From the NCBI RefSeq assembly GCF_041886205.1, contig NZ_CP169029.1: a stretch of DNA of 64,000 bases; one strand, 5' to 3'. The translations under genes and the position numbers were made by a program. The notes beneath the pieces are model-generated. The model was not told the origin of the DNA. It saw nothing but the letters and a program-made list of their open reading frames with translations, and ran no database searches. How positions within the stretch are numbered: the stretch's first letter is position 1; each line of letters starts with the position of its first letter. The DNA is from Escherichia coli. Its GTDB lineage: Bacteria > Pseudomonadota > Gammaproteobacteria > Enterobacterales > Enterobacteriaceae. Shown one piece after another: positions 1 to 64,000 of the stretch.

Positions 1-575
1 CCAAAACAGCACAGCAGCACATCGCCCGGCTGTGCCGCTGACAACGGCACCTGATACAGCCCCGTCGCCTCCAGATTGCGTTTCACCCACGAAGCATGGC
101 CGCCATTGTCACCAAGAAAATCCCCGCCCTGCGACATAGCGATGGAAAGAGCAGGTATTGATTCGTAGTACGCCAGCATTTCAGAAAGGATCGCATCCAG
201 TTTCCTTATCGGAAAATAGGCCTGGTCATAGTTGCGATCCACCCGAAACTGGAACTCGTGATAATCATCATCGAGCTGAATGAAGTATTTACACCCGACC
301 AGTTTTGCCAGGTCGAAACAGGCATTACGGGCGTAAAAAATTGAGCGGCGGTCACAGAAATTATCGGCTTCGTCAAAACGACTGGCGATATCGGCTTTGG
401 AAAACACCAGCACCTGTTCACCAAATTCAGCCATGTACTGATGCCGTGTCTTATCTTCATCATCAACAACGATAAAAATTTTCCCGGTATAGCCAGCACG
501 ACGCAACGTCCGGTAAGTCAGAACTTTGTCCGGTCGCCCGTGAGTCAGAATAAAGGCGCAAAAATCATCACGCAT
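1..575 (-). CDS. Hypothetical protein, N-terminal ~191 aa only (gene continues past window start); weak GT-A-like motif pattern
   Basis: Own translation of the minus strand from ATG at 573-575: MRDDFCAFILTHGRPDKVL...IFIVVDDEDK...YFIQLDDDY. Start overlaps the stop of the upstream ParB-like gene (ATGCGTGA). Not in the ORF track because there is no stop inside the window. Confidence 0.5.
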   Translation of the reverse strand, partial: MRDDFCAFILTHGRPDKVLTYRTLRRAGYTGKIFIVVDDEDKTRHQYMAEFGEQVLVFSKADIASRFDEADNFCDRRSIFYARNACFDLAKLVGCKYFIQLDDDYHEFQFRVDRNYDQAYFPIRKLDAILSEMLAYYESIPALSIAMSQGGDFLGDNGGHASWVKRNLEATGLYQVPLSAAQPGDVLLCCF

Positions 576-1359
576 ATTCCTCCTCCTCACCACCATGCAT
601 GATCTCCACCATGCGCTGCGTCATCCGGACAAATCCATTTTCAATAGCCTGCTGATAATCAATGATCACCAGCGCCGACTCCTCGAAAAAACACTGAATT
701 TCAGCGGGGGCGTGAGCGTAATAGTCCGCAATTCTGCTGAAATTAAACACCGTGTGACGTTCTGCCGCACACAGGAGGAATTTCTCAATATCAGGCTCAA
801 GGGAAGCCAAACGTATCCGGCTGATCAGCTCCTGCGTTTTCGTATCGTCGTACAGTTCACTGATATCCGGTTTACCGCCCGACGGCTCATAAACAGGCGT
901 ATCAATTTTCGTCGTATACGGCTCCTCCTCATTTCCTGTACCGGGCAAAACATCCGTCAACAGTTCATCAATTTCTGTCGGGATGAAGCCTGTCAGGGAG
1001 ACATCAAAATCAGCATTGATTAGGTCCGACAGCTCCATCCGCAACAGATCTTCATCCCAGCCAGCATTCATCGGCAGGCGATTATCTGCCAGGCGGTACG
1101 CCTTTTTCTGCTCATCCGTCAGGCCAGACAGAACAATGACCGGAACAGAATCCATTTTGAGCATTTCAGCCGCCATAACACGACCGTGACCCGCAATAAT
1201 TTCGCCCTTTTCGTCAATCAGCACCGGATTAGTCCAGCCGAATTGCTTAATACTTTCTACCAGTTGTGCCACCTGCTCAGGGCTGTGCGTCCTGGCGTTG
1301 TGCGCATACGGTGACAATTCTTGTAATGGGCGATAGACTATCTTTAATTTCTCGCTCAT
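568..1359 (-). CDS. ParB-like nuclease domain (ParB/Srx fold) protein, 263 aa
   Basis: N-terminal ~100 aa resemble the ParB N-terminal domain (…AGHGRVMAA…); C-terminal 150 aa unrecognised. Good RBS (AAGGATG) before ATG. Position after trkG mirrors the Rac-prophage arrangement. Confidence 0.6.
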   Translation of the reverse strand: MSEKLKIVYRPLQELSPYAHNARTHSPEQVAQLVESIKQFGWTNPVLIDEKGEIIAGHGRVMAAEMLKMDSVPVIVLSGLTDEQKKAYRLADNRLPMNAGWDEDLLRMELSDLINADFDVSLTGFIPTEIDELLTDVLPGTGNEEEPYTTKIDTPVYEPSGGKPDISELYDDTKTQELISRIRLASLEPDIEKFLLCAAERHTVFNFSRIADYYAHAPAEIQCFFEESALVIIDYQQAIENGFVRMTQRMVEIMHGGEEEEYA

Positions 1360-1496
1360 ACATCCTTGCTTTATGAATAAAACGCACCCCAGCAGCCAGT
1401 GCTACTGGGGGCGGAGGTGTTGCTGGTAAAGTTAGGTATTGGATCAATGAGTGAGTCAACATAATATTAAACTCACAATTATAAATCAGCCATATA

Positions 1497-2954
1497 TTAG
1501 GAGCGCCAAAAAAAACCTGAAAACAAAATAATAACAGGATAAATTTCAAGGCGACCAAGAATCATAGCTATGCACATTAAATATTTTGCAATGTCATTAA
1601 GCACTCCGAATGACGATGCAGTAGCCCCAAAACCTAATCCCATATTATTAATACATGCAGCCACTGTTGCAAATGATGTAAGAAAATCATATCCCATACC
1701 ATTTAACACCAGTATAAAAAACACCGTGAAGAGAGTATAAAGAAAAAAGAAACTCCATACAGACCTCATTACACGATCTGTAACTATCTTCCCTCCTACA
1801 TTTACACTCAACAACGCTCTGGGATGAGAAAGCTGATTTATCTCGTGTTTGCTTTGTTTGAAAAGTATAAGAAATCGAAGTGACTTAATTCCACCACAAG
1901 TTGAACCTATACATCCCCCAAAGAAACTTGACAACAGCAAAAACACTATCGTGTGCGTGGGCCAGCTTGCATAATCCTGCATAGCTAAACCATTATCAGT
2001 GAGCATGGAGCTGGCAAGAAAAAACGAATGAATAAAACTTCCATGCAAGTCATACATACCTATATGCCAGACCTGGAAAGAGGTAACAATGATCACCCCT
2101 AAGGCTATTAACAGAAAGAAACGAAGTTCAATATCTCTGATTAAAGGTTTTATCGTTTTCCTGCTAATAACAATATACCAAAGAGTGAAGTTGAAAGCCG
2201 ATAGCAGGGAAAAAGAACCAGCCACCAGCTCAACCAAATAGTTATTAAAATATCCGATACTCTCGCTATGAGTTGAGAAACCACCAAGCGAAACTGTGGA
2301 AATCCCGTGACAAATAGCATCAAACAAAGGCATTCCTGCAAGTCTATAACAGACAATACAAGCAATACCTAATAAAGAATAAGTTATCCACAGTGTCCGT
2401 GACGTATCGGCCAGGCGGGGAGTGAGTTTGTCATCCTTAAATGGCCCCGGCATTTCTGACTGATAAAGCTTTGCACCACCAATACCCAATAATGGCAATA
2501 CAGCAACCGCCAGAACAATAACTCCTAAACCACCTATAAAATTTAACTGTGACCGATAGTACAAATATGCCCGAGGTAATGAACTAACATCATCAATTAC
2601 AGTTGCTCCTGTTGTTGTTATTCCAGAAACCCCTTCAAACAGAGCATCAATGAACGTTAAATTAAGTTCTGAGTCAATCCATAAAGGGAATGCACTAATA
2701 ACAGAAAACAAAATCCAAAACATTACAATTATAATAAACCCATCACGGGTACGTAATTGAATGCCAGATTTCTTAGTTGTATACCACGCTCCGCCACCAA
2801 TGCAAAAAAATATAACGAAAGTTATAAAGAAAACGAACAGGCTTTTTTCTTTATAAAACAATGCTACAACCATTGGTGGCAACATTGAAAGACTATAGAG
2901 CCAAACCAGGAACCCACACATATGAGTAACAACTCTTACATGAGATGTATTCAT
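1497..2954 (-). CDS. trkG: TrkG/TrkH-family potassium uptake membrane protein (prophage-borne)
   Basis: Translation from MNTSHVRVVTHMCGF… gives 485 aa, multi-pass membrane protein with Trk-type motifs; AT-rich codon usage. The ORF track starts 6 codons upstream (2972). Confidence 0.85.
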   Translation of the reverse strand: MNTSHVRVVTHMCGFLVWLYSLSMLPPMVVALFYKEKSLFVFFITFVIFFCIGGGAWYTTKKSGIQLRTRDGFIIIVMFWILFSVISAFPLWIDSELNLTFIDALFEGVSGITTTGATVIDDVSSLPRAYLYYRSQLNFIGGLGVIVLAVAVLPLLGIGGAKLYQSEMPGPFKDDKLTPRLADTSRTLWITYSLLGIACIVCYRLAGMPLFDAICHGISTVSLGGFSTHSESIGYFNNYLVELVAGSFSLLSAFNFTLWYIVISRKTIKPLIRDIELRFFLLIALGVIIVTSFQVWHIGMYDLHGSFIHSFFLASSMLTDNGLAMQDYASWPTHTIVFLLLSSFFGGCIGSTCGGIKSLRFLILFKQSKHEINQLSHPRALLSVNVGGKIVTDRVMRSVWSFFFLYTLFTVFFILVLNGMGYDFLTSFATVAACINNMGLGFGATASSFGVLNDIAKYLMCIAMILGRLEIYPVIILFSGFFWRS

Positions 2955-3091
2955 ATCTAAATATTCTTTCAATTATAACCACCTTGCTGCAATATTATGA
3001 TTATACTGTATAAAATTTAACTCCTCTTAGATCTTACTTCACTGTTCCTTATGAAACAATCATCAAAATGAATCATATTGTAGTTAAGATT

Positions 3092-3556
3092 TTACTTTAA
3101 ACACTGTTCGGTTATGTATTGCTGAGCACCTTCAAGTTGGGCCTGCATCATTACCAGTCGTTCCCGGAGGGTGAAATAATCCCGTTCAGCGGTGTCTGCC
3201 AGTCGGGGGGAGGCTGCATTATCCACGCCGGAGGCGGTGGTGGCTTCACGCACTGACTGACAGACTGCTTTGATGTGCAACCGACGACGACCAGCGGCAA
3301 CATCATCACGCAGAGCATCATTTTCAGCTTTCGCATCAGCTAACTCCTTCGTGTATTTTGCATCGAGCGCAGCAACATCACGCTGACGCATCTGCATGTC
3401 AGTAATTGCCGCGTTCGCCAGCTTCAGTTCTCTGGCATTTTTGTCGCGCTGGGCTTTGTAGGTAATGGCGTTATCACGGTAATGATTAACAGCCCATGAC
3501 AGGCAGACGATGATGCAGATAACCAGAGCGGAGATAATCGCGGTTACTCTGTTCAT
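3092..3556 (-). CDS. Rz i-spanin (lysis protein)
   Basis: [51 protein letters not shown]… closely matches lambda-family Rz. ATG overlaps the endolysin-frame stop. Confidence 0.85.
3151..3336 (-). CDS. Rz1 o-spanin lipoprotein, embedded in Rz in the +1 frame
   Basis: …[42 protein letters not shown]… with lipobox and proline-rich segment typical of Rz1. Exact start uncertain. Confidence 0.75.
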
Positions 3557-3570
3557 TGCTGACCCCACAA

Positions 3571-4050
3571 ACAGATTTCACGCTCAATCTCACGACGAGT
3601 CATGAGACCTTTCCATTGCTTACCGCCAGCATATGTCCAGCGACGTAGCTGATCACATGCGCCTTTGATATCGCCCTAGTTTATTTTGCGAAGAAGCGTC
3701 GATGTTCTGAAATTGCCAGCACCCACGTTGTAAACGAATGAGTAAAGAGCGCCGCGCATTGTTTCCGGTATATCGACTTTGATGTACGGGTTAATTTGTC
3801 TGGCGACCGTGGCAAGGTCTTTATTCAGGAGGGCTTTGCATTCTGCTTTGGTATACGTTTTACCGGGAATGATGTCTTTTCCTGTATGCCCGTGACATAC
3901 AGTCCATACACCAACAATATCTTTGTATGGTATGTAGCTGACACCTTCCAGACCATCGTTACCACTTGGGCCAGTAATTAACACTGATGCTATAGCAATT
4001 GCTCCGCCACCAATAGCAGCAGCAACGGCTTTTCGTAATGATGGAGGCAT
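3571..4050 (-). pseudogene. SAR-type endolysin (phage-21/DLP12 RrrD-like lysozyme) interrupted by an in-frame amber codon
   Basis: ORF ends at TAG (3676-3678) after 124 aa. The same frame continues for 34 more codons ([40 protein letters not shown]) to a TGA overlapping the Rz start. Looks like a CAG-to-TAG change. Confidence 0.7.
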
Positions 4051-4265
4051 TATTCACCTCTCGCAGCCTTGCGCTTATCTTCTTTAATCTTGAAATAAAG
4101 GTTTGTCAGGTACGTCAGCAGGCCAAATACCAGGCTACCCAGCACACCTATTGCTGCCCACTGTGAGGGCGTGACTTTATCGAGCAGCTGTAAAAACCAG
4201 TAACCGGCACTACCTGCTGAGGTGCCATAGGCGACACCCGTTGTTAACTTATCCATGGATTTCAT
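4050..4265 (-). CDS. Class II holin / pinholin (S21-like)
   Basis: [71 protein letters not shown]; two closely spaced Met starts as in phage-21 S. ORF-track start at 4310 is probably too far upstream. Confidence 0.8.
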
Positions 4266-4385
4266 AACCCCACCTCGCAGACAAAGCGGGTGTAAATTGA
4301 GGGAATACAACGTATCGCAAAAAAGCAGAAACGTAACAGACTCGGAGTCAGTGAATAACTCAGGTATTGGGTTATCAGCTAATAT

Positions 4386-4426
4386 CGAGACTCAAAAAAT
4401 GGAAAAACCCGCTCGACGGCGGGTTT
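4386..4426 (-). terminator. Candidate rho-independent terminator on the minus strand just upstream of the holin (possible tR'-like element)
   Basis: Minus-strand hairpin AAACCCGCCGTCGAGCGGGTTT followed by TTCCATTTTTTGAG. Confidence 0.4.
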
Positions 4427-4852
4427 AAGCTGTGTGACGAAGTAACCACTCTTAACAGCATAACCAATTTTTTACGTACGTAAACCACTAAATGATATTT
4501 GCGAGAATGCTACCGAGTATTGAAAACACCACTACAAATACATAAGCAAATCTCAACAAATAACCAACAAATAATTTCCAGCGTTATTTTTAGCTGGTTT
4601 AAATTGAACCTTCAAATTATAGAGCACTTATAAATAACAGCCATTAATATAAATTGGCTAATAGATTTATTTTTATTCAGCCAAGAGCCATGAATAGGAT
4701 TCGATAGAAAAAGTTCAGATAAAAATAGAGATCTACTTCACAAATCAAATGAGAAACCAAAACTTACATCTTGAAATAATCACATTGATTAGATGAATAT
4801 TTATCGCGCAGTGACATCATTTTTTAATAATAGTTCAAAAAAAGGGCTCACG

Positions 4853-5935
4853 ATGAAAAAATTAACAGTGGCAATTTCTGCTGTAGCTGCATCAGTACTG
4901 ATGGCGATGTCTGCTCAGGCAGCTGAAATTTATAATAAAGACAGTAACAAGCTGGATCTGTACGGGAAAGTTAATGCTAAGCACTACTTCTCCTCTAATG
5001 ATGCAGATGATGGTGATACTACTTATGCCCGTCTTGGCTTCAAAGGTGAAACCCAAATCAACGATCAACTGACTGGTTTCGGTCAGTGGGAATATGAATT
5101 CAAAGGCAACCGCGCTGAATCTCAAGGTTCCTCCAAAGATAAAACCCGTCTTGCCTTCGCTGGCCTGAAATTCGGTGACTACGGCTCCATCGATTATGGC
5201 CGTAACTACGGTGTAGCATACGATATTGGTGCATGGACCGACGTTCTGCCAGAATTCGGTGGCGATACCTGGACCCAAACAGATGTATTCATGACTGGTC
5301 GCACCACAGGTGTTGCAACTTATCGTAACAATGACTTCTTTGGTCTGGTTGATGGTCTGAACTTTGCTGCTCAGTATCAGGGTAAAAATGACCGCACTGA
5401 CGTAACTGAAGCTAATGGTGATGGTTTCGGTTTCTCCACTACTTATGAGTATGAAGGATTCGGTGTAGGTGCAACCTATGCTAAATCTGACCGCACTAAT
5501 AATCAGGTTATCTACGGTAACAACAGCCTGAATGCATCTGGTCAAAATGCTGAAGTATGGGCAGCTGGTCTGAAATATGATGCGAACAACATCTATCTGG
5601 CTACCACCTATTCTGAAACCCAGAACATGACTGTTTTTGGTAATAACCATATTGCCAACAAAGCACAAAACTTCGAAGTAGTTGCACAATATCAGTTCGA
5701 CTTCGGTCTGCGTCCGTCCGTTGCTTACCTGCAATCTAAAGGAAAAGACTTGGGTGCGTGGGGTGATCAGGACCTGGTTGAATATATTGATGTAGGTGCA
5801 ACCTATTACTTCAACAAAAATATGTCCACTTTTGTTGATTACAAAATCAACCTGATTGATAAGAGCGATTTCACGAAAGCATCTGGCGTTGCTACCGATG
5901 ATATCGTTGCTGTAGGTATGGTTTACCAGTTCTAA
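4853..5935 (+). CDS. nmpC: Outer-membrane general porin of the OmpC/OmpF/NmpC (phage Lc) family; appears intact
   Basis: [23 protein letters not shown] signal peptide, C-terminal …VGMVYQF, typical porin composition. Sits between Q and S on the opposite strand, as in DLP12 and PA-2. Confidence 0.8.
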
Positions 5936-6072
5936 TTTGATTACTAAAAGATATGTTGCGGGAGGCTTTGCCTCCCCAACATATAAGTGGCTCCCTCAAG
6001 CCACTTCCTTTAGGAGCACAACCTTGCTTCTAACTATATAAACCTTCTGTTATATATTACCCTTTATTTTTG

Positions 6073-6100
6073 GGGGCGTCTCAACGCCCCATTTTTAATA
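6073..6100 (+). terminator. Rho-independent terminator downstream of the porin gene
   Basis: GGGGCGTCTCAACGCCCC hairpin followed by ATTTTTAATAATTTTT. A second long hairpin (ATGTTGCGGGAGGCTTTGCCTCCCCAACAT) lies at 5957-5988. Confidence 0.5.
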
Positions 6101-6123
6101 ATTTTTAGTAAACAATTGGCATA

Positions 6124-6507
6124 TTAATTAGAGTTATTAACAACGATATCCATCTCTAACCGGATATCTAATGCCATTAACATCCCTTCAATTATGCCCT
6201 CAGCCTTCTGTAACCTTTTCCCGATATAACCATCAGAGCAGCAATGCTTACCTGCCAGTGACATGAATGTCATACCGACTACATAATAATCTACTAATAA
6301 ATCGTGCAAATCGCTGTTGTTCTTTTTCAGACGGGCCATGCACCCGCAAATAATCATCGCGTCATCGTCACAACATTGCGGGCGAGATTTTACTTTTGAA
6401 GTAATTAATCCCTTAAAACCGGCGGCAATGGACGACCAGGTCACATCTTCATGATTATTAGCCGCCCACGCTCCCCAACGCTCAAGAACCATCTGAATAT
6501 CACGCAT
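6124..6507 (-). CDS. quuD: Q-type late-gene antiterminator (DLP12 QuuD-like)
   Basis: [34 protein letters not shown]…[16 protein letters not shown]…; the ORF track extends 5 codons upstream. Confidence 0.8.
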
Positions 6508-6592
6508 CAACTTACTCCACAAAAATCAGACCAGAACGCCAATTACAAGCAAAAATCAACGAAACAGTATTAGTTGATTGTTATCTCTGACT

Positions 6593-6730
6593 TCATACTC
6601 CTGCTCCTGTCAGGGTTTTGGCGTAATTCTTCAGTATTCGGTAATCGGTCAAAACAGAACCGGGGAAACGATATAAGCGCAGACGCCCCCAGCGGTGGCG
6701 AAGACGTTCTGCCATATAAAACTCAAACAT
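6593..6730 (-). CDS. ylcG: Small nin-region ORF (YlcG-like, 45 aa)
   Basis: Own translation [48 protein letters not shown] overlaps the rusA stop (TGATG). Below the ORF-track size cut-off. Confidence 0.5.
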   Translation of the reverse strand: MFEFYMAERLRHRWGRLRLYRFPGSVLTDYRILKNYAKTLTGAGV

Positions 6731-7092
6731 CATTCATTCCCCATTTCGGTGATGGTCAGTTCCAGCCTCCCACCTTTGGTAACAGGCATCTTCACAACGC
6801 GGTAATCAACGACCTGAGCATCATCCAGCCAGAAACCTGCTTTAGTGAGTGCGTCAAAAGCGGCTTTTTGCAGATTATCCAGGTCACGGCGACGGCGATC
6901 CGGCATGTGGCACTCAATGCGGATTTTCACAGGCATAGCCAAGCCGATATCCAGCATTGCGTTTTTAATGATTCGGGCGACGTTATCGCGGTATGCCTGC
7001 CCCTCTGCGCTGACGTGCGTGCGCCCGCGATTATGGCGGTAATAGCGATTATTGCTCGGAGGCCAGGGTAATGTGATGCTGTAGGTATTCAC
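6730..7092 (-). CDS. rusA: RusA Holliday-junction resolvase
   Basis: [108 protein letters not shown]… 120 aa. Confidence 0.9.
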
Positions 7093-7379
7093 GCCTTAAT
7101 AACCCCCTCTTTCAGCCAGATAACCTGTGTTCTCGCCATACCTTCCAGCGCGCATTCTTTTGCATATGCAGCATCGACAAAATGTGTGCGGCGGTCGATT
7201 TCGTCGTGGCAGGCAGAACATGCAATGGTGGCAATCAGGTCTGGCGGTTTGGTACCGGTGCCGCACAATCCAGTCAGCCGGATATGTGCCAGTACAGACG
7301 TTTCAGGGTTACCATTACATACGCCAGGGATTCTTACCTGGCATTCCCGACTACGCGCTGCTTTTCTCAAATCAGCCAT
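7089..7379 (-). CDS. ybcO: Nin-region protein YbcO-like (96 aa)
   Basis: [67 protein letters not shown]…; ORF track starts further upstream at 7418. Confidence 0.75.
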
Positions 7380-7542
7380 GATTCCTCCTTGCTGCCAGTC
7401 GCAACCATTTTTTATCAACCAGGCTGGCGGTATATCCGAGCAGTGTTGGTATTTCGGAAGGTTTCAGCTCCGGTTTACGCTTACGACGATTTGGTACTCT
7501 GTAGATGTGTCCGTTCATGACACGAATAAGCGGTGTAGCCAT
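7372..7542 (-). CDS. ninE: NinE-like protein (56 aa)
   Basis: Own translation [56 protein letters not shown]; start overlaps ybcN stop, stop overlaps ybcO start. Confidence 0.75.
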   Translation of the reverse strand: MATPLIRVMNGHIYRVPNRRKRKPELKPSEIPTLLGYTASLVDKKWLRLAARRNHG

Positions 7543-7951
7543 TACGCCTCCTGCTTGTCACGGAGCTGCTGGAACTCGCAGCTCTGCGGAATAGTCAGAT
7601 GGCAGCCAATATTCACCGCCCAGGCTTCAACCTTACACAGGAAGACATACATCTCTCCGGTATCAAGATCGGAGGTATGGCGTAACGACTGGATAGTGGT
7701 GATATCACCGGTTACGACATCAACCAGGTCTTTGGTTTCATAACCGAGATATGTGTGTTTGAGAGCATCTTTTACCCAAGCTGGAGTGGCGAACGTTTTA
7801 CCCCTGCTGATGAGGTATTCACTGATTTCGCTGTACCACATGTGGCTGAGTGCATTCTGGGAAAGACTGCGTTTCTCACGCCACGGTTTAAGCACCATGA
7901 ACCGCCCCGGGAATCCTGGAGACTAAACTTCCTGAGAAAGAGGTAAACAGG

Positions 7952-8274
7952 ATGACTAAAAATACTCGTTTTTCCCCCGAAGTCCGTCAACGGGCAGTCC
8001 GTATGGTTCTGGAAAGTCAGAGCGAATATGACTCACAATGGGCGACAATTTGTTCCATTGCTCCAAAGATTGGCTGTACGCCGGAGACTCTGCGTGTCTG
8101 GGTTCGCCAGCATGAGCGGGATACCGGGGGCGGTGATGGAGGGCTCACCACCGCTGAACGTCAGCGTCTGAAAGAGCTGGAACGTGAAAATCGTGAACTG
8201 CGCCGCAGTAACGATATCCTTCGCCAGGCTTCCGCTTATTTTGCGAAGGCGGAGTTCGACCGCCTCTGGAAAAA

Positions 8275-8278
<4 letters not shown>
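7952..8278 (+). CDS. IS3-family transposase OrfA (HTH + leucine zipper)
   Basis: [60 protein letters not shown]…. Confidence 0.85.
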
Positions 8279-9166
<888 letters not shown>

Positions 9167-9270
9167 GTTCACAGATAAAACACTCTCCAGGAAACCCGGG
9201 GCGGTTCACCATGCGAAAGCATTTGCCCTCCTCCAGATAAGGCTGGATCTGCCGACCGATAGCGGTGAAG

Positions 9271-9558
9271 TTACCGCGATGTAATTTTATGCCGTCTTGT
9301 GGGAGGTTCACGCTTCACCTCCGCAGAGGCCAAACGCTGGATGCAAAAAATCGCAGGTGCATTTCTGCATCTGTGAATGGAGAAGATAGGTTGGTTTGTA
9401 TGTGCGCATAACCCCAAATCTTCATACGTTACGGTATCAAGGTAATAATCACTATTTACCTTTAGCCATTCAGTAATAAGCCTTCTCTGGCGGTTTAATG
9501 AATCACCAGACATCTGACCTGGTGATGAAAATCGCATATATGCTATGGCTTTTTTCAT
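9271..9558 (-). pseudogene. 5' fragment of a serine recombinase / resolvase gene (DLP12 YbcK-like)
   Basis: First ~50 aa (MKKAIAYMRFSSPGQMSGDSLNRQRRLITEWL…) look like a resolvase catalytic N-terminus; the rest is non-homologous and overlaps the ybcN start, implying a deletion junction. Confidence 0.5.
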
Positions 9559-9813
9559 GGTGACACCTGCTAAAGTATGCTTTTATAAACCTTAGTGGTG
9601 AGATATGATTTTTGTTTAATTTTTATTTAAAAAGACAATTAAGGTCACATTATCTTGAATATACAACAATAATCGCATTGCAATTTTCTTACACCATAAT
9701 CCTGAAAGCACAAAAGAATGAATAAAAACTAAAGACATTAACAAAAAGCATAAAACGAGGCCCATATAAATATACGAACCTCCATATTTTAGTCGTTTAA
9801 AAACAAATTATTT

Positions 9814-10146
9814 TTAATGTGGTGTGCTTCGTGACAATAAATTAATAACCAACACACCGGCACAAATCAACATCATGCCTATAATGGCTGGCAGGTCCAA
9901 CCGTTGGCCGAAAAATCCCCATGATAGTAAGCTAATCAGGACAATACCGACTCCTGACCAGATAGCATAAGCAATCCCTGTAGGAATATAAGCCAGCGTC
10001 TGAGCTAATAACCAGAATGATGCACAATAACAAATAATTGTACCAACAGATGGCCATAACCGTGTAAAACCTTCTGAAAACTTCATTAAGGTTGTACCAA
10101 TGACCTCTGCAAGTATTGCACCACCAAGATAAATATAAGGATTCAT
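9814..10146 (-). CDS. emrE: Small multidrug resistance efflux protein EmrE (110 aa)
   Basis: MNPYIYLGGAILAEVIGTTLMKFSEGFTRLWPSVGTIICYCASFWLLAQTLAYIPTGIAYAIWSGVGIVLISLLSWGFFGQRLDLPAIIGMMLICAGVLVINLLSRSTPH; the ORF track starts 18 codons upstream. Confidence 0.9.
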   Translation of the reverse strand: MNPYIYLGGAILAEVIGTTLMKFSEGFTRLWPSVGTIICYCASFWLLAQTLAYIPTGIAYAIWSGVGIVLISLLSWGFFGQRLDLPAIIGMMLICAGVLVINLLSRSTPH

Positions 10147-10213
10147 AGCATATTCTTTCCTGTTCAAACTGGAGAGAATTGTACTACAGTTTGAACTCAA
10201 CTCACCTGTTTCA

Positions 10214-10516
10214 TCATTGTGTACCCATTGATGTTCTTTTATATACCCTCAATACCCGTTTCATCGCGGCACTCTGGCGACACTCCTTAAAAATCAAATT
10301 CGTGCTCACCTTTCCTTCCCATTCTTCTCTGGTAGCGAACCGATAATACACCGTTCGCCAGACCTTACCATCAACGACCAGGATTCCTGCCCGCGCCATT
10401 TTAGCCGCAGCCTGATTTATGCTGGTTACCGTTGCGCCTGTTACCGCGGCAACGTCCTGCGCACAGAATTTCTTATGAGTCCCCAGGTAATGAATAATTG
10501 CCTCTTTGCCCGTCAT
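10214..10516 (-). CDS. ren: Lambda Ren-like protein
   Basis: MTGKEAIIHYLGTHKKFCAQDVAAVTGATVTSINQAAAKMARAGILVVDGKVWRTVYYRFATREEWEGKVSTNLIFKECRQSAAMKRVL…. Confidence 0.8.
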   Translation of the reverse strand: MTGKEAIIHYLGTHKKFCAQDVAAVTGATVTSINQAAAKMARAGILVVDGKVWRTVYYRFATREEWEGKVSTNLIFKECRQSAAMKRVLRVYKRTSMGTQ

Positions 10517-10901
10517 ACCCTTGCTCCTTTCAGCCCAAACTTAGCTTTGATTTCTGCGATCTTCGCCAGAGCCTGTGCACGATTTAGAGGTCTACCGCCC
10601 ATGACAGGAAGTTGTTTTACTGGTTCAGGTATAGCCTCACCACGGTTAATTCGCGCGGTCATACAGGCCAGTTCATCGGCAGCCTTGCGCCGTAATTCCG
10701 CGTCAGTCAACGCATTGGCCCGCATGTTCTGGTAGCCAGGCTCGCCGGGAAAGTTGCCAGTAACTGGCTGAACACACCATTGATGATCTGCGCTACCAGC
10801 TGTACCTGCGGCTTTTCGTCGTACTGTTCCGGCATGTTATTGGCGATCCGACGCATCTGCTCACGGTCAAAGTTAACCATCTGTGCGGCGATGTTTTTCA
10901 T
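10513..10901 (-). pseudogene. P: Replication protein P with an internal out-of-frame deletion
   Basis: N-terminal fragment MKNIAAQMVNFDREQMRRIANNMPEQYDEKPQVQ…ATFPASLA (10707-10901) and C-terminal fragment …YQNMRANALTDAELRRKAADEL…AKFGLKGARV (10513-10725) lie in different frames, joined near 10730. Confidence 0.75.
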
Positions 10902-11425
10902 AAATCCACCCCATAAATCCAGTCAGTGTTTGTCAGGTCGAGTTTTGATTTTCCGGCTGTCACGCCAGCCTGTTGCTTGTTACGGTTGATTTCGAGTTGG
11001 GTCCACTTGTCGCGGAGTTTGGCCGGACATAGCACGTTACCGGACCAGAAGTTGTCCTGGCATGCCCAGCGGAACAGCACGCACATGTCGCGGTGGTTAC
11101 GTCCGTCACGTTCACGCATCAGGCGGATATCGTTAGCCCACCCTGCAAAATTCGGTTTTCTGGCTGATGGCGCGATGGTCTTCACCATGTCAAACATCCA
11201 CTCTGCGGCGGTCAGGTCTTCTGCTGTCCCCCACTTGCTGCCGCTCTGAATTGCAGCATCCGGTTTCACCACAGGAAGATCGTTTTCTGGCTGGTCAGAG
11301 GATTCGTCAGAATTCTCGGACGAAAAAGGTTTTATATTGTCTTTTGTTAGTTTGTCTTTTGTGTTTACCTGATTCGGGTAAACGCCTTTAATCGAACAAG
11401 ACCCGTTAGTAACTATCGACATCAT
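10898..11425 (-). pseudogene. O: C-terminal remnant of replication initiator O; N-terminal domain and ori are absent
   Basis: …KDNIKPFSSENSDESSDQPENDLPVVKPDAAIQSGSKWGTAEDLTAAEWMFDMVKTIAPSARKPNFAGWANDIRLMRERDGRNHRDMCVLFRWACQDNFWSGNVL… matches the lambda O C-terminal domain. Upstream sequence is from the left arm (ea22 3' end), so the gene is truncated at a deletion junction. Confidence 0.75.
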
Positions 11426-11716
11426 TACGCATCGCTATTACGGGGTTGGAGGTCAATGGGTTCAGGATGCAGGTGAGTATCTGCATATGATGTCTGACGC
11501 TGGCATTCGCATCAAAGGAGAGTGAGATCGGTTTTGTAAAAGATAACGCTTGTGAAAATGCTGAATTTCGCGTCGTCTTCACAGCGATGCCAGAGTCTGT
11601 AGTGTCAGATGATGACCGTACTCAAACATCGGGTTGAGTATTATCTTACTGTTTCTTTACATAAACATTGCTGATACCGTTTAGCTGAAACGACATACAT
11701 TGCAAGGAGTTTATAA

Positions 11717-11998
11717 ATGAGTATCAATGAGTTAGAGTCTGAGCAAAAAGATTGGGCGTTATCAATGTTGTGCAGATCCGGTGTCTTGTCTCCATGCAGA
11801 CATCACGAAGGTGTTTATGTAGATGAAGGTATAGATATAGAGTCGGCATACAAATATTCCATGAAGGTTTATAAGTCTAATGAAGACAAATCCCCATTCT
11901 GCAATGTGCGAGAAATGACTGATACCGTGCAAAATTATTATCACGAGTACGGTGGAAACGATACTTGCCCTCTCTGTACAAAACATATAGATGATTAA
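11717..11998 (+). CDS. ea8.5: Lambda Ea8.5 protein (93 aa)
   Basis: MSINELESEQKDWALSMLCRSGVLSPCRHHEGVYVDEGIDIESAYKYSMKVYKSNEDKSPFCNVREMTDTVQNYYHEYGGNDTCPLCTKHIDD; correct spacing relative to xis/int. Confidence 0.85.
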   Translation: MSINELESEQKDWALSMLCRSGVLSPCRHHEGVYVDEGIDIESAYKYSMKVYKSNEDKSPFCNVREMTDTVQNYYHEYGGNDTCPLCTKHIDD

Positions 11999-12293
11999 AC
12001 CCAATATTACATAACAATCCTCGCACTCGCGGGGATTTATTTTATCTGAACTCGCTACGGCGGGTTTTGTTTTATGGAGATGATAAATGCACTTCCGAGT
12101 CACAGGAGAATGGAATGGAGAGCCATTCAACAGAGTTATCGAAGCGGAGAACATCAACGACTGCTACGACCACTGGATGATATGGGCGCAGATAGCACAT
12201 GCAGACATAACCAATATTCGAATTGAAGAACTGAAAGAACACCAAGCCGCCTGATGGCGGTTTTTTCTTGCGTGTAATTGCGGAGACTTTGCG

Positions 12294-12512
12294 ATGTACT
12301 TGACACTTCAGGAGTGGAACGCTCGCCAGCGACGCCCAAGAAGCCTTGAAACAGTTCGTCGATGGGTGCGCGAATGCAAGATATTCCCTCCTCCGGTTAA
12401 GGATGGAAGAGAATATCTGTTCCACGAATCAGCGGTAAAGGTTGACTTAAATCGACCAGTAACAGGTAGCCTTTTGAAGAGGATCAGAAATGGGAAGAAG
12501 GCGAAGTCATGA
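12294..12512 (+). CDS. xis: Excisionase Xis (72 aa)
   Basis: MYLTLQEWNARQRRPRSLETVRRWVRECKIFPPPVKDGREYLFHESAVKVDLNRPVTGSLLKRIRNGKKAKS; overlaps the int start as in lambda. Confidence 0.95.
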   Translation: MYLTLQEWNARQRRPRSLETVRRWVRECKIFPPPVKDGREYLFHESAVKVDLNRPVTGSLLKRIRNGKKAKS

Positions 12513-13560
12513 GCGCCGGGATTTACCCCCTAACCTTTATATAAGAAACAATGGATATTACTGCTACAGGGACCCAAGGACGGGTAAAGAGTTTGGATTA
12601 GGCAGAGACAGGCGAATCGCAATCACTGAAGCCATACAGGCCAACATTGAGTTATTTTCAGGACACAAACACAAGCCTCTGACAGCGAGAATCAACAGTG
12701 ATAATTCCGTTACGTTACATTCATGGCTTGATCGCTACGAAAAAATCCTGGCCAGCAGAGGAATCAAGCAGAAGACACTCATAAATTACATGAGCAAAAT
12801 TAAAGCAATAAGGAGGGGGCTGCCTGATGCTCCACTTGAAGACATCACCACAAAAGAAATTGCGGCAATGCTCAATGGATACATAGACGAGGGCAAGGCG
12901 GCGTCAGCCAACTTAATCAGATCAACACTGAGCGATGCATTCCGAGAGGCAATAGCTGAAGGCCATATAACAACAAACCCTGTCGCTGCCACTCGCGCAG
13001 CAAAATCAGAGGTAAGGAGATCAAGACTTACGGCTGACGAATACCTGAAAATTTATCAAGCAGCAGAATCATCACCATGTTGGCTCAGACTTGCAATGGA
13101 ACTGGCTGTTGTTACCGGGCAACGAGTTGGTGATTTATGCGAAATGAAGTGGTCTGATATCGTAGATGGATATCTTTATGTCGAGCAAAGCAAAACAGGC
13201 GTAAAAATTGCCATCCCAACAACATTGCATGTTGATGCTCTCGGGATATCAATGAAGGAAACACTTGATAAATGCAAAGAGATTCTTGGCGGAGAAACCA
13301 TAATTGCATCTACTCGTCGTGAACCGCTTTCATCCGGCACAGTATCAAGGTATTTTATGCGCGCACGAAAAGCATCAGGTCTTTCCTTCGAAGGGGATCC
13401 GCCTACCTTTCACGAGTTGCGCAGTTTGTCTGCAAGACTCTATGAGAAGCAGATAAGCGATAAGTTTGCTCAACATCTTCTCGGGCATAAGTCGGACACC
13501 ATGGCATCACAGTATCGTGATGACAGAGGCAGGGAGTGGGACAAAATTGAAATCAAATAA
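12490..13560 (+). CDS. int: Lambda-type tyrosine integrase Int (356 aa), apparently intact
   Basis: MGRRRSHERRDLPPNLYIRNNGYYCYRDPRTGKEFGLGRDRRIAITEAIQANIELFSGHKHKPL… with C-terminal …HELRSLSARLYEKQISDKFAQHLLGHKSDTMASQYRDDRGREWDKIEIK. Confidence 0.95.
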   Translation: MGRRRSHERRDLPPNLYIRNNGYYCYRDPRTGKEFGLGRDRRIAITEAIQANIELFSGHKHKPLTARINSDNSVTLHSWLDRYEKILASRGIKQKTLINYMSKIKAIRRGLPDAPLEDITTKEIAAMLNGYIDEGKAASANLIRSTLSDAFREAIAEGHITTNPVAATRAAKSEVRRSRLTADEYLKIYQAAESSPCWLRLAMELAVVTGQRVGDLCEMKWSDIVDGYLYVEQSKTGVKIAIPTTLHVDALGISMKETLDKCKEILGGETIIASTRREPLSSGTVSRYFMRARKASGLSFEGDPPTFHELRSLSARLYEKQISDKFAQHLLGHKSDTMASQYRDDRGREWDKIEIK

Positions 13561-13660
13561 TGATTTTATTTTGACTGATAGTGACCTGTTCGTTGCAACA
13601 AATTGATAAGCAATGCTTTTTTATAATGCCAACTTAGTATAAAAAAGCAGGCTTCAACGG
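13561..13660. other. attL prophage-host junction: phage P' arm (13561-13633), 15-bp core (13634-13648), bacterial arm
   Basis: …GTTGCAACAAATTGATAAGCAATGCTTTTTTATAATGCCAAC TTAGTATAAAAAAGC AGGCTTCA…; the sequence left of the core is the lambda attP arm, the sequence right of it runs into the ybhC upstream region. Confidence 0.9.
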
Positions 13661-13694
13661 ATTCATTTTTCTATTTCATAGCCCGGAGCAACCT

Positions 13695-14978
13695 GTGAAT
13701 ACATTTTCAGTTTCCCGTCTGGCGCTGGCATTGGCTTTTGGCGTGACGCTGACCGCCTGTAGCTCAACCCCGCCCGATCAACGTCCTTCTGATCAAACCG
13801 CGCCTGGTACCTCTTCTCGCCCGATTCTGTCGGCAAAAGAAGCGCAGAATTTCGATGCTCAACACTATTTTGCATCCCTGACACCAGGTGCTGCAGCGTG
13901 GAATCCTTCCCCGATTACCCTGCCTGCGCAACCTGACTTTGTTGTCGGCCCGGCGGGCACTCAAGGTGTAACGCATACCACGATTCAGGCGGCGGTAGAT
14001 GCGGCAATTATCAAGCGTACCAACAAGCGCCAGTATATTGCCGTGATGCCTGGTGAGTATCAGGGAACGGTATATGTCCCTGCCGCTCCGGGTGGAATTA
14101 CTCTGTACGGTACAGGTGAAAAACCGATTGATGTGAAGATTGGGCTTTCCCTTGATGGTGGCATGAGCCCTGCCGACTGGCGTCACGACGTCAACCCGCG
14201 CGGCAAATATATGCCAGGTAAACCAGCGTGGTATATGTACGATAGCTGCCAGAGCAAACGCAGCGACAGTATCGGTGTTCTCTGCTCTGCGGTCTTCTGG
14301 TCACAAAACAATGGCCTGCAACTGCAAAATCTGACCATCGAAAACACGCTGGGCGATAGCGTAGATGCAGGTAACCATCCGGCGGTGGCACTGCGTACTG
14401 ATGGTGACCAGGTACAGATTAACAACGTTAACATTCTCGGTCGTCAGAACACCTTCTTTGTCACCAACAGCGGTGTGCAGAACCGTCTGGAAACGAATCG
14501 TCAGCCGCGTACGCTGGTGACCAACAGCTACATTGAAGGGGATGTGGATATCGTTTCTGGTCGCGGCGCAGTGGTGTTCGATAACACCGAATTCCGCGTG
14601 GTGAACTCACGTACTCAGCAAGAAGCGTATGTGTTTGCACCGGCTACGCTGTCCAACATTTACTACGGTTTCCTCGCCGTAAACAGCCGTTTCAATGCTT
14701 TCGGTGATGGTGTGGCGCAACTGGGCCGCTCGCTGGATGTTGATGCCAATACCAACGGTCAGGTGGTGATCCGTGATAGCGCCATCAACGAAGGTTTTAA
14801 CACGGCTAAACCGTGGGCCGATGCGGTGATCTCTAATCGTCCGTTTGCGGGTAATACCGGCAGCGTAGATGATAACGACGAAATACAGCGCAATCTGAAT
14901 GACACTAACTACAACCGCATGTGGGAATACAATAACCGCGGCGTGGGCAGCAAAGTGGTTGCAGAGGCGAAGAAGTAA
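13695..14978 (+). CDS. ybhC: Outer-membrane lipoprotein YbhC (pectinesterase-like acyl-CoA thioesterase family)
   Basis: Lipoprotein signal (…LTLTACSS), 427 aa. Confidence 0.85.
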   Translation: MNTFSVSRLALALAFGVTLTACSSTPPDQRPSDQTAPGTSSRPILSAKEAQNFDAQHYFASLTPGAAAWNPSPITLPAQPDFVVGPAGTQGVTHTTIQAAVDAAIIKRTNKRQYIAVMPGEYQGTVYVPAAPGGITLYGTGEKPIDVKIGLSLDGGMSPADWRHDVNPRGKYMPGKPAWYMYDSCQSKRSDSIGVLCSAVFWSQNNGLQLQNLTIENTLGDSVDAGNHPAVALRTDGDQVQINNVNILGRQNTFFVTNSGVQNRLETNRQPRTLVTNSYIEGDVDIVSGRGAVVFDNTEFRVVNSRTQQEAYVFAPATLSNIYYGFLAVNSRFNAFGDGVAQLGRSLDVDANTNGQVVIRDSAINEGFNTAKPWADAVISNRPFAGNTGSVDDNDEIQRNLNDTNYNRMWEYNNRGVGSKVVAEAKK

Positions 14979-14993
14979 GAGCTATTAACTATT

Positions 14994-15112
<119 letters not shown>

Positions 15113-15118
15113 CGCTTT

Positions 15119-17380
15119 TTACATCTGACGGTTTTTATTGAAGTTAATCAAACTACCCGCCTTGATAATCTCGCGCTCTTCAGCAGTCAGACTTTCCATA
15201 TAGAGCGTAATCTCCGTTACCGGCGCATCTTCATGGATCACATAACCTTTAAACGTCGTACCCGGATTATCCAGCGCCGCTTTAATGCCAGGGATGTAAA
15301 TGTAATCCCCCACTTCAAAGGTTGGCGCTTCCGCCATCTGCAGCGGTAACATCCCCCAGTTGATGACGTTAGAACGGTAGCGTTTAGTCGCGTACTCCTC
15401 GGCAATATTCGCCAGACCGCCAATCACACGCTGGCAGCTCGCCGCCTGTTCACGCGCAGAACCATCGCCTGGTTTCACCGCATAGACCATGCTGCCAATT
15501 TCAGTTTGCAGCGGATCAATATGCTCCTGACCAGCAATCTGCTTAATGCGCGCAAACACCTCTGTCAGCTCGCTGACATTCCCCGCCAGACGCTGATTTT
15601 CCAGCTCAGCAGTCGCTTTACTTCTGCCAACATAACCGGGATCGCGGCGAGACAGGGTAAACTCCGCCAGACCAATCGGATTTGAACGATAAGAAGAGGT
15701 TTCACCGGAAGGAATCAGTTCGTCGGTGGTGGTCACTTCGTCGAGGATCTTCGAGCACACTTTGAGGACGATATTGTCAGTCAGCGCACCCAATTCCGGC
15801 CAGTCTTTAATGTTCGGTCCGTAAATCAGCGGTTGCTGAGTTGCCCCTTTCACAAAGCCCTGATAAACACGGTTTTTATACGGCGTTACATCGAAGGCGT
15901 ACTCCGGCACGTTGTCCCAGCAATCAAGTTCGCTGGCAGAAGTTAAATAGCCACCGTTTGCCGCAGTCGCAGCGATAGAACGAGCGTCCATCAACGCCAC
16001 CGCTGACATCTGCCCATTGGCTGGCTTAGAGCCTTCGCGATTCGGGAAGTTACGCGTGGTGTGGCGAATACTCAAACCGTTGTTGATTGGCGTATCGCCC
16101 GCGCCAAAGCATGGGCCGCAGAACGCGGTTCTGATGATTGCGCCTGCGCCAATCAAATCTGCTACCACACCTTTTTTGGCGAGATCCATAAACACCGGCT
16201 GTGATGACGGGTAAACCGCTAACGAGAAGGTGTCATTGCCACAGGATTGACCGCGCAGTGCGTTCGCCGCCGCGATGACGTTTTCGTAGTTACCGCCAGA
16301 ACAGCCCGCGATAATCCCCTGCTGCACTTTCAGGCGACCATTTTCTACTTTATCCAGCAGCGAGAGTTTGGCTTTACCGTGCGCCACGCGTTCGGACTCA
16401 ATTTCAATCTCACGCAGAATGTCGATCAGGTTCTGGTTCAGTGTGTCGATTTCATACACGTTGCTCGGATGGAACGGCAGCGCAATCATTGGTTTGATGG
16501 CGCTTAAATCAACGCTGATGCAACCATCGTAGTACGCCATCGGTTGTGGATTAAGCTGGCAATAATCCTGGCCGCGACCGTGCAGCGCCAGCCAGTTATG
16601 CACTTCTTCATCGGTTTGCCAGACAGAACTTAAACAGGTCGTTTCAGTGGTCATAACGTCAACGCTGTTACGGAAATCGGTAGAGAGCGCAGCAACACCG
16701 GGTCCTACGAATTCCATCACTTTGTTTTTGACGTAGCCGTTTTTGAACACGGCACCGATGATAGCCAGCGCCACATCCTGCGGCCCCACATACGGCGCTG
16801 GTTTTCCGGTCAGATGCACCGCAACCACGCCCGGATAGTCGATATCCCAGGTGTCATTCAGCAGCTGTTTTACCAACTCACCGCCGCCCTCACCGACTGC
16901 CATTGTCCCTAATGCACCGTAACGGGTGTGGCTGTCTGACCCGAGGATCATTTTGCCGCCGCCTGCCATCATCTCACGCATATATTGATGGATGACCGCA
17001 ATGTGCGGAGGCACAAAAATACCGCCATAACGCTGAGCCGCCGATAAACCAAAAACATGGTCATCACCGTTAATGGTGCCACCGACGGCGCAAAGTGAGT
17101 TATGGCAGTTGGTCAGCACATACGGCAGCGGGAAACGTTCCATACCGGACGCTTTAGCGGTCTGTACAATACCAACAAAGGTAATATCGTGAGAGGCTAA
17201 TGAATCAAACTTAATTTTAAGTTTATCCATATTTCCGGACGTATTATGAGAAGAGAGAATAGACCAGGCAATAGTGCCTTTTTGGGCTTCTTCTTTTTTA
17301 ATTTGGCCGGTGAAATGTTCTTCGGCAATTATTTCGTTATTACTGGCGAGAAACACGCCTTTTTCAGATAACTTGATCAT
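15119..17380 (-). CDS. ybhJ: Aconitase-family putative hydratase YbhJ
   Basis: 753-aa product starting [18 protein letters not shown]…; the ORF track begins 8 codons upstream. Confidence 0.8.
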
Positions 17381-17429
17381 TAAATGCTCCAGATATCTGC
17401 GCACCGTGAAGTGCGCAGAAAGATAATAA

Positions 17430-17560
17430 ATGGATATACTCTAAATAATTCGAGTTGCAGGAAGGCGACAAGCGAGTGAATCCCCAGGAGCTTACATAAG
17501 TAAGTGACTGGGGTGAGCGAACGCAGACGCAGCACATGCAACTTGAAGTATGACGAGTAT
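17430..17560. repeat. ERIC/IRU element between ybhI and ybhJ
   Basis: Contains GTGAATCCCCAGGAGCTTACAT and AAGTAAGTGACTGGGGTGAGCG, the classic ERIC core segments. Confidence 0.85.
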
Positions 17561-17562
17561 AT

Positions 17563-18996
17563 TTACAGCATGTTCCAGCCGATCAGCATATTCCACCACC
17601 ATACGCCGAGGGTGATATGCACCAGGAAGGTTAATATCGTCAGTACCGCACCGACCAACCACCAGGATTTAATATCGTTGTAACCCACGCCAAAGATGAC
17701 CGGACCTGCCGCGCCGCCATAATGAGTAACCATGCCGCCATAGGAGTTGGAGAACAACAGTGCCAGCGCGGTTAACATTAACGGTGCGCCGGAGACGTTC
17801 GCCAGCATGGCAAATACCGGTAACATAGCAACGATATAGGCACTACCGGAAGCGAAGAAATAACGCACGATGATGCTGAGGAAAATAATAACGAAGAAAG
17901 CAACGTTACCGTGACCATCAAATGCCAGGTTATTTTTAAAGACTTCAGCTAACCATTCGAAAAATTTAACTTTCGATAATAAGGAGCTTAAGCCGATAAT
18001 ACCGCCGTACCAGATTAAGGTATTCCAGCCGCCTTTATTTTTAACCACGTCTTCCCAGGTAACGATACCCAGCAGCAGCATGGTCGCCATAACAACGATT
18101 GCCACAGTGGATTCATCAACCCCCAGAGACTTACTGAAAATCCAGCCCAGTAGCGCCAGCACAAAGACACCGAGCAGCATTTTTTCGCGGATTTTCATCG
18201 GTCCCAGTTCGGCAAGGCCCGCTTTGGCGATGGTTTTGTTATCCACCTTCTTAATTTCTGGCGGATACATGGTATAAATCACCAGCGGGGTGACCAGCAG
18301 CATAATGATGCCCGGCAATCCGGCGGCCAGTGCCCATCCACCCCAGCTAATTTGCAGGTGCAGAATGTCGTTGATCATTTTCAGCGCCAGAATGTTCCCC
18401 GCCATTGCGGTAAAGAACATATAGCTGGTGGTTTTGGTGACCATGTAAATGGACATCATCAGGTAATGTCCGACACGACGCGGACTTTTTTCCGGTTCGG
18501 ACCCCAAAGCCACCGCCACGCTGTTGATGATCGGTAACACAATGCCGCCCGCACGCGCGGTGTTAGACGGTGTTGCCGGAGCCAGTACCAGATCGAGGAA
18601 TACCGTAACGTAACCCAGACCCAGCGTGGTGTTACCGATTTTACCAATCAGCAGATAGGCAATACGTTTACCTAAACCGGTGGTCACAAATGCGGCGCTT
18701 AAGGTAAACGCCGAGAACACCAGCCAGGTAGTACCTGAAGAGTAACCGCTTAATACGGCGGTGGTCTTAAACGCACCGTCGGATAAGTTACCGACCACCA
18801 CCATTGAGGCAGCAACGGCAATTAACAGTACGACAGGTTCCGGGAAAGGCTTGATAACCAGACCCACAATGGCCGCCAGGTAAATACCAAAAAGCACCCA
18901 CGCCAGTTCGCTTAATCCTGCCGGAGCTGGCATAAAACCAATAATACATGGGATCGCTAATATCAGAATTAGCTTCCATAACGATTTCTTATTCAT
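17563..18996 (-). CDS. ybhI: DASS-family anion (di/tricarboxylate-type) transporter YbhI
   Basis: 477-aa polytopic membrane protein. Confidence 0.8.
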   Translation of the reverse strand: MNKKSLWKLILILAIPCIIGFMPAPAGLSELAWVLFGIYLAAIVGLVIKPFPEPVVLLIAVAASMVVVGNLSDGAFKTTAVLSGYSSGTTWLVFSAFTLSAAFVTTGLGKRIAYLLIGKIGNTTLGLGYVTVFLDLVLAPATPSNTARAGGIVLPIINSVAVALGSEPEKSPRRVGHYLMMSIYMVTKTTSYMFFTAMAGNILALKMINDILHLQISWGGWALAAGLPGIIMLLVTPLVIYTMYPPEIKKVDNKTIAKAGLAELGPMKIREKMLLGVFVLALLGWIFSKSLGVDESTVAIVVMATMLLLGIVTWEDVVKNKGGWNTLIWYGGIIGLSSLLSKVKFFEWLAEVFKNNLAFDGHGNVAFFVIIFLSIIVRYFFASGSAYIVAMLPVFAMLANVSGAPLMLTALALLFSNSYGGMVTHYGGAAGPVIFGVGYNDIKSWWLVGAVLTILTFLVHITLGVWWWNMLIGWNML

Positions 18997-19071
18997 TTAA
19001 AATCCTGTTCTTTCTGTATGACTCATACAGAAGTCCTTTATTGATTGTCCGTATCCTGACAACGAATTTTT

Positions 19072-20124
19072 TCAGGGAAGATAAACTTCACCGGAAAATA
19101 TTTTTCTGGTTGTCCGAATAACAGATGCGCGTAACGTCGTGGCATCCTGACCTTCATTACTTAAATGAACGTCGAGCGCACCACTGGGGTGTTCAATATT
19201 GATATTGCCATATCCTACAGAAGGGACGATTTGTCGGGTGACGGTGCCTTCCAATGCACAACTACTGGAAATAGCAATAGCACCGGTTATCGCCAGCGCG
19301 CGATGGCAAGAATGCGGCATAAAATAACGCACATTAATTGCCCCGCCTTTCTGCGCTGGAGAAATAAGCACAGGTTTAGGGATAACCATATTACTGACAT
19401 CACCTAAGCCCATTGCTTTACCCGCTTGTAGCCGGATAGATTCAATGCGGGCTAATAATGCTTTGTCGGCATCCAGTTCCGCCGGTAATTCATAACCTGT
19501 TTTTCCCAGATATTCAGCCGGAATAATGACGACTGGCATCGCCATATCGATACAGGTCACCGGGACATCGTCAAAATAATCAATCTGATTATCAGTCGGG
19601 AAAACTTTTCCGGTTTTCGTTCCAGCGGCATTCAGGAAAGTGAGCGCAACCGGTGCGGCAGTACCCGGTACGCCGTCAATTCTGGCGCTACCCTCGTACT
19701 CGACAACACCATTTGGCGTTTGCACATCAGCTTCGATGAACGTACCCGTATTGACGTTGCGGATACGTACACGGGTAACTGGCGAAGTCGCTGCAATCAA
19801 ACCATTTTCAATGGCGAATGCCCCTACGCCAGACAGCATATTGCCGCAGTTAGGCGTGGTATCGACACGTTGCTCATGGACGATAACTTGAGCAAACAGA
19901 TAATCGACATCAGCACGCGGATCGCTGGAACGGCTAATAATGGCGACTTTACTGGTCAGTGGATTACCGCCGCCAATACCGTCAATTTCCAGATCGTTAC
20001 CGGAACCCATAATTGCCATCAATATTTTATCGCGCTGCGTTTGATCTTCGGGTAAATGTTCCGCTAACAGGAACGCGCCCCTCGAGGTTCCACCTCGCAT
20101 CATCACGCAGGGTATTTTTTTCAT
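19072..20124 (-). CDS. ybhH: PrpF/AcnD-accessory family isomerase-like protein YbhH
   Basis: 350 aa, MKKIPCVMMRGGTSRGAFL…. Confidence 0.8.
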   Translation of the reverse strand: MKKIPCVMMRGGTSRGAFLLAEHLPEDQTQRDKILMAIMGSGNDLEIDGIGGGNPLTSKVAIISRSSDPRADVDYLFAQVIVHEQRVDTTPNCGNMLSGVGAFAIENGLIAATSPVTRVRIRNVNTGTFIEADVQTPNGVVEYEGSARIDGVPGTAAPVALTFLNAAGTKTGKVFPTDNQIDYFDDVPVTCIDMAMPVVIIPAEYLGKTGYELPAELDADKALLARIESIRLQAGKAMGLGDVSNMVIPKPVLISPAQKGGAINVRYFMPHSCHRALAITGAIAISSSCALEGTVTRQIVPSVGYGNINIEHPSGALDVHLSNEGQDATTLRASVIRTTRKIFSGEVYLP

Positions 20125-20307
20125 AATAATGCCCTCAATTTAAAAACATAACTTATTGCGATATGGTTACATTAAGGACAAAGCATCTCTAATGACTTTA
20201 GCTCAACGATTAATAACTTTTTTTCATTAATTTAAGTTGGCTAAATGCAGTTAAAATTTTTAACGACCAGCCACCCAAAATCATCGCTTCCATTTTCCGG
20301 AGTAATA

Positions 20308-21261
20308 ATGAAGCATGAATTATCAAGTATGAAGGCATTTGTCATACTGGCAGAGTCCAGTTCATTTAACAATGCCGCTAAATTACTCAATATTACGCAA
20401 CCTGCATTAACGCGAAGAATAAAAAAGATGGAGGAAGATTTACATATTCAACTATTTGAGCGTACAACTCGCAAGGTTACGTTAACAAAAGCAGGAAAAA
20501 GGTTGCTCCCGGAGGCGCGGGAATTAATAAAGAAATTCGATGAAACGCTTTTTAATATTCGTGATATGAATGCTTATCATCGTGGTATGGTGACGTTAGC
20601 GTGTATTCCGACCGCAGTATTTTATTTTTTACCGCTGGCAATCGGTAAATTTAATGAGCTGTATCCCAATATTAAAGTGCGGATTCTGGAACAAGGCACG
20701 AATAATTGCATGGAATCGGTGCTGTGTAACGAATCAGACTTTGGCATAAACATGAACAACGTCACAAATTCATCCATTGATTTTACCCCACTGGTCAACG
20801 AGCCATTCGTGCTGGCCTGTCGGCGTGACCATCCATTGGCCAAAAAGCAGCTTGTAGAATGGCAGGAGTTAGTGGGTTACAAAATGATTGGCGTACGTTC
20901 CTCCAGCGGCAACCGATTGTTGATAGAACAACAGCTAGCCGACAAGCCCTGGAAGCTGGACTGGTTTTACGAAGTGCGTCATCTTTCGACGTCATTAGGA
21001 CTAGTGGAGGCAGGACTGGGGATTTCGGCGCTTCCTGGTCTGGCAATGCCCCATGCGCCCTATTCTTCGATTATTGGTATCCCACTGGTGGAACCCGTTA
21101 TACGTCGGACATTGGGGATTATTCGCCGCAAAGATGCCGTGCTTTCTCCGGCAGCTGAACGCTTTTTTGCCTTGCTGATTAATTTGTGGACTGACGATAA
21201 AGACAATTTGTGGACCAATATCGTCGAACGCCAGAGACATGCGTTACAGGAGATAGGTTAA
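20308..21261 (+). CDS. ybhD: LysR-family transcriptional regulator YbhD
   Basis: Start MKHELSSMKAFVILAESSSFNNAAKLLNITQPALTRRIKKMEEDL…, HTH plus LysR substrate domain; the ORF track begins 21 codons upstream. Confidence 0.8.
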   Translation: MKHELSSMKAFVILAESSSFNNAAKLLNITQPALTRRIKKMEEDLHIQLFERTTRKVTLTKAGKRLLPEARELIKKFDETLFNIRDMNAYHRGMVTLACIPTAVFYFLPLAIGKFNELYPNIKVRILEQGTNNCMESVLCNESDFGINMNNVTNSSIDFTPLVNEPFVLACRRDHPLAKKQLVEWQELVGYKMIGVRSSSGNRLLIEQQLADKPWKLDWFYEVRHLSTSLGLVEAGLGISALPGLAMPHAPYSSIIGIPLVEPVIRRTLGIIRRKDAVLSPAAERFFALLINLWTDDKDNLWTNIVERQRHALQEIG

Positions 21262-21301
21262 TACACCGGCGCAGGAGAGACTGCGCCGGTTAAATCAGCG
21301 G

Positions 21302-22333
<1,032 letters not shown>

Positions 22334-22451
22334 CTAAAATTAGTCGCTTTTGGCGGTGAATGCTGAATTAAAACGCAGAATTTTGTCCGATAGTGGTATC
22401 GGTGTACCATTCGCGCAGACGAAAATTCTTAACCTTAATCTGGAATACGCC

Positions 22452-23270
22452 ATGACCACACGCGTGATTGCTCTCGACTTAGACGGCACCTTATTGACCC
22501 CGAAAAAGACCCTGCTTCCTTCATCGATAGAAGCCCTGGCCCGCGCTCGCGAAGCAGGCTATCAATTAATCATCGTCACAGGTCGCCATCACGTCGCTAT
22601 TCATCCTTTTTATCAGGCGCTGGCGCTGGATACACCTGCTATTTGCTGTAATGGCACCTATTTGTATGATTATCATGCAAAAACCGTGCTGGAAGCGGAC
22701 CCAATGCCCGTTATTAAAGCCCTGCAACTCATTGAGATGCTGAATGAACACCACATTCACGGTCTGATGTATGTCGATGATGCAATGGTCTATGAGCACC
22801 CGACCGGGCATGTCATTCGCACATCTAACTGGGCGCAAACCCTGCCGCCGGAACAGCGTCCGACTTTCACACAAGTCGCTTCTCTGGCTGAAACGGCGCA
22901 ACAAGTTAACGCCGTATGGAAGTTCGCCCTGACGCACGATGACCTGCCGCAATTGCAGCATTTTGGTAAGCATGTCGAACATGAACTGGGACTGGAGTGT
23001 GAATGGTCCTGGCACGATCAGGTTGATATTGCACGCGGCGGCAACAGCAAAGGTAAACGTTTGACGAAATGGGTTGAGGCGCAAGGTTGGTCGATGGAAA
23101 ACGTCGTGGCATTCGGCGATAACTTTAATGATATCAGTATGCTGGAAGCCGCTGGTACAGGCGTGGCGATGGGCAACGCCGATGACGCGGTAAAAGCGCG
23201 CGCCAACATTGTGATTGGTGATAACACCACCGACAGCATTGCCCAATTCATTTATAGCCACCTGATTTAA
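22452..23270 (+). CDS. ybhA: HAD-family phosphatase YbhA (Cof-like)
   Basis: Start MTTRVIALDLDGTLLTPKK… (HAD motif I DxDGT), 272 aa; the ORF track begins far upstream at 22350. Confidence 0.85.
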   Translation: MTTRVIALDLDGTLLTPKKTLLPSSIEALARAREAGYQLIIVTGRHHVAIHPFYQALALDTPAICCNGTYLYDYHAKTVLEADPMPVIKALQLIEMLNEHHIHGLMYVDDAMVYEHPTGHVIRTSNWAQTLPPEQRPTFTQVASLAETAQQVNAVWKFALTHDDLPQLQHFGKHVEHELGLECEWSWHDQVDIARGGNSKGKRLTKWVEAQGWSMENVVAFGDNFNDISMLEAAGTGVAMGNADDAVKARANIVIGDNTTDSIAQFIYSHLI

Positions 23271-24329
23271 TCAGGCGGTTATCGACACACTTTTAATTTG
23301 CGCGTACAGCCACAGGCCAGGTTTGATCGCCAGTTCATCCCTGGCCCACGGGCTGATACGCGCCCACAGCGTTTTACCGCCGACTTCCAGTTCCACTTCC
23401 ACCTGGCCGTTGTCGTCATAACTATTAACAACTTTTGCCCGCAATACGTTACGAATGCTGGTTTGCTGCGGCGGTTGTAAAACCAGAGAAACATCGGAAG
23501 CCTGAATGCGGATACGTAGCGCAGCTTGCAGCGGTTCGTCCAGCTTATTGACCCACAAATGCTGATCGCCCAGCGCCAGCGCGGTCATCGCGTAATGCGG
23601 ATGATGCTCAAGCACCGTCACTTTCAGAATGCTACTTTGTTGCTCTTTCGGCAGCCACGGATTCATCACGCTACTGCCCCACACTTCCTCCAGCGCGCCA
23701 AAGGCTTTCACCTGACCGTTTTCCAGTACCATCACTCTGTCTGCCAGATGGAGGATCTCATCCAGCGAATGGCTGACATACAACATCGGAATGTTGATTT
23801 CCCGTGTCAGCCGTTGCAGATAAGGCAACAGTTCGCGTTTACGCGGAATATCCAGTGACGCCAGCGGTTCATCCAGCAACAGCAATTCCGGTGCTGTCAG
23901 CAAAGCCCGACCAATCGCCACGCGCTGTTTTTCGCCTCCGGACAGGCTGCCTGGTAAACGGTCAAGCAACGGTTCAATGCCTAAAAGCGCCACCAGCTTA
24001 TCGAACTGATCGACCATACTTTTCGACATGCCGTAGCGCAGATTGCCACGCACTTTGTAATGCGGGAACAGCCGCGCATCCTGAAAAACATAGCCAACGC
24101 GACGCTTTTCCGGCGTCAGGCAGATACCTTTTTCGGCATCATTTAGTACCCGCCCATTGAGGACAATCCGCCCTTTTTGCGGGCGCGTCAGTCCACTGAT
24201 GGCGTTAATCAGCGAAGTTTTTCCGGCACCGGAGACGCCAAAGATAGCAGTGATGCCATTGGCGGGCAGCGTTTCATTAATAGTCAGGCAATGGTTGCCC
24301 AACGTCTGGGAAAAATTCAGTTCCAGCAT
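23271..24329 (-). CDS. modC: Molybdate ABC transporter ATP-binding subunit
   Basis: Walker [13 protein letters not shown] signature LSGGEKQR, 352 aa. Confidence 0.9.
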
Positions 24330-24331
24330 GA

Positions 24332-25021
24332 TTAGCGCCCCGCCCGTTCACGGCTGATTCTGGCCAGCCATTCTGAAATCAACAGGGAGATCATCGCCAG
24401 CGCAATAGAAATAATGCACAGTCTCGCCGCTCCACTTTCCCCGCCGGGGGTCTGGATCAGGGTATACATGGCAGAAGGAATGGTTCGCGTTTCACCAGGA
24501 ATGTTCGACACAAAGGTGATGGTTGCACCAAACTCACCGAGAGAACGAGCAAAAGCCAGTACCGTACCAACAATAATTCCCGGTAAGGTCAGCGGTAACG
24601 TGATAGTAAAGAAAACGCGCCAGCGCCCGGCCCCCAGTGTTCTTGCGGCCTGTTCCAGTTTGACATCAACCCCTTCCAGCGCCAGACGAATTGCCCGCAC
24701 CATCAGCGGAAACGACATGACGGCGGCAGCGAGAACCGCGCCGCGCCAGCTAAAGGCGAAGGTAATACCAAACCAGTCATACAGACGTTCACCGATAAAT
24801 CCGCGCCGTCCCATCGAAACTAATAATAAGTAACCGACGACCACGGGCGGTAACACCAGCGGTAGATGCAGTACGCTGTCGAGCAGAGCTTTGCCCGGAA
24901 ACGTGCAACGCACCAGTAACCAGGCAAAAAAGATCCCAAACGGCAGGCTAAACAGCACAGCCAGGGAAGAAACTTTCAGGCTTAATAAAACTGCCTGCCA
25001 TTCTGGATCGGTCAGTATCAT
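24332..25021 (-). CDS. modB: Molybdate ABC transporter permease
   Basis: 229-aa membrane protein with permease EAA-type loop. Confidence 0.9.
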
Positions 25022-25794
25022 TACTTGATTGTAAATCCGTAACGTTTAAAGATTTCCGCTGCCTGCGGTCCCTTCAGATAATCATAAAATGCTTTCACTG
25101 TCGCATTGTTATGCCCTTCCACAACAGCAACCGGATATTCCACTTTTTTATGTGAATCTTCCGGGAAGGTGGCAACCACTTTTACCCCTTTGCTGGCAAC
25201 TGCGTCAGAACCGTAGACAATGCCCAGAGGCGCTTCGTTACGTTCGACCAGCGCCAGCGCCCCACGAACATCTTCCGCTGGGGCCAGTTTCGGAGAGAGC
25301 GTATCCCATGCGCCCAGTTTTTGCAGTGCTTCTTTTGCATAAATGCCAGCGGGAACATGTTCCGGATCGCCAACCGCCAGGCGACCGCCATTCAGCAGTG
25401 AAGTCCAGTTGGTTTTGCTGTCGATGGTGAAATCTTTCTGCACGCTGGCTTTCGGTGCTACAACGACCAGGCTATTGCCGAGCAGTGTCTGACGCGTAGC
25501 TGTATCGATCGCTTTTTTATCAACCGCATAATCCATCCATTTCTGATCGGCAGAAATAAACAGATCCGCAGGCGCACCCGCTTCAATCTGACGGGCGAGA
25601 GTAGATGACGAAGCGAAAGAAGAAACCACATCCACGCCTTTCTCTTTTTTAAACTGCGTAGCAATGTCCTGCATTGCGTTAGTCAGTGATGCGGCGGCGA
25701 ACACCGTGATTTTCCCTTCATCTGCCAGTGCATTGCCAGCAACAGCGAAAGAGAGTGCCGCCCCGGCAAACAAGTTCAACCATTTACGAGCCAT
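25021..25794 (-). CDS. modA: Periplasmic molybdate-binding protein
   Basis: 257 aa with signal peptide MARKWLNLFAGAALSFAVAGNALA. Confidence 0.9.
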   Translation of the reverse strand: MARKWLNLFAGAALSFAVAGNALADEGKITVFAAASLTNAMQDIATQFKKEKGVDVVSSFASSSTLARQIEAGAPADLFISADQKWMDYAVDKKAIDTATRQTLLGNSLVVVAPKASVQKDFTIDSKTNWTSLLNGGRLAVGDPEHVPAGIYAKEALQKLGAWDTLSPKLAPAEDVRGALALVERNEAPLGIVYGSDAVASKGVKVVATFPEDSHKKVEYPVAVVEGHNNATVKAFYDYLKGPQAAEIFKRYGFTIK

Positions 25795-25805
25795 TGGTAA
25801 CCCCT

Positions 25806-25837
25806 TAATGTAACGTTATGTAGGCGACAATATAACG
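25806..25837. promoter_or_regulatory. ModE operator upstream of modA
   Basis: Minus-strand sequence CGTTATATTGTCGCCTACATAACGTTACATTA, the palindromic ModE box. Confidence 0.6.
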
Positions 25838-25960
25838 ACTAACTCGGAATTTTCCCAGCAGTTATTGCTAACCTTTGTGAGGTAGATAAGAAAAAATATC
25901 GGCAGGAAAAGCAGGAAGTTGAGAAAAAGAAAATGCCCGACTAAGCGGGCATTCAGGGAA

Positions 25961-26128
<168 letters not shown>

Positions 26129-26238
26129 TCATGAGACTATTCTAACCGCTAAGCACAGAAAAGCACTCCCCTTTTGTGCGGTCAGCTTTGCGTGGCGTTC
26201 GTTTTCCGTCACAATAAGACTTTTGCCAGGACATTGTT

Positions 26239-27027
26239 ATGCAGGCCGAAATCCTTCTCACCCTTAAGCTCCAACAAAAATTATTCGCCGACCCGCGCCG
26301 CATTTCGCTACTAAAACACATTGCGCTTTCCGGTTCCATTAGCCAGGGAGCGAAAGATGCCGGTATTAGCTATAAAAGCGCCTGGGATGCCATTAACGAG
26401 ATGAATCAGTTAAGTGAGCATATTCTGGTCGAGCGCGCAACAGGCGGTAAAGGTGGCGGCGGCGCAGTACTGACCCGCTATGGTCAGCGACTGATTCAGC
26501 TCTATGACTTACTGGCGCAAATCCAGCAAAAAGCCTTTGATGTGTTAAGTGACGATGACGCCCTGCCGCTGAACAGCCTGCTGGCCGCGATCTCACGTTT
26601 TTCACTGCAAACCAGCGCCCGTAACCAGTGGTTCGGTACCATCACCGCCCGCGATCATGATGACGTTCAACAGCATGTTGATGTCTTACTGGCTGACGGA
26701 AAAACACGCCTGAAAGTCGCAATTACCGCACAAAGCGGCGCGCGTCTGGGGCTGGATGAAGGCAAAGAAGTGTTGATATTGCTAAAAGCGCCGTGGGTAG
26801 GTATTACTCAGGACGAGGCGGTCGCGCAAAACGCTGACAACCAATTACCGGGTATTATTAGTCATATTGAGCGCGGCGCAGAGCAGTGCGAAGTATTAAT
26901 GGCGCTACCCGACGGGCAAACACTGTGCGCCACAGTGCCGGTAAATGAAGCGACTTCTCTTCAGCAAGGACAGAATGTCACGGCCTACTTTAATGCCGAC
27001 AGCGTGATTATCGCCACGCTGTGCTAA
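26239..27027 (+). CDS. modE: Molybdate-responsive transcriptional regulator
   Basis: 262 aa, MQAEILLTLKLQQKLFADPRRISLLKHIALSGSISQGAKDAGISYKSAWDAINEMN…. Confidence 0.9.
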   Translation: MQAEILLTLKLQQKLFADPRRISLLKHIALSGSISQGAKDAGISYKSAWDAINEMNQLSEHILVERATGGKGGGGAVLTRYGQRLIQLYDLLAQIQQKAFDVLSDDDALPLNSLLAAISRFSLQTSARNQWFGTITARDHDDVQQHVDVLLADGKTRLKVAITAQSGARLGLDEGKEVLILLKAPWVGITQDEAVAQNADNQLPGIISHIERGAEQCEVLMALPDGQTLCATVPVNEATSLQQGQNVTAYFNADSVIIATLC

Positions 27028-27094
27028 GCGTGTTGACAATTTGTTATGAAACACGTATCCCTGTCAGTAATCGCTGCACAAAGTGGGATATAAA

Positions 27095-28567
27095 ATGTCA
27101 TCGTTGCAAATTTTGCAAGGCACGTTTCGTCTTAGCGACACAAAAACGCTGCAATTGCCTCAGCTAACGTTAAACGCGGGTGATAGTTGGGCGTTTGTCG
27201 GTTCGAATGGAAGCGGGAAATCGGCCCTGGCCCGCGCGCTGGCGGGGGAACTTCCGCTTTTGAAAGGTGAACGGCAAAGCCAGTTTTCCCACATCACTCG
27301 TCTCTCCTTCGAGCAATTGCAAAAACTCGTCAGCGACGAATGGCAGCGGAATAACACCGATATGCTCGGCCCTGGCGAAGATGACACCGGACGCACTACG
27401 GCTGAGATCATTCAGGATGAAGTAAAGGATGCACCGCGTTGCATGCAACTGGCGCAGCAGTTCGGTATTACCGCCCTCCTCGACCGACGCTTTAAATACC
27501 TTTCCACTGGCGAGACGCGAAAAACCCTGCTGTGTCAGGCGCTGATGTCGGAGCCTGACTTGTTGATTCTTGATGAGCCGTTCGATGGCCTGGATGTTGC
27601 CTCACGTCAGCAGCTGGCTGAGCGACTCGCCTCGTTACATCAGTCCGGTATTACTCTGGTACTGGTGCTCAATCGCTTCGATGAGATCCCGGAGTTTGTC
27701 CAGTTTGCTGGCGTGCTGGCGGATTGCACGTTAGCGGAAACTGGCGCTAAAGAGGAACTGCTCCAACAAGCACTCGTCGCGCAACTGGCGCATAGTGAAC
27801 AGCTTGAAGGTGTGCAACTGCCGGAGCCGGATGAACCTTCAGCACGTCACGCCTTACCCGCCAACGAACCGCGCATTGTGCTGAACAATGGCGTGGTTTC
27901 TTATAACGATCGCCCCATTCTTAATAACCTTAGCTGGCAGGTGAATCCAAGCGAACACTGGCAAATTGTCGGGCCAAATGGTGCAGGAAAATCGACGTTA
28001 TTAAGCCTGGTTACTGGCGATCATCCGCAAGGTTACAGCAACGATTTGACGCTTTTCGGACGACGTCGCGGCAGCGGCGAAACCATCTGGGATATCAAAA
28101 AGCATATCGGTTACGTCAGCAGTAGTTTGCATCTGGATTACCGGGTCAGCACTACCGTGCGTAATGTGATTCTTTCTGGCTATTTTGATTCGATTGGCAT
28201 TTATCAGGCCGTTTCGGATCGCCAGCAAAAACTGGTGCAGCAGTGGCTGGATATTCTCGGCATTGATAAACGCACGGCTGACGCTCCGTTCCATAGTCTT
28301 TCCTGGGGACAGCAGCGTCTGGCGCTGATTGTCCGCGCACTGGTGAAACATCCGACGTTGCTTATTCTCGATGAACCACTACAGGGGCTTGATCCGCTGA
28401 ATCGCCAGCTTATCCGCCGTTTTGTTGATGTGCTGATTAGCGAAGGTGAAACGCAATTGTTGTTTGTTTCGCACCACGCTGAAGATGCGCCTGCCTGTAT
28501 TACCCATCGTCTTGAGTTCGTGCCGGACGGTGGACTCTATCGCTATGTGCTGACAAAAATATATTGA
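27095..28567 (+). CDS. modF: ABC-type ATPase ModF (two ABC domains)
   Basis: Start MSSLQILQGTFRLSD…; two Walker A motifs (GSNGSGKS, GPNGAGKS); 490 aa. Confidence 0.85.
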   Translation: MSSLQILQGTFRLSDTKTLQLPQLTLNAGDSWAFVGSNGSGKSALARALAGELPLLKGERQSQFSHITRLSFEQLQKLVSDEWQRNNTDMLGPGEDDTGRTTAEIIQDEVKDAPRCMQLAQQFGITALLDRRFKYLSTGETRKTLLCQALMSEPDLLILDEPFDGLDVASRQQLAERLASLHQSGITLVLVLNRFDEIPEFVQFAGVLADCTLAETGAKEELLQQALVAQLAHSEQLEGVQLPEPDEPSARHALPANEPRIVLNNGVVSYNDRPILNNLSWQVNPSEHWQIVGPNGAGKSTLLSLVTGDHPQGYSNDLTLFGRRRGSGETIWDIKKHIGYVSSSLHLDYRVSTTVRNVILSGYFDSIGIYQAVSDRQQKLVQQWLDILGIDKRTADAPFHSLSWGQQRLALIVRALVKHPTLLILDEPLQGLDPLNRQLIRRFVDVLISEGETQLLFVSHHAEDAPACITHRLEFVPDGGLYRYVLTKIY

Positions 28568-28733
28568 GTCGGTAGTGCTGACCTTGCCGGAGGCGGCCTT
28601 AGCGCCCTCTCCGGCCAACGGTTCGACGCATGCAGGCATGAAACCGCGTCTTTTTTCAGATAAAAAGCGCAATCATTCATAAACCCTCTGTTTTATAATC
28701 ACTTAATCGCGCATAAAAAACGGCTAAATTCTT

Positions 28734-28749
28734 GTGTAAACGATTCCAC
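28734..28749. promoter_or_regulatory. gal operator OE (GalR/GalS site) within the gal P1/P2 promoter region
   Basis: GTGTAAACGATTCCAC followed by …TTTGTTATGCTATGGTTATTTCATACC (the -10 region). Confidence 0.85.
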
Positions 28750-28827
28750 TAATTTATTCCATGTCACACTTTTCGCATCTTTGTTATGCTATGGTTATTT
28801 CATACCATAAGCCTAATGGAGCGAATT

Positions 28828-29844
28828 ATGAGAGTTCTGGTTACCGGTGGTAGCGGTTACATTGGAAGTCATACCTGTGTGCAATTACTGCAAAACGGTC
28901 ATGATGTCATCATTCTTGATAACCTCTGTAACAGTAAGCGCAGCGTACTGCCTGTTCTCGAGCGTTTAGGCGGCAAACATCCAACGTTTGTTGAAGGCGA
29001 TATTCGTAACGAAGCGTTGATGACCGAGATCCTGCACGATCACGCTATCGACACCGTGATCCACTTCGCCGGGCTGAAAGCCGTGGGCGAATCGGTACAA
29101 AAACCGCTGGAATATTACGACAACAATGTCAACGGCACTCTGCGCCTGATTAGCGCCATGCGCGCCGCTAACGTCAAAAACTTTATTTTTAGCTCCTCCG
29201 CCACCGTTTATGGCGATCAGCCCAAAATTCCATACGTTGAAAGCTTCCCGACCGGCACACCGCAAAGCCCTTACGGCAAAAGCAAGCTGATGGTGGAACA
29301 GATCCTCACCGATCTGCAAAAAGCCCAGCCGGACTGGAGCATTGCCCTGCTGCGCTACTTCAACCCGGTTGGCGCGCATCCGTCGGGCGATATGGGCGAA
29401 GATCCGCAAGGCATTCCGAATAACCTGATGCCATACATCGCCCAGGTTGCTGTAGGCCGTCGCGACTCGCTGGCGATTTTTGGTAACGATTATCCGACCG
29501 AAGATGGTACTGGCGTACGCGATTACATCCACGTAATGGATCTGGCGGACGGTCACGTCGTGGCGATGGAAAAACTGGCGAACAAGCCAGGCGTACACAT
29601 CTACAACCTCGGCGCTGGCGTAGGCAGCAGCGTGCTGGACGTGGTTAATGCCTTCAGCAAAGCCTGCGGCAAACCGGTTAATTATCATTTTGCACCGCGT
29701 CGCGAGGGCGACCTTCCGGCCTACTGGGCGGACGCCAGCAAAGCCGACCGTGAACTGAACTGGCGCGTAACGCGCACACTCGATGAAATGGCGCAGGACA
29801 CCTGGCACTGGCAGTCACGCCATCCACAGGGATATCCCGATTAA
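28828..29844 (+). CDS. galE: UDP-glucose 4-epimerase
   Basis: MRVLVTGGSGYIGSHTCVQLLQNGHDVIILDNLCNSKRSVL…, 338 aa. Confidence 0.95.
   Translation: MRVLVTGGSGYIGSHTCVQLLQNGHDVIILDNLCNSKRSVLPVLERLGGKHPTFVEGDIRNEALMTEILHDHAIDTVIHFAGLKAVGESVQKPLEYYDNNVNGTLRLISAMRAANVKNFIFSSSATVYGDQPKIPYVESFPTGTPQSPYGKSKLMVEQILTDLQKAQPDWSIALLRYFNPVGAHPSGDMGEDPQGIPNNLMPYIAQVAVGRRDSLAIFGNDYPTEDGTGVRDYIHVMDLADGHVVAMEKLANKPGVHIYNLGAGVGSSVLDVVNAFSKACGKPVNYHFAPRREGDLPAYWADASKADRELNWRVTRTLDEMAQDTWHWQSRHPQGYPD
28847..28862. promoter_or_regulatory. gal operator OI inside the galE coding start
   Basis: GTGGTAGCGGTTACAT, about 113 bp from OE. Confidence 0.85.
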
Positions 29845-29853
29845 GGAACGACC

Positions 29854-30900
29854 ATGACGCAATTTAATCCCGTTGATCATCCACATCGCCGCTACAACCC
29901 GCTCACCGGGCAATGGATTCTGGTTTCACCGCACCGCGCTAAGCGCCCCTGGCAGGGGGCGCAGGAAACGCCAGCCAAACAGGTGTTACCTGCGCACGAT
30001 CCAGATTGCTTCCTCTGCGCAGGTAATGTGCGGGTGACAGGCGATAAAAACCCCGATTACACCGGGACTTACGTTTTCACTAATGACTTTGCGGCTTTGA
30101 TGTCTGACACGCCAGATGCGCCAGAAAGTCACGATCCGCTGATGCGTTGCCAGAGCGCGCGCGGCACCAGCCGGGTGATCTGCTTTTCACCGGATCACAG
30201 TAAAACGCTGCCAGAGCTCAGCGTTGCAGCATTGACGGAAATCGTCAAAACCTGGCAGGAGCAAACCGCAGAACTGGGGAAAACGTACCCATGGGTGCAG
30301 GTTTTTGAAAACAAAGGCGCGGCGATGGGCTGCTCTAACCCGCATCCGCACGGTCAGATTTGGGCAAATAGCTTCCTGCCTAACGAAGCTGAGCGCGAAG
30401 ACCGCCTGCAAAAAGAATATTTTGCCGAACAGAAATCACCAATGCTGGTGGATTATGTTCAGCGCGAGCTGGCAGACGGTAGCCGTACCGTTGTCGAAAC
30501 CGAACACTGGTTAGCCGTCGTGCCTTACTGGGCTGCCTGGCCGTTCGAAACGCTACTGCTGCCCAAAGCCCACGTTTTACGGATCACCGATTTGACCGAC
30601 GCCCAGCGCAGCGATCTGGCGCTGGCGTTGAAAAAGCTGACCAGTCGTTATGACAACCTCTTCCAGTGCTCCTTCCCCTACTCTATGGGCTGGCACGGCG
30701 CGCCATTTAATGGCGAAGAGAATCAACACTGGCAGCTGCACGCGCACTTTTATCCGCCTCTGCTGCGCTCCGCCACCGTACGTAAATTTATGGTTGGTTA
30801 TGAAATGCTGGCAGAGACCCAGCGAGACCTGACCGCAGAACAGGCAGCAGAGCGTTTGCGCGCAGTCAGCGATATCCATTTTCGCGAATCCGGAGTGTAA
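29854..30900 (+). CDS. galT: Galactose-1-phosphate uridylyltransferase
   Basis: 348 aa, HIT-like motifs (…[16 protein letters not shown]…). Confidence 0.95.
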
Positions 30901-30903
30901 GAA

Positions 30904-32052
30904 ATGAGTCTGAAAGAAAAAACACAATCTCTGTTTGCCAACGCATTTGGTTACCCTGCCACTCACACCATTCAGGCGCCTGGCCGCGTGAATTTGATTG
31001 GTGAACACACCGACTACAACGACGGTTTCGTTCTGCCCTGCGCGATTGATTATCAAACCGTGATCAGTTGTGCACCACGCGATGACCGTAAAGTTCGCGT
31101 GATGGCAGCCGATTATGAAAATCAGCTCGACGAGTTTTCCCTCGATGCGCCCATTGTCGCACATGAAAACTATCAATGGGCTAACTACGTTCGTGGCGTG
31201 GTGAAACATCTGCAACTGCGTAACAACAGCTTCGGCGGCGTGGACATGGTGATCAGCGGCAATGTGCCGCAGGGTGCCGGGTTAAGTTCTTCCGCTTCAC
31301 TGGAAGTCGCGGTCGGAACCGTATTGCAGCAGCTTTATCATCTGCCGCTGGACGGCGCACAAATCGCGCTTAACGGTCAGGAAGCAGAAAACCAGTTTGT
31401 AGGCTGTAACTGCGGGATCATGGATCAGCTAATTTCCGCGCTCGGCAAGAAAGATCATGCCTTGCTGATCGATTGCCGCTCACTGGGGACCAAAGCAGTT
31501 TCCATGCCCAAAGGTGTGGCTGTCGTCATCATCAACAGTAACTTCAAACGTACCCTGGTTGGCAGCGAATACAACACCCGTCGTGAACAGTGCGAAACCG
31601 GTGCGCGTTTCTTCCAGCAGCCAGCCCTGCGTGATGTCACCATTGAAGAGTTCAACGCTGTTGCGCATGAACTGGACCCGATCGTGGCAAAACGCGTGCG
31701 TCATATACTGACTGAAAACGCCCGCACCGTTGAAGCTGCCAGCGCGCTGGAGCAAGGCGACCTGAAACGTATGGGCGAGTTGATGGCGGAGTCTCATGCC
31801 TCTATGCGCGATGATTTCGAAATCACCGTGCCGCAAATTGACACTCTGGTAGAAATCGTCAAAGCTGTGATTGGCGACAAAGGTGGCGTACGCATGACCG
31901 GCGGCGGATTTGGCGGCTGTATCGTCGCGCTAATCCCGGAAGAGCTGGTGCCTGCCGTACAGCAAGCTGTCGCTGAACAATATGAAGAAAAAACAGGTAT
32001 TAAAGAGACTTTTTACGTTTGTAAACCATCACAAGGAGCAGGACAGTGCTGA
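30904..32052 (+). CDS. galK: Galactokinase
   Basis: 382 aa, GHMP kinase motifs ([16 protein letters not shown], …[11 protein letters not shown]…). Confidence 0.95.
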
Positions 32053-33086
32053 ACGAAACTCCCGCACTGGCACCCGATGGTCAGCCGTACCGACTGTTAA
32101 CTTTGCGTAACAACGCAGGGATGGTAGTCACGCTGATGGACTGGGGTGCGACTTTACTTTCCGCCCGTATTCCGCTTTCCGATGGCAGCGTCCGCGAGGC
32201 GCTGCTCGGCTGTGCCAGCCCGGAATGCTATCAGGATCAGGCCGCGTTTCTGGGGGCCTCTATTGGTCGTTATGCCAACCGTATCGCCAATAGCCGTTAT
32301 ACCTTTGACGGTGAAACCGTGACGCTTTCGCCAAGTCAGGGCGTTAACCAGCTGCACGGCGGGCCGGAAGGGTTCGACAAACGTCGCTGGCAGATTGTGA
32401 ACCAGAACGATCGTCAGGTGCTGTTTGCCCTGAGTTCAGATGATGGTGATCAGGGCTTCCCGGGTAATCTCGGCGCGACGGTGCAATATCGTCTGACCGA
32501 CGATAACCGTATCTCCATTACTTATCGCGCCACAGTTGATAAACCTTGCCCGGTGAATATGACTAATCACGTCTATTTCAATCTTGACGGCGAGCACTCT
32601 GACGTGCGCAATCACAAGTTGCAGATTCTGGCGGACGAATATCTGCCGGTTGATGAAGGCGGCATTCCGCACGACGGCCTGAAATCTGTCGCCGGAACGT
32701 CTTTTGATTTCCGCAGCGCCAAAATCATCGCCAGTGAGTTTCTTGCCGACGACGATCAGCGCAAAGTGAAAGGTTACGATCACGCATTCTTGTTACAGGC
32801 CAAAGGCGATGGCAAGAAAGTGGCGGCGCATGTCTGGTCAGCAGATGAAAAATTGCAGCTGAAGGTCTACACCACCGCTCCGGCTCTGCAATTCTACTCC
32901 GGCAACTTCCTCGGCGGCACACCGTCGCGGGGAACCGAACCTTACGCCGACTGGCAAGGGCTGGCTCTGGAAAGCGAGTTTCTACCGGACAGCCCGAACC
33001 ACCCTGAATGGCCGCAACCGGACTGCTTCCTGCGTCCTGGCGAAGAGTATTCCAGCCTGACGGAATATCAGTTTATTGCTGAGTAA
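32046..33086 (+). CDS. galM: Aldose 1-epimerase (galactose mutarotase)
   Basis: 346 aa, overlaps the galK stop. Confidence 0.95.
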
Positions 33087-33091
33087 TGTTA

Positions 33092-33118
33092 AGCCCTCGT
33101 CATGAGGGCTTTATCTCA
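33092..33118 (+). terminator. Rho-independent terminator after galM
   Basis: AGCCCTCGTCATGAGGGCT hairpin followed by TTATCTCATATTG. Confidence 0.6.
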
Positions 33119-33287
33119 TATTGTTCAAATCACCAGCAAACACCGACATATTTGCAACTCAATATTCACAACAACCTTACACTGCGCCACTATTTTCGCT
33201 ATGGTTATGCGTAAGCATTGCTGTTGCTTCGTCGCGGCAATATAATGAGAATTATTATCATTAAAAGATGATTTGAGGAGTAAGTAT

Positions 33288-34040
33288 ATGGCTGTAACTA
33301 AGCTGGTTCTGGTTCGTCATGGCGAAAGTCAGTGGAACAAAGAAAACCGTTTCACCGGTTGGTACGACGTGGATCTGTCTGAGAAAGGCGTAAGCGAAGC
33401 AAAAGCAGCAGGTAAGCTGCTGAAAGAGGAAGGTTACAGCTTTGACTTTGCTTACACTTCTGTGCTGAAACGCGCTATCCATACCCTGTGGAATGTGCTG
33501 GACGAACTGGATCAGGCATGGCTGCCCGTTGAGAAATCCTGGAAACTGAACGAACGTCACTACGGTGCGTTGCAGGGTCTGAACAAAGCGGAAACTGCTG
33601 AAAAGTATGGCGACGAGCAGGTGAAACAGTGGCGTCGTGGTTTTGCAGTGACTCCGCCGGAACTGACTAAAGATGATGAGCGTTATCCGGGTCACGATCC
33701 GCGTTACGCGAAACTGAGCGAGAAAGAACTGCCGCTGACGGAAAGCCTGGCGCTGACCATTGACCGCGTGATCCCTTACTGGAATGAAACTATTCTGCCG
33801 CGTATGAAGAGCGGTGAGCGCGTGATCATCGCTGCACACGGTAACTCTTTACGTGCGCTGGTGAAATATCTTGATAACATGAGCGAAGAAGAGATTCTTG
33901 AGCTTAATATCCCGACTGGCGTGCCGCTGGTGTATGAGTTCGACGAGAATTTCAAACCGCTGAAACGCTATTATCTGGGTAATGCTGACGAGATCGCAGC
34001 GAAAGCAGCGGCGGTTGCAAACCAGGGTAAAGCGAAGTAA
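33288..34040 (+). CDS. gpmA: 2,3-bisphosphoglycerate-dependent phosphoglycerate mutase
   Basis: [34 protein letters not shown]… 250 aa; the ORF track begins 5 codons upstream. Confidence 0.95.
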
Positions 34041-34063
34041 ACGTCATTCGTTTAAAATGAGAA

Positions 34064-34092
34064 AGCCGACTGCAAGTGAGTCGGCTTTTTTG
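34064..34092 (+). terminator. Rho-independent terminator after gpmA
   Basis: AGCCGACTGCAAGTGAGTCGGCTTTTTTG. Confidence 0.8.
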
Positions 34093-34113
34093 TTGCTAAC
34101 AATGGAGCACATT

Positions 34114-34190
34114 GCCTGATGCGACGCTGCGCGACTTATCAGGCCTGTGGTGATTCATCGGATACGCCACTCTGACGGCGCATCCGACAA
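34114..34190. repeat. REP element(s) between gpmA and aroG
   Basis: GCCTGATGCGACGCTGCGCGACTTATCAGGCCTG… …GACGGCGCATCCGACA. Confidence 0.75.
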
Positions 34191-34197
34191 TTAAACC

Positions 34198-35250
34198 TTA
34201 CCCGCGACGCGCTTTTACTGCATTCGCCAGTTGACGTAACAGAGCATCGGTATCTTCCCAGCCGATGCAGGCATCGGTGATGCTCTTACCGTAGGCCAGC
34301 GGCTCCCCGCTCTCGAGGCTCTGATTGCCTTCCACCAGATGGCTTTCCACCATCACGCCAATAATGGCCTTTTCGCCACCGGCAATCTGCTGGCAAACGT
34401 CAGCACAAACATCCATCTGCTTTTTGAATTGTTTGGACGAGTTAGCATGGCTGAAATCGATCATCACCTGTGCTGGCAGGCCTGCTTTGTTCAGCCCTTC
34501 TTTCACTTCAGCAACGTGCTTCGCGCTGTAGTTAGGCTCTTTACCGCCGCGCAGAATGATATGGCAATCGCCGTTACCGCTGGTATTCACAATCGCCGAA
34601 TGCCCCCATTTCGTTACGGACAGGAAGCAGTGCGGCGCACCGGCGGCATTAATGGCATCGATAGCCACTTTAATCGTACCGTCGGTGCCATTTTTGAAGC
34701 CGACCGGACAAGAAAGCCCTGATGCCAGTTCGCGGTGCACCTGCGATTCGGTGGTACGTGCGCCAATTGCGCCCCAGCTCATCAGGTCAGCGAGATATTG
34801 TGGGGTGATCATATCGAGAAACTCACCTGCCGCTGGCAGACCGCTGTCGTTAATATCAAGCAGCAATTTACGGGCTATACGCAGACCGTCGTTGATCTGG
34901 AAGCTATTATCCATATGCGGATCGTTAATCAGCCCTTTCCAGCCCACCGTGGTACGCGGCTTTTCAAAATAGACGCGCATTACGATTTCCAGCTCATCTT
35001 TCAGCTCTTCACGCAGCGCCAGCAAGCGAGTGGCATACTCTTTTGCCGCGACAGGATCATGAATTGAGCATGGGCCAATCACAACCAACAGGCGATCATC
35101 ATTACCTTTCAGGATCTTATGGATCGCTTTTCGGGCATGGGCAACCGTATTCGCGGCATTTTCAGTAGCGGGGAATTTTTCCAGCAATGCGACAGGAGGA
35201 AGTAACTCTTTGATTTCTTTGATGCGTAAATCGTCGTTCTGATAATTCAT
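34198..35250 (-). CDS. aroG: Phe-sensitive DAHP synthase (3-deoxy-7-phosphoheptulonate synthase)
   Basis: 350 aa, MNYQNDDLRIKEIKELLPPVALLEKFPATENAANTVAHARKAIHKILKGNDDRLLVVIGPCSIHDP…. Confidence 0.95.
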   Translation of the reverse strand: MNYQNDDLRIKEIKELLPPVALLEKFPATENAANTVAHARKAIHKILKGNDDRLLVVIGPCSIHDPVAAKEYATRLLALREELKDELEIVMRVYFEKPRTTVGWKGLINDPHMDNSFQINDGLRIARKLLLDINDSGLPAAGEFLDMITPQYLADLMSWGAIGARTTESQVHRELASGLSCPVGFKNGTDGTIKVAIDAINAAGAPHCFLSVTKWGHSAIVNTSGNGDCHIILRGGKEPNYSAKHVAEVKEGLNKAGLPAQVMIDFSHANSSKQFKKQMDVCADVCQQIAGGEKAIIGVMVESHLVEGNQSLESGEPLAYGKSITDACIGWEDTDALLRQLANAVKARRG

Positions 35251-35320
35251 GTCTGTTCCAGTGTTGCCATACTTATCTTAGTGAATGCAATACTTCCAAT
35301 CTATATCTTCCGTCAGAATG

Positions 35321-35338
35321 TGTAAACGGGGTTTTACA
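35321..35338. promoter_or_regulatory. TyrR box upstream of aroG
   Basis: TGTAAACGGGGTTTTACA (TGTAAA-N6-TTTACA), about 70 bp upstream of the aroG start. Confidence 0.75.
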
Positions 35339-35565
35339 CTATGAACGGATTAATCCTGGAATTAGCAAGAAAAACGCCAGATTGTCGCGAAAAACGAGAT
35401 CTCTCCTACAATTTCTAACTGTAACTCCTTTGTTTGTTAATTATTTCAAGATTCTCTGCTGCGTTTCATAACCTGGCTGAAATCTTAAACCAATGCCTTA
35501 TATTCACCTGCAAATGCACTGTTGGAAGAGGTTATCCGACATAACGACCATAACAGGAGCATCCT

Positions 35566-35946
35566 ATGAAAATGACAAAACTGGCCACATTATTTCTGAC
35601 TGCCACTCTAAGCCTTGCCAGCGGTGCCGCACTGGCTGCCGATAGCGGAGCGCAAACTAATAACGGCCAGGCAAACGCCGCAGCTGATGCGGGCCAGGTA
35701 GCCCCTGACGCCCGTGAAAATGTCGCGCCAAATAACGTCGACAATAACGGGGTAAATACCGGTTCTGGCGGCACAATGCTGCATTCGGATGGTTCTTCAA
35801 TGAACAATGACGGAATGACCAAAGATGAAGAGCACAAGAACACCATGTGCAAAGATGGTCGCTGTCCGGATATCAATAAAAAGGTACAAACCGGTGATGG
35901 CATCAATAATGATGTCGATACCAAAACCGACGGTACCACGCAGTAA
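35566..35946 (+). CDS. ybgS: Secreted protein YbgS
   Basis: 126 aa, signal peptide [24 protein letters not shown], low-complexity N/D/G-rich mature part. Confidence 0.8.
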
Positions 35947-36059
35947 CCCTGCAAAATAGCCAATAATGGGAGAGCGGAGTCTCTCCCTTTTAATTTTTCA
36001 CTTCTAAAAGCAGTATGATGTCATAAAGTTAAGTGAGAATAATTAAGGGATGACTCGTC

Positions 36060-36995
36060 ATGGCGCACTCACACACGTCCTCACACCTGCCAGAAGATAA
36101 TAATGCTCGTCGCTTGTTGTATGCTTTCGGCGTGACTGCCGGGTTTATGCTGGTAGAAGTCGTTGGTGGTTTTCTTTCTGGTTCTCTGGCATTGCTGGCC
36201 GATGCGGGTCATATGTTGACCGATACTGCCGCCCTGCTTTTCGCCCTACTCGCCGTGCAATTTTCACGTCGTCCTCCCACCATTCGCCACACTTTCGGTT
36301 GGCTAAGACTGACCACGCTCGCGGCGTTTGTGAATGCCATAGCCCTCGTGGTAATTACCATTTTGATTGTCTGGGAGGCGATAGAACGCTTCCGCACGCC
36401 GCGTCCGGTCGAGGGCGGCATGATGATGGCAATTGCCGTGGCTGGGTTGCTGGCAAATATACTTTCTTTCTGGTTACTTCATCACGGCAGCGAAGAGAAA
36501 AACCTCAACGTACGAGCAGCGGCACTGCATGTGCTCGGGGACCTGCTGGGTTCGGTTGGGGCTATTATTGCCGCGTTGATTATTATCTGGACTGGCTGGA
36601 CACCTGCTGACCCCATTCTCTCGATACTGGTGTCGCTTCTGGTTCTGCGTAGCGCGTGGCGACTGTTGAAAGATAGCGTGAATGAATTACTTGAAGGTGC
36701 ACCGGTATCGCTGGATATCGCTGAACTGAAGCGTCGTATGTGCCGGGAAATCCCGGAAGTCCGCAATGTGCACCATGTACATGTATGGATGGTAGGCGAG
36801 AAGCCGGTGATGACGTTGCATGTGCAGGTGATCCCGCCACACGATCACGATGCCTTGTTGGATCAGATCCAACACTACCTGATGGATCACTATCAGATTG
36901 AGCACGCCACCATTCAGATGGAATATCAACCTTGTCATGGGCCAGACTGCCACCTGAATGAAGGGGTGTCTGGCCATTCACATCATCACCATTAA
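36060..36995 (+). CDS. zitB: Cation-diffusion-facilitator zinc efflux transporter
   Basis: 311 aa, His-rich termini (MAHSHTSSH…, …GHSHHHH), CDF membrane domain. Confidence 0.9.
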
Positions 36996-37711
36996 TGGGA
37001 CAGCGCGCGTGAGCCTCTTTCACGTGCGCTGTTGATCCACATCCGGCTGCCGTTGAGCGCAATAAAGGTCAGGATGATGTACTCCAGAGACATGGCGTAA
37101 ACGCCCTGAAGTGCAAAAATAACGACGCTAATCACGTTAATAATCACCCACAACAGCCAGTTTTCCACATACTTACGCGTCATCAGAATCATTGCCACGA
37201 TAGATAACACCATCATGCATGAATCCCAGAACGGGAAAGCGTCCGGTTGCAGTTCAGGCATCACAACCTGTAATCCTAATGCTTGCATGATCATGACTGC
37301 CACGCGGGTCAAAAATGCAAACACCGGATTGATAAATACCGTCATCAGACCAATCGAAACAACGCAAACCGCCAACCAGCTGAGTGCCTTCGGCAATGGC
37401 AACCAGCGAATTTTCAACTCCGCCTCGTTCTGACTGGTTTGTCGCGACCACGCATACCAACCGTAAATATTCGCGGCAAAGAAAAACACCTGTAATAGCA
37501 GGCTGGCATACAGCTGAATCTGAAAGAAAATAATGCCAAACAAGGTGACGTTGATCAGGCCAAAGAAGTAGTTGCTGATCTTCTCCAGACTGGCAAGGCC
37601 AATACACAGCAACCCGGCGATCGTGCCTACCGCTTCGATCCATGAGAGATCATAACCGCCTGCCCCTATTGGTATATGTACCAGGATATTCTGCACACTA
37701 AAAAAATCCAT
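36992..37711 (-). CDS. pnuC: Nicotinamide riboside transporter
   Basis: 239-aa membrane protein downstream of nadA. Confidence 0.9.
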
Positions 37712-37748
37712 CTTTCCCCCAAAGCGTAACGTTACGCCTTATTATTCG

Positions 37749-38792
37749 TTATCCACGTAGTGTAGCCGCAAAATCCAGCATACGATTGAGCGGCACCAGC
37801 GCCCTCTCTCGCAGCCTTTCATCAACATGAACCTCGTGATTGCTTCCTTCCTGTTCTAATGCCTCTGCGATGGCCTGAAGGCCATTCATGGCCATCCACG
37901 GACAATGCGCGCAGCTGCGGCAGGTTGCACCCTCACCTGCGGTTGGTGCTTCCAGTAACTCTTTATCTGGCACCGCCTGCTGCATTTTGTAGAAAATACC
38001 CCGATCGGTTGCCACAATAAGCCTCTGATGTGGCAATGTTTTCGCAGCAGCGATCAGTTGACTGGTGGAACCGACCGCATCCGCCATATCGACAATAGCT
38101 TGTGGTGATTCTGGATGCACCAGTATGGCAGCATCCGGGTATTCTTCTTGCAAGCGGGTTAACGCCTGAGTCTTAAATTCATCATGCACAATACAGGCAC
38201 CCTGCCAGCATAGAATGTCTCCACCCGTCTGTTTTTGCACGTAACGCCCCAGATGTTTGTCGGGTGCCCAGATGATTTTTTCACCCAAACTATCAAGATG
38301 ATCAATAAGTTCGACGGCAATGCTTGAAGTTACCACCCAATCTGCGCGCGCTTTTACCGCAGCAGAAGTGTTGGCGTAGACGACGACAGTACGATCGGGA
38401 TGGGCATCGCAAAATGCGTTAAATTCTTCAACAGGGCAGCCGAGATCCAGTGAACATTCAGCCTGAAGTGTCGGCATCAGAATTGTTTTTTCCGGACTGA
38501 GAATTTTGGCGGTTTCTCCCATAAATCTCACCCCAGCGACTAACAAAGTAGAAGCGGGATGCTTTGCACCGAAGCGCGCCATTTCCAGAGAATCAGAAAT
38601 ACAGCCACCGGTTTCTTCTGCCAGTTGTTGAATTTCGGGATCGGTATAGTAGTGGGCAACCATCACCGCATTACGTTCTTTTAGCAGACGTTTTATCTTC
38701 TCGCGGTAATACGCTTTTTCATCAATGCTTAACGGCGTCGGCTTCGGGGGGAAAGGATAAATCGCCGTGTCTGGATCAAACATTACGCTCAT
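37749..38792 (-). CDS. nadA: Quinolinate synthase A
   Basis: 347 aa, [18 protein letters not shown]…; Fe-S cysteine ligands. Confidence 0.95.
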
Positions 38793-38864
38793 CTTACCAT
38801 CTCGTTTTACAGGCTTAACGTTAAAACCGACATTAGCGTAATATTCGCTGTTATCGGTGTAATT

Positions 38865-38882
38865 TGTTTTATATGCTAAACA
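38865..38882. promoter_or_regulatory. NadR (NAD box) operator upstream of nadA-pnuC
   Basis: TGTTTTATATGCTAAACA (TGTTTA-like inverted repeat), about 75 bp upstream of the nadA start. Confidence 0.7.
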
Positions 38883-39061
38883 AGATAGTCGAATGGTGGG
38901 GAAAAGTCACTCGAATTACGTATGAGATGCCGAATGCCACACTTTGCGTCTTATTCCTCCGACGTAAAGTTGTTTACGCAGCAAGCGCGGAGTATGTCAT
39001 CAGGGTCAAGAATTGAAATTGAGAGATGCCTGAATAGCAAAAAAGCGCCTTTAGGGCGCTT

Positions 39062-39137
39062 TTTTACATTGGTGGGTCGTGCAGGATTCGAACCTGCGAC
39101 CAATTGATTAAAAGTCAACTGCTCTACCAACTGAGCT
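39062..39137 (-). tRNA. lysQ: tRNA-Lys (UUU)
   Basis: Reverse complement is GGGTCGTTAGCTCAGTTGGTAGAGCAGTTGACTTTTAATCAATTGGTCGCAGGTTCGAATCCTGCACGACCCACCA; gene name assigned by position in the operon. Confidence 0.95.
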
Positions 39138-39170
39138 AACGACCCCTTGCGGGATTATGCTGCTTTAATC

Positions 39171-39243
39171 ATTCAGGATGGTGGGTCGTGCAGGATGACT
39201 GGACTTCGTCTCGCCCTTCGGGCCGTTGCTAACGCAACGTTAT
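39171..39243. repeat. Inter-tRNA spacer repeat that starts with the 3' 17 nt of tRNA-Lys (copy 1 of 3)
   Basis: TGGTGGGTCGTGCAGGATGACTGGACTTCGTCTCGCCCTTCGGGCCGTTGCTAACGCAACGTTATCCTTCACG. Confidence 0.8.
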
Positions 39244-39269
39244 CCTTCACGTTCTCTACCAGTAACCAC

Positions 39270-39345
39270 CTTTAAATTGGTGGGTCGTGCAGGATTCGAA
39301 CCTGCGACCAATTGATTAAAAGTCAACTGCTCTACCAACTGAGCT
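39270..39345 (-). tRNA. lysZ: tRNA-Lys (UUU)
   Basis: Identical 76-nt tRNA-Lys sequence. Confidence 0.95.
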
Positions 39346-39403
39346 AACGACCCATATGGGTGTTACCTGAAAGATTTCTACTCGGAACCAATCTTTAAAA
39401 TTG

Positions 39404-39464
39404 GTGGCTCGTGCAGGATGACTCGCTTCGCTCGCCCTACGGGCCGTTGCTGGCGTAACGTTAT
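39404..39464. repeat. Inter-tRNA spacer repeat (copy 2 of 3, diverged)
   Basis: TGGTGGCTCGTGCAGGATGACTCGCTTCGCTCGCCCTACGGGCCGTTGCTGGCGTAACGTTATCCTTCACG. Confidence 0.8.
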
Positions 39465-39491
39465 CCTTCACGCTTAACATCTGAGTTTGAT

Positions 39492-39567
39492 GTTAAAACT
39501 GGTGGGTCGTGCAGGATTCGAACCTGCGACCAATTGATTAAAAGTCAACTGCTCTACCAACTGAGCT
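39492..39567 (-). tRNA. lysY: tRNA-Lys (UUU)
   Basis: Identical 76-nt tRNA-Lys sequence. Confidence 0.95.
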
Positions 39568-39570
39568 AAC

Positions 39571-39646
39571 GACCCGAGTGGTGGGTGATGACGGGATCGA
39601 ACCGCCGACCCCCTCCTTGTAAGGGAGGTGCTCTCCCAGCTGAGCT
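39571..39646 (-). tRNA. valZ: tRNA-Val (UAC)
   Basis: Reverse complement is GGGTGATTAGCTCAGCTGGGAGAGCACCTCCCTTACAAGGAGGGGGTCGGCGGTTCGATCCCGTCATCACCCACCA. Confidence 0.95.
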
Positions 39647-39697
39647 AATCACCCGATACTGCGCTGGATACTACAAACTACTTCCACCGAACCCACC

Positions 39698-39773
39698 GTA
39701 ATTAGTGGTGGGTCGTGCAGGATTCGAACCTGCGACCAATTGATTAAAAGTCAACTGCTCTACCAACTGAGCT
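39698..39773 (-). tRNA. lysW: tRNA-Lys (UUU)
   Basis: Identical 76-nt tRNA-Lys sequence. Confidence 0.95.
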
Positions 39774-39775
39774 AA

Positions 39776-39851
39776 CGACCCGGTGGTGGGTGATGACGGG
39801 ATCGAACCGCCGACCCCCTCCTTGTAAGGGAGGTGCTCTCCCAGCTGAGCT
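39776..39851 (-). tRNA. valT: tRNA-Val (UAC)
   Basis: Identical 76-nt tRNA-Val sequence. Confidence 0.95.
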
Positions 39852-39886
39852 AATCACCCAATACTACGCTGGATACTACAACTAAC

Positions 39887-39959
39887 TATGTTAGTGGTGG
39901 GTCGTGCAGGATGACTCGACTTCGTCTCGCCCTTCGGGCCGTTGCTGATGCAACGTTAT
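39887..39959. repeat. Inter-tRNA spacer repeat (copy 3 of 3)
   Basis: TGGTGGGTCGTGCAGGATGACTCGACTTCGTCTCGCCCTTCGGGCCGTTGCTGATGCAACGTTATCCTTCACG. Confidence 0.8.
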
Positions 39960-39986
39960 CCTTCACGTTTTACTACCGCTTCCACC

Positions 39987-40062
39987 TTAGCGATTGGTGG
40001 GTCGTGCAGGATTCGAACCTGCGACCAATTGATTAAAAGTCAACTGCTCTACCAACTGAGCT
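39987..40062 (-). tRNA. lysT: tRNA-Lys (UUU), promoter-proximal gene of the operon
   Basis: Identical 76-nt tRNA-Lys sequence; operon promoter expected at 40063-40200. Confidence 0.95.
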
Positions 40063-40234
40063 AACGACCCACTTTTTCGTTGCTTTCGGTTTGTTTGATA
40101 TCCCGTGGCAACGGCGGCATATATTACTGATTTCAGACTTGAGCGCAACAAAAATTTCGATGCAGATCACTCAACTGCTTATGATTCGCACGACACGACC
40201 AGAAATAATGCGACTTCTGGTCGTGTGTTATGCA

Positions 40235-41026
40235 TTACATCGCGTTCAGACGTTTTTGTGCCTGTTTAGCGCCATCAGTACCAGGGTATTTACTGATAAC
40301 CTGCTGGTATACGGCTTTCGCTTTTGCGGTGTCACCTTTGTCCTGCATGATGACGCCGACTTTAAACATCGCATCAGCAGCCTTTGGTGACTTCGGATAG
40401 TTTTTCACTACCGAAGCAAAATAGTACGCCGCATCATCTTTTTTACCCTTGTTGTAGTTTAACTGACCCAGCCAATAATTGGCGTTTGGCAGGTAAGTTG
40501 AATCAGGGTAATTTTTGATGAAATTCTGAAATGCCACCATTGCGTCATCCTGGCGGGATTTATCCTGCACCAGCGCAATAGCTGCATTGTAATCCGTGTT
40601 TGCATCGCCGCTTTTCACCGGCGCGCCAGCATTCGCAGTACCAGCATCAGCTGTCGGCGTCGTTGATGCCGCCGCACCGCTTTGATCGCTGCTGGTTGAT
40701 TGCGCCGCTGCACCACCGCTGCTGAGGCTGTCGATCTGCAACAGGATCTGCTTTTGCCGCTCCACGACCTGATTCAGTTGATACTGATTTTCCTGAATCT
40801 GACCACGCAGGGAATCAATATCGGATTGATTATCAGAAAGTTGTTGCTGGAGTTGGGTTAAAAGCTGGCTGTGAGCATTAGAAATACGCTCAAGTTGAGT
40901 GACGCGGTCTTCGACCGAGCCTGAGCCGACACTACTGATTGGTGCCTGAGCAAAAGCGGCCCAGGGGGCCGCTATACCAACCAGTAACGACAGACTCAAT
41001 AGTTGATGTCTGAAGTTACTGCTCAT
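40235..41026 (-). CDS. cpoB: Cell-division coordinator CpoB (YbgF), TPR periplasmic protein
   Basis: 263 aa, signal peptide, coiled-coil Q-rich segment and TPR-like C-terminus. Confidence 0.9.
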   Translation of the reverse strand: MSSNFRHQLLSLSLLVGIAAPWAAFAQAPISSVGSGSVEDRVTQLERISNAHSQLLTQLQQQLSDNQSDIDSLRGQIQENQYQLNQVVERQKQILLQIDSLSSGGAAAQSTSSDQSGAAASTTPTADAGTANAGAPVKSGDANTDYNAAIALVQDKSRQDDAMVAFQNFIKNYPDSTYLPNANYWLGQLNYNKGKKDDAAYYFASVVKNYPKSPKAADAMFKVGVIMQDKGDTAKAKAVYQQVISKYPGTDGAKQAQKRLNAM

Positions 41027-41035
41027 GCAATTCTC

Positions 41036-41581
<546 letters not shown>

Positions 41582-41591
41582 TTAATTATTA

Positions 41592-42884
41592 TCACAGATA
41601 CGGCGACCAGGCAGGGAATTTGACCTGTCCATCAGTTGCCGGAAGACGCGCTTTGAAACGCCCATCTGTAGAAACCAAATTCAGCACGGATCCCATCCCC
41701 TGAGAAGAGCTGTAGATTACCATAGTGCCGTTAGGTGCCAGACTTGGCGTTTCATCCAGGAACGTGGACGACAGAACTTGTACGCCTCCCGTTGCCAGAT
41801 CTTGTTTGGCAATGTGCTGCTGCCCACCATTGGAGCTGACCATTACCATAAATTTACCGTCGCTGCTGACATCCGCATCCTGGTTCTGCGAACCTTCCCA
41901 GGTAATACGTTGTGGCGCACCGCCGTTGATATTCACTTTATAAACCTGCGGACGACCGGCCTGGTCAGAAGTAAATGCCAGGTTCTGGCTATCCGGGAAC
42001 CAGGTCGGTTCGGTATTGTTACTGCGACCATCAGTCACCTGGCGGATCTGACCAGAAGCCAAATCCATTACGTACAGGTTCAGACTACCGGTTTTCGACA
42101 AGGCGAATGCCAGTTTGCTGCCGTCTGGCGAGAATGCAGGTGCACCGTTGTGACGCGGGAATGAAGCCACCTGACGTACAGCGCCATTTGCCAGCGTCTG
42201 AATAACCAGCGCGGAACGACCGCTTTCGAAGGTCACATAAGCCAGTTTAGAACCGTCTGGTGACCACGCCGGAGACATCAGCGGCTGCGGTGAACGGTGA
42301 ACGACAAACTGGTTGTAACCGTCATAGTCAGATACGCGCAGTTCATACGGGAACTGACCGCCGTTGGTCTGAACAACGTAGGCAATACGAGTACGGAACG
42401 CACCTTTAATGCCGGTCAGTTTTTCAAACACTTCATCACTGGCGGTATGACCAGCATAACGCAGCCACTGCTTGTTCACTTTGTACGAGTTCTGAGCAAG
42501 TACAGTACCCGGTGCGCCGCCAGTGTCAACAAGTTGATAAGCAACATTGTAAGAACCATCCGGATTCGGAGTGACCTGACCGACAACTACAGCGTCAATG
42601 CCCAGTGCGGACCATGCAGCTGGTTGTACTTCCTGCGCACTACCCGGCTGCTGTGGCAGACGAGCGCGATCTAACGGATTAAATTTACCGCTGTTACGCA
42701 AGTCAGCAGCAACGATGCCGCCAATATCTTCAGGTGCCGCACCAGGCCCCGCCCACTGGAAAGGAACAACACCAATAGGACGACCGGAATCTACACCGCT
42801 GTCGATCACAATGCGGACTTCAGCATGCAGAACTGATGCCCACAGTATGAGAAAACCAAATGCTACTCGTAATGCCTGCTTCAT
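41592..42884 (-). CDS. tolB: Tol-Pal system periplasmic beta-propeller protein
   Basis: [30 protein letters not shown]…, 430 aa. Confidence 0.95.
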
Positions 42885-43016
42885 CATATCTCCCTTATCT
42901 GGACCGATGGCCCACGATAATTTAGCAGAATGTTAACAAACTAAAATACACAAAACTACCAGAACCCCGTGGCAACCGGTGCCTGATGTTGACCGTCCGA
43001 ACAGTCAACATCGCGA

Positions 43017-44282
43017 TTACGGTTTGAAGTCCAATGGCGCGTTTTTGAACACTTCATATACTGCCTGGCTTGGTGGTTTCGGGATCTTCGCAAGTTTAGC
43101 TGCTGCCAACGCAGCCTGACAAAGTGCGGGATCGCCACCTTCAGGTTTGATATCCAGTAACATACCATCGGGTGCCAGTTTTATGCGCAGCGTACAGGTT
43201 TTGCCTGCATAGGACGATGCGTCATAGAACTTACTTTCGATAGCAGATTTAATCTGCCCGGCATAGTTATTGATATCGGCCCCTGATGCGCCATTGTTTT
43301 TAGTATTACCACTCCCGGCAGGCGAAGCATTGTTCCCTTTCGCCCCTCCCCCCGTTTTCGGTGCATTCTTACCAGAGCTTAGCTCACCGAAAATATCATC
43401 TGCCTCTGCGGCCGCTTTTGCTGCAGCGGCTTTTTCAGCTGCAGCTTTTGCCGCTGCCGCTTTTTTGTCTGCGGCGGCTTTTTCTGCCGCTGCTTTCTTA
43501 TCAGCTGCTGCCTTTTCAGCAGCCGCTTTTTCTGCTGCTTTTTTGTCGGCTGCAGCTTTCTCTGCTGCCGCTTTCTTATCAGCTGCAGCCTTTTCAGCAG
43601 CCGCTTTCTTCTCAGCTTCTGCTTTGGCTTTTTCAGCAGCTTCAGTTGCCGCTTTCTTTCTTGCTTCAGCTGCAGCTGCTTCTGCCGCTTCCGCTTTCTT
43701 CTTCAGTGCCGCAGCGGCTGCCTCGGCTTTTTTCTGCGCTTCGGCTGCGGCTTTGGCGGCTTCTGCTTCTGCTTTTTTCTTTGCGTCTGCAGCCGCTTTC
43801 TTCGCTGCTTCTTCCGCAGCTTTAGCATCTGCTTCGGCCTTCATTTTAGCATCTGCCGCCGCTTTCGCTGCCGCCTCTTCAGCTTGCTTCTGCTTTAACT
43901 CGGCCTGTTTTGCGGCTTCTTCAGCCTGCTTTTTCTGCTCCTGAGCCGCTAACCGCTCTTTCTCAAGTTGCTTCAGGCGTTCCTGTTCAGCCGCTTGTTT
44001 CTCACGCAGTTCTTCAGCAGCCTGCTGTTCCTTCATCTTGCGCTGTTCATCAGAACGCTTCGCGCTTGATTCCTGGCTTTGCATGCGTTTGTACTGCTCA
44101 ACTACCGCACCTGAATCAACCATGACAGCGTCGATGGACGAACCACCGCCGCCTCCGGCTGAAGCTTCTATATTCTCATCGAACGAACTCCAGATCAGCG
44201 CCGCAAATAAGATGACATGCAGCACTGCTGAAATAATTATCGCCCGCTTGAGCTTGTCGTTTTGTTCGGTTGCCTTTGACAC
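43017..44282 (-). CDS. tolA: Tol-Pal system protein TolA
   Basis: N-terminal membrane anchor, long Ala/Lys/Glu-rich helical domain II, C-terminal domain; 421 aa. Confidence 0.95.
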   Translation of the reverse strand: MSKATEQNDKLKRAIIISAVLHVILFAALIWSSFDENIEASAGGGGGSSIDAVMVDSGAVVEQYKRMQSQESSAKRSDEQRKMKEQQAAEELREKQAAEQERLKQLEKERLAAQEQKKQAEEAAKQAELKQKQAEEAAAKAAADAKMKAEADAKAAEEAAKKAAADAKKKAEAEAAKAAAEAQKKAEAAAAALKKKAEAAEAAAAEARKKAATEAAEKAKAEAEKKAAAEKAAADKKAAAEKAAADKKAAEKAAAEKAAADKKAAAEKAAADKKAAAAKAAAEKAAAAKAAAEADDIFGELSSGKNAPKTGGGAKGNNASPAGSGNTKNNGASGADINNYAGQIKSAIESKFYDASSYAGKTCTLRIKLAPDGMLLDIKPEGGDPALCQAALAAAKLAKIPKPPSQAVYEVFKNAPLDFKP

Positions 44283-44346
44283 TCTCGGTTTCCAAAAACT
44301 GTTCGCCTGTTACCCGCTCTCTTTCAAGCAAGGGAAACGCAGATGT

Positions 44347-44775
44347 TTAGATAGGCTGCGTCATTAAACCAACCGATTTCACACCCGCACTATGTAACAA
44401 GTTCAGTGCTTTAATTATTTCATCGTAAGGCACATCTTTTGCGCCACCGATCAGAAAGACCGTTTTCGGGTTGGCCTTGAAACGGCTGGACACTTCCGCC
44501 ACCACCTGCTCTGGTGGTAAACGCTCCAGGCGATCTTTCTCAACCACCACGGTGTACTGACCAATACCAGACACTTCAACAATCACTGGCGGATTATCGT
44601 TACTGCTCACCGCCTGTGATTCAGTAGCGTCTGGCAGATCGACCTCCACGCTCTGGGTGATGATGGGCGCTGTCGCCATAAAGATCAGCAACAGCACCAG
44701 CAGTACGTCCAGCAACGGTACAATGTTGATTTCGGACTTGAGATCGCGACGACCTCGTCCACGCGCTCTGGCCAT
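44347..44775 (-). CDS. tolR: Tol-Pal system protein TolR (ExbD/TolR family)
   Basis: 142 aa, MARARGRGRRDLKSEINIVPLLDVLLVLLLIFMATAP…. Confidence 0.95.
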   Translation of the reverse strand: MARARGRGRRDLKSEINIVPLLDVLLVLLLIFMATAPIITQSVEVDLPDATESQAVSSNDNPPVIVEVSGIGQYTVVVEKDRLERLPPEQVVAEVSSRFKANPKTVFLIGGAKDVPYDEIIKALNLLHSAGVKSVGLMTQPI

Positions 44776-44778
44776 GGC

Positions 44779-45872
<1,094 letters not shown>

Positions 45873-46021
45873 TTTACATCCCGGTAATGCAACAAAAGTT
45901 AGAGCTTTTAAACGCTGCTACTATACGCGCGCGATTGAGGTTTGGGAATGAGGGCAAGTTAAGGGAGCGTAAAAATTTATGGGCCTGGAGCGGCCCATAA
46001 TTTTTTAAAGAGAATTCTGAT

Positions 46022-46315
46022 TTAAAAGAAGAAGAAAATCAGCCCGACAATGAGAACAATATCGGCAAGCAATGGGCAAAAAATCCCTTGCCAAAGAACC
46101 TTCTGCGGACGAAAGCCCACGCCGTGAATCACACCAGCACAGACGGCCCACATCAGCAATAAACCATGCCAGATTTCCAGTTCACTGGTCTTCGCGGCAA
46201 AACGAGATGGGTCCCAAAACATACATCCTGCTAACAGAAGCGCCATCACGAAGGAAAGCGCCCGCAGGGGGCGCTTGTCCATTACCGCATACAAAGTCGC
46301 GATAATCTTACTCAT
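46022..46315 (-). CDS. ybgE: Small membrane protein YbgE (cyd operon)
   Basis: 97 aa; start overlaps the cydX stop. Confidence 0.8.
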   Translation of the reverse strand: MSKIIATLYAVMDKRPLRALSFVMALLLAGCMFWDPSRFAAKTSELEIWHGLLLMWAVCAGVIHGVGFRPQKVLWQGIFCPLLADIVLIVGLIFFFF

Positions 46316-46428
46316 CAGATGTCTTCTTGACCGGCTTTGCCTGATTCGACGTGTTCAAGCGCCAGCGCGGTGATTACCCCAAACGAACAGGCAAGAAGCG
46401 TTCCCAGAATCCATGCGAAATACCACAT
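46315..46428 (-). CDS. cydX: Cytochrome bd-I small subunit CydX (37 aa)
   Basis: Own translation MWYFAWILGTLLACSFGVITALALEHVESGKAGQEDI; below the ORF-track size cut-off. Confidence 0.85.
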   Translation of the reverse strand: MWYFAWILGTLLACSFGVITALALEHVESGKAGQEDI

Positions 46429-46442
46429 TTTTAGCTCCTTAC

Positions 46443-47582
46443 TTAGTACAGAGAGTGGGTGTTACGTTCAATATCTTCTTTGGTGATACGACCGAACATT
46501 TTCCAGTAACACCAGGCGGTGTAGAGCAGAATGATCGGTACCAGAACCACCGCAACCCAGGTCATGACGTTAAGCGTCAGCTGGCTGGAAGTTGCATCCC
46601 ACATTGTCAGACTTGCGTTCATCATGGTGCTGGACGGCATCACAAACGGGAACATTGCGATACCGGCTGTCAGGATGATGCAGGCCAGCGTCAGGGAGGA
46701 GAACACAAACGCCCACGCGGCTTTATCCATACGTGCAGTCAGGATGGTCAGCAGCGGCAGAACCACACCCAGTGCCGGAATAGCCCACAGAATTGGCGTG
46801 TTGTTGAAGTTAACCAGCCATGCGCCAGCTTCACGAACCACTTCTTTATTCAGTGGGTTAGAGGCTGCGTAATGGTCCATTGTCGATTTCACGACATAAC
46901 CATCGATACCGTACATCACCCATACGCCAGCCAGTGCGAAACAGACCAGTGTCACCAGCGCAGCCACCTGAGCCGTTGCACGGGTACGCAGGTGCAGTTC
47001 GCCCACGGTACGCATTTGCAGATAGGTTGCGCCCTGAGTAATGATCATCCCTACGCTCACCACGCCTGCCAGCAGGCCGAACGGGTTAAGCAACTGGAAG
47101 AAGTTACCGGTGTAGTACAGACGCAGATATTCATCAACGTTGAACGGTACGCCCTGCAACAGGTTACCGAACGCTACACCAATTACCAGCGGCGGAACGA
47201 AGCTACCAATGAAGATGCCCCAGTCCCACATGTTACGCCAGCGGGTTTCTTCAATCTTGGAGCGGTAGTCAAAACCGACCGGACGGAAGAACAAAGACGC
47301 CAGCACGAGGATCATCGCCACATAGAAGCCGGAGAACGCAGCGGCATAGACCATCGGCCAGGCAGCAAAGAGTGCGCCGCCCGCGGTGATCAGCCAAACC
47401 TGGTTACCGTCCCAGTGTGGTGCAATGGAGTTAATCATAATTCGACGCTCGGTGTCGTTACGACCGAGGAAACGGGTGAGCATGCCCACCCCCATGTCGA
47501 AACCGTCAGTGACTGCAAAACCAATCAGCAGAACGCCAACCAGCAGCCACCAGATAAAACGCAATACTTCATAATCGATCAT
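46443..47582 (-). CDS. cydB: Cytochrome bd-I ubiquinol oxidase subunit II
   Basis: 379 aa, MIDYEVLRFIWWLLVGVLLIGFAVTDGFDMGVG…. Confidence 0.95.
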   Translation of the reverse strand: MIDYEVLRFIWWLLVGVLLIGFAVTDGFDMGVGMLTRFLGRNDTERRIMINSIAPHWDGNQVWLITAGGALFAAWPMVYAAAFSGFYVAMILVLASLFFRPVGFDYRSKIEETRWRNMWDWGIFIGSFVPPLVIGVAFGNLLQGVPFNVDEYLRLYYTGNFFQLLNPFGLLAGVVSVGMIITQGATYLQMRTVGELHLRTRATAQVAALVTLVCFALAGVWVMYGIDGYVVKSTMDHYAASNPLNKEVVREAGAWLVNFNNTPILWAIPALGVVLPLLTILTARMDKAAWAFVFSSLTLACIILTAGIAMFPFVMPSSTMMNASLTMWDATSSQLTLNVMTWVAVVLVPIILLYTAWCYWKMFGRITKEDIERNTHSLY

Positions 47583-47597
47583 TTGACGACTCCTGTC

Positions 47598-49166
47598 TTA
47601 GCGTGCCGGCTGAGTAGTCGTGGAAGACTGCTCAAAGTGATAGCGACCGGTTTTCAGGCTGCTTGGGCCGAGGCGTGCAAACTTGAACATTAAGAACAAT
47701 TCTGCCACCAGGAACAGGGTATACAGGCCGCAAATCAGCACCATTGAGAAGATGAGATCGCCTGCGGTCAGTGACGAGTTCGCCACAGCTGTCGGCAGCA
47801 CTTCACCGATAGCCCACGGTTGGCGGCCATATTCAGCCACGAACCAGCCCGCTTCTACAGCAATCCACGGCAGCGGAATACCGTACAGCGCGGCGCGCAG
47901 AAGCCATTTTTTCTCGCCAATGCGGTTGCGGATGACACTCCAGAAAGAGAGCGCGATGATTGCCAGAAGCAGGAAGCCACACGCCACCATGATACGGAAC
48001 GCAAAGTACAGCGGCGCTACACGCGGGATGGAGTCTTTGGTTGCCTGTTGAATCTGCGCTTCAGTCGCATCAGCCACGTTTGGCGTATAGCGTTTCAGCA
48101 GCAGACCGTAACCGAGGTCTTTCTTCATGCTATTGAACTGGTCACGAACCGCCTGGTCGGTAGAACCAGAACGCAGTTGTTCGAGCAGAGAGTACGCCTT
48201 CATCCCGTTACGAATGCGTTCTTCATGCTGCACCATCAGCTCTTTCAGGCCGATAACCGGGGTATCCACGGAACGCGTTGCAATGATGCCCAGTGCGTAA
48301 GGGATCTGAATCGCAAATTTGTTCGTCTCCTCTTCCTGATCAGGAATGCCGAACAGAGTAAAGGCAGCAGGCGCAGGTTGCGTTTCCCACTCGGCTTCAA
48401 TAGCAGCCAGTTTGGTTTTCTGCACGTCGCCCATTTCGTAGCCGGATTCATCACCCAGAACAATAACAGACAGAACAGCAGCCATACCGAAGCTGGCAGC
48501 GATAGCAAAGGAGCGTTTAGCGAAGGCGAAGTCACGACCTTTCAGCATATACCATGCGCTGATACCGAGGATGAACATCGCGCCAGTCACATAACCAGAC
48601 GCTACAGTGTGAACGAATTTCACCTGAGCAACCGGGTTAAGCACCAGCTCGGAGAAGCTCACCATCTCCATACGCATAGTTTCAAAGTTGAAATCGGACG
48701 CGATTGGGTTTTGCATCCAGCCGTTCGCAACCAGAATCCACAGTGCGGACAGGTTTGAACCGAGCGCCACCAGCCAGGTGACACACATATGCTGAACTTT
48801 ACCCAGACGATCCCAACCGAAGAAGAACAGACCTACAAAGGTGGATTCGAGGAAGAAGGCCATCAGACCTTCGATTGCCAGCGGCGCACCGAAGATATCC
48901 CCTACATAGTGGGAATAGTAAGACCAGTTAGTCCCGAACTGGAACTCCATGGTCAGACCGGTAGCCACACCCAGAGCGAAGTTGATACCAAACAACTTGC
49001 CCCAGAACTTGGTCATATCTTTATAAATCTGTTTGCCGGAGAGGACGTAGACCGTTTCCATAATGGCCAGCAGGAACGCCATACCGAGCGTCAGTGGCAC
49101 AAAAAGGAAGTGGTACATCGCGGTCAAGGCAAACTGTAAGCGCGACAGTTCGACTATATCTAACAT
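47598..49166 (-). CDS. cydA: Cytochrome bd-I ubiquinol oxidase subunit I
   Basis: 522 aa, [41 protein letters not shown]…; the ORF track begins one codon upstream. Confidence 0.95.
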
Positions 49167-49503
49167 CATGACTCCTTGCTCATCGCATGAAGACTCCGAG
49201 AGTGAACCCCGTTAGAAAGGGTCACACGCATGCCCCAATACAAAATTATTTGCTCGCCTCTATCGTTGCCATTTCATCTAAAGAGGAAAAGACAATGATA
49301 AAAAAGTTACAAATATGTTAATGAATAAACCAAATTGATCCCGTAATTATATTACGCCGCAAAATCCTTACAATAAACAGGTTTTTATTGAGCAAATTTG
49401 CATTTTTCGACAGTGATCAATTTATAGCGAAATTGTCACGACCTCACCAATTTGATCTACGACAATTTATCGTGTTTTGCAGATTTATTTCAAGAATTAA
49501 AAA

Positions 49504-49517
49504 TTGATTTATATCAA
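49504..49517. promoter_or_regulatory. Candidate FNR/CRP-family site in the AT-rich cydAB control region
   Basis: TTGATTTATATCAA matches TTGAT-N4-ATCAA exactly; lies about 340 bp upstream of cydA. Confidence 0.45.
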
Positions 49518-49971
49518 AATCAACCAAATATGTTAATAATGTATAAACCATAGATCATTGGTAATTTTATTGTTAATTTATTGTGAAATATTTATGCAAC
49601 ACAATAATTACAATGAAAAAGTATAGATAAAAAACCAGTGTTTTATTTAACAGAACCGCCCTATCCACTTTTTATAATACCAATTGATTAGAGTAGCCAA
49701 TTTGTTGCTATTTCACATAACATATTTTTATCAAAGTTAATTGATTGTTGCCTTTATGAGCACCGACCGTATGCCCGTTATGTTATTGTTTCATTAGTAA
49801 TAATCACTTAAATGTATCGATGAAACAGGTATGACTTAGCGGGAGTGATTGTTTCTGAGTGAACAGAGACCACTTTCGCCTGATAAATGAAAAATGAGCG
49901 ATTTTTGCAAGTTAGTTTTTCTATAGCCGAGTACGCTCAGCGCCTCGCTTGATTACAATGAGGTTGCTGCT

Positions 49972-50916
49972 ATGAGTCCTGATAATATCAGTTCTGCTGT
50001 CAATCGCTTCTCAGGTTGGCCATCTAATGATCCTCTAAAAACAGATAAAGAATCAATGACATCACCCGTGACTGTGCAGGTAATAAAGATGATTGCCGCC
50101 ATCCTTGACCCACATCGGATAGTCGTTGGAATTGATACACTTTATACAACGCAGCGCGAAACATTTACCTCAGAGAGTCAACAGCTCATTGAATCAGCAT
50201 TGCAAACACTTCATGTGATGAATTTAAATAACCTGGAAACAAATCGCGATGAAGAAGGTCACTATCTGGCTTTTGAATATAACCTTGACACCTCTGACAG
50301 AATAACCGTTTCTGCTTATAATGAAAAAAATCTTGGCTGCTATGGCCAATGTCTTTTAATACAGGATGACGAAACAGACTTATTCAACCTGATAAAAATT
50401 AAAATTTTTGAAGCCAGGCATAATTATGTCGCTCAATTGATGAGCGATCCGGAATTTATGTTCAAATTCAGTTATAGCGCTCAACAAAATAGATTAGAAC
50501 CTCATCTTCTGGTTCCCGCTTATTTTCCTCTAAAAACAAACGAACCGGTTACGCAAGAGGATGTACTGTTACTTTATCGTTTCTTTAAAATGAATGATGA
50601 TTTTAATAAATTAACATCAGATGAATACATGAGTATCATGACACCTCTGATGAAGTGTGAGCGTAGCGTCCACGACCACAACAGGTATGTGACGGGCAAA
50701 GATACCCTTCTCCTGGACTATCCTCCTTCTGGTAACCAGATACATTTCCATGTTTTCCCTGACGAATCAGCAACACTAGTCCTTTATTTTTCAAACAATG
50801 ACCTTGAATGTTTCGTCTTTGAAAAAGATATTCCGAGCCAGTATCGCTTTTTCAAAATGTTTACCAATCTGGCACTGGTTATAGATCAGTTAACCGAAGC
50901 CAATAAAATACTTTAA
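49972..50916 (+). CDS. Hypothetical protein, 314 aa, no recognisable domain; AT-rich
   Basis: Long ORF with plausible RBS (GAGG) before ATG. Strongly AT-biased codon usage unlike flanking core genes, no signal peptide or TM segment visible. Confidence 0.55.
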   Translation: MSPDNISSAVNRFSGWPSNDPLKTDKESMTSPVTVQVIKMIAAILDPHRIVVGIDTLYTTQRETFTSESQQLIESALQTLHVMNLNNLETNRDEEGHYLAFEYNLDTSDRITVSAYNEKNLGCYGQCLLIQDDETDLFNLIKIKIFEARHNYVAQLMSDPEFMFKFSYSAQQNRLEPHLLVPAYFPLKTNEPVTQEDVLLLYRFFKMNDDFNKLTSDEYMSIMTPLMKCERSVHDHNRYVTGKDTLLLDYPPSGNQIHFHVFPDESATLVLYFSNNDLECFVFEKDIPSQYRFFKMFTNLALVIDQLTEANKIL

Positions 50917-50997
50917 TTTTCTATATATCCTCTGTGACAAATATTGCTTAACAATGCCCGGGGATTAATTTTTATTACTCACGGTAAGATTTAAATA

Positions 50998-51480
50998 ATG
51001 ATACCATCTCAGATCTCTTTCAATACTCTTCCTGTCAATGCAACATACGCTTCAGAGACAACAGTTGACACACAAAAATTCTCTGAAATCCTCTACTCAG
51101 CGGGGTGTTCCCTAAAGGATCTGGCTTATCTGAACAGATGTCTGGCATCATTACACCCAACTATCGCCAAAAACATTTATGAAACAGAAAATCTCAGCGA
51201 TCAAAAATTACTGCATATTGATTGCCGTAGTACAAATGAAATCAAGATAAATATCTTTTTTGGTCAGCAACGAGAAGGATTAATTGAAATTAGTTCTGAC
51301 ACAGTTATTTTTTCGATACTGTCTTCATTGATTGACTCCGCCATTTCTAAATTTCAACACCAAATCCCGTTAACGGTTCAGTTAATCCTGAACTATTGTA
51401 TGAGGATTATACTGATTAAATCCACCCTGTCGCGAAAAATGGCCTACGTTATTGCCAGACGTAATAAAACCTTTGATTAA
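50998..51480 (+). CDS. Hypothetical protein, 160 aa, no recognisable domain; AT-rich
   Basis: Co-directional with the preceding ORF, 81-bp spacer, similar AT-rich composition. Confidence 0.5.
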   Translation: MIPSQISFNTLPVNATYASETTVDTQKFSEILYSAGCSLKDLAYLNRCLASLHPTIAKNIYETENLSDQKLLHIDCRSTNEIKINIFFGQQREGLIEISSDTVIFSILSSLIDSAISKFQHQIPLTVQLILNYCMRIILIKSTLSRKMAYVIARRNKTFD

Positions 51481-51966
51481 CGTTACTCATACTGGTAGCA
51501 CCTTCATGTACCTCTCTTTTTTACGAAAAATCAAAAGAGCTAACGAAGGTCATAATTCGCATGAATCATTAATCATTTGTTATTTTCAACATTATTTTTA
51601 TATTAAGCAGAAATGAATTGCAGTGAAATTCGACTTAAATTTTATGAAATGCATTTACTCATGGCTAAACCCATATCACCAAAATGCAAATTAGAAGTAG
51701 ATCACAATTATCTCAATACATCAAATCAAGTTAATTTTAAAAATTTAACATTCATGACATTAGTTGACATAACATACTGAATTAACATGGAAATTTAAAA
51801 CCACACGTTAAACAATCATTTCCCGAAAGACATTTTGAAAATAGATCAATTGCAACATTACGGTCAGATAAAGACACTCCTGTGATATTAAACCTACGCC
51901 GTTATGAACGGCCATAAATACGACGTGTGTAACTTATTTTACTCTCTGTCTTACAAAGGATTACCC

Positions 51967-52416
51967 ATGAAGAAAACAACACTTGTGATTGGCGTTATTG
52001 GCGCGGACTGCCATGCAGTAGGCAATAAAGTTCTGGACCGCGTTTTTAGCAACCACGACTTCAGAGTCATTAATCTGGGCGTAATGGTCAGCCAGGACGA
52101 ATATATTGATGCTGCCATTGAAACTGGCGCTGACGCGATTGTCGTCTCCTCTATCTATGGGCATGGCGATATCGACTGTCTGGGCATGCGCGAACGCTGC
52201 ATCGAGCGTGGACTGGGGGACATCCTCCTCTATGTGGGCGGTAACCTGGTGGTCGGAAAACATGACTTCGCTGACGTGGAAACCAAGTTCAAAGAGATGG
52301 GATTTGATCGCGTCTTTGCCCCAAGTCATGACTTAGAAGATGTTTGTCAGCTGATGGCCCACGATATCAACCAACGTCATGACGTTGATACTCGCATTCT
52401 TGAAGAGGCAATCTGA
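51967..52416 (+). CDS. Glutamate mutase sigma (S) subunit, B12-binding domain (methylaspartate mutase small subunit)
   Basis: [27 protein letters not shown]… carries the cobalamin-binding DxHxxG-type motif (…DCHAVGNK…); about 149 aa. The ORF track begins upstream at 51904. Confidence 0.85.
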
Positions 52417-53804
52417 TGCAAATCGTCTCTGTCGATATTGGATCGACGTGGACCAAAGCAGCCCTCTTCACCCGGGAGGGGGACGCGTTAACGTTGGTTA
52501 ACCACGTACTGACCCCAACCACCACCCATCATCTGGCGAAGGGGTTTTTCTCCAGCCTGAACCAGGTGTTAAACGTAGATAATGCCCTCCCCCTGTTAAA
52601 CAGCGGTGAGGTTGCATTGAAGTATTCCTCCTCTGCCAAAGGTGGGCTGGCGGTTGCCGCAATGGGATTAGTGCCTTCTATCACCCTGGAAACCGCGAAA
52701 GTAACTGCTCACTCAGCGGGTGCTAAAATTGCGCAATATTATGCCTACAAGCTGAACCGCCGTGATATCCAGGCACTGGAAGAAACGCAGCCCGATATTC
52801 TCTTGTTCACCGGCGGCACCGACGGCGGAGAAGAAAGCTACGGACTGAATAACGCCCGTGTGCTGGCAGAATCCAAACTCGACTGCGCCATTATTTATGC
52901 CGGAAACCGGGATATTCAGGACGAGGTGCAGGAGATCCTCGGGCATAAAGACCTGACCATCGTCGACAACGTTCTGCCCGATCTTGACCATCCGAACCCT
53001 TTAGCTGCACGCCAGGCTATCTGCGACATATTCCTTAAACGCATCGTTAAAGGGAAAGGGCTGGATGTCATTGTTGATAAAACAGGCGAAGAACCAATGC
53101 CGACACCATGGACGGTCTTTGAACTGGTTAAGGCAATCAGTAACGTCGATCACAGCTGGAAAGAGTTCATGCTGATCGACATGGGCGGCGCAACCACCGA
53201 TGTTTATTCCGCCTGTGCCAACACGCTCTCGCCCGACACCGTTTTACACGGCGTACCGGAACCCTTCGTAAAACGGACGGTGGAAGGCGATCTGGGAATG
53301 CGCGTCTCGGCAGTGGTGGTTGGTGAAAGTGCGAAAGAGTTAGTCAATGTGAATTTTGCTCAGCAACCCGCACAGCTGGACGCTTTTTATCATTATCTCC
53401 GTCATTTAGTCGCTCATCCCGACTACTTACCCGCAAATGCAGAAGAGAAATATTTCGATACCGTCCTGGCCGGACTGTGTGTGGGTTATGCCACCGAAAG
53501 ACATGCGGGCACCAAAAAAGAGGTCTGCACCTGCGTCGGCAATGTCGATTTACAGATGGGACGCGACCTGACAACCGTGCGTAAAGTCGTGGGATCCGGC
53601 GGATGGCTCTCGCGTGCCAGTCAGTTCGATATGCATCACTGGTTGAAATACCGCGAGTTAAACGACGACGGTAAACGCATTCTCTTACCGACCGAATTTG
53701 AATATTACCGCGATTCCCGGGGGCTATTACCACTGCTGGCAAACGTCGCCAGAGTCGATCCTCTGGCCGCCGCGCGCACCAGTATTCAATGCTTAACCCT
53801 ATAA
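52416..53804 (+). CDS. Glutamate mutase accessory protein (GlmL/MutL-like, actin-fold ATPase)
   Basis: 462 aa, [18 protein letters not shown]…; placed between the S and E subunit genes as in clostridial operons. Confidence 0.75.
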   Translation: MQIVSVDIGSTWTKAALFTREGDALTLVNHVLTPTTTHHLAKGFFSSLNQVLNVDNALPLLNSGEVALKYSSSAKGGLAVAAMGLVPSITLETAKVTAHSAGAKIAQYYAYKLNRRDIQALEETQPDILLFTGGTDGGEESYGLNNARVLAESKLDCAIIYAGNRDIQDEVQEILGHKDLTIVDNVLPDLDHPNPLAARQAICDIFLKRIVKGKGLDVIVDKTGEEPMPTPWTVFELVKAISNVDHSWKEFMLIDMGGATTDVYSACANTLSPDTVLHGVPEPFVKRTVEGDLGMRVSAVVVGESAKELVNVNFAQQPAQLDAFYHYLRHLVAHPDYLPANAEEKYFDTVLAGLCVGYATERHAGTKKEVCTCVGNVDLQMGRDLTTVRKVVGSGGWLSRASQFDMHHWLKYRELNDDGKRILLPTEFEYYRDSRGLLPLLANVARVDPLAAARTSIQCLTL

Positions 53805-53822
53805 CAATTAAGGCTGCAATCA

Positions 53823-55268
53823 ATGGAACTTCGAAATAAGAAATTAACCCATGACGAATTCATGACCGAGCGGCAACAGGTACTGAAAACCTGGGAAACC
53901 GGCAAGGATGTTGAAAACTTTGAAGATGGCGTTAAATACCAACAAACCATCCCTGAGCATAAACGCTTCTCTCTTGCGCTGCTGAAAGCAGACAAGGAAG
54001 GTAAAACCCTTAGCCAACCGCGCGCAGGTGTGGCGCTGATGGACGAACACATCGAACTACTGAAAACACTACAAGAAGAGTGCGATCTGCTGCCAAGCAC
54101 CATCGATGCATATACCCGTCTGAATCGGTACGAAGAAGCGGCTGTAGGGATTAAAAAATCCATCGAAGCCGGAACCTCTAAACTGAACGGTTTACCGGTA
54201 GTTAACCACGGCGTCGCAGCTTGCCGTCGCCTCACCGAAACCCTGCAAAAACCGCTACAGATCCGCCACGGCACGCCAGATGCGCGTCTGCTGGCTGAAA
54301 TCTCGATGTCCAGCGGCTTTACCAGTTACGAAGGCGGCGGCATTTCCTACAACATTCCGTATGCCAAACGCGTAACGCTGGAAAAATCGATCCGCGACTG
54401 GCAGTACTGCGACCGTTTAATGGGGATGTACGAAGAACACGGGATCCGCATCAACCGCGAACCATTTGGCCCACTAACGGGTACGCTGATCCCGCCGTTT
54501 ATCTCGCACTCTATCGCCATAATCGAAGGATTGCTGGCACTGGAACAGGGTGTGAAATCTATCACCGTTGGTTATGGCCAGGTCGGCAGCCTGACGCAGG
54601 ATGTTGCGGCGATCCAGTCTCTGCGTGAACTTGCACACGAATATTTTCAGAGCTATGGCTATACCGACTATGAATTGAGTACCGTGTTTCACCAGTGGAT
54701 GGGCGGCTTTCCGGAAGACGAATCGAAAGCGTTCGCTATTATCTCCTGGGGCGCAGCCGTCGCGGGGATGTCTGGTGCCACCAAAGTCATCACCAAAAGT
54801 CCGCACGAAGCCTGGGGCATCCCGACTGCCGCTGCCAACATTCAAGGGCTAAAAGCCTCCCGCCAGATGCTCAACATGGTCAATGAGCAGAAATTCCCGC
54901 CGTGCCCTGCGGTTGAACTGGAAATTGAACTGATTAAGAGCGAGGTTCGCGCGGTACTGAATAAAGTGTTTGAACTGGGTAATGGTGATATTGCGCGCGG
55001 TACGGTGCTGGCATTTGAAGCGGGCGTACTGGATGTGCCGTTTGCGCCAGCCGCCTGCAACGCGGGCAAAATTCTTCCGGTCCGTGACAACACCGGCGCG
55101 ATACGCGTACTGGAAGCCGGAGCCGTTCCATTGCCAAAAGATATTCTCGACCTCCACCACGATTACGTTGCGGAACGCGCACGCTTTGAAGGACGCCAAC
55201 CGACATTCCAGATGGTTGTAGATGACATCAATGCTGTATCCCACAGTAAATTAATAGGAAGACCATAA
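53823..55268 (+). CDS. Glutamate mutase epsilon (E) subunit (methylaspartate mutase large subunit)
   Basis: 481 aa; TIM-barrel mutase E-subunit-like sequence immediately after S and L. Confidence 0.85.
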   Translation: MELRNKKLTHDEFMTERQQVLKTWETGKDVENFEDGVKYQQTIPEHKRFSLALLKADKEGKTLSQPRAGVALMDEHIELLKTLQEECDLLPSTIDAYTRLNRYEEAAVGIKKSIEAGTSKLNGLPVVNHGVAACRRLTETLQKPLQIRHGTPDARLLAEISMSSGFTSYEGGGISYNIPYAKRVTLEKSIRDWQYCDRLMGMYEEHGIRINREPFGPLTGTLIPPFISHSIAIIEGLLALEQGVKSITVGYGQVGSLTQDVAAIQSLRELAHEYFQSYGYTDYELSTVFHQWMGGFPEDESKAFAIISWGAAVAGMSGATKVITKSPHEAWGIPTAAANIQGLKASRQMLNMVNEQKFPPCPAVELEIELIKSEVRAVLNKVFELGNGDIARGTVLAFEAGVLDVPFAPAACNAGKILPVRDNTGAIRVLEAGAVPLPKDILDLHHDYVAERARFEGRQPTFQMVVDDINAVSHSKLIGRP

Positions 55269-56509
55269 TGAAAATAAAACAGGCTCTGTTCACCGCTGGC
55301 TACTCCTCATTCTATTTCGATGACCAGCAGGCGATAAAAAACGGAGCGGGTCATGACGGCTTTTTTTATACCGGGGAGCCGGTAACACAGGGGTTTAACG
55401 CCGTTCGTCAGGCCGGGGAGTGCGTATCGGTACAGTTGATTCTGGAAAACGGCGCGGTCGCCGTAGGTGACTGTGCTACCGTACAGTATTCCGGGGCAGG
55501 TGGTCGCGATCCACTGTTCCTCGCAGAGCACTTTATTCCGTTCCTCAACGATCATATCAAGCCATTACTGGTAGGCCGCGATGTGGATGCTTTCCTGCCG
55601 AATGCCCGTTTCTTCGACAAATTGCGTATTGACGGCAACTTGCTGCATACCGCCGTGCGCTACGGATTATCACAGGCGCTGCTTGATGCTACCGCGCTGG
55701 CAACCGGCCGTCTGAAAACTGAAGTGGTCTGTGATGAATGGCAGTTGCCACGCGTGGCGGAATCCATTCCATTATTTGGTCAGAGCGGCGACGATCGATA
55801 TATCGCCGTCGATAAGATGATCCTTAAAGGCATCGACGTGCTGCCCCATGCGCTGATTAATAACGTCGAGGAGAAGCTGGGCTTTAAAGGTGAAAAACTG
55901 CGCGAATATGTCCGCTGGCTGTCGGATCGCATTCTGAGCAAGCGCACCAGCGCACGCTACCACCCTACCCTGCACATCGATGTATACGGCACTATCGGTC
56001 TGATCTTCGATATGGATCCGCTTCGCTGTGCGCAATACATCGCCAGCCTGGAAACAGAAGCGCAAGGCCTGCCGCTCTACATTGAAGGGCCGGTCGATGC
56101 CGGTAACAAGCCCGATCAAATTCGCCTGCTGACCGCGATTACCAAAGAGCTGACGCGCCTCGGTTCTGGCGTGAAAATTGTGGCCGATGAATGGTGTAAC
56201 ACTTACCAGGATATTGTTGATTTCACCGATGCCGCCAGTTGCCACATGGTGCAAATCAAAACCCCGGATCTGGGCAGTATTCACAACATCGTCGATGCGG
56301 TTCTTTACTGCAACAGCCACAGCATGGAAGCATACCAGGGCGGCACCTGCAATGAAACTGATGTCAGTGCCCGCACCTGTGTCCACGTCGCCCTAGCCGC
56401 TCGCCCTATGCGTATGCTGGTAAAACCAGGGATGGGCTTTGACGAAGGCCTCGATATCGTCTTCAACGAAATGAATCGTACTATCGCGCTGTTGCAGGCT
56501 AAGGATTAA
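55268..56509 (+). CDS. mal: 3-methylaspartate ammonia-lyase (enolase superfamily)
   Basis: 413 aa, MKIKQALFTAGYSSFYFDDQQAIKNGAGHDGFFYTGEPVT…; start overlaps the mutase E stop (TAATG). Confidence 0.85.
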   Translation: MKIKQALFTAGYSSFYFDDQQAIKNGAGHDGFFYTGEPVTQGFNAVRQAGECVSVQLILENGAVAVGDCATVQYSGAGGRDPLFLAEHFIPFLNDHIKPLLVGRDVDAFLPNARFFDKLRIDGNLLHTAVRYGLSQALLDATALATGRLKTEVVCDEWQLPRVAESIPLFGQSGDDRYIAVDKMILKGIDVLPHALINNVEEKLGFKGEKLREYVRWLSDRILSKRTSARYHPTLHIDVYGTIGLIFDMDPLRCAQYIASLETEAQGLPLYIEGPVDAGNKPDQIRLLTAITKELTRLGSGVKIVADEWCNTYQDIVDFTDAASCHMVQIKTPDLGSIHNIVDAVLYCNSHSMEAYQGGTCNETDVSARTCVHVALAARPMRMLVKPGMGFDEGLDIVFNEMNRTIALLQAKD

Positions 56510-56512
56510 CAA

Positions 56513-57883
56513 ATGGCTCGTTCTTTTAAAGTCTTATCGCCAACGGCAATCCTCGGGTATGGATTCCCGGAAGAGAGCTTCCGCAAAGCGATGGCAGAAT
56601 CGCCTGATCTGATCGCCGTTGATGCAGGCTCTTCCGATCCTGGCCCCCACTACCTCGGAGCGGGCAAACCGTTTACCGATCGCGCAGGGGTCAAGCGCGA
56701 TCTGCGCTATATGATCACCGCAGGCGTGCAAAATAATATACCGGTGGTGATCGGAACGGCCGGCGGTTCTGGTGCCGCACCACACCTGGAGTGGTGCCGA
56801 GAAATAATTCATGAGATTGCCCGGGAAGAGCTCCTCTCGTTCTCGATGGCACTGATCCCGGCAGACGTTGACAAAGCCATCGTCCACCAGGCGCTGGATA
56901 ACGGCAAAATCACGGCGCTGGATTTTGTCCCGCCGTTAACCCACGACGCGATTGACGAAAGTACGTATATCGTCGCGCAAATGGGCATCGAACCCTTCCA
57001 GCGGGCGCTGAAAGAAGGCGCGCAAGTGGTGCTGGGCGGGCGCGCTTACGACCCGGCCTGCTTTGCTGCGCTCCCGATCATGCAAGGCTTTGATGAAGGT
57101 CTGGCGCTGCATTGTGGGAAAATCCTTGAATGCGCGGCAATCGCCGCAACGCCCGGCTCAGGCTCTGACTGTGCGATGGGCATCATTGATGACAACGGCT
57201 TTACGCTGAAGACATTTAATCCGAAGCGTAAATTTACCGAAACGTCAGCAGCTGCACACACACTGTATGAGAAATCCGATCCCTACTTCCTGCCAGGACC
57301 TGGCGGCGTGTTGAACCTGAAAGGCTGCACATTTAAAGCAGTCAATGACGGCGAAGTGTACGTCAGCGGTTCCAAGCATGAAGAAACGCCGTATGCCCTG
57401 AAACTGGAAGGTGCGCGACGGGTGGGCTTCCGCTGTCTGACCATCGCCGGAACGCGCGACCCGATCATGATCGCCGGGATCGATAAAATCATCGATGAAG
57501 TCAAAACCAGCGTTTCGCGTAACCTGTCGCTAGACGATGACAGCATTCGCATCAATTTCCACCTGTACGGCAAAAACGGGGTGATGGGCGACCATGAACC
57601 GATGCAAACTGCCGGGCATGAGCTGGGGATTGTCCTTGATGTAGTTGCACCGACCCAGGAAATTGCCAATAGTGTTTGCTCGCTGGTGCGCTCTACCATG
57701 CTGCACTACGGCTATGAAAACCGCATCGCTACCGCAGGCAACCTGGCGTTCCCGTTCTCTCCTTCTGATATCCAGGGCGGGCCGGTATACGAATTTTCCA
57801 TATATCACCTGATTGAAGCCAACGACGCTCTGCGTTTTGATTTCCATATTGAACAGGTGACGCCAGAAGGAGTTCAGGCATGA
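56513..57883 (+). CDS. Uncharacterised protein, 456 aa, resembling the AtuA-like (DUF1446) family
   Basis: Family assignment by remembered similarity only; in-operon position right after mal with a 3-bp gap. Confidence 0.6.
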   Translation: MARSFKVLSPTAILGYGFPEESFRKAMAESPDLIAVDAGSSDPGPHYLGAGKPFTDRAGVKRDLRYMITAGVQNNIPVVIGTAGGSGAAPHLEWCREIIHEIAREELLSFSMALIPADVDKAIVHQALDNGKITALDFVPPLTHDAIDESTYIVAQMGIEPFQRALKEGAQVVLGGRAYDPACFAALPIMQGFDEGLALHCGKILECAAIAATPGSGSDCAMGIIDDNGFTLKTFNPKRKFTETSAAAHTLYEKSDPYFLPGPGGVLNLKGCTFKAVNDGEVYVSGSKHEETPYALKLEGARRVGFRCLTIAGTRDPIMIAGIDKIIDEVKTSVSRNLSLDDDSIRINFHLYGKNGVMGDHEPMQTAGHELGIVLDVVAPTQEIANSVCSLVRSTMLHYGYENRIATAGNLAFPFSPSDIQGGPVYEFSIYHLIEANDALRFDFHIEQVTPEGVQA

Positions 57884-58197
57884 AACAGTCAATTGTCTCA
57901 CTGGCGCAAGTCATTCGTTCGAAAAATGCCGGACCTTACGAACTGGTTTTAGATATTTTATTTAAAACTAAAGAAAACTATGAGCGAGTTAAATCATCAG
58001 GGCAATTAACCCCAGAACTGATTGCGCGCTTATATCATGTTGAACCTGACTTTATTCATCGTATTGTCTGGTTTGATCCTTCTAACGCAGTAAAAATCGT
58101 CATGCCACGAGATATTATCTCCGGGAATGTAGGTGACAATGATGTCTATGGTGCACAGCAACATGCACCTTTATTAAATATGAGTTTCGATTTGTAA
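57880..58197 (+). CDS. Uncharacterised small protein, 105 aa (DUF4387-like), translationally coupled to the preceding gene
   Basis: ATG overlaps the upstream stop (ATGA); this small partner commonly accompanies the AtuA-like family. Confidence 0.6.
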   Translation: MKQSIVSLAQVIRSKNAGPYELVLDILFKTKENYERVKSSGQLTPELIARLYHVEPDFIHRIVWFDPSNAVKIVMPRDIISGNVGDNDVYGAQQHAPLLNMSFDL

Positions 58198-58280
58198 AAA
58201 TCCGAACACTTTTAGCCAACTGACATCCCGTCACTTATTGCAGTTCAACACTTCAGCTATTTGTAAGGTTGTAATAGCAG

Positions 58281-58330
58281 GTAGATGCCTGAATCTCTAT
58301 TCAGGCATCTACTTCTCCTGATTCTGATTT
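58281..58330 (+). terminator. Rho-independent terminator after the mutase/lyase genes
   Basis: Perfect 14-bp stem GTAGATGCCTGAAT-CTCT-ATTCAGGCATCTAC followed by TTCTCCTGATTCTGATTT. Confidence 0.75.
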
Positions 58331-58336
58331 ATCGCC

Positions 58337-59638
58337 GTGCACCTGATGGAGGAAAAAATGAAGAAAATAAGTTTAACCACGATGATTCTTTTGGCGCTGG
58401 TACTTGGAATGATTATCGGCGTAGTGCTCAATAACACTGCTTCACCGGAAACAGCAAAACTCTATGCGCAAGAAATATCGATATTCACGACGATTTTCTT
58501 ACGACTGATAAAAATGATTATCGCTCCGCTAGTGGTTTCTACCCTGGTGGTAGGTATTGCTAAAATGGGCGATGCCAAAGCCCTTGGCCGTATTTTTTCT
58601 AAAACACTCTTTTTATTTATTTGCGCCTCATTGCTATCAATTGCCTTAGGCTTGATAACGGTAAATTTCTTCATGCCAGGTACAGGAATTAATTTTGTTG
58701 CACACGGTGCCGAAACCACTGGAGTGGTCGCGTCAGAACCCTTCACGCTAAAAGTATTTATTTCGCATGCTTTCCCCACCAGCATTGTCGATGCCATGGC
58801 GCACAATGAAATTTTGCAAATCGTGGTGTTCTCAATTTTCCTCGGCTGTAGCCTGACGGCGATTGGCGAGAAAGGCAGCGCCATCGTTCACGCCTTAGAT
58901 TCGCTGGCACATGCCATGTTAAAGCTCACTGGCTACGTCATGCTCTTCGCTCCCCTGACCGTATTCGCCGCTATTTCAGCATTGATTGCTGAACGAGGAC
59001 TGGCAGTTATGGTGAGCGCCGGGATCTTTATGGGTGAATTTTATTTCACCATGTTATTACTTTGGGTGCTGCTTATCGGTCTGGCCATCGTTTATGTCGG
59101 CCCCTGCATCAGACGCCTGACCCGCGCCCTTTCGGAACCCGCCCTGCTGGCATTTACCACATCCAGTTCTGAAGCGGCTTTTCCGGGAACGCTTGAAAAA
59201 CTGGAGCAATTTGGCGTTTCCCCCAAAATTGCCAGCTTTGTCTTACCCATTGGCTACTCATTTAATCTCGTTGGATCAATGGCCTACTGCTCCTTCGCCA
59301 CCGTTTTCATCGCCCAGGCCTGCAATATCCATTTATCCATCGGTGAGCAAATCACCATGCTGTTGATCCTGATGTTGACCTCGAAAGGAATGGCTGGCGT
59401 ACCACGCGCCTCAATGGTGGTTATCGCCGCCACGCTCAACCAGTTCAATATTCCGGAAGCGGGGCTGATCTTGCTGATGGGCGTTGATCCGTTCCTTGAT
59501 ATGGGGCGTTCCGCGACAAACGTCATGAGCAACGCAATGGGCGCTGCGATGGTGAGTCGGTGGGAAGGCGAACATTTCGGCGAGGGCTGTCGGGGTAAAG
59601 CATTAAAATCCAATGAATCGAACGTTGCTCTGCCCTGA
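58337..59638 (+). CDS. Dicarboxylate/amino acid:cation symporter (DAACS, GltP/DctA-like)
   Basis: 433-aa polytopic membrane protein with DAACS-like motifs (…LTSKGMAGVPRASMVVIAATL…). True start may be the downstream MKKISL (58358). Confidence 0.8.
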   Translation: MHLMEEKMKKISLTTMILLALVLGMIIGVVLNNTASPETAKLYAQEISIFTTIFLRLIKMIIAPLVVSTLVVGIAKMGDAKALGRIFSKTLFLFICASLLSIALGLITVNFFMPGTGINFVAHGAETTGVVASEPFTLKVFISHAFPTSIVDAMAHNEILQIVVFSIFLGCSLTAIGEKGSAIVHALDSLAHAMLKLTGYVMLFAPLTVFAAISALIAERGLAVMVSAGIFMGEFYFTMLLLWVLLIGLAIVYVGPCIRRLTRALSEPALLAFTTSSSEAAFPGTLEKLEQFGVSPKIASFVLPIGYSFNLVGSMAYCSFATVFIAQACNIHLSIGEQITMLLILMLTSKGMAGVPRASMVVIAATLNQFNIPEAGLILLMGVDPFLDMGRSATNVMSNAMGAAMVSRWEGEHFGEGCRGKALKSNESNVALP

Positions 59639-59745
59639 GGGGGATCTTAAGCAATCAGAAGCCAATGACTACGTATTTTTATAAGCCGGATCATGAAGTT
59701 AGACGGCAATTAAGTAACACTAACGTTTAAGGTGAAAAGTGAAAT

Positions 59746-61398
59746 ATGTCCAAACCTTTTATCTGGCAAGAACCGTTTCTACAAAATAAAGACGGTACAG
59801 AATATACATTAATTAGCGATCAACATATTACAGTAACGGAATTAGACGGCGAAGAAGTGATAAAAATCGCTCCTGAAGCATTAACGCTGCTTGCCCGGCA
59901 GGCATTTTATGAAGCCTCTTTTTTCTTACGTTCCGCTCATTTGCAACAGGTCGCCAGCATTCTTAACGATCCGCAGGCCAGTAGTAATGATAAATACGTT
60001 GCGTTGCAGTTATTACGTAATGCTGAAGTCTCAGCAAAAGGGGTATTACCCAACTGTCAGGATACCGGCACCGCAACTATTGTTGCCAGTAAAGGGCAAC
60101 AGATATGGACCGGAGGTAACGACGCCGAAGCCTTAAGCAAAGGCATTTACACCACTTTTCAGGAAAATAATCTGCGCTTTTCACAAAATGCGCCGCTGGA
60201 TATGTATACCGAAGTCAATACGCAAACCAATCTCCCGGCGCAGATTGATATCAGCGCTGTCGCTGGTAATGAGTACCATTTTCTCTGTGTTAATAAAGGG
60301 GGCGGCTCTGCCAATAAAGCCGCGCTTTATCAGGAAACCAAATCCTTATTGCAACCAGAAAAACTGACCGCATTTTTAATCGAAAAAATGAAATCGCTGG
60401 GCACCGCTGCCTGCCCGTCTTATCACATCGCCTTTGTCGTCGGAGGGCTTTCAGCCGATCAAACCTTAAAAGTTGCCAAGCTGGCTTCTACGAAATATTT
60501 CGACAATTTGCCCACCAGCGGAAACGAGCAGGGACAAGCATTCCGTGATATTGAGCTGGAAAAAGCGTTGCTCGAGGCCAGTCAGCAATTTGGTATTGGT
60601 GCGCAATTTGGGGGTAAATATTTCGCTCATGATATTCGCGTCATTCGTCTGCCGCGTCACGGTGGCTCTTGCCCGATAGCTATGGCGCTCTCCTGTTCAG
60701 CCGATCGCAATATCAAAGCAAAAATTAACAAACACGGTATCTGGCTGGAAAAACTCGAACACAATCCGGGGCAATATATTCCAGCCTCACTGCGGGAAGA
60801 AAATCACGCGCAACATGTACAACTGGATCTAAACCGTCCGTTGCGTGACGTGATGCAGGATCTCGCCAGATTACCGGTAGGCACCCGCGTGTCGTTAAGT
60901 GGTCCCATCGTAGTGGCGCGCGATATCGCCCACGCCAAAATAAAAGCGCGGCTGGATAGCGGCGAACCGATGCCGGATTACCTGAAGCATCATATTGTCT
61001 ATTACGCTGGCCCGGCGAAAACACCGGAGAACATGGCCTGCGGTTCACTGGGTCCAACCACGGGCGGTCGAATGGACGGTTATGTCGATACCTTCCAGGC
61101 GGCTGGCGGCAGTCTGGTGATGTTATCGAAAGGTAACCGCAGCCAGCAGGTCACCGATGCCTGTCACAAACATGGCGGCTTCAATCTGGGAAGTATTGGC
61201 GGTGCAGCTGCGTTACTGGCGCAAGAATATGTCAAAAGTCTGCGTTGCCTGGAATACCCGGAGCTGGGTATGGAAGCGGTGTGGATGATGGAAGTGGAAA
61301 ATCTGCCCGCATTCATCCTGGTAGATGATAAAGGCAATAATTTCTTTAGTCAGTTTGAGCAGCAACACCGCTGCGCCAGTTGCCCTGCGGGACATTAA
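59746..61398 (+). CDS. Class I (Fe-S) fumarate hydratase paralogue, candidate mesaconase
   Basis: 550 aa, collinear with FumA/FumB (…[11 protein letters not shown]…, …[11 protein letters not shown]…, …[16 protein letters not shown]…) but clearly diverged. Confidence 0.85.
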
Positions 61399-61407
61399 GG
61401 AAAATGA

Positions 61408-62010
61408 ATGGAAGCGCGAATTTCAACTGAACGGCATGTGCAGCGCCAACAGAAATTGAAGGAACAGGTCGATACGCGCGTCGCGGCGGCGATAGAGAAA
61501 AAAGGGATCTTGATTGTTTTCACCGGCAACGGCAAAGGGAAATCCACTGCCGCGTTTGGTACTGTGACGCGCGCGGTGGGTCATGGCAAAACGGTGGGGG
61601 TTGCGCAGTACATCAAGGGGCAATGGGACAACGGCGAATACAACCTTCTCCAGCCGCTGGGGGTTGAGTTTCATATTATGGGAACCGGTTTTACCTGGGA
61701 GACACAGAACCGGCAAGCGGATATCGACGCGGCGAAAGAGGTCTGGTCGGAAAGCAAACGGATGCTGGCTGACAAGCGTTACGACTTAGTGGTGCTTGAT
61801 GAGCTGACCTATATGCTGGCTTACCATTATCTGGATACCGAAGAAGTGATCGCTTCTCTGCAAAACCGCCCGGCACAACAAAGTGTCATTGTCACCGGAC
61901 GCGGTTGCCACAGTCAGATATTAAAAATGGCGGATACGGTAAGCGAAATCCGTCCCGTCAAACATGCTTTTGATAACGGCATTCAGGCCCAGCCGGGTAT
62001 CGACTGGTAA
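61408..62010 (+). CDS. Cob(I)yrinic acid a,c-diamide / corrinoid adenosyltransferase paralogue (BtuR/CobO family)
   Basis: 200 aa, …ILIVFTGNGKGKSTAAFG… P-loop, collinear with BtuR. Confidence 0.85.
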   Translation: MEARISTERHVQRQQKLKEQVDTRVAAAIEKKGILIVFTGNGKGKSTAAFGTVTRAVGHGKTVGVAQYIKGQWDNGEYNLLQPLGVEFHIMGTGFTWETQNRQADIDAAKEVWSESKRMLADKRYDLVVLDELTYMLAYHYLDTEEVIASLQNRPAQQSVIVTGRGCHSQILKMADTVSEIRPVKHAFDNGIQAQPGIDW

Positions 62011-62013
62011 TAA

Positions 62014-62046
62014 CTGCGCCTGGCATCCCGCCAGGCGCAGGTTTTA
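62014..62046. terminator. Hairpin between convergent genes (likely bidirectional terminator)
   Basis: CTGCGCCTGGC-ATCCC-GCCAGGCGCAG followed by GTTTTAC. Confidence 0.6.
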
Positions 62047-62949
62047 CATCTCCTGCGGTACGACCGATTTCACCAGCAACCATTCACGAAATTGCTGCAA
62101 GTGCGGTGAGTCAGACTTCTCTTCCTGCCACGTCATAATAAAACGATTACCGGTACGAATAGGCACATCACAGGGGATCACCATATCGCCACTATCCAAA
62201 TCATGTTGAATAGCGAACCGTGGTAACAGCGCCACGCCGAGATTAGAGCGCACGGCGGCAATCAGCATTGAAAGCAAATCGAAACGTGGTCCGTTGTTGA
62301 CCAGCGGACTGCTAACGCCAGATAAAGCAAACCACTCTTCCCAGCCAGTAATACGGGTGCTTTGATGCAGAAGTGGTAACTCAGTAAGCAGTTCTGCCAC
62401 TGACAGTTTTTGATCGGACATTGCAAGCAAACTGCCACTGCATACCGGCAAAATCTCCTCTTCAAAGAGATATTCTACTTCCGCCCAGGGCGCGCAAAAA
62501 TTTTCGCGCATAATGACAGCATCGTACTCCCGATTAAGAAAATCGCCGTTATTAGCTAAAGAATGAATATTAACAATAATATCGGGATGTAACTTTGTGA
62601 ATTCATGTAAATTTGGGATTAACCAGTGGGTACTAAAAGTAGGATTAACGGCAAGTTCAATAACCTGAACCGTAGGCTGCCAGGTCATAATGGTATTGGT
62701 ATCGCGTTCCAGCTTATTTAATGTTTCTTTTACTATCCCCAGGTAATACTTCCCTGCATCATTAAGAAAAATGCGTTTTTTAGAGTGTGAAAATAATGGA
62801 GTATGTAAAAATTCCTCCAGCGCACTTACTTGTCTGAATACAGCACTTTGGGTTAACGCTAACTCCTCTGCCGCTCTGGTATAACTTTCATGACGTGCGA
62901 CGACCTCAAAAGTCACCAGCAGTTCCGTTTTAGGTATTTTCCCTCGCAT
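62044..62949 (-). CDS. LysR-family transcriptional regulator
   Basis: 301 aa, N-terminal HTH (…VTFEVVARHESYTRAAEELALTQSAVFRQVSALEE…). Confidence 0.85.
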   Translation of the reverse strand: MRGKIPKTELLVTFEVVARHESYTRAAEELALTQSAVFRQVSALEEFLHTPLFSHSKKRIFLNDAGKYYLGIVKETLNKLERDTNTIMTWQPTVQVIELAVNPTFSTHWLIPNLHEFTKLHPDIIVNIHSLANNGDFLNREYDAVIMRENFCAPWAEVEYLFEEEILPVCSGSLLAMSDQKLSVAELLTELPLLHQSTRITGWEEWFALSGVSSPLVNNGPRFDLLSMLIAAVRSNLGVALLPRFAIQHDLDSGDMVIPCDVPIRTGNRFIMTWQEEKSDSPHLQQFREWLLVKSVVPQEM

Positions 62950-63159
62950 AATGCCTTCCGTGAAAAAAATAACAATTCAAAAATTATTTTATAAAAAACA
63001 GTAGCACTAATGAATATCATAATTCAAATAAACAAACCAGTCAGCTATATGTCCAACCAGAAAAATAAAGTGACAATAATCCTAAAACAGTAATTTCACC
63101 TCAGTTATCCACATGCAATACTTTAAAAATATTATTGCAAGAATATTATTCATATACAT

Positions 63160-63295
63160 GAATATACTCTAAATAAGTCGAGTTGCAGGAAGGGAACAAA
63201 TAATGAATCTCCAGAAGATTACATAAGTAAGTGACCTGGGTGAGCGAACATCGATGCAGCACATGCAACTTGAATTATGACAAGTATACAATGAT
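63160..63295. repeat. ERIC/IRU element (second copy in window)
   Basis: …GAGTTGCAGGAAGGGAAC…ACATAAGTAAGTGACCTGGGTGAGCGAAC…GCAGCACATGCAACTTGAA…, about 85% identical to the copy at 17430-17560. Confidence 0.8.
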
Positions 63296-63539
63296 AAATT
63301 TAGATACCCTATGTTATATATTATCTATGTCCGGTTAAATTGAATGAGTCATGGCCTTAAAAGACTTCGCAAAAGATTATTTCTCTTTAACAATAAGCCA
63401 GATTTACCACTTGTAAAAATTGCTATCGCCACATACACTACGCGCGTTTTCTTTCCCTTTTGCTGGCTGCTGACCGGAAAGACAAAATTACCCTCGCAAT
63501 ACAGGGGGGTGTTTAACGTCTATATTTCAGGATAGCGTT

Positions 63540-64000
63540 ATGCATCATCTTTCAAGGTTTGATAAAGCCTTTCTGCGCAAAGGGATCCAACTTTCCCGCG
63601 CCAACAATATTGTTTCATTATCTCGTCCATCAGGTGCCAGTGCCCGCGTACTGTTGCCGGACGAACTGCCACTGGAAGAAAAAGCAGTGACACAACTGCT
63701 TGATTTTGCAGAAGTGAAGCTACCAGACCATCCAGGTTATGTACGCCAGACGTGCGCGACGCCAGATTTTCACCCCGGCAATGGCGTCCCCGTTGGCGCG
63801 GTGGTGGCCTCAACGCCGGATTTAGTCATTCCCGCCGCCATCGGCACCGATATTTCTTGCGGCATGCGGCTGCTAACGACTGGATTAACACTTGAACAAG
63901 CCGAAGCGCATAAAGACGTCATCACTCAGCGGTTAACGCAAGTGCTACTGCAAAATGAGCGCGATGTTCCGTTATCCGCACAGGCGTTCACCGCGCTTTT
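63540..64000 (+). CDS. RtcB-family RNA ligase paralogue, N-terminal part (gene runs past window end)
   Basis: Own translation MHHLSRFDKAFLRKGIQLSRANN…TPDFHPGNGVPVGAVVASTPDLVIPAAIGTDISCGMRLL… contains the RtcB metal-site motifs (PDxH…G, IGxDIxCGM). Confidence 0.7.
   Translation, partial: MHHLSRFDKAFLRKGIQLSRANNIVSLSRPSGASARVLLPDELPLEEKAVTQLLDFAEVKLPDHPGYVRQTCATPDFHPGNGVPVGAVVASTPDLVIPAAIGTDISCGMRLLTTGLTLEQAEAHKDVITQRLTQVLLQNERDVPLSAQAFTAL

What the first reader, a model, noticed from the sequence alone, without database searches (positions are those of the whole stretch)
1..1359. Translationally coupled ParB-like nuclease-domain gene and unknown gene next to a phage-borne K+ transporter
Downstream of the lysis cassette and trkG, a 263-aa protein with a ParB/Srx-fold N-terminus and an unrecognised C-terminal half overlaps (ATGCGTGA) the start of a second gene. 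The second product has alternating beta-strand and acidic motifs (…IFIVVDDEDK…, …QLDDDY) that look like a nucleotide-sugar transferase-like (GT-A) fold. ParB-like domains in phages are often nucleic-acid-acting, so a ParB-like plus transferase-like pair could be a DNA modification or anti-defence module rather than simple cargo. The second gene is cut off by the window edge.
Basis: partly seen in the sequence, partly recalled or inferred. Interest (0 to 1): 0.55.

Follow-up and report, generated by a model that had tools for sequence, protein, structure and literature searches.

The report
Broken phage ParB-partnered sugar-transferase module
The two genes are the remains of a two-protein phage module, a ParB-type switch protein with a dedicated partner domain plus a TAGT-family sugar transferase. 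The module is conserved in viruses of bacteria and archaea and probably puts sugars on phage DNA, but in this window the transferase gene is cut in half by an old deletion and is dead.

Summary
A 263-aa ParB-like ORF (568-1359, minus strand) overlaps the next ORF by ATGCGTGA. That second ORF is a GT-A glycosyltransferase of the TAGT family (Pfam PF20691, E 1e-34 on the intact homologue).

The second gene is not simply cut by the window edge. TAGT homology stops at window base 76 (codon 166 of 310). From there the ORF continues in frame into the 3' end of a lambda K-like tail gene. A deletion removed the terminase, head and most tail genes, so the catalytic NED motif is lost and this copy is inert.

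The intact pair is a tight, widespread module:
- Orthologous pairs with overlapping stop and start occur in phages of E. coli, Lactobacillus, Nocardia and Porphyromonas and in the archaeal virus HHTV-2. Vibrio jumbo phages carry the partner as a stand-alone gene.
- The "unrecognised" C-terminal half of YnaK is a Pfam-less, acidic helical domain (1395 clusters). It is always found next to this TAGT clade, either alone (about 130 aa) or fused to ParB.
- AlphaFold predicts that this domain docks on TAGT (pTM 0.83).
- Complete carrier phages lack any hydroxymethyl-pyrimidine pathway.

Best reading: a ParB-gated DNA glycosyltransferase expressed at the head of the packaging operon. The acceptor is unknown.

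The parts
568..1359 (-). ynaK: intact 263-aa ORF. It consists of a ParB/Srx NTP-binding domain, a linker and the TAGT-partner domain.
   Evidence: ORF. It is identical to YnaK of intact Rac-type prophages. phrog_620 E 6.5e-90. Pfam ParB_N.
955..1359 (-). YnaK residues 1-135: ParB-CTPase-type nucleotide-binding domain plus a helical extension. There is no HTH DNA-binding domain.
   Evidence: PDB profile hits to Noc/Spo0J/ParB, E 1e-12 to 1e-9, over residues 3-134. The same module occurs in ParB-methyltransferase fusions (phrog_498 E 1e-50; PADLOC MTase_II E 2.6e-38). Motif residues N21, R23, G57, R60, D92 and N93 are conserved in 32-37 of 37 non-redundant orthologues.
571..933 (-). YnaK residues 143-263: the conserved Y-T-x-K-I-x-x-P-x-Y-E-P motif, an acidic helical 'TAGT-partner' domain and an acidic tail.
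568..575 (-). ATGCGTGA: the TAGT start codon overlaps the ynaK stop codon. GGAGG repeats lie immediately upstream.
   Evidence: Sequence. The same abutting or overlapping arrangement (-12 to +10 nt) is seen in 76 of 76 scored pairs.
76..575 (-). Remnant of the TAGT-family GT-A glycosyltransferase gene, codons 1-166 of 310. It keeps R14 and D102-D104. It lacks N187-E-D189 and the R258/H260-H261/W265 block.
   Evidence: Alignment to the intact gene L002:6926-7858. Pfam TAGT E 1.3e-34 on the intact protein. Motif conservation.
1..77 (-). 3' part of a lambda K-like (C40 peptidase) tail gene, fused in frame to the TAGT remnant. This is the deletion junction, with AA microhomology at 77-76.
   Evidence: 100% identity to lambda K 14597-14673. 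Junction mapping. Annotation of the chimeric 258-aa CDS and the downstream I/J remnants.
1387..1410 (-). Terminator-like hairpin (10 pairs, then a T-rich tail) between the trkG stop and the ynaK start.
   Evidence: Consensus scan only.
1497..2972 (-). trkG: a low-GC (0.34-0.41) potassium-transporter moron inserted between the lysis genes and the pair. Context only.
   Evidence: ORF. Annotation. Composition.

Best explanation
What is here (shown). The window starts inside a decayed lambdoid prophage. ynaK is intact. The next gene is the first 166 codons of a TAGT-family GT-A glycosyltransferase. A deletion that removed the terminase, head and most tail genes joined it in frame to the 3' end of tail gene K. 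This copy lacks half of the catalytic domain and is non-functional.

What the intact pair is (shown by comparative analysis). It is a self-contained two-gene module. The catalytic subunit is a distinct TAGT clade. Its obligate neighbour carries a small acidic helical domain, the C-terminal half of YnaK. That domain occurs either alone (about 130 aa) or, in temperate-phage late operons, fused behind a ParB-CTPase-type nucleotide-binding domain that has no DNA-binding HTH.

How it most likely works (inferred).
1. The partner domain binds the basic TAGT subunit. The invariant A-L-V-I-I-D segment is predicted to become an interface strand.
2. The ParB domain acts as an NTP-gated dimerising switch or clamp. 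It recruits, activates or retains the transferase on DNA, as ParB-like activators do for phage thymine dioxygenases and as the same ParB module does when fused covalently to DNA methyltransferases.
3. The enzyme transfers a sugar from a nucleotide-activated donor onto phage DNA late in infection, just before packaging, which alters how host nucleases see that DNA.

The acceptor group is unknown, because carrier phages lack any hydroxymethyl-pyrimidine pathway.
For: Identity and truncation:
- ORFs and overlap; junction; annotated context.
- The intact context is trkG-ynaK-TAGT-TerS-TerL-portal.

TAGT assignment:
- Pfam PF20691 E 1.3e-34, covering model positions 4-205 of 205.
- phrog_842 E 8.6e-104.
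- GT-A enzymes are the top Foldseek PDB hits.
- R14, DDD102-104 and N187-E-D189 are invariant or nearly so (35-37 of 37) in the non-redundant set. They match the R...DDD...ED motif of DNA-modifying phage GT-A enzymes (bioRxiv 10.1101/2023.12.21.572611).

Module conservation:
- Both proteins are 32-49% identical end to end in phages of Lactobacillus, Nocardia and Haloarcula. The Porphyromonas pair is more distant: 28% identity for the transferase, with a ParB-like gene overlapping its start.
- 80 of 80 TAGT-centred IMG/VR loci have the partner directly upstream.
- Of 80 partner-centred loci, 73 have TAGT adjacent and 6 have it about 900 nt downstream; 1 is cut by the contig end.
- In those six loci the inserted gene is a histidine-phosphatase + cytidylyl/adenylyl-transferase fusion, i.e. 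a likely maker of an activated donor.
- Stand-alone partner + TAGT pairs sit in DNA-metabolism neighbourhoods.
- A natural TAGT-ParB-partner fusion is followed by a second TAGT.
- The distant T4-like TAGT of phage Aeh1 has no partner.

Interaction:
- The linked model has pTM 0.83, above the roughly 0.66 ceiling expected if only the TAGT body were placed.
- Mean pLDDT of partner residues 81-110 rises from 82/54/62 to 94/89/90 (10-residue blocks).
- A new strand appears at LVII.
- Charges are complementary: partner pI about 4.5, TAGT pI about 9.

DNA link:
- The ParB module is nearly the same as in ParB-DNA-methyltransferase fusions.
- TerL lies within 2 kb downstream in at least 25 of 37 non-redundant ParB-fused loci.
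- A family member, T2/T6 beta-glucosyl-HMC-alpha-glucosyltransferase, modifies DNA (PMC13216743).
- ParB-like proteins lacking a DNA-binding domain activate phage T-dioxygenases on dsDNA (PMC13229309).
Against: - No experiment on any member of this clade was found in the held literature.
- Every DNA glycosyltransferase reaction found in the papers read here uses a hydroxylated pyrimidine or an already attached sugar as acceptor. Phage c5, phi jlb1 and an intact Rac prophage have no annotated thymidylate-synthase-like hydroxymethylase, TET/JBP dioxygenase or DNA polymerase. A DNA acceptor would therefore have to be of a new kind.
- The TAGT family also includes GREB1, a protein O-GlcNAc transferase (PMC7968844).
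- Both halves of the partner are acidic and there is no DNA-binding domain, so DNA contact rests entirely on TAGT.
- The complex prediction is a single-chain linker trick. No PAE or coordinates were available and no negative control was run.
- In the 5mYOX system, mutating the ParB NTP-motif residues did not abolish activation. An NTP-gated mechanism is therefore not established even for the closest analogue.
- The copy in this window is truncated, so nothing about function can be tested on it.
Confidence: 0.55

Rival explanations
1. The module glycosylates a protein, not DNA. The target could be a packaging or virion protein or a host factor, as with GREB1 (O-GlcNAc on the oestrogen receptor) or, from my own knowledge, mycobacteriophage capsid glycosylation. 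The ParB-like partner would then act only as an adaptor or regulator.
For: - TAGT-domain GREB1 is a protein glycosyltransferase (PMC7968844).
- The top structural PDB hits include the peptide S-glycosyltransferases ThuS/SunS and collagen ColGalT1.
- The ParB-fused form sits at the head of the packaging/structural operon.
- No hydroxymethyl-base pathway is present in carrier phages.
Against: - The two proteins keep 38-49% identity between an archaeal halovirus and phages of three bacterial phyla, whose structural and host proteins are unrelated. This argues for a universal acceptor.
- Stand-alone partner + TAGT pairs lie among helicase, exonuclease and methyltransferase genes, far from structural genes.
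- The ParB module is shared with DNA methyltransferase fusions.
- The one candidate self-acceptor, the S/T in the YEPxG motif, is not conserved.
Confidence: 0.18
2. It is a classical TAGT. It extends or decorates 5-hydroxymethyl-pyrimidines (or a first sugar) made by other phage enzymes, as in T2/T6 and the 5mYOX-linked pathways.
For: - Family membership.
- The PHROG label 'beta-glucosyl-HMC-alpha-glucosyltransferase'.
- The variant with two TAGT domains in tandem suggests sequential sugar addition.
- ParB genes are a known associate of 5mYOX clusters.
Against: - The complete genomes of c5 (31.8 kb), phi jlb1 (38 kb) and an intact Rac prophage have no annotated hydroxymethylase, dioxygenase or own DNA polymerase, and c5 has no unassigned ORF longer than 208 aa.
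- None of the 8-kb neighbourhoods inspected shows PF12851 or a ThyS-like gene.
- This clade is only about 23-25% identical to the T4-like TAGTs, and those lack the partner.
Confidence: 0.1
3. The ParB-like protein is a nuclease or packaging accessory for the adjacent terminase, comparable to the HNH proteins of cos phages. Alternatively it is a partition protein, and the transferase is an unrelated neighbour.
For: - Its position is directly upstream of TerS/TerL.
- There is a weak match to an archaeal ParB-domain nuclease (5k5d, E 4.6e-4).
- PHROG names include 'partition nuclease'.
Against: - The C-terminal domain of the protein is found only with this TAGT clade. It stays with TAGT even without the ParB domain and away from terminase genes.
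- The genes overlap in 76 of 76 pairs.
- For partition: there is no HTH, no ParA neighbour in the inspected loci, and the TIGR00180 score of 38.5 is below the cut-off of 58.45.
Confidence: 0.07
4. The pair is a prophage-encoded defence or exclusion function that acts in the lysogen, for example by marking incoming DNA.
For: - Pyle et al. raise the idea that prophage GTs could be anti-phage.
- The pair sits next to morons (trkG, a porin) in this prophage.
Against: - No PADLOC family matches TAGT. The only YnaK hit comes through the ParB part of a methyltransferase model.
- The module also occurs in a Cro-bearing phage with no annotated integrase and in jumbo phages.
- It lies in the late operon, downstream of a terminator-like hairpin.
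Confidence: 0.05

Closest known systems
T2/T6 beta-glucosyl-HMC-alpha-glucosyltransferase, founding phage member of Pfam TAGT (PF20691)
   Same: Same Pfam family (E 1e-34). Same GT-A fold with a DXD motif. Phage-encoded. Uses a nucleotide-sugar donor.
   Different: - The T-even enzyme adds a second glucose to glucosyl-5hmC in a genome built with hmC.
- It has no partner protein.
- T4-like TAGTs are only about 23-25% identical to this clade and have no partner-domain ORF nearby.
- Carrier phages of this clade have no hmC pathway.
ParB-dependent phage thymine dioxygenases (5mYOX176/ParB176; PMC13229309)
   Same: A DNA-modifying enzyme is encoded next to a ParB-like protein. That protein has an N-terminal nucleotide-binding domain, an unstructured linker and a C-terminal domain but no DNA-binding domain, and the ParB NTP motifs are conserved.
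   Different: The enzyme there is an Fe/2OG dioxygenase, not a glycosyltransferase. Whether its ParB C-terminal domain is homologous to the YnaK partner domain could not be tested, because no sequences are held. The YnaK partner domain also exists without any ParB domain.
Phage ParB-DNA methyltransferase fusions (phrog_498; ParB_N + N6_N4_Mtase)
   Same: The ParB module is nearly identical (YnaK residues 3-141, E 1e-50). These fusions sit in the same place ahead of the terminase genes. One locus carries both in tandem.
   Different: The catalytic domain is a covalently fused methyltransferase. Here the ParB module is fused to an adaptor domain, and the enzyme is a separate, translationally coupled polypeptide.
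5mYOX/C5-MT-associated phage GT-A DNA glycosyltransferases and trypanosome base-J glucosyltransferase (Pyle et al., bioRxiv 10.1101/2023.12.21.572611)
   Same: GT-A fold and the R...DDD...ED active-site pattern.
   Different: Those enzymes are clustered with enzymes that create 5hmC or 5hmU. This clade is not. That paper sets aside the roughly 65% of GT contigs without such neighbours as not obviously DNA-modifying.
Canonical ParB/Noc/Spo0J partition proteins
   Same: The fold and motifs of the N-terminal CTPase domain.
   Different: No HTH, no canonical dimerisation domain and no ParA or parS. The score is below the TIGR00180 cut-off.
GREB1 (eukaryotic TAGT-domain protein)
   Same: It has a TAGT domain, and RefSeq names the E. 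coli protein 'GREB1-related protein'.
   Different: GREB1 is a large eukaryotic protein that O-GlcNAcylates a transcription factor. It is not a phage two-gene module.

Membership tests
TAGT (Pfam PF20691) GT-A glycosyltransferases | Significant full-length match to the family profile | tested here: met
   The intact orthologue L002:6926-7858 matches at E 1.3e-34, model positions 4-205 of 205. phrog_842 E 8.6e-104.
TAGT (Pfam PF20691) GT-A glycosyltransferases | GT-A fold with the R / DXD / ED catalytic residues | tested here: met
   The AF2 model hits GT-A enzymes at the top (ThuS, K4CP, GpgS, SpsA; E 2e-5 to 1e-3). R14, D102-D104, N187 and D189 are invariant in 37 of 37, and E188 in 35 of 37.
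TAGT (Pfam PF20691) GT-A glycosyltransferases | Complete catalytic domain present in the copy inside this window | tested here: not met
   The window copy ends at codon 166. It lacks N187-E-D189 and everything downstream, and is fused to gene K.
TAGT (Pfam PF20691) GT-A glycosyltransferases | Genomic association with TET/JBP dioxygenase or hydroxymethyl-pyrimidine synthesis (the 'TET-associated' context) | tested here: not met
   None is annotated in the complete genomes of phages c5 and phi jlb1 or in an intact Rac prophage. None is seen in the neighbourhoods.
TAGT (Pfam PF20691) GT-A glycosyltransferases | Demonstrated sugar transfer to DNA | not testable with these tools
   This needs LC-MS of DNA or an enzyme assay.
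ParB-CTPase / ParB-Srx fold proteins | ParB_N domain with Box I-III nucleotide-binding motifs | tested here: met
   Pfam ParB_N E 2.5e-6. PDB profile hits E 1e-12. N21 37/37, R23 32/37, G57 37/37, R60 35/37, D92 35/37, N93 36/37.
Canonical partition ParB (TIGR00180) | Score above the curated cut-off; HTH DNA-binding domain; ParA partner | tested here: not met
   38.5 bits against a cut-off of 58.45. There is no match beyond residue 134 to any ParB structure. No ParA is present in the annotated neighbourhoods.
ParB-like activators of DNA-modifying enzymes (as for 5mYOX176) | NBD - linker - C-terminal domain with no DNA-binding domain, encoded next to the enzyme | tested here: met
   Architecture. 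Adjacency.
ParB-like activators of DNA-modifying enzymes (as for 5mYOX176) | Enzyme activity depends on the ParB-like partner; C-terminal domain homologous to that of ParB176 | not tested
   No sequences of ParB176 are held. Dependence needs experiments.

The most novel reading that the evidence does not exclude
The YnaK-type partner plus this TAGT clade is an autonomous two-protein system that attaches a sugar, or another nucleotide-activated group, to DNA without a hydroxymethyl-pyrimidine precursor. The target would be a canonical base, the backbone or a DNA end. The reaction would be gated by a ParB-type NTP switch and timed to packaging. That would be a new chemical class of DNA modification, shared by temperate phages of at least four bacterial phyla and by archaeal tailed viruses. 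It would also explain the 'solitary TAGT' genes noted in 288 of 753 TAGT-encoding phage genomes (PMC13216743).
Probability: 0.25. Interest if true: 0.85.

Novelty: new variant of a known kind. Interest (0 to 1): 0.55.

Why it matters
Phage DNA glycosylation is a major counter-defence. In the papers read here, every described pathway needs a hydroxylated pyrimidine first.

Two recent papers leave a large class of phage GT-A/TAGT genes unexplained. One notes solitary TAGT homologues (PMC13216743). The other sets aside the roughly 65% of GT contigs that have no 5mYOX or ThyS neighbour (bioRxiv 10.1101/2023.12.21.572611).

This analysis shows three things about one such clade:
- It comes with an obligate, previously unannotated partner domain.
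- That domain is often fused to a ParB NTP-switch module.
- The module is conserved from E. coli Rac-type prophages to a haloarchaeal virus.

The question is directly testable, because intact copies exist in 889 of 5426 complete E. coli genomes and in cultured Lactobacillus phages.

For this particular window the practical message is annotation. The locus is a deletion scar, and the 'GREB1-related protein' here is a chimeric pseudogene.

Tried and rejected
1. A conserved S/T in the linker motif YEP[ST]G as a self-glycosylation site. Rejected: most orthologues have K at that position.
2. K-12 ydaY as the remnant of the transferase. Rejected: K-12 ydaY is a tail-region gene, found between the tail tube and tape measure genes in intact Rac. 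K-12 keeps only ynaK codons 1-85.
4. A PDB sequence search for TAGT gave no hit. NCBIfam gave no model hit for TAGT, so the source of the RefSeq name 'GREB1-related' could not be traced.
5. PADLOC found no defence family for TAGT.
6. A natural fusion of the partner domain directly to its cognate TAGT was not seen among the top 150 representatives. The only fusion found (P0238) has an extra TAGT at the N-terminus.
7. Literature on the specific pair, on ynaK, or on DNA modification in HHTV-2: nothing relevant. Iyer et al. 2013 (NAR 41:7635), which defined TAGT and proposed ParB roles in DNA modification, is not held. It may already mention ParB-TAGT neighbourhoods.
8. Sequences of the 5mYOX-associated ParBs, for a direct comparison, are not available.
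Full report
**Observation**

On the minus strand of window 1-1359 there is a 263-aa ORF (568..1359). A second ORF has its ATG (575..573) overlapping the TGA of the first (570..568), which gives the 8-nt string ATGCGTGA. GGAGG repeats lie just upstream. The translation of the second ORF contains the quoted IFIVVDDEDK and QLDDDY.

The window is near-identical (99.96%) to E. coli strain wlxctx60 (NZ_AP045833.1), apart from one extra IS3-family insertion.

Comparison with intact relatives shows that the second gene is not merely cut by the window edge.
- The intact gene encodes 310 aa (L002:6926-7858, strain 135).
- Window and intact gene are identical up to window base 76, then diverge completely.
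- Window bases 77..1 are 100% identical to lambda gene K, 14597-14673.
- The ORF therefore consists of TAGT codons 1-166 fused in frame to the last ~92 codons of a K-like tail gene. In the matching genome it is annotated as a 258-aa 'GREB1-related protein', followed by remnants of I, J and lom.
- In an intact Rac-type prophage the pair is followed by TerS, TerL, portal, head and tail genes. The window carries a deletion scar of roughly 16 kb.
- E. coli K-12 has a different scar at the same place. Only ynaK codons 1-85 survive, joined to the tail gene ydaY.
- Of 5426 complete E. coli genomes, 1579 have part of the pair and 889 have at least 80% of it.

**Identity of the two proteins**

*YnaK.*
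- Residues 1-135 are a ParB/Srx nucleotide-binding domain: Pfam ParB_N, and a profile against PDB Noc/Spo0J/ParB at E 1e-12 to 1e-9 over residues 3-134.
- It scores below the cut-off of the partition-ParB model and has no HTH.
- The same module, over residues 3-141, matches the N-terminus of phage ParB-DNA-methyltransferase fusions very strongly (phrog_498 E 1e-50; PADLOC MTase_II E 2.6e-38).

*The intact second protein.*
- It is a TAGT-family enzyme (PF20691, E 1.3e-34, whole model). It also matches phrog_842 'beta-glucosyl-HMC-alpha-glucosyltransferase'.
- An AlphaFold model hits GT-A glycosyltransferases at the top of the PDB list.
- R14, D102-D104 and N187-E-D189 are invariant or nearly so (35-37 of 37) in the non-redundant orthologues. 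So is a clade-specific R258/H260-H261/W265 block.
- The window copy keeps only the first two of these motifs.

**The pair is a conserved module**

- tblastn of the transferase against 50,697 phage records finds 38-47% identical proteins in Lactobacillus delbrueckii and L. gasseri phages, Nocardia phage NTR1, Vibrio jumbo phages and the haloarchaeal virus HHTV-2. It finds a 28% identical protein in Porphyromonas phages.
- In c5, phi jlb1, NTR1, HHTV-2 and the Porphyromonas phage, the gene directly upstream, overlapping it, is a ParB-like protein. For the first four, that protein aligns with YnaK over its whole length, including the 'unrecognised' C-terminal half (32-42% identity). The Porphyromonas protein matches the partner-domain profile more weakly (40 bits).
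- In IMG/VR, all 80 best TAGT loci have this partner ORF immediately upstream on the same strand. In 76 scored pairs the partner ORF ends within -12 to +10 nt of the start of the TAGT match.
- The reciprocal search, with the C-terminal domain as query, gives 73 of 80 loci with TAGT adjacent and one cut by the contig end. In six, TAGT lies about 900 nt downstream.
- In those six the inserted, overlapping gene is a histidine-phosphatase + cytidylyl/adenylyl-transferase fusion: His_Phos_1 E 5e-37, CTP_transf_like E 5e-14, TIGR00125 above its cut-off. This is the kind of enzyme that makes a nucleotide-activated donor.

**The C-terminal half of YnaK is an independent domain**

- A profile of residues 143-263 finds 2298 proteins in the 5.8-billion-sequence set. 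The best hits are stand-alone proteins of about 130 aa with no Pfam annotation.
- In the 50%-identity library it finds 1395 clusters, and the domain is always at the C-terminus.
- Stand-alone copies also sit directly upstream of a TAGT gene, in DNA-metabolism neighbourhoods rather than next to terminase. Examples: next to an SNF2-helicase-methyltransferase fusion (L090), and with a helicase following TAGT in Vibrio jumbo phages.
- One protein (P0238) is a TAGT-ParB-partner fusion followed by a second TAGT, TerL and portal. Another has two ParB domains.
- The distant T4-like TAGT of Aeromonas phage Aeh1 has no such neighbour. The partner is therefore specific to this clade.

**Predicted interaction**

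- Modelled alone, the partner domain is a five-helix bundle. It has pTM 0.57, and the invariant A-L-V-I-I-D segment is coil with low confidence after residue 90.
- I then modelled it linked by a 25-residue Gly/Ser linker to its cognate TAGT, using a naturally paired alignment of 30 phage pairs. The chain has pTM 0.83 and mean pLDDT 83. Mean pLDDT of partner residues 81-110 rises to 89-94 per 10-residue block, and LVII becomes a beta-strand.
- TAGT is only 285 of the 431 residues. A pTM of 0.83 therefore cannot be reached unless the partner is placed confidently against it.
- The charges are complementary: partner pI about 4.5 in both halves, TAGT pI about 9.
- This is a prediction, not proof. 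I had no PAE, no coordinates and no negative control.

**Position**

In the ParB-fused form the pair sits at the head of the packaging operon. A large terminase subunit lies within 2 kb downstream in at least 25 of 37 non-redundant loci: 15 by phmmer and 10 of 10 further loci tested with PHROGs. ParB-methyltransferase fusions occupy the same place, and one locus has both in tandem.

**Mechanism**

*Shown:* the family assignments, the obligate pairing, the domain architecture, the motif conservation and the truncation of the local copy.

*Inferred:*
- The partner domain is the TAGT-binding adaptor.
- The ParB domain is an NTP-gated switch or clamp that brings or keeps the basic transferase on DNA.
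- The sugar goes onto phage DNA shortly before packaging.

The inference rests on three analogies. The T2/T6 TAGT glucosylates DNA (PMC13216743). ParB-like proteins without a DNA-binding domain activate phage thymine dioxygenases on dsDNA (PMC13229309). The same ParB module is fused to DNA methyltransferases.

The inference also rests on an argument from breadth. A module this conserved between an archaeal virus and phages of several bacterial phyla should act on a universal substrate.

*The main difficulty:* carrier phages lack the usual acceptor chemistry. c5, phi jlb1 and an intact Rac prophage have no annotated hydroxymethylase, TET/JBP enzyme or DNA polymerase, and c5 has no unassigned ORF over 208 aa. 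Either the acceptor is something new in DNA, or the target is not DNA. GREB1, a TAGT-domain protein, glycosylates a protein (PMC7968844).

**Comparison with known systems and novelty**

The TAGT family, ParB-like partners of DNA-modifying enzymes and ParB-methyltransferase fusions are all known. ParB and terminase genes have been listed among the neighbours of phage GT-A genes. I found no description in the held literature of three things:
- the dedicated partner domain;
- its obligate coupling to one TAGT clade;
- its stand-alone and ParB-fused forms.

Iyer et al. 2013 could not be read, so prior mention there cannot be excluded. I rate the module a new variant of a known kind. I rate the copy in this window a dead remnant of it.

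**Verdict**

- The local locus is ordinary prophage decay.
- The module it points to is of real interest because it is widespread, unexplained and easy to test.

Noticed in passing
window 568-1359; L001 6142-6399 and 6463-6933; L002 6142-6399: RefSeq/PGAP annotates the intact 263-aa ynaK ORF as a 258-nt 'incomplete' ynaK pseudogene. In L001 it adds a separate 156-aa hypothetical protein. The likely reason is that the truncated 87-aa K-12 YnaK serves as the reference. The ORF is uninterrupted in the window and in intact Rac prophages.
   Followed up: partly
window ~7900-9206: An IS3-family element of about 1.3 kb (OrfA 108 aa at 7952-8278, OrfB in two pieces, AL1L frameshift pseudoknot annotated in matching records) interrupts the prophage ybcN-like gene. 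It is absent from the otherwise 99.96% identical genome NZ_AP045833.1, so the window comes from a close relative of that strain, not from that record.
   Followed up: partly
window 1497-2972 and 1387-1410 (-): trkG is a low-GC island (0.34-0.41, against about 0.5 on either side). It has its own terminator-like hairpin 28 nt upstream of the ynaK start. It looks like a moron inserted between the lysis genes and the late-operon module.
   Followed up: partly
window 1-13560: The prophage is a heavily decayed mosaic next to ybhC, the lambda attachment region. It runs int (12490-13560, +), xis, ea8.5, a partial O, ren, emrE (9814-10200, -), ybcN::IS3, ninE, ybcO, rusA, quuD, a porin (4793-5935, +), essD-rrrD-rzpD, trkG, ynaK and TAGT'::K'. 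DLP12-type early and lysis genes are thus joined to a Rac-type trkG-ynaK segment.
   Followed up: partly
window 3092-3568 (-) and 3151-3336 (-): The Rz-like ORF (158 aa) contains an embedded out-of-frame 61-aa ORF with a lipoprotein signal (…LPLVVVGC…). This is the usual Rz/Rz1 nested spanin pair.
   Followed up: no
L133 3314-4300, L149 3344-4312 (also L134, L136, L152, L173): In six IMG/VR loci a His_Phos_1 + cytidylyl/adenylyl-transferase fusion gene is inserted between the ParB-partner gene and TAGT, overlapping both. Their TAGTs have EYEDDY and GRMNDDVN in place of QLDDDY and GRINEDVN. This suggests a dedicated, different activated donor, with ADP-heptose-like or CDP-polyol-like donors as candidates.
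   Followed up: partly
P0238 (L096 214-1818; JGI 3300072015 contig): A 534-aa protein combines a TAGT domain, a ParB-like domain and the partner domain in one chain. It is followed by a second, overlapping TAGT gene, TerL and portal. This would be consistent with sequential addition of two sugars by a tethered pair of transferases.
   Followed up: partly
L048 5604-8114: One viral contig carries two tandem copies of the stand-alone partner + TAGT pair.
   Followed up: no
L004 (Nocardia phage NTR1) 3-3408: In NTR1 the ParB-partner and TAGT genes are followed directly by the large terminase, with no annotated small terminase in between.
   Followed up: no

Follow-up and report, generated by a model that had tools for sequence, protein, structure and literature searches.

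A cryptic lambdoid prophage at the lambda attachment site of Escherichia coli, read as a multi-deletion derivative of a temperate phage type

What is the prophage DNA that adjoins ybhC at the lambda attachment site of this E. coli chromosome, and does its resemblance to several K-12 prophages mean that several prophages contributed to it? The window, by which we mean the whole stretch of DNA analysed (64,000 nucleotides of contig NZ_CP169029.1), begins within this element, and an earlier note had described positions 1-13648 as a prophage at the lambda site that lacks immunity and replication functions and is a mosaic drawn from three sources, lambda, DLP12 and Rac. We assign a probability of roughly 0.87 to the reading that these positions hold two thirds, on the int side, of a cryptic lambdoid prophage at att-lambda, a multi-deletion derivative of a temperate phage type of ~50 kb. 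Alignments against lambda, DLP12, Rac and phage PhiR68_2 gave a collinear lambdoid gene order from which the essentials of lysogenic control and lytic growth have been lost. As a dead lambda-like remnant in the classic lambda insertion site, the element is ordinary.

The location was fixed by the 15-bp lambda core (GCTTTTTTATACTAA), which has a single occurrence in the window, on the minus strand, and lies at the phage-host junction between ybhC (start at 13695) and ybhB. Positions 11388-13648 aligned with lambda (NC_001416) 29984-27724 with 17 mismatches and no gaps over 2261 nt (99.25% DNA identity), an arm that takes in the att core, the P' arm, int, xis, orf55, ea8.5 and the 3' end of ea22, and the portion matching lambda 27724-28051 (core, P' arm and int 3' end) contained no mismatch at all. 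The core beside ybhC and this int arm bear out the placement of a defective prophage at the lambda site. No inactivating change in int or xis was found on comparison with lambda and with the near-intact prophage of strain 6EVA, as the earlier note had expected from the appearance of the two genes (protein identities in Table 1). The catalytic set of Int (R212, K235, H308, R311, H333 and Y342) is present in full, activity being judged from sequence only, and two of the four Int substitutions relative to lambda (H164P and I248V) together with one of the two in Xis (G59S) are shared with the 6EVA prophage.

Table 1. Coordinates of prophage features within positions 1-13648 of the window.
Feature	Position	Strand	Remarks
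Fusion ORF	1-575	-	Runs off window start; N-terminal 167 aa GREB1-like (phrog_842) joined in frame to C-terminal 93 aa of tail-tip K
ParB/Srx-like	568-1359	-	Full length, 263 aa; open ORF; phrog_620 matched over 3-217 of 217
trkG	1497-2954	-	Potassium transporter, cargo; 485 aa, intact; TIGR00933 412 bits (cutoff 331)
Rz spanin rzpD	3092-3556	-	154 aa, intact; Rz1 lipoprotein embedded at 3151-3336, 61 aa, intact
rrrD	3553-4050	-	21-type SAR endolysin, inactivated; nonsense Q125* at 3676-3678
essD	4050-4265	-	21-type holin; 71 aa, intact
OmpC-family (NmpC/OmpD-like) porin	4853-5935	+	Antisense to late operon; 360 aa, intact; NF007841 518 bits (cutoff 484)
quuD (Q antiterminator), ylcG, rusA, ybcO, ninE	6124-7542	-	All open
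ybcN (NinB-like)	7542-9311	-	Split by IS; 3' part 7542-7897, 5' part 9209-9311
IS3-family element	7898-9208	+	1311 bp, inside ybcN; resembles IS1203/IS629
ylcH, ybcK remnant, ylcJ, emrE, ren	9308-10516	-	ybcK remnant 9403-9558; emrE 9814-10146, intact
P remnant	10513-10901	-	Internal 311-bp deletion, junction 10733-10734, out of frame
O remnant	10898-11390	-	C-terminal 160 codons; ori A+T-rich region and one iteron (about 11365-11387)
ea22 remnant	11388-11525	+	Last 45 codons; junction with O' at 11388-11390, 3 bp overlap
ea8.5, orf55	11717-12254	+	ea8.5 11717-11998, 93/93 as in lambda; orf55 12087-12254, 54/55
pI promoter region	12268-12314	+	cII boxes TTGC-N6-TTGC; no difference from lambda in aligned stretch
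xis	12294-12512	+	72 aa; 70/72 as in lambda
int	12490-13560	+	356 aa; 352/356 as in lambda Int; catalytic residues present
attL	13561-13648	-	P' arm and 15-bp core (13634-13648); identical to lambda

The losses are extensive. That everything from the end of ea22 to the middle of O is missing was confirmed by alignment, with ea22 homology starting at 11388 and O homology ending at 11390, the position at which homology to PhiR68_2 also stops. Absent from the window are the repressor, N, cro, cII, exo/bet/gam, the O N-terminus, every ori iteron except one, the terminase and head genes and most tail genes, and the reading frame of P is broken. The left end of the element lies outside the view, and its structure is taken here from the close relative wlxctx60, a 99.96%-identical genome in which the element extends for another 6.3 kb as far as attR. 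Tail remnants (K'/I', J', lom', stf' and tfa) and a gene for a diguanylate cyclase (GGDEF) are all that this additional part contains. Neither a repressor nor a replication module was found there, and the claim of an element without immunity or replication functions therefore holds for the window and for the wlxctx60 part beyond its start. Scans with NCBIfam, PHROG and PADLOC returned phage-remnant and cargo annotations only, with no regulator, replication or packaging-redirection ORFs of satellite type. The sole PADLOC match was a ParB-like domain shared with some methyltransferases, with no relevant defence match, the sole Rfam match was the ALIL frameshift pseudoknot of the IS, and a tRNA search of the window returned none.

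Several of the lesions in this DNA had been overlooked at first reading, namely the IS in ybcN, the rrrD stop, the 311-bp P deletion and the ybcK-region deletion, as had the continuation of the element past the window start. The IS begins with TG, ends with CA and is flanked by a 3-bp target duplication (CCA at 7895-7897 and 9209-9211), its orfB is frameshifted by a 1-nt insertion at 8654, its ALIL pseudoknot lies at 8233-8349, and the insertion is missing from both wlxctx60 and 6EVA. The rrrD stop is a single SNP at 3678 relative to the same two genomes. At the ybcK junction (9403-9411, 9 bp overlap) most of ybcK and the accessory genes up to ylcH have gone. In the fusion ORF, annotated in full in wlxctx60 at 11799-12575 of the compared locus (L001), the deletion junction is at 76-77: positions 1-77 are 100% identical to lambda K, 6EVA homology begins at 76, and the PHROG matches split at residue 166. 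Neighbouring alignment blocks overlap by 2-9 bp at every deletion junction.

The element resembles different K-12 references in different segments. Outside the int arm, lambda matches the O C-terminus, P and ren at 91-95%, Rz at 94% and the K/I fragment at 99%, whereas trkG and the ParB-like and GREB1-like genes are absent from lambda, and the nin region, Q, S, R and porin of the window are not lambda-type. For these, the order ren-emrE-ylcJ-ybcK'-ylcH-ybcN-ninE-ybcO-rusA-ylcG-quuD-(porin antisense)-essD-rrrD-rzpD is shared with DLP12 and with its viable relative, phage PhiR68_2 (PV340576.1), at identities over the shared block of 92-98% and 94.6-98.3%, respectively. The DLP12 arrangement proposed earlier for nin, emrE, Q, porin and lysis genes was thus recovered (3102-7899 and 9207-10734 collinear, 92.5-98.4%), as was the 21-type character of the lysis genes, the intact RrrD allele being 163/165 identical to PDB 3HDE, which we take to be the phage 21 SAR endolysin. 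DLP12 itself occupies the argU site with intD, carries IS5 in nmpC (the window porin is whole) and IS3 in ren, retains ybcK-L-M, and carries bor after Rz where the window has trkG. Identification of the element with DLP12 was rejected in view of the att-lambda site and lambda-type Int, only the nin-Q-lysis module being shared. The trkG end follows Rac, as had been claimed, with 1106-3536 being 99.26% identical to K-12 Rac (99.3% for the Rz-trkG-ynaK segment, and likewise for trkG). Rac, in contrast, lies at ttcA with intR, recET and racR, and its Rz and ynaK are cut by its own deletions while both are full length in the window; K-12 ynaK is a truncated N-terminus of the ParB/Srx-like protein, which is encoded by a 792-nt gene in the 6EVA annotation as well. 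Because intR, recET, racR and the ttcA site are not present and only Rz-trkG-ynaK is shared, identity with Rac was likewise rejected.

Whether these likenesses record three parents was decided by comparison with 6EVA (NZ_CP138428.1, about 1,374,951-1,424,950), which has a near-complete lambdoid prophage of ~50 kb at the same ybhC...ybhB att-lambda site, in a chromosome whose flanks are 99.97% identical to those of the window. That prophage retains the repressor, cro, O, P, exo/bet/gam, terminase, head and tail genes that the window element has lost, although the annotation marks a frameshift in its tape-measure gene and an internal stop in its side tail fibre gene. In it, O-P-ren-emrE...Q-porin-S-R-Rz-trkG-ParB-GREB1-like forms one contiguous module, and the same module order is found in the argU-site prophage of strain 118C_1_fosA3. 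The protein accessions for trkG, Rz, RrrD, porin, QuuD, YlcG and RusA, as well as those for the GGDEF and tfa proteins, are common to 6EVA and wlxctx60, and attR, the GGDEF gene and the tfa end are 99.8% identical to 6EVA.

Recombination of three distinct prophages, with lambda, DLP12 and Rac each giving one arm, would account for the change of best K-12 match from segment to segment (99.25%, 92-98% and 99.3%, respectively), and module exchange is known among lambdoid phages. The stretch 76-6351 spans the supposed DLP12/Rac boundary, however, and differs from 6EVA by only 3 bases; the DLP12-like and Rac-like parts are contiguous in the near-intact prophages of both 6EVA and 118C_1_fosA3, and the match to K-12 Rac stops at K-12's own deletions (ydaW/rzpR and ynaK/ydaY). 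Furthermore, trkG is 100% identical and single-copy in 6EVA and wlxctx60, the closest genomes, so that neither contains a resident Rac that could have served as donor. A three-prophage origin is therefore very unlikely, and the mosaic claim of the earlier note falls in that its "DLP12" and "Rac" pieces are one block in a prophage at the same site; the apparent three-way pattern arises because DLP12 and Rac were taken as references. To judge from these gene orders, the K-12 DLP12 and Rac prophages are decayed remnants, each keeping a different part of one module. A real mosaic boundary does exist at the level of alleles, in that the region which starts near rusA, takes in the early genes and reaches xis represents a different allele from that of 6EVA: identity to 6EVA falls to 93-97% between about 6940 and 11390, xis and the 5' end of int are more diverged from 6EVA than the flanks are, and 6EVA is without ea8.5 and ea22'. 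These allele boundaries, near rusA and inside xis/int, are genuine points on the side of exchange. In view of these differences the element is no pure deletion derivative of the 6EVA prophage, and either one or more module exchanges or a sibling phage as parent must be assumed.

Under the deletion-derivative reading, the ancestor would have carried lambda-type int/xis/att, a lambda-like O/P early region, a block of DLP12-type nin, Q, porin and 21-type lysis genes, trkG, the ParB-like and GREB1-like genes, a non-lambda terminase/head region, a lambda-like tail tip (K-I-J) and the diguanylate cyclase gene beside attR. Decay in the lineage would then have proceeded by at least six deletions at microhomologies of 2-9 bp. 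These would have taken out the segment for immunity, recombination and ori between ea22' and O', 311 bp within P, the ybcK region and, between GREB1-like' and K', about 16 kb with packaging, head and tail genes; on the far side of the window start, part of I to J and most of lom to stf would have been lost as well. The window strain itself would later have acquired the IS3-family insertion in ybcN and the endolysin stop codon. The resulting remnant is predicted to be unable to repress, replicate, package or lyse, and its intact survivors would be mostly cargo (trkG, emrE and porin) together with nin, Q and spanin genes. Three junctions could be counted cleanly (K', ybcK and O'/ea22'), and each was found in only 1 of 5,426 complete genomes. 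For the P junction, 3,097 genomes gave at least 80% coverage, a figure that is not a count of deletions since the two halves were joined across intact P; as a single piece, that junction occurred only in wlxctx60 among the matches listed. SNPs numbered 5 in about 12.3 kb of prophage and 10 in 50 kb of flank, and a raised density in the prophage was set aside as a difference too small to interpret.

The intact integration genes leave mobility to be considered. With pL and N lost, the remaining cII-dependent pI would serve int alone, and the element is thus expected to stay silent and in place, except where Int and Xis come in trans from a lambda-type phage. The differences from lambda nearest to pI lie at lambda 29165 (window 12207) and 29049 (window 12323), and the region matches the lambda pI sequence without a mismatch. 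Upstream of xis there are three terminator-like hairpins, and a sigma-70 consensus scan of the plus strand there found no site, a weak negative. From the missing promoters, xis and int are expected to be silent, although the IS or read-through transcription could drive some expression. In wlxctx60, attR has the core at 5693-5707 (L001) and keeps the P1/P2 arm sites; its P arm is only 88.6% identical to lambda, with the X2/F/H2 region diverged, and the same P arm is present at attR of the near-intact 6EVA prophage. Excision of the element in trans is plausible.

One could go further and regard the element as a functional helper-dependent, satellite-like mobile element that keeps int, xis and att so as to be excised and moved regularly by lambda-type helpers, with trkG, emrE, the porin and the diguanylate cyclase gene as its load. 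The intact Int, Xis, attL and pI and the wlxctx60 attR with its core and P1/P2 arm sites would suit such a role, for which defective O157 prophages that can be excised and packaged with the help of other prophages offer a precedent (PMC2669165). Against it, the terminase and the whole packaging/head region are deleted, so that no packaging site is expected, and neither replication or regulatory genes nor matches to defence or satellite families were found. The same structure, moreover, is present in just one other complete genome, near-clonal and at the same site, and absent from 5,424 others, a distribution that points to vertical descent rather than spread, and we consider satellite function highly improbable. 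Collapse or misjoining of similar prophages during assembly, to which the shared repeats of lambdoid prophages can give rise, has a negligible probability here: the independent complete genome wlxctx60 has an identical structure except for the IS, the junction microhomologies are clean, and the IS has a proper 3-bp target duplication.

Comparable remnants are known at this site. The defective lambdoid prophage at ybhC of O157:H7, which we take to be Sp3 of Sakai (alias CP-933K), has lambda-type int and xis and is without repressor, cro, N, O and P, but its deletion (bet' to ninE) has end-points other than those of the window element, its int is frameshifted, its Q/nin module is another one, and it keeps terminase and head genes. 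A published table lists Sp3 as having no repressor, antirepressor or replication functions (PMC2669165). Lambdoid prophage DNA carrying dgcX is also found at attB (Richter et al. 2014, PMC4287979); it has a GGDEF gene directly inside attR beside tail-fibre genes at lambda attB, as do the close relatives beyond the window start, a likeness by position only. Lambda-type int adjoins ybhC in about 35% of complete E. coli genomes, with the int-ybhC junction present in 1,911, so that occupancy of att-lambda is common. It is conceivable, if rather doubtful, that the remnant, with its perfect attL, matching attR and intact int and xis, is a live recombination substrate. A superinfecting lambda-type phage might then excise it or integrate beside it and acquire trkG, emrE, the porin or the GGDEF gene through homologous exchange, and the repeated, independent loss of immunity and replication at att-lambda, seen in this element as in O157:H7, would be due to selection against replication in situ and against kil-type toxicity rather than to neutral decay.

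Beyond annotation the finding matters little, and its useful point is methodological. DLP12 and Rac are poor references because they are different leftovers of one common late-region architecture, so that intact or less decayed relatives look like DLP12/Rac mosaics. The near-complete prophage of 6EVA and the versions with six deletions in wlxctx60 and the window strain, carried in almost identical chromosomes, provide a clean natural example of the rapid whittling of a prophage by microhomology deletion while its cargo stays intact.

The lambda attachment core GCTTTTTTATACTAA occurred once in the 64 kb window, on the minus strand at 13634-13648, with ybhC starting 47 bp past it and the remainder of the window being gal-side chromosome (ybhC, mod, gal, tol-pal genes and a lysine/valine tRNA cluster). 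The right boundary of the element is therefore exactly the attL phage-host junction, and its left boundary is merely the window edge. Int was identical to lambda Int at 352 of 356 residues, with R212, K235, H308, R311, H333 and Y342 all present; Xis (70/72), Ea8.5 (93/93) and orf55 (54/55) were similarly close, and there were zero mismatches to lambda 27724-28051 across the core, P' arm and int 3' end. The arm and att junction are thus lambda-type with int and xis intact in appearance, as had been read from the sequence.

Coordinates of the features and deletion junctions of the element. Window 1-16000 was compared by local blastn with four references (lambda, phage PhiR68_2, and the DLP12 and Rac prophages of K-12); deletions are counted relative to the 6EVA-type gene order, and overlap is the number of bases common to adjacent alignment blocks.
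Feature	Window position	Match	Overlap
K fragment	1-77	lambda, 100%	
GREB1-like fragment and most of ParB-like gene	78-1105	unmatched in lambda, DLP12, Rac	
ynaK, trkG, Rz	1106-3536	Rac, 99.26%	
Rz, R, S, antisense porin, quuD, ylcG, rusA, ybcO, ninE, ybcN part	3102-7899	DLP12, 92.5-98.4%	
IS3-family insertion	7898-9208	unmatched in all four references	
ybcN remainder, ylcH, ybcK stub, ylcJ, emrE, ren, P remnant	9207-10734	DLP12, 94-97%	
O C-terminal half	10733-11390	lambda, 94.9% (to 11364); PhiR68_2, 97.4%	
ea22 3' end, ea8.5, orf55, xis, int, attL	11388-13648	lambda 29984-27724, 99.25%	
Junction K'/GREB1-like'	76-77		2 bp
Junction ybcK region	9403-9411		9 bp
Junction P internal	10733-10734		2 bp
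Junction O'/ea22'	11388-11390		3 bp
Junction I'/J'	beyond window		6 bp
Junction lom/stf	beyond window		5 bp

A deletion spans from within ea22, of which the last 45 codons remain, identical to lambda, to within O, which retains its C-terminal 160 codons, the A+T-rich part of ori and one TTTACCCGAATCAGGTAAA-type iteron versus five in the viable DLP12-related phage PhiR68_2. Window 1-13648 lacks repressor, cro, N, cII, cIII, exo/bet/gam and kil, P carries an out-of-frame internal deletion of 311 bp, and most of ybcK is deleted together with the accessory genes between ybcK and ylcH. The loss of the ea22-O region and of immunity and replication genes holds as first described, and the interpretation of the element as defective is supported. 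In the closest genome, wlxctx60 (NZ_AP045833.1), whose chromosome matches the entire window at 99.96-99.98% identity and differs by five bases within the prophage (one being the rrrD stop, present in the window strain only), the element extends 6.3 kb past the window start through K'/I', part of J, lom', what is left of stf, tfa and a sensor GGDEF gene; it ends at an attR that combines a directly oriented core with a P arm (88.6% identity to lambda) and a B' arm, and ybhB comes next. These 6.3 kb hold neither a repressor nor a replication gene, so that, as far as this near-clonal genome can show, the missing modules do not reside beyond the window and the refutation proposed in the earlier note does not apply. 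The sensor GGDEF diguanylate cyclase gene (443 aa) sits just inside attR in both close relatives (wlxctx60 locus L001, 6348-7679; 6EVA locus L009, 16874-18205) and is possibly dgcX, known from attB of O104:H4 and ETEC strains; an earlier study (PMC4287979) described GGDEF genes (dgcX) adjoining lambdoid DNA at attB.

The earlier note had regarded the element as a three-way mosaic of lambda, DLP12 and Rac. Alignment to these references upheld the arrangements, namely the DLP12-like order of nin region, Q, antisense porin and 21-type lysis genes and the Rac-like trkG end, but not the three-way origin, since strain 6EVA (NZ_CP138428.1), whose chromosome flanks match the window at 99.97% identity, carries these parts as one contiguous block of a nearly complete prophage (~50 kb) integrated at the same site. 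Its order is int-xis, further on exo-bet-gam, repressor, cro and O-P-ren-emrE-ylcJ-ybcK, and later ybcN-ninE-ybcO-rusA-ylcG-quuD, porin, essD-rrrD-rzpD, trkG, ParB-like and GREB1-like genes, terminase, portal, head, tail, K-I-J-lom-stf-tfa, a GGDEF gene and attR. Window 76-7899 aligned to 6EVA gap-free, with only three base differences over 76-6351, across the supposed Rac/DLP12 boundary; the argU-site prophage of 118C_1_fosA3 shows the same contiguity, and trkG is single-copy in both wlxctx60 and 6EVA. The three-way mosaic is consequently rejected: the "DLP12" and "Rac" pieces are one natural module, of which K-12's DLP12 and Rac each retained a different part. The element has modules in common with both but is a member of neither, because integration site and integrase differ.

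The central early segment, by comparison with 6EVA, is a different lambdoid allele, given that 32 of the 37 mismatches within 76-7899 lie beyond 6940, that 9207-11390 is only 93-97% identical, that ea22' and ea8.5 are absent from the 6EVA prophage, and that 12039-12420 has 14 mismatches. A true allele boundary does exist, elsewhere than at the Rac/DLP12 join, and the allele difference reflects either an ordinary exchange of modules or a sibling phage as parent.

At least six deletions from the 6EVA-type order would account for the present structure, and the few-base overlap at each would fit illegitimate, microhomology-mediated deletion. Among 5,426 complete E. coli genomes, only wlxctx60 has each of the junctions at K', ybcK and O'/ea22', so the decay is specific to this narrow lineage. 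The IS1203/IS629-like insertion of the IS3 family inside ybcN (1311 bp) is bounded by TG...CA ends and a 3-bp target duplication (CCA) and contains an ALIL frameshift pseudoknot; one additional A at 8654 puts its orfB transposase out of frame, and otherwise identical copies elsewhere are 1310 bp. Wlxctx60 lacks this IS although otherwise near-identical, and the insertion and the rrrD stop are probably younger than the deletions.

Intact genes include trkG, emrE, porin, rusA, quuD, holin and spanins. The lysis genes are 21-type, with a 71-aa holin; the intact RrrD allele is 163/165 identical to PDB 3HDE, which we take to be the phage 21 SAR endolysin. The rrrD stop codon (Q125*, 3676-3678), absent from wlxctx60 and 6EVA, is strain-specific, and the holin and Rz/Rz1 spanins are still intact beside it. 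The full-length Rz aligns to K-12 Rac (locus L003, 14201-14313) past the annotated rzpR pseudogene start into the ydaW 3' end, so that the K-12 ydaW end seems Rz-derived, left by deletion. The window starts inside a fusion ORF in which 167 N-terminal GREB1-like residues (phrog_842) are fused in frame to the last 93 aa of tail protein K. The element's "ynaK" (568-1359; L001 12568-13359) is a continuous, full-length 263-aa ParB/Srx-like ORF, split in the NZ_AP045833.1 RefSeq annotation into a partial ynaK pseudogene and a separate hypothetical protein; the 792-nt gene is annotated whole in 6EVA, and K-12 ynaK appears to be a truncated form.

Judged from its sequence, the remnant would be incapable of repression, replication, packaging and lysis. 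The int and xis ORFs are open, pL and N are gone, no sigma-70 consensus site was found in the scanned segment upstream of xis, where three terminator-like hairpins lie, and the sole surviving promoter is pI, with intact cII boxes; lambda pI requires cII and transcribes int, not xis. The element is therefore unlikely to excise spontaneously. If a lambda-type phage supplied Int and Xis, excision in trans, which the earlier note had considered, would be plausible because attL is perfect, the diverged attR P arm also serves the near-intact 6EVA prophage, and that prophage has half of the substitutions in Int and Xis too.

Elsewhere in the window, the lysine/valine tRNA cluster (39050-40092) contains two 94-nt repeats (39179-39272 and 39895-39988, 87% alike) whose first 18 nt are those of the tRNA-Lys copies; the repeats diverge afterwards and may be tRNA-Lys fragments. 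Two 85-nt intergenic repeats (17477-17561 and 63204-63288, 87% identical) resemble ERIC/IRU-type elements. By the annotation of a near-identical genome, ~51970-59640 (L010, the matching region there, 5266-12937) holds genes for a methylaspartate mutase and ammonia-lyase clustered with one for a dicarboxylate symporter; this cluster is not known to occur in K-12.

The lambda-type int-attL-ybhC junction occurs in 1,911 of 5,426 complete genomes. The O157:H7 prophage at the same ybhC site, which we take to be Sakai Sp3, independently lost bet' to ninE (repressor, O and P included) and has a frameshifted int. Sp3 has been described as devoid of repressor, antirepressor and replication functions (PMC2669165), in agreement with this loss. 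The sequence observation as a whole is confirmed; the type of element is already well known, and the present one is new but ordinary.

What the first reader, a model, noticed from the sequence alone, without database searches (positions are those of the whole stretch)
1497..2954. Full-length K+ transporter gene carried as prophage cargo
A 485-aa Trk-family membrane subunit with strongly AT-biased codon usage sits between Rz and the ParB-like gene. It appears intact and could contribute to host potassium uptake.
Basis: partly seen in the sequence, partly recalled or inferred. Interest (0 to 1): 0.35.

Follow-up and report, generated by a model that had tools for sequence, protein, structure and literature searches.

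The report
trkG potassium transporter on a prophage
This is trkG, the long-known phage-borne second copy of the E. coli Trk potassium-uptake membrane subunit; it is intact here and ordinary, apart from one rare amino-acid change near the ion pore.

Summary
Window 1497-2954 (minus strand) is an uninterrupted 485-codon gene. It is 483/485 aa identical to E. coli K-12 TrkG (b1363) and 41% identical to chromosomal TrkH. It matches Pfam TrkH over its full length (E 1e-143). It lies between the Rz/Rz1 spanin genes and a ParB-like (ynaK-type) gene, inside a sharp low-GC island (38% GC, GC3 32.5%; flanks about 50%).

This gene and its prophage origin are textbook knowledge. K+ uptake, Na+ dependence and partial H-NS silencing were shown experimentally for the K-12 allele. 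The same Rz-trkG-ParB module occurs at 99% identity or more in about 1,550 of 5,426 complete E. coli genomes and in 10 phage records.

Refinements:
- The host prophage is a decayed lambdoid element at the lambda attachment site (int next to ybhC), not Rac at ttcA.
- The allele carries T325M, found in only 2 of 1,539 E. coli records and in none of 118 homologue clusters. It lies two residues from D327 and three from filter glycine G322, so function is probable but untested.
- An upstream in-frame TTG (2972) with a strong Shine-Dalgarno sequence may be the true start (491 aa).

Novelty: already known. Interest: low.

The parts
1497..2954 (-). trkG coding sequence (485 aa from the ATG at 2954, stop included). 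An alternative in-frame TTG start at 2972 would give 491 aa.
   Evidence: ORF. 483/485 aa identical to K-12 TrkG. Pfam TrkH E 1e-143. 41% identical to K-12 TrkH. E 2.5e-120 to the solved Vibrio TrkH structures 3PJZ/4J9U.
2955..3091 (-). AT-rich (25.5% GC) upstream intergenic region. It contains TATAAT hexamers at 3005-3000 and 2977-2972, the Shine-Dalgarno sequence AAGGTGG at 2985-2979, and the TTG at 2972-2970. This is the probable trkG promoter and leader.
   Evidence: Sequence read; GC. The consensus scan found only one weak -35/-10 pair at 3101..3072, no more than shuffles give. The promoter is therefore inferred, not shown.
1375..1413 (-). Intrinsic-terminator-like hairpin with a U-tract, downstream of the trkG stop and upstream of the ParB-like gene.
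   Evidence: Found by the scan. RNA fold gives -25.2 kcal/mol, z = -4.2, with 0 of 200 shuffles folding as well.
1400..3100 (.). Low-GC island (35-43% GC) with sharp borders against flanks of about 50% GC. This is the cargo ('moron') unit: trkG plus both intergenic regions.
   Evidence: Composition profile; per-gene GC and GC3.
3092..3556 (-). Rz i-spanin gene, with the embedded Rz1 o-spanin lipoprotein ORF (3151-3336). This is the upstream neighbour, and most of it belongs to the 2.4-kb segment shared with K-12 Rac.
   Evidence: Pfam Phage_lysis E 3.7e-53. ORFs. The blastn block window 1106-3536 matches K-12 Rac at 99.3%.
568..1359 (-). ParB/Srx N-terminal-domain gene (full-length 263 aa; ynaK in K-12 is a truncated copy). 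This is the downstream neighbour.
   Evidence: Pfam ParB_N. Annotated homologues.
1980..1982 (-). Codon 325, ATG (Met) here and ACG (Thr) in K-12 and nearly all other E. coli. A rare substitution in the third pore loop (G322...D327).
   Evidence: SNP at 1981; the exact 44-nt allele occurs in 2 of 1,539 records. Thr in 98, Pro in 18, Ile in 1, Ala in 1 and Met in 0 of 118 homologue clusters. PMC9898762 names T325 as a contact of D327.
12490..13560 (+). Tyrosine integrase at the prophage end, directly next to host ybhC (13695-14978). This places the trkG-bearing prophage at the lambda attachment site.
   Evidence: ORFs. Annotation of near-identical genomes: wlxctx60 and 6EVA.

Best explanation
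The gene is trkG, the ion-conducting membrane subunit of a Trk/Ktr/HKT-type K+ uptake system, carried as a self-contained cargo gene ('moron') in the late region of a lambdoid prophage.

Shown here:
- It is a full-length TrkH-family protein.
- All four pore-loop glycines are present (G116, G225, G322, G439), as are the conserved GGCxGSTxGGxK intramembrane loop (346-357) and the conserved Arg468.
- It is near-identical to K-12 TrkG.
- It lies in a 1.7-kb low-GC island between Rz and a ParB-like gene, followed by a strong terminator hairpin.

Taken from published work on the K-12 allele:
- TrkG takes up K+ in a Na+-activated manner, also lets Na+ in, and uses the host's cytoplasmic TrkA.
- It is expressed in the lysogen although partly repressed by H-NS.
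- It can substitute for TrkH.

Inferred:
- The allele in this window does the same. It gives the host a second, kinetically different K+ uptake route, whether or not the now defective prophage can still be induced.
- Transcription starts in the AT-rich region 2955-3091.
- Translation probably starts at the TTG at 2972.
For: Identity:
- 483/485 aa identical to b1363.
- RefSeq annotates the 100%-identical gene as trkG.

Family:
- Pfam and NCBIfam matches.
- Full-length alignment to the solved VpTrkH structure.
- Invariant pore residues across 20 and 118 homologues.

Cargo status:
- GC 38% against about 50% in the flanks, with sharp borders.
- Terminator hairpin of -25.2 kcal/mol, z = -4.2.
- Flanking lysis, terminase and capsid genes in close relatives.
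- The same Rz-trkG-ParB module is present in 1,550 of 5,426 complete E. coli genomes, in 10 phage records, and in prophages at two different attachment sites: ttcA/Rac and att-lambda/ybhC.

Function:
- PMC9898762 reports K+ uptake, Na+ dependence, H-NS repression and mutual compensation with TrkH.
- PMC5700373 names trkG among the few Rac genes conserved across E. coli.
Against: - No activity was measured for this allele.
- T325M replaces a residue that is Thr in 98 of 118 homologue clusters and never Met. It is nearly private to this lineage (2 of 1,539 records).
- T325 is reported to contact D327, the residue linked to Na+ activation. The same paper found that swapping four pore-loop residues abolished activity. 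A change in activity or Na+ dependence therefore cannot be excluded.
- Promoter-like hexamers in the region are no more frequent than in shuffled sequence.
- trkA and sapD, which the system needs, are outside the window and could not be checked.
Confidence: 0.85

Rival explanations
1. The gene is open but functionally impaired. T325M, in the third pore loop, inactivates or destabilises the transporter, so the gene is a decaying remnant like much of the surrounding prophage.
For: - M325 is rare and has no precedent in 118 homologue clusters.
- The neighbouring D327 and the pore-loop residues are sensitive to mutation.
- The prophage is decaying: the lysozyme gene has an amber codon, an IS has inserted into ybcN, and the replication genes are truncated.
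Against: - The position tolerates Pro, Ile and Ala in other members of the clade.
- All invariant pore residues are intact.
- There is no frameshift or stop.
- The same allele is kept in two other independent isolates from Singapore and Japan.
Confidence: 0.1
2. trkG mainly serves the phage. It lies in the late operon on the same strand as S-R-Rz and the terminase genes. Q-antiterminated late transcription would therefore read through it and supply K+ uptake during lytic growth, rather than serving the lysogen.
For: - Same strand as the lysis and late genes, and positioned between them.
- Retained in full-length prophages deposited as phage records.
Against: - The gene has its own AT-rich upstream region and a strong terminator.
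- It is expressed in uninduced K-12, whose Rac is cryptic.
- It is kept in heavily decayed prophages that can no longer grow lytically.
- The decayed related prophage DLP12 is recalled to carry borD at this position instead; this is from memory, not checked here.
Confidence: 0.07
3. It is an ordinary host chromosomal gene that merely ended up next to phage debris, and is not phage cargo.
For: The closest homologues outside E. coli are in non-phage chromosomal settings: E. fergusonii between a porin gene and an hchA-like gene, and Enterobacter near parC.
Against: - In sampled E. coli records the gene lies between Rz and the ParB-like gene.
- It travels with prophages at two different attachment sites.
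- It occurs in only 29% of genomes.
- It is compositionally foreign.
- The E. fergusonii-type locus is absent from E. coli.
Confidence: 0.02

Closest known systems
E. coli K-12 TrkG (b1363, P23849), Rac prophage
   Same: - 483/485 aa identical.
- Same length.
- Same immediate neighbours: Rz/Rz1 upstream and ParB-like ynaK downstream.
- A 2,431-bp block at 99.3% nucleotide identity.
- Same low GC.
   Different: - T325M and C458Y. At 458 the window has the clade consensus Tyr and K-12 is the outlier.
- The host prophage is integrated at att-lambda (ybhC), with a lambda/DLP12-like early and nin-Q-lysis region, instead of Rac at ttcA.
- Rz and the ParB-like gene are full-length here but truncated in K-12.
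E. coli TrkH (b3849) and Vibrio parahaemolyticus TrkH (PDB 3PJZ, 4J9U)
   Same: - Same fold family and length.
- Four M1-P-M2 repeats with conserved filter glycines, the intramembrane loop and the gating Arg.
- 41% identity to EcTrkH; E 2.5e-120 to VpTrkH.
   Different: - It scores below the NCBIfam TrkH equivalog cutoff (449 against 866 bits).
- It belongs to a separate TrkG clade that carries D327 (invariant in 118 of 118 clusters).
- Published K-12 data show Na+-dependent K+ uptake and Na+ permeability for TrkG but not for TrkH.
Chromosomal TrkG-clade paralogues of other Enterobacterales (E. fergusonii 79%, Citrobacter 77%, Pectobacterium 75%, Enterobacter 70%, Serratia 66%)
   Same: - Same clade, with D327 and all pore residues conserved.
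- E. fergusonii has the same SD-plus-TTG arrangement six codons upstream of the ATG.
   Different: - These homologues are not in prophages.
- Their GC follows the host: 42% in E. fergusonii, 57% in Enterobacter.
- No donor above 80% identity over the full length was found (one partial E. albertii entry reaches 88%), so the source of the phage copy remains unknown.
Lambdoid 'moron' genes inserted beside the lysis cassette (e.g. lambda bor, DLP12 borD, nmpC-type porins)
   Same: - A host-benefit gene placed at the end of the lysis cassette.
- Deviant base composition.
- Its own terminator.
- Retained in defective prophages.
   Different: - The cargo is a 12-helix-class inner-membrane ion transporter that must pair with the host's TrkA, not a surface protein.
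- The comparison with bor rests on general knowledge and was not tested here.

Membership tests
TrkH/TrkG subunit of the Trk/Ktr/HKT superfamily (Pfam PF02386, TIGR00933) | Full-length match to the family profile above the curated cutoff | tested here: met
   PF02386 at 479.9 bits (cutoff 27) over residues 40-483. TIGR00933 at 412 bits (cutoff 331).
TrkH/TrkG subunit of the Trk/Ktr/HKT superfamily (Pfam PF02386, TIGR00933) | Four pore loops, each with the selectivity-filter glycine | tested here: met
   G116, G224/G225, G322 and G439 are invariant in 20 of 20 and 118 of 118 aligned homologues and present in the window protein. They align to VpTrkH.
TrkH/TrkG subunit of the Trk/Ktr/HKT superfamily (Pfam PF02386, TIGR00933) | Intramembrane loop in D3M2 (GGCxGSTxGGxK) and the conserved Arg in D4M2 | tested here: met
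   G346, G347, C348, G350, S351, T352, G354, G355, K357 and R468 are invariant and present.
TrkH/TrkG subunit of the Trk/Ktr/HKT superfamily (Pfam PF02386, TIGR00933) | Works with the cytoplasmic RCK protein TrkA (and SapD/TrkE for ATP dependence) | not testable with these tools
   trkA and sapD lie outside the 64-kb window. The dependence is known from work on K-12 (PMC9898762 discussion).
TrkH/TrkG subunit of the Trk/Ktr/HKT superfamily (Pfam PF02386, TIGR00933) | K+ transport activity | not testable with these tools
   Shown for the K-12 allele, which differs by 2 aa, but not for this allele.
TrkG orthologue (as opposed to TrkH) | Near-identity to b1363, failure to reach the TrkH equivalog cutoff, and D327 present | tested here: met
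   99.6% identity. NF008020 at 449 bits against a cutoff of 866. D327 is present and invariant in the clade.
Prophage cargo gene ('moron') | Located inside a prophage and flanked by phage genes | tested here: met
   Rz/Rz1, lysozyme, holin, Q and rusA lie on one side and the ParB-like gene on the other. The integrase at 12490-13560 abuts ybhC. Full prophages with the same module are seen.
Prophage cargo gene ('moron') | Base composition distinct from the surrounding phage genes | tested here: met
   GC 38.0% and GC3 32.5% against 47-53% in the flanking phage genes, with sharp borders at about 1400 and about 3100.
Prophage cargo gene ('moron') | Own promoter and terminator, giving expression from the repressed prophage | tested here: inconclusive
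   The terminator hairpin is strong. Promoter motifs are present but no more frequent than chance. Expression in uninduced K-12 is published.

The most novel reading that the evidence does not exclude
The near-private T325M allele changes the Na+ activation or the K+/Na+ selectivity of TrkG. It replaces the Thr that contacts D327, two residues from D327 and three from the third filter glycine. If so, it would be a natural variant that pinpoints the Na+-sensing site of a Trk/Ktr/HKT transporter. Two smaller open points: (1) the real protein may be 491 aa, starting from the TTG at 2972; (2) trkG and the neighbouring prophage porin may derive from an adjacent porin-trkG pair like the one in the E. 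fergusonii chromosome.
Probability: 0.15. Interest if true: 0.3.

Novelty: already known. Interest (0 to 1): 0.08.

Why it matters
The finding matters little as a discovery. trkG has been known since 1991 as the prophage-borne paralogue of trkH, and its transport properties, H-NS control and physiological role were re-examined in 2022 (PMC9898762).

It remains a clean example of a phage-delivered housekeeping-type transporter that the host keeps while the prophage decays. It also shows that the 2.4-kb Rz-trkG-ParB module moves between lambdoid prophages at different attachment sites.

The only item with some experimental value is the rare T325M variant beside the residue implicated in Na+ activation.

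Tried and rejected
- I looked for inactivating lesions by comparing with K-12 trkG at DNA and protein level. There are none: only 6 SNPs, no indels and no stops.
- I tested whether the window is the classical Rac locus. It is not. Only 2,431 bp (window 1106-3536) match the K-12 Rac region, and the integrase abuts ybhC at att-lambda.
- I looked for flanking direct or inverted repeats that might mark how the cargo was inserted. Only short AT-rich chance matches turned up.
- I scanned 1-14000 against Rfam. Nothing lies in or near trkG; the only hit is the ALIL frameshift pseudoknot of the IS3-family element.
- I looked for a donor. The best non-coli full-length homologue is only 79% identical (E. 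fergusonii), and that locus type is absent from E. coli, so the source remains unresolved.
- I checked for phage-gene remnants between the porin and the trkG-like gene in E. fergusonii by tblastx. None were found.
- The promoter scan was uninformative: 5 sites against 6.2 expected from shuffles.
- No structure prediction was run. AlphaFold is insensitive to single substitutions, and solved homologues already cover the whole protein.

Full report
**Observation**

The six-frame ORF list shows one long open frame on the minus strand, 1497..2972. Its internal ATG at 2954 gives the 485-aa protein at exactly the coordinates reported. The protein matches Pfam TrkH (PF02386) at E 9.9e-144 over residues 40-483. 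It matches the NCBIfam 'TrkH family potassium uptake protein' subfamily model above its curated cutoff (412 against 331 bits). It falls well short of the cutoff of the TrkH equivalog model (449 against 866 bits).

The upstream neighbour is an Rz i-spanin gene at 3092-3556 (Phage_lysis, E 3.7e-53), with an embedded Rz1 lipoprotein ORF at 3151-3336. The downstream neighbour is a 263-aa ParB_N-domain gene at 568-1359.

The AT bias is real and sharply bounded:
- Gene GC is 38.0% and GC3 is 32.5%. The adjacent phage genes have 47-53% GC, and K-12 trkH has 53% GC and 63% GC3.
- A 200-nt profile falls from about 50% to 35-40% GC at about 1400 and recovers to 55% at about 3100.

**Identity**

The protein is 483/485 identical, without gaps, to TrkG of E. 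coli K-12 MG1655 (b1363). At the DNA level there are six substitutions: three synonymous, and three that give T325M and C458Y. It is 41% identical to K-12 TrkH. It aligns end to end with the crystallised Vibrio parahaemolyticus TrkH (3PJZ, 4J9U; E 2.5e-120).

A megablast of window 1300-3100 finds the Rz-trkG-ParB segment in 1,550 of 5,426 complete E. coli genomes, at 99% identity or more in 1,515 records, and the gene is annotated 'Trk system potassium transporter TrkG'. The segment is also in ten deposited phage or prophage records and on 15 plasmids.

**Integrity**

Two alignments were used: 20 TrkG-clade and TrkH sequences, and a recount over 118 cluster representatives from the homologue search. 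In the window protein:
- The four filter glycines (G116, G225, G322, G439) are present and invariant.
- The GGCxGSTxGGxK intramembrane loop (346-357), R468 and D327 are present and invariant.
- At position 458 the window carries Tyr, the clade consensus (95 of 118). The Cys of K-12 is the outlier.
- At position 325 the window carries Met, where 98 of 118 clusters have Thr, 18 Pro, 1 Ile and 1 Ala, and none has Met.

A 44-nt probe spanning codon 325 matches exactly in only 2 of 1,539 E. coli records; all the others differ. Strains 6EVA and wlxctx60 both carry M325. K-12, HN68 and phage 683R6 all have Thr.

Tanudjaja et al. (PMC9898762) linked D327 to the Na+ activation of TrkG and named T325 among the residues that contact D327. 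They also reported that swapping four pore-loop residues between TrkG and TrkH abolished uptake. The gene is therefore intact by every sequence criterion, but it carries one rare change at a functionally interesting place. Because the position tolerates Pro, Ile and Ala elsewhere, I consider loss of function unlikely (about 0.1).

**Context**

The window is not the classical Rac locus. Only window 1106-3536 matches the K-12 Rac region, at 99.3% over 2,431 bp. That block covers most of Rz, trkG and the first 254 nt of the ParB-like gene.

Features of the prophage in the window:
- It ends with a tyrosine integrase at 12490-13560, directly beside ybhC (13695-14978), followed by ybhJ, mod and gal. 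This is the lambda attachment site.
- The nearest genomes, wlxctx60 and 6EVA, have the same arrangement.
- ETEC H10407 also has trkG next to ybhC. The literature describes lambdoid prophages at attB in such strains (PMC4287979).
- Its nin-Q-porin-lysis region is annotated with DLP12-type names (ybcN, ninE, ybcO, rusA, ylcG, quuD, an ompC-family porin, essD, rrrD, rzpD).

In most other strains the same trkG module sits in a Rac-type prophage with racR, recET and intR next to ttcA. The late region beyond ParB (terminase, P22-type coat, tail genes) is shared between the two kinds of prophage. The module therefore circulates among mosaic lambdoid prophages.

The prophage in the window is defective:
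- The lysozyme gene has an amber codon at codon 125 (3676-3678) that wlxctx60 lacks.
- A 1.3-kb IS3-family element (7900-9206, with its ALIL frameshift pseudoknot at 8233-8349) interrupts ybcN.
- In the near-identical wlxctx60 the replication genes and tail genes are fragments.

**Cargo anatomy**

A hairpin with a U-tract lies downstream of the trkG stop, at 1413-1375. It folds at -25.2 kcal/mol, with z = -4.2 and no shuffle folding as well.

The 137-bp intergenic region upstream of trkG is 25.5% GC. It contains two perfect TATAAT hexamers, at 3005-3000 and 2977-2972. Promoter-like matches in the region are no more frequent than in shuffled sequence, so the promoter is inferred rather than shown. 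Expression from the uninduced cryptic prophage, and partial repression by H-NS and StpA, are published for K-12.

**Start codon**

The conventional ATG at 2954 has no Shine-Dalgarno sequence. Several things point instead to the in-frame TTG at 2972, six codons upstream:
- It is preceded by AAGGTGG with a 6-nt spacer.
- The E. fergusonii homologue has GGAGG plus TTG at the same place.
- The 491-aa homologues of Pectobacterium, Pantoea, Enterobacter and others begin at the aligned position with similar residues: MKEYLD in the window, MKNHYS and MQRYLT in homologues.

Some phage annotators already call the 491-aa form. I think the TTG start is more likely than not. It is untested, and it would not change the function.

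**Mechanism**

The best-supported account is the published one. TrkG forms the ion-conducting subunit, pairs with the host's TrkA, and takes up K+ in a Na+-activated manner (half-activation about 2 mM Na+). It also admits Na+. It is a minor system beside TrkH but can compensate for its loss.

- Shown here: identity, integrity of the pore architecture, and cargo status.
- Taken from the literature on an allele that differs by two residues: transport and regulation.
- Inferred: that this allele behaves the same.

Rival readings are an impaired allele, a gene that serves the phage in lytic growth, and an ordinary host gene. They are weighed in their own section; together they carry about 0.2.

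**Origin**

The homologue search shows a distinct TrkG clade in Enterobacterales at 60-79% identity. The three contexts examined are not prophages:
- In E. fergusonii the gene lies between a porin gene and an hchA-like gene.
- In Enterobacter it lies near ygiQ, ftsP and parC.
- In Serratia it lies in an island next to a P4-type primase.

The E. fergusonii porin next to the trkG-like gene is 82% identical in DNA to the porin gene of the window's prophage. In the window that porin gene lies 1.8 kb from trkG, on the other side of the lysis cassette and in the opposite relative orientation. No phage remnants lie between the two genes in E. fergusonii, and that locus type is absent from E. coli. 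This hints at a common history for the two cargo genes, but it does not identify a donor.

**Verdict**

This is a correct reading of an already well-known gene. Novelty: already known. Interest is low (0.08). The residual value lies in the rare T325M allele and the likely mis-annotated start codon.

Noticed in passing
window 2970-2985 (minus strand): An in-frame TTG at 2972, preceded by AAGGTGG with a 6-nt spacer, would extend TrkG to 491 aa. The same SD-plus-TTG arrangement is conserved in E. fergusonii, and the 491-aa homologues start at the aligned position. The annotated ATG at 2954 has no SD. The standard 485-aa annotation may be six codons short.
   Followed up: partly
window 3553-4050 (minus strand), codon 125 at 3676-3678: The phage lysozyme (rrrD-type) gene carries an amber codon (CAG to TAG, Q125*). 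The otherwise near-identical genome wlxctx60 has the intact 165-aa gene.
   Followed up: yes
window 7900-9206: A 1.3-kb IS3-family element (IS1203/IS629-like; orfA at 7952-8278, ALIL frameshift pseudoknot at 8233-8349) is inserted in the prophage ybcN gene relative to wlxctx60. Its orfB appears split into two ORFs (8275-8664 and 8675-9166).
   Followed up: partly
window 4769-6099; locus L005 4361-5708: The prophage ompC/nmpC-type porin gene between Q and the holin gene is 82% identical in DNA to a chromosomal porin of E. fergusonii. That porin lies immediately upstream of the closest non-coli trkG homologue (79% aa). The two prophage cargo genes thus have adjacent chromosomal counterparts.
   Followed up: partly
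plasmid records H80-H89 (e.g. NZ_CP022274.1, Citrobacter freundii; NZ_CP055012.1, Klebsiella quasipneumoniae): The Rz-trkG-ParB segment (99.6% identity) occurs on 15 plasmids, 12 of them predicted conjugative, including plasmids of Citrobacter, Klebsiella and Enterobacter. The E. coli prophage fragment has therefore been picked up by plasmids and has left the species.
   Followed up: no
window about 49000-62000: Between cydA and mngB lies an accessory island. It has a low-GC stretch (34-37% GC at 49-52 kb, hypothetical genes) followed by genes that, by correspondence to the wlxctx60 annotation, are methylaspartate mutase (glmS/glmL/subunit E), methylaspartate ammonia-lyase, fumarate hydratase and a dicarboxylate symporter (a glutamate-fermentation type pathway). 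It is recalled to be absent from K-12 at this position (not checked here).
   Followed up: no
window 568-1359: The ParB-like gene is a full 263-aa ORF here and in 6EVA. It is truncated to 87 aa (ynaK) in K-12 and annotated as broken in wlxctx60 and HN68.
   Followed up: partly
locus L004 6348-7679 (wlxctx60, just beyond the left end of the window): In the closest genome the other end of this att-lambda prophage abuts a diguanylate cyclase gene next to ybhB. This may be the dgcX 'hitch-hiker' described for lambdoid prophages at attB (PMC4287979). It lies outside the window, and its identity was not checked.
   Followed up: no

Follow-up and report, generated by a model that had tools for sequence, protein, structure and literature searches.

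Lambdoid prophages of Escherichia coli can carry a porin gene in reverse orientation between the antiterminator gene Q and the lysis genes, which raises the question of where late transcription starts and whether it has to cross the porin in antisense. Here, we analyze one such locus in a 64-kb stretch of E. coli DNA (64,000 nucleotides, called the window below), on which an earlier note had proposed that it does. The minus-strand segment 7898-3092 of the window reads as part of a DLP12/PA-2-type lambdoid prophage, namely its right-hand control and lysis region, with the following features (window coordinates; roles in transcription are predicted).

Within 7898-3092, before Q, minus strand: upstream block with a NinB-like gene, YbcO, and RusA, in that order
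6507-6124, minus strand: Q antiterminator gene, QuuD type, 127 aa, ATG at 6507 and stop at 6124 (Pfam PF06530, E=3.5e-53)
5936-6123, plus strand: 188-bp porin-Q spacer with three hairpins, holding the intrinsic terminator of the porin at 6073-6100 (terminator scan)
4853-5935, plus strand: porin gene, Lc/NmpC type, 360 aa (PF00267, E=3e-153)
4491-4852, plus strand: upstream regulatory region of the porin, AT-rich (29% G+C), part of the porin cassette and divergent from the putative pR'
4484-4471 (-34 to -21), minus strand: candidate Q-binding palindrome TTTACGTACGTAAA, overlapping the -35 hexamer TTTACG (4484-4479)
4462-4457, minus strand: -10 hexamer TATGCT of the putative pR', 16-nt spacer from the -35 hexamer, predicted start A4450
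4451-4427, minus strand: conserved initial transcribed region GAGTGGTTACTTCGTCACACAGCTT, nearly invariant across Q classes
4426-4394, minus strand: predicted tR'-like intrinsic terminator of the pR' leader, hairpin at 4426-4405 (+25 to +46) and U-run to 4394 (+57)
4265-4050, minus strand: holin/antiholin gene S, P21 type, 71 aa, first late gene (PF04971, E=2e-35; S71/S68 in the phage 434B annotation)
4050-3568, minus strand: endolysin gene R, SAR lysozyme (PF00959), amber codon at 3676-3678
3568-3092, minus strand: spanin gene Rz (PF03245, E=3.7e-53)
3336-3151, minus strand: Rz1 embedded in Rz, open reading frame with a lipoprotein-like N terminus

Open reading frame calls and Pfam matches confirmed the layout described in the earlier note, with Q and S/R/Rz on the minus strand and the porin between them on the plus strand. 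The late genes S, R, and Rz/Rz1 (4265-3092) lie downstream of the putative pR' on the same strand, as in a lambdoid late cassette. The amber codon of the endolysin replaces Gln125 (alignment to K-12 RrrD), and the small open reading frames listed in 4300-4860 and 5930-6130 included none that looked meaningful.

A reversed porin between Q and the lysis genes is an arrangement already known, since 1985-86, and very common: nmpC was reportedly assigned to the defective prophage qsr' in 1985, and the sequence of lc is said to date from 1986. The 2.7-kb Q-porin-holin segment was found at 92 to 99% identity in 36 phage records, including PA-2 and 434B, and a 4.5-kb version was found in 1,819 of 5,426 complete E. 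coli genomes (a third). DLP12 (qsr') of K-12 has the same order and strands (quuD-nmpC-essD/rrrD/rzpD) and a 100% identical Q, and its nmpC-essD spacer matches ours exactly across promoter and hairpin; elsewhere the two spacers differ by four substitutions and by indels of 1 nt and 16 bp. It differs from the window in that nmpC is split by IS5, whereas the porin here is intact; in that the endolysin lacks the amber codon; and in having borD after the lysis module, where the window has trkG and a ParB-like gene, as the Rac prophage does. The lc locus of PA-2, a viable phage (GenBank J02580, 1986), has the same orientation as the window, with a Q-side spacer 98% identical and a porin (Lc) identical at 329 of 360 residues (90%); its record annotates two CRP sites and no late promoter or terminator. 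Phage 434B carries the K-12 DLP12 version, with nmpC split by IS5, and since isolated phages including 434B have the Q-porin-S layout, this layout supports lytic growth.

The porin has its own AT-rich promoter region and terminator, as the earlier note had held. The G+C content of the upstream region (4491-4852) was 29%, versus 49% for the whole window, and the terminator scan found a strong plus-strand terminator 3' of the gene (GGGGCGTCTCAACGCCCC plus ATTTTTAATAATTTTT, 6073-6100), 24 nt short of the Q stop codon. The PA-2 record places a CRP site at the position equal to 4724-4744 (J02580); the second "CRP site" in that record coincides with the conserved initial transcribed region of pR' (4428-4448). 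The product is a general porin of the OmpC/OmpF family, and its counterparts in related phages are annotated as OmpD, NmpC, or OmpC. Lying between Q and S at the same locus in 36 phages, with its own signals, the gene has the properties of a moron, and we regard it as an ordinary lysogenic-conversion gene, separately transcribed and no obstacle within the late operon.

The sole stretch of the window that resembled the pR' segment of Stx phages was 4485-4403 on the minus strand (77% identity). Its -35 hexamer TTTACG (4484-4479), 16-nt spacer, and -10 hexamer TATGCT (4462-4457) align with TTTACG-16 nt-TATCAT of the Stx phages, and the core motif occurs once in the 64 kb. The start of pR' in Sakai Sp5 was mapped by dRNA-seq at 1,266,203, and the 3' end of its Q-independent transcript was mapped by Term-seq at 1,266,460 (+258, at the second terminator), both in NC_002695.1 coordinates (Sy et al., PMC7547250). 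We moved these coordinates to NC_002695.2 by a uniform 142-nt offset deduced in this analysis; with the offset, the Sp5 start is positioned 7 nt past TATCAT and the 3' end comes to lie within the U-run of the second hairpin, and without it, neither mapped position makes sense. By transfer from this 77%-identical relative, we infer that pR' starts at about 4450 on the minus strand, a position equal to about 577,229 in K-12. The search for a late promoter and a Q-utilization site in 4430-4700 that the earlier note had proposed was productive, giving the two hexamers, the predicted start at 4450, and the candidate palindrome at 4484-4471.

Only 8 of the 12 positions of the sigma-70 consensus are matched by the putative promoter, which a simple promoter scan did not list. 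After the -10 hexamer come the nearly invariant GAGTGGTTACTTCG(T/C)CACACAGCTT and then the hairpin, and an exact-pattern scan found the conserved initial-transcribed motif in at least 120 viral contigs. The initial transcribed region can form a small 5' stem (GUGG/(C/U)CAC) and may contain a sigma-dependent pause element; a search of the region by eye found no clear one, and the best -10-like hexamer, TACTTC at +7 to +12 (TACATT in Stx phages), is a weak match.

Homology to porin-less phages starts only at about 4490, on the pR' side of the porin, and the 188-bp Q-porin spacer was restricted to the 36 phage records that carry the porin. The homology of 4485-4403 to the mapped Stx pR', together with this porin-specific spacer, places the porin cassette (about 4490-6140) between Q and the predicted target promoter of Q, back to back with pR'; by the same comparison, the porin promoter region and pR' are predicted to be divergent neighbors. 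With a start near 4450, on the lysis-gene side, late transcripts would not cross the porin, and only early rightward transcripts passing through Q could enter it in antisense; on the minus strand, the hairpins after Q have no U-runs. With the porin cassette intervening, 1.6 kb separates the Q stop codon from the pR' homologue, so that the canonical adjacency of Q and pR' is absent while the logic of the late cassette is kept. In Stx phages of the 933W/Sp5 type (933W, Sakai Sp5/Sp15), which carry the same Q subfamily and are homologous to the window in promoter, initial transcribed region, and first hairpin, pR' instead overlaps the last codons of Q and no cargo lies upstream of the promoter.

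The Q of DLP12 is said to act at a promoter directly upstream of essD, reportedly in work by Rueggeberg et al. (Microbiology 2013). For the K-12 nmpC-essD spacer, the supplementary data of an E. coli 3'-end study contained no entry for essD or nmpC, and nothing on nmpC-essD transcripts was found in the literature searched. A genomic-SELEX table lists an RpoS-holoenzyme site between insH and essD, at a resolution too coarse for use.

The minus-strand hairpin with a T-run that the earlier note had seen at 4386-4426 proved real in scans and folds, at 4426-4394. The stem AAACCCGC/GCGGGTTT (4426-4405) has 8 bp, 5 of them G-C pairs, with a 6-nt loop and a free energy of about -12 kcal/mol, and it is followed by the tail UUCCAUUUUUU to 4394, as in a rho-independent terminator. 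The hairpin and U-run are terminator-like on the minus strand only, not on the plus strand; they begin about 25 nt past the predicted start of pR' and were the sole terminator-like site that the scan found between pR' and the holin. From the end of the U-run to the holin ATG at 4265 there is a 128-nt leader. The distance of about 80 bp given in the earlier note holds only for the longest open reading frame (TTG at 4310), and we place the holin start at ATG 4265 because it is supported by Pfam and by the phage 434B annotation.

On its own, the hairpin could be due to chance (the scan gave 4 terminator-like sites in 3900-6800 versus 2.3 ± 1.7 in shuffles; fold z-score, -1.4), and its significance comes from conservation. 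Of the 55 promoter-type variants folded, 53 retain both hairpin and U-run (63 of the 67 sequences tabulated), and among these 55 distinct leaders the hairpin starts 20 to 40 nt after the conserved motif in all but two. At least six stem sequences occur (CCCGC/GCGGG, CCCGCC/GGCGGG, UCCGCC/GGCGGG, CCCGU/ACGGG, CCUCGC/GCGGGG, and CCCUGUCA/UGACGGGG), with compensatory changes at two stem pairs (RNAalifold); about 10 of 35 porin-type loci have a G-to-T change that breaks one stem pair. A hairpin kept at a fixed distance from the promoter despite turnover of its stem carries the signature of a functional terminator, and the proposal of the earlier note, that this is the late terminator read through by Q, is very probably right as a prediction for 4426-4394.

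In lambda, the Q-binding site lies between the -35 and -10 elements. A general statement in the Viruses 2018 pR' paper puts qut partly between -35 and -10, and the template of the complex loaded with Q21 was derived from pR'21 positions -40 to -1 (bioRxiv 10.1101/651190), from which we take the Q21 binding element to lie upstream of +1. The Q of the window is identical to K-12 QuuD, 77 to 78% identical to Q of the Stx phages 933W/Sp5, and a distant match to the solved Q21 structures 6P18 and 6JNX (E=7.5e-7 over 80 residues), which belong to the same Pfam family, PF06530. From the matches listed for the conserved motif (at least 120), we used the loci with a PF06530 Q upstream (n = 89), clustered their Q proteins with an 80% identity threshold, and sorted the loci by their sequence at -34 to -21. 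Among these matches, the palindrome class agreed with the Q cluster at every one of the 89 loci, irrespective of cargo, as follows (element at -34 to -21).

QuuD/Q933 group: TTTACrwwCGTAA, 40 of 40 loci
Q cluster 1 and three related singletons (6, 8, and 11): GCGTACGC, 19 of 19 loci
Q clusters 2 and 3 and a related singleton (10): GCGGyCCGC, 22 of 22 loci
Q cluster 4: TGTTATAACA, 4 of 4 loci
Q cluster 5 and a related singleton (9): TTCGTwACGA, 3 of 3 loci
Q cluster 7: GCGGAATTCC, 1 of 1 locus

Identical pairs of Q and palindrome flank many different cargos, and the palindrome overlapping the -35 hexamer and the spacer is a candidate Q-binding element. The correlation could come partly from co-inheritance of linked DNA, and because linkage alone might contribute to it, we treat the palindrome as a candidate only. 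The logic of this Q is presumably that of Q21, which uses an element in the promoter, promoter-proximal loading, and an RNA-exit-channel "nozzle" that prevents the terminator hairpin (bioRxiv 10.1101/651190); the Q21 element consists of two 8-bp subsites in direct repeat, whereas in the window the candidate is palindromic.

We consider it highly likely that pR' (4484-4450) is constitutive, that its transcripts stop at 4404-4394, and that the QuuD-type Q acts in trans to carry polymerase through the hairpin into S-R-Rz, leaving the porin uncrossed. The promoter would fire away from the porin, toward S-R-Rz, and without Q its transcripts would end after about 48 to 57 nt at the hairpin and U-run (4426-4394), so that the lysis genes would stay silent. 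Q made from the early rightward transcript, 1.6 kb away, would diffuse to pR', bind a site overlapping the -35 hexamer and spacer (candidate TTTACGTACGTAAA, 4484-4471), and load onto promoter-proximal polymerase, rendering it resistant to the hairpin as in the Q21 structures. On the plus strand, the AT-rich promoter region of the porin would drive its expression, with transcription ending at the porin terminator just before the Q stop codon. The analysis shows which genes are present, that 4485-4403 is homologous to the Stx pR' region, that the hairpin is conserved, and that palindrome class and Q type correlate; the start site in the window, occupancy of the palindrome by Q, and how efficiently transcripts terminate are what we infer.

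The model of the earlier note set pR' directly after Q, with about 1.7 kb of antisense transcription through the porin and the hairpin as a distant tR'. The textbook cassette does have pR' directly after Q (bioRxiv 10.1101/651190), and a Q-modified polymerase could read through the porin, the hairpins, and even the IS5 of phage 434B. However, a simple promoter scan found no minus-strand promoter-like site in the Q-porin spacer (6123-5936), and the spacer is specific to the porin cassette, with no counterpart in phages that lack the porin. The homologue of the mapped Stx pR' lies at 4485-4450, between porin and holin and single in 64 kb; the palindrome that tracks Q type is also there, and in every Q class the hairpin occupies +25 to +57 relative to that promoter. 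Antisense crossing of the porin by late transcripts is thus not supported, and we judge the model very improbable. Lower still is the probability, close to nil, that the hairpin is functionless and arose as an inverted repeat by chance. A single terminator-like site over 2.9 kb is no more than shuffled sequences give, and the z-score is unremarkable, but the hairpin recurs at this distance from the promoter in about 55 variants and at least six Q classes, with differing stems and loops, which effectively refutes this reading.

A stronger competitor, although still unlikely, is that the hairpin terminates only weakly or partially, or serves leader stability or pausing, and that silencing is exerted elsewhere, for example by Rho in the 128-nt leader or by weak translation. 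StxS, the 258-nt Q-independent pR' RNA, passes the homologous hairpin and ends at the second terminator (PMC7547250), so that in Stx phages the first hairpin is either leaky or yields a product of about 50 nt that the libraries missed; such products would easily be lost from RNA-seq and Term-seq libraries. The proximal U-run of the window is interrupted (UUUUUCCAUUUUUU), several porin-type loci have a stem mismatch, and the fold is unexceptional against shuffles, yet hairpin and U-run survive complete change of the stem sequence, as a terminator would. The window, moreover, has neither a second terminator-like site nor a StxS homologue between the hairpin and S: the extra 200 nt and second terminator that give the StxS small RNA in Stx phages are absent, the Stx query (L003 1181-1660) matches the window only at nt 21-102 (pR' and first hairpin), and the 3' 74-nt Hfq-binding part of StxS had no match in the window and no Rfam hit in 3900-6800. 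The Rfam search of 3900-6800 also gave a Trp-leader match over the hairpin (20.8 bits versus a cutoff of 41), which was rejected as generic terminator resemblance.

Late promoters cannot be located safely on the assumption that pR' follows Q. For this family of Q proteins, the conserved initial transcribed region (GAGTGGTTAC...) together with the hairpin is a better guide to pR', and 4484-4394 should be marked in annotation as pR' plus terminator. Among the matches listed, Q was on the strand of the promoter in all 89 loci, and the distance from the end of Q to the motif was 23 to 75 nt in 20 loci and 0.6 to 2.5 kb, with cargo, in 69. The long intervals among these matches formed 24 unrelated sequence clusters, the porin cluster being the largest (29 loci), and in 22 of the 24 the main open reading frames were antisense to Q. 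We propose tentatively, at slightly less than even chances, that in phages of the Q933/QuuD family the interval from the Q stop codon to the -35 hexamer of pR' is a dedicated slot for at least 24 unrelated cassettes, nearly all oriented away from pR' and expressed in the lysogen, with Q acting in trans over up to 2.5 kb via a type-specific palindrome. Cargo oriented away from pR' would be expressed in the lysogen and shielded from late transcription. No description of such a slot was found in the literature searched, and it may nevertheless be known.

Variable DNA between Q and pR' is a place to seek prophage-borne defense and conversion genes. Some of the cargo in this interval matched known or candidate defense proteins, namely PDC-S20 (a KAP NTPase, E=4.5e-177), PDC-M53 (PDC-M53A), a HEC-04-type ATPase, and PD-Lambda-1, the last being one of the two sense-strand cases; a lipoprotein was also present. 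Phage SfIV has the same layout, with IS1 and two antisense open reading frames, one of which (356 aa) was considered as another porin and rejected, as it is not a porin and had no Pfam hit. The cargo of Stx phages (tRNAs and stx), in contrast, lies downstream of the terminators in the sense orientation and is Q dependent.

The interval between Q and the late promoter pR' holds cargo other than the porin of the window. Among the matches listed from IMG/VR viral contigs carrying the conserved pR' transcribed motif (L011-L130), at least 24 unrelated cassettes of 0.6-2.5 kb separate a Q gene of the PF06530 type from its pR', with the main ORFs antisense in 22 of the 24. Matches to PADLOC families among this cargo were PDC-S20, PDC-M53A, HEC-04 and PD-Lambda-1; many cassettes comprised two genes, including a membrane protein, and had no database match. 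The window positions of the cargo interval and of a palindrome at pR' are as follows.

4490-6140, window instance of the Q-pR' cargo interval
4471-4484, palindrome overlapping the -35 element and spacer of pR', with counterparts at the equivalent position in L011-L130

Palindrome class tracked Q-protein cluster perfectly (89/89 loci among the matches listed, six classes), and by this sequence covariation the palindrome is a candidate Q-binding element. Q21, in contrast, binds a direct repeat.

The 1986 GenBank record of the PA-2 lc porin locus (J02580) annotates a CRP-binding site at positions 1067-1087, corresponding to window 4428-4448. This CRP assignment looks doubtful, because those 21 bp are where pR' has its conserved initial transcribed region, and they occur in porin-less phages too.

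From the promoter to the terminator hairpin, the window is identical to the cryptic K-12 prophage DLP12; between hairpin and holin gene S, DLP12 lacks 16 bp of leader (CTGCTTTTTTGCGATA) present at window 4306-4321. A G-to-T change (GCGGG to GCTGG) at the equivalent of window 4410 was found in L021, L042, L074 and identical copies (approximately 10 of 35 porin-type loci). The terminator stem loses one G-C pair through this change, and the hairpin, predicted at about -12 kcal/mol when intact, weakens to about -7 kcal/mol. In some prophages, late termination at such variants may be leaky. In the Stx phage phi467 (L008, 2501-2554), where Q is of the lambda type (PF03589), the leader is similar to the window-type element in its downstream half, which includes the hairpin, and two antisense ORFs likewise lie between Q and the promoter-leader. 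Exchange of leader and terminator may occur between Q families.

The lysis cassette of the window prophage is probably defective, because the endolysin R gene contains an in-frame amber codon (3676-3678, minus strand), replacing Gln125 of K-12 RrrD; the frame stays open past this codon up to the usual gene end. Two further features of the window are listed below.

568-2972, a pair of genes directly past Rz, namely trkG (491 aa, TrkH family) and one with a ParB-N domain
7952-9166, IS3-family insertion sequence adjoining the NinB-like gene and encoding HTH_Tnp_1, HTH_21 and rve domains

OrfB of the IS3-family element is broken into two ORFs at 8664/8675, and this split element is additional evidence of prophage decay. 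The Rac prophage of K-12 also has trkG and a ParB-N-domain gene as neighbours; therefore, a DLP12-type Q-porin-lysis module is fused here to Rac-type neighbours.

What the first reader, a model, noticed from the sequence alone, without database searches (positions are those of the whole stretch)
10513..10901. Replication gene P carries an internal, out-of-frame deletion
The N-terminal ~56 codons and the C-terminal ~70 codons of P are both present, but in different frames and joined near 10730. Together with the truncated O this confirms loss of replication capacity by at least two independent lesions.
Basis: seen in the sequence. Interest (0 to 1): 0.3.

Follow-up and report, generated by a model that had tools for sequence, protein, structure and literature searches.

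The report
Broken phage replication gene P
This is the dead remnant of a lambda-type phage replication gene (P) that lost 313 bases from its middle, one of several deletions in a decayed prophage beside ybhC; it is an ordinary pseudogene.

Summary
Window 10513-10901 (minus strand) is a lambda-type P gene of 389 nt instead of 702 nt. One 313-bp internal deletion (P nt 168-480, junction at window 10735|10734, 2-bp TA microhomology) removes codons 57-160 and shifts the frame. The first 56 codons run into 8 foreign codons and a TGA at 10709-10707. Codons 161-233 survive in another frame, with a 70-aa ORF from Met164. Neither compact domain of P (II, III) is intact.

The neighbouring O gene is truncated by a separate, much larger deletion. 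It joins O codon ~175 to the inside of lambda ea22 at 11388-11390 and removes the O DNA-binding half, four of five origin iterons, and everything that lies between O and ea22 in an intact phage (by the standard lambda map: cII, cro, cI, N, recombination genes).

The same two junctions occur, base for base, in E. coli wlxctx60 and in 10 independently assembled contigs. The exact 64-aa product is recorded on 23 contigs, so the deletion is real and marks a rare lineage. Strain 573 has the same O breakpoint but an intact P, so the lesions are separate events.

RefSeq already marks the gene as a frameshifted pseudogene. I found no evidence of function. Interest is low.

The parts
10513..10901 (-). 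P pseudogene (389 nt; an intact gene is 702 nt). The start ATG at 10901-10899 overlaps the O stop; the stop TGA at 10515-10513 overlaps the ren start.
   Evidence: RefSeq annotates the identical sequence in wlxctx60 as 'hypothetical protein, frameshifted'.
10734..10735 (-). Deletion junction. P nt 167 (window 10735) is joined to P nt 481 (window 10734); 313 bp are missing. The TA dinucleotide (10734-10733) is present at both end points, so the exact position is ambiguous by 2 nt.
   Evidence: Split-point scan, k = 167-169 against A20 P; repeat contexts.
10707..10901 (-). N-terminal ORF: P codons 1-56, then 8 out-of-frame codons (TRTCGPMR), then TGA.
   Evidence: PHROG 109 profile positions 1-55.
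10513..10734 (-). C-terminal remnant: P codons 161-233 in the other frame. The ORF runs from Met164 (ATG at 10725), 70 aa.
   Evidence: PHROG 109 profile positions 163-233; Pfam PF06992 21.1 bits, below its cut-off of 26.
10898..11390 (-). 5'-truncated O gene (C-terminal ~165 codons). It contains the last origin iteron (TTTACCCGAATCAGGTAAA) and the AT-rich stretch.
   Evidence: PHROG 277 'replication initiation O-like' profile positions 146-317 of 318.
11388..11390 (.). Junction of O' with the inside of lambda ea22 (TTA microhomology). This is the second, large deletion.
11391..13648 (+). Lambda left-arm remnant: ea22 3' end, ea8.5, orf55, xis, int and the att core (13634-13648). With the 3-bp junction overlap (11388-13648) it is 99.25% identical to lambda 29984-27724. 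ybhC follows.
10214..10516 (-). Intact ren (100 aa), immediately downstream of P'.
   Evidence: PHROG 142.

Best explanation
This is a dead remnant of the helicase-loader gene P in a decayed lambda-like prophage at the lambda attachment site next to ybhC. A single illegitimate-recombination or slippage event between two TA dinucleotides removed P nt 168-480 (313 bp). Translation of the first 56 codons therefore runs out of frame and stops after 8 more codons, and codons 161-233 are left stranded in another frame. The loss covers residues 57-160: most of domain II and the first 41 residues of domain III. No loader can be made. A separate deletion from inside O to inside ea22 had already removed, or also removes, the O DNA-binding half, four of five iterons and the whole interval that holds the early-control region in an intact phage. 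The P lesion is most likely neutral decay of a gene that was no longer expressed or needed. Shown: the two junctions, the frames, the missing residues, and recurrence in independent assemblies. Inferred: the single-event mechanism, the order of events, and the absence of expression.
For: Gap of 313 columns and 389 versus 702 nt. Junction, frames and stop codon. An intact P in E. coli A20 is 100% identical on both flanks and already has TACCAGAAC on the right side, so no extra substitution is needed. Lambda P domain limits are I 1-29, II ~30-119, III ~120-192, IV 193-233 (PMC12661323). An in-frame deletion of codons 9-86 alone abolishes replication initiation and P toxicity (PMC3640518). The O'|ea22' junction is documented. 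No sigma-70-like promoter was found in 10100-12100 on either strand, against 3.3 expected by chance. There is no other P or O copy in the window. Identical P' and both junctions occur in wlxctx60 and in 10 independently assembled contigs, and the exact 64-aa product is recorded on 23 contigs. Strain 573 has the same O breakpoint and an intact P.
Against: The order of the two lesions is not proven, because O' in strain 573 differs by 2.6% from the window and may not share direct ancestry. An 8-bp direct repeat ACCAGAAC lies next to both end points, 306 bp apart. A two-step route (an in-frame 306-bp slip plus a 7-bp loss) gives the same product and cannot be excluded. Absence of a consensus promoter does not prove absence of transcription.
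Confidence: 0.84

Rival explanations
1. The deletion was selected rather than neutral. P is toxic to E. coli because it sequesters DnaB, and a trapped prophage that fires its origin kills the cell (replicative killing). On this view, cells that lost P function, and separately O/ori, were favoured.
For: P-lethality and replicative killing are experimentally established, and survivors carry deletions or insertions in O, P or ori (PMC4926192; PMC3640518). Both replication genes are hit here, while the neighbouring ren and emrE are intact.
Against: Once the O-ea22 deletion had removed the segment that contains the early promoter and most of the origin, P had no obvious expression and no origin to fire, so nothing was left to select against. 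Strain 573 keeps an intact P next to the same truncated O. With a single lineage, selection cannot be distinguished from drift.
Confidence: 0.12
2. The fragments are functional. The 175-aa ORF that carries the O C-terminal (P-binding) domain, and/or the 64-aa and 70-aa P fragments, would be expressed and act as decoys that interfere with replication of superinfecting lambdoid phages.
For: All three ORFs are open and conserved base for base in every carrier. Lambda O residues 156-299 form a soluble C-terminal domain, and P 103-233 binds DnaB (PMC12661323; PMC6391071). Plasmids carrying O plus the first 36 or 63 P codons were toxic (PMC3640518). Partial lambda replication regions can exclude phages that use the lambda replication region (PMC3349717).
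Against: Identity among carriers reflects recent clonal descent, not constraint. No promoter-like site was found. The known exclusion phenotype needs oop and iterons 3-4, which are deleted here. The C fragment lacks residues 103-160 of the DnaB-binding construct, and domain III is cut in half. PGAP calls both genes pseudogenes.
Confidence: 0.03
3. It is an assembly or sequencing artefact, or a natural short in-frame P variant.
For: None beyond the a priori possibility.
Against: The identical 389-nt sequence occurs in a complete RefSeq genome and in 10 contigs from different sequencing projects. The two halves are in different frames with a stop 8 codons after the junction.
Confidence: 0.01

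Closest known systems
Bacteriophage lambda gene P (helicase loader, NP_040632; Pfam PF06992, PHROG 109)
   Same: The first 167 nt and last 222 nt are collinear with lambda P (55/56 and 70/73 residues identical). The O-P-ren order is the same, with the same 4-nt overlaps at both gene boundaries.
   Different: It lacks nt 168-480 (residues 57-160), the frame is shifted, and no full-length product is possible. Neither fragment reaches the Pfam gathering score.
peaD (b4508), the P pseudogene of cryptic prophage DLP12 in E. coli K-12
   Same: It is a P remnant followed by ren, emrE and ybcK in a defective lambdoid prophage, and it is annotated as a pseudogene.
   Different: peaD is a 5' truncation that keeps only P nt 391-702, next to an exo remnant, and lies at the argU site. 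The window has an internal deletion that keeps both ends, at the lambda att site. The breakpoints are not shared.
Replicative-killing-resistant (RK-) mutants of trapped lambda prophages (Hayes laboratory)
   Same: Small frameshifting deletions in O, deletions fusing iterons, and insertions or deletions in P that abolish initiation from the lambda origin (PMC4926192).
   Different: Those mutants were selected in the laboratory under induction. Here the origin of the lesions is natural, and selection is not demonstrated.
Intact O-P-ren-emrE-ybcK module of wild lambda relatives (PhiR34_1, 4A7, Perceval, Turner, Lambda_4C10)
   Same: 97% nucleotide identity over O', P', ren and emrE, in the same gene order.
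   Different: Those phages have a 1020-nt O with five iterons and a 702-nt P.

Membership tests
Lambda P-type helicase loader (PF06992 / PHROG 109), as a functional gene | One continuous reading frame of about 233 codons | tested here: not met
   389 nt; the frame shifts after codon 56 and a stop follows 8 codons later.
Lambda P-type helicase loader (PF06992 / PHROG 109), as a functional gene | Profile match above the curated threshold | tested here: not met
   Pfam: the N fragment has no hit; the C fragment scores 21.1 bits against a cut-off of 26. NCBIfam: no hit. PHROG 109 matches only profile positions 1-55 and 163-233.
Lambda P-type helicase loader (PF06992 / PHROG 109), as a functional gene | Intact compact domains II (~30-119) and III (~120-192) that sit on DnaB | tested here: not met
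   Residues 57-160 are deleted; domain limits are from PMC12661323.
Lambda P-type helicase loader, as a gene remnant (homology only) | Nucleotide collinearity with P on both sides of the gap, and the position between O and ren | tested here: met
   97% identity to P of PhiR34_1; both flanks 100% identical to A20 P; O' lies upstream and ren downstream.
Defective (cryptic) lambdoid prophage | Bounded by an att core next to the known integration site, with essential modules missing | tested here: met
   The att core at 13634-13648 is followed by ybhC. O' abuts ea22' directly, so the whole interval between them is missing. ybcK is truncated, and the tail genes are pseudogenes in the wlxctx60 annotation.
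Functional lambda-type replication origin | An array of O-binding iterons followed by an AT-rich region, inside an intact O gene | tested here: not met
   Only the last of five iterons and the AT-rich stretch remain.

The most novel reading that the evidence does not exclude
The conserved open fragments (the O C-terminal domain ORF of 175 aa at 10898-11425, the P N-terminal 64-aa ORF and the P C-terminal 70-aa ORF) are expressed at a low level. They protect the host by titrating the O-P-DnaB assembly of incoming lambda-type phages, which would make this a domesticated replication-decoy defence.
Probability: 0.03. Interest if true: 0.5.

Novelty: already known. Interest (0 to 1): 0.08.

Why it matters
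It matters little. The result documents one more step in the decay of a prophage: the replication module is hit twice, while the cargo genes ren and emrE stay intact. The exact junction (CCTGGCTA|CCAGAAC) is a convenient marker for one rare E. coli lineage. The only point of wider interest is the side observation that two different relics share the same breakpoint inside the phage origin. If that recurred in more genomes, it would suggest the origin is a deletion hotspot in trapped prophages.

Tried and rejected
(1) I asked whether the K-12 DLP12 remnant peaD shares the right-hand breakpoint, because K-12-like hits stopped at window 10734. It does not. peaD extends 90 nt further into P (nt 391-702), and the match ended only because the query changes there.

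(2) I asked whether a T-to-C substitution beside the junction was needed, since lambda has TATCAGAAC. It is not, because intact P alleles such as A20 already read TACCAGAAC.

(3) I looked for an in-frame 306-bp slip variant between the 8-bp repeats ACCAGAAC. None appeared among the cluster members I examined; they are C-terminal partials.

(4) I scanned for the P junction 32-mer in IMG/VR viral contigs and in JGI metagenomes: 0 hits each.

(5) I scanned metagenomes for any non-intact continuation at the O breakpoint: 0 hits.

(6) I considered whether the 573-type O'|IS junction is common. It is unique to strain 573 among 5,426 genomes.

(7) I considered an exclusion phenotype from a partial lambda replication region. 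It needs oop and iterons 3-4, both absent here.

(8) Literature search for this relic at ybhC with emrE found nothing specific.

Full report
**What is there**

The region lies in a lambda-like prophage remnant read on the minus strand. The ORF list shows this order:
- emrE, 9814-10146
- ren, 10214-10516
- a 70-aa ORF, 10513-10725
- a 64-aa ORF, 10707-10901
- a 175-aa ORF, 10898-11425

On the plus strand follow ea8.5, a 55-aa ORF, xis, int and then ybhC. [quoted passage not shown] The two are in different frames.

**Counting the missing bases**

I aligned window 10513-10901 (minus strand) with intact P of lambda and of phage PhiR34_1. The alignment gives 389 versus 702 nt, with one uninterrupted gap of 313 columns.

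A scan over all possible split points puts the junction after P nt 167-169, i.e. window 10735|10734. The two-base ambiguity arises because TA is present at both end points. Since 313 = 3 x 104 + 1, the frame shifts:
- Codons 1-56 are followed by TRTCGPMR and a TGA at 10709-10707.
- Codons 161-233 are retained in another frame, with Met164 (ATG at 10725) opening the 70-aa ORF.

The intact P of E. coli A20 is 100% identical to the window on both sides of the junction and already reads TACCAGAAC on the right side. No extra substitution is needed to explain the junction.

PHROG 109 'P-like helicase loader' matches the two fragments at profile positions 1-55 and 163-233 of 236. Pfam PF06992 hits only the C fragment, below its threshold. 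tblastn finds no other P or O copy in the 64-kb window.

**What the deletion removes**

The 2.66 Å DnaB-lambda P structure divides P into four domains: I (1-29), II (~30-119), III (~120-192) and IV (193-233) (PMC12661323). The deletion takes residues 57-160. Both compact domains are therefore broken.

Three experimental results bear on this:
- An in-frame deletion of codons 9-86 alone abolishes replication initiation and P toxicity (PMC3640518).
- The DnaB-binding construct tested in pull-downs was residues 103-233 (PMC6391071).
- The stranded C fragment here starts at residue 161, so it lacks 103-160 of that construct.

**The second lesion**

Homology to O begins only at window 11390. This is codon ~175 of the 339-codon PhiR34_1-type O, equivalent to lambda O residue 132.

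From 11388 to 13648 the window is 99.25% identical to lambda 29984-27724, without gaps, and ends at the att core (13634-13648). The junction reads GCCTTTA|ATCGAAC, with TTA shared by both parents.

PhiR34_1 has five iterons upstream of the AT-rich stretch. Only the last iteron and the AT-rich stretch remain here. The deletion therefore removes the O DNA-binding half and most of the origin. It also removes the whole interval between O and ea22, which on the standard lambda map holds cII, cro, cI, N and the recombination genes. O' and ea22' now lie head to head, each without its 5' end. No sigma-70-like promoter was found in 10100-12100, against 3.3 expected by chance.

**Is it real, and how common is it?**

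- Among 5,426 complete E. coli genomes, only strain wlxctx60 (NZ_AP045833, from Japanese black bear faeces) carries the same arrangement. It is 100% identical over 1,401 nt.
- There PGAP annotates P as 'hypothetical protein, frameshifted' and O as 'incomplete, missing N-terminus'.
- The window matches wlxctx60 at 99.96% over about 30 kb, except for an extra IS3-family element in ybcN.
- The exact 64-aa product is recorded on 23 contigs from independent sequencing runs.
- All 10 fetched contigs carry the identical 389-nt P' and both junctions. Every contig long enough to show its flank reaches int, and six of them reach ybhC as well.
- IMG/VR viral contigs and JGI metagenomes contain no copy of the junction.

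This is a real allele of a rare lineage.

**Are the two lesions independent?**

The junctions are about 650 bp apart, with collinear O'/P' sequence between them. Strain 573 (NZ_CP102853) has a relic at the same chromosomal site. Its O ends at the same nucleotides but is joined to an internal point of an IS2-like element, and its P is an intact 702 nt. The O lesion therefore exists without the P lesion.

This favours the order 'O first, P later', but only weakly. The O' of strain 573 differs from the window at 13 of about 490 positions, so direct ancestry is uncertain.

**Mechanism**

The simplest reading is one illegitimate-recombination or slippage event at a 2-bp TA microhomology.

An 8-bp direct repeat ACCAGAAC lies at P nt 176 and 482, 306 bp apart. 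A two-step route (an in-frame 306-bp slip, then a 7-bp loss) gives the same sequence and cannot be excluded. I found no such intermediate among the database fragments I examined.

**Why the gene decayed**

Neutral decay after loss of expression is the best-supported explanation. Selection against P toxicity or replicative killing is a known force in trapped lambda prophages (PMC4926192; PMC3640518) and remains a minor alternative.

A protective 'decoy' role for the open fragments is not excluded, but nothing supports it. The known exclusion phenotype of partial lambda replication regions needs oop and iterons 3-4 (PMC3349717), and both are deleted here.

**Comparison with known cases**

The closest named counterpart is peaD, the P pseudogene of cryptic prophage DLP12 in K-12. 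It too is followed by ren, emrE and ybcK. peaD is a 5' truncation that keeps P nt 391-702, so it is a different event at a different chromosomal site.

PHROG already contains families built from P fragments (22541, 9111, 17600), and protein databases hold many partial P entries. Broken P genes are commonplace.

**Verdict**

The feature is an ordinary, already-annotated pseudogene in a decayed prophage. Interest is low.

Noticed in passing
window 11388-11390; L007 (E. coli strain 573) 5398-5404: The O breakpoint, inside the fourth origin iteron, is the same to within 0-3 nt in two different relics. In the window O' is joined to ea22 sequence. In strain 573 it is joined to an internal point of an IS2-like element, with less ea22 retained and an intact P. 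Neither arrangement derives from the other by one deletion. The cause could be a hotspot at the origin or a complex shared history.
   Followed up: partly
window ~7900-9213: A complete IS3-family element (~1.31 kb) is inserted in ybcN with a 3-bp duplication (CCA) and is absent from the otherwise near-identical strain wlxctx60. Its terminal inverted repeats begin TGAACCGCCCCGGG, orfA is at 7952-8278, an ALIL frameshift pseudoknot lies at 8233-8349, and orfB runs to 9166. From memory it resembles IS629/IS1203; I did not test that.
   Followed up: partly
window 9403-9558: ybcK (a serine recombinase of 1,527 nt in K-12 and strain 573) is reduced to about its first 52 codons and joined to sequence upstream of ybcN. 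This is a third deletion in the relic.
   Followed up: partly
window 9814-10516: ren (100 aa) and emrE (110 aa, full Pfam SMR match) are intact beside the broken replication genes. Functional lambda relatives (PhiR34_1, 4A7, Perceval, Turner) carry the same ren-emrE-ybcK cargo after P.
   Followed up: partly
window 11388-13648: The int-xis-ea8.5-ea22' arm is 99.25% identical to laboratory lambda itself, whereas the O'-P'-ren arm is closest (97%) to wild lambda relatives. The relic is a mosaic.
   Followed up: partly
window 1-7900 (coordinates mapped from the L004 annotation): The rest of the relic mixes DLP12-like genes (ybcN, ninE, ybcO, rusA, ylcG, quuD, essD, rrrD, rzpD) with an ompC-like porin gene (about 4853-5935), a Rac-type trkG (about 1497-2954) and a ynaK fragment.
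   Followed up: no
P nt 176-183 and 482-489 of intact P (E. coli A20, L005): An 8-bp direct repeat ACCAGAAC lies 306 bp apart (in frame) and flanks the region deleted in the window. It is a potential slippage site in intact P genes.
   Followed up: partly
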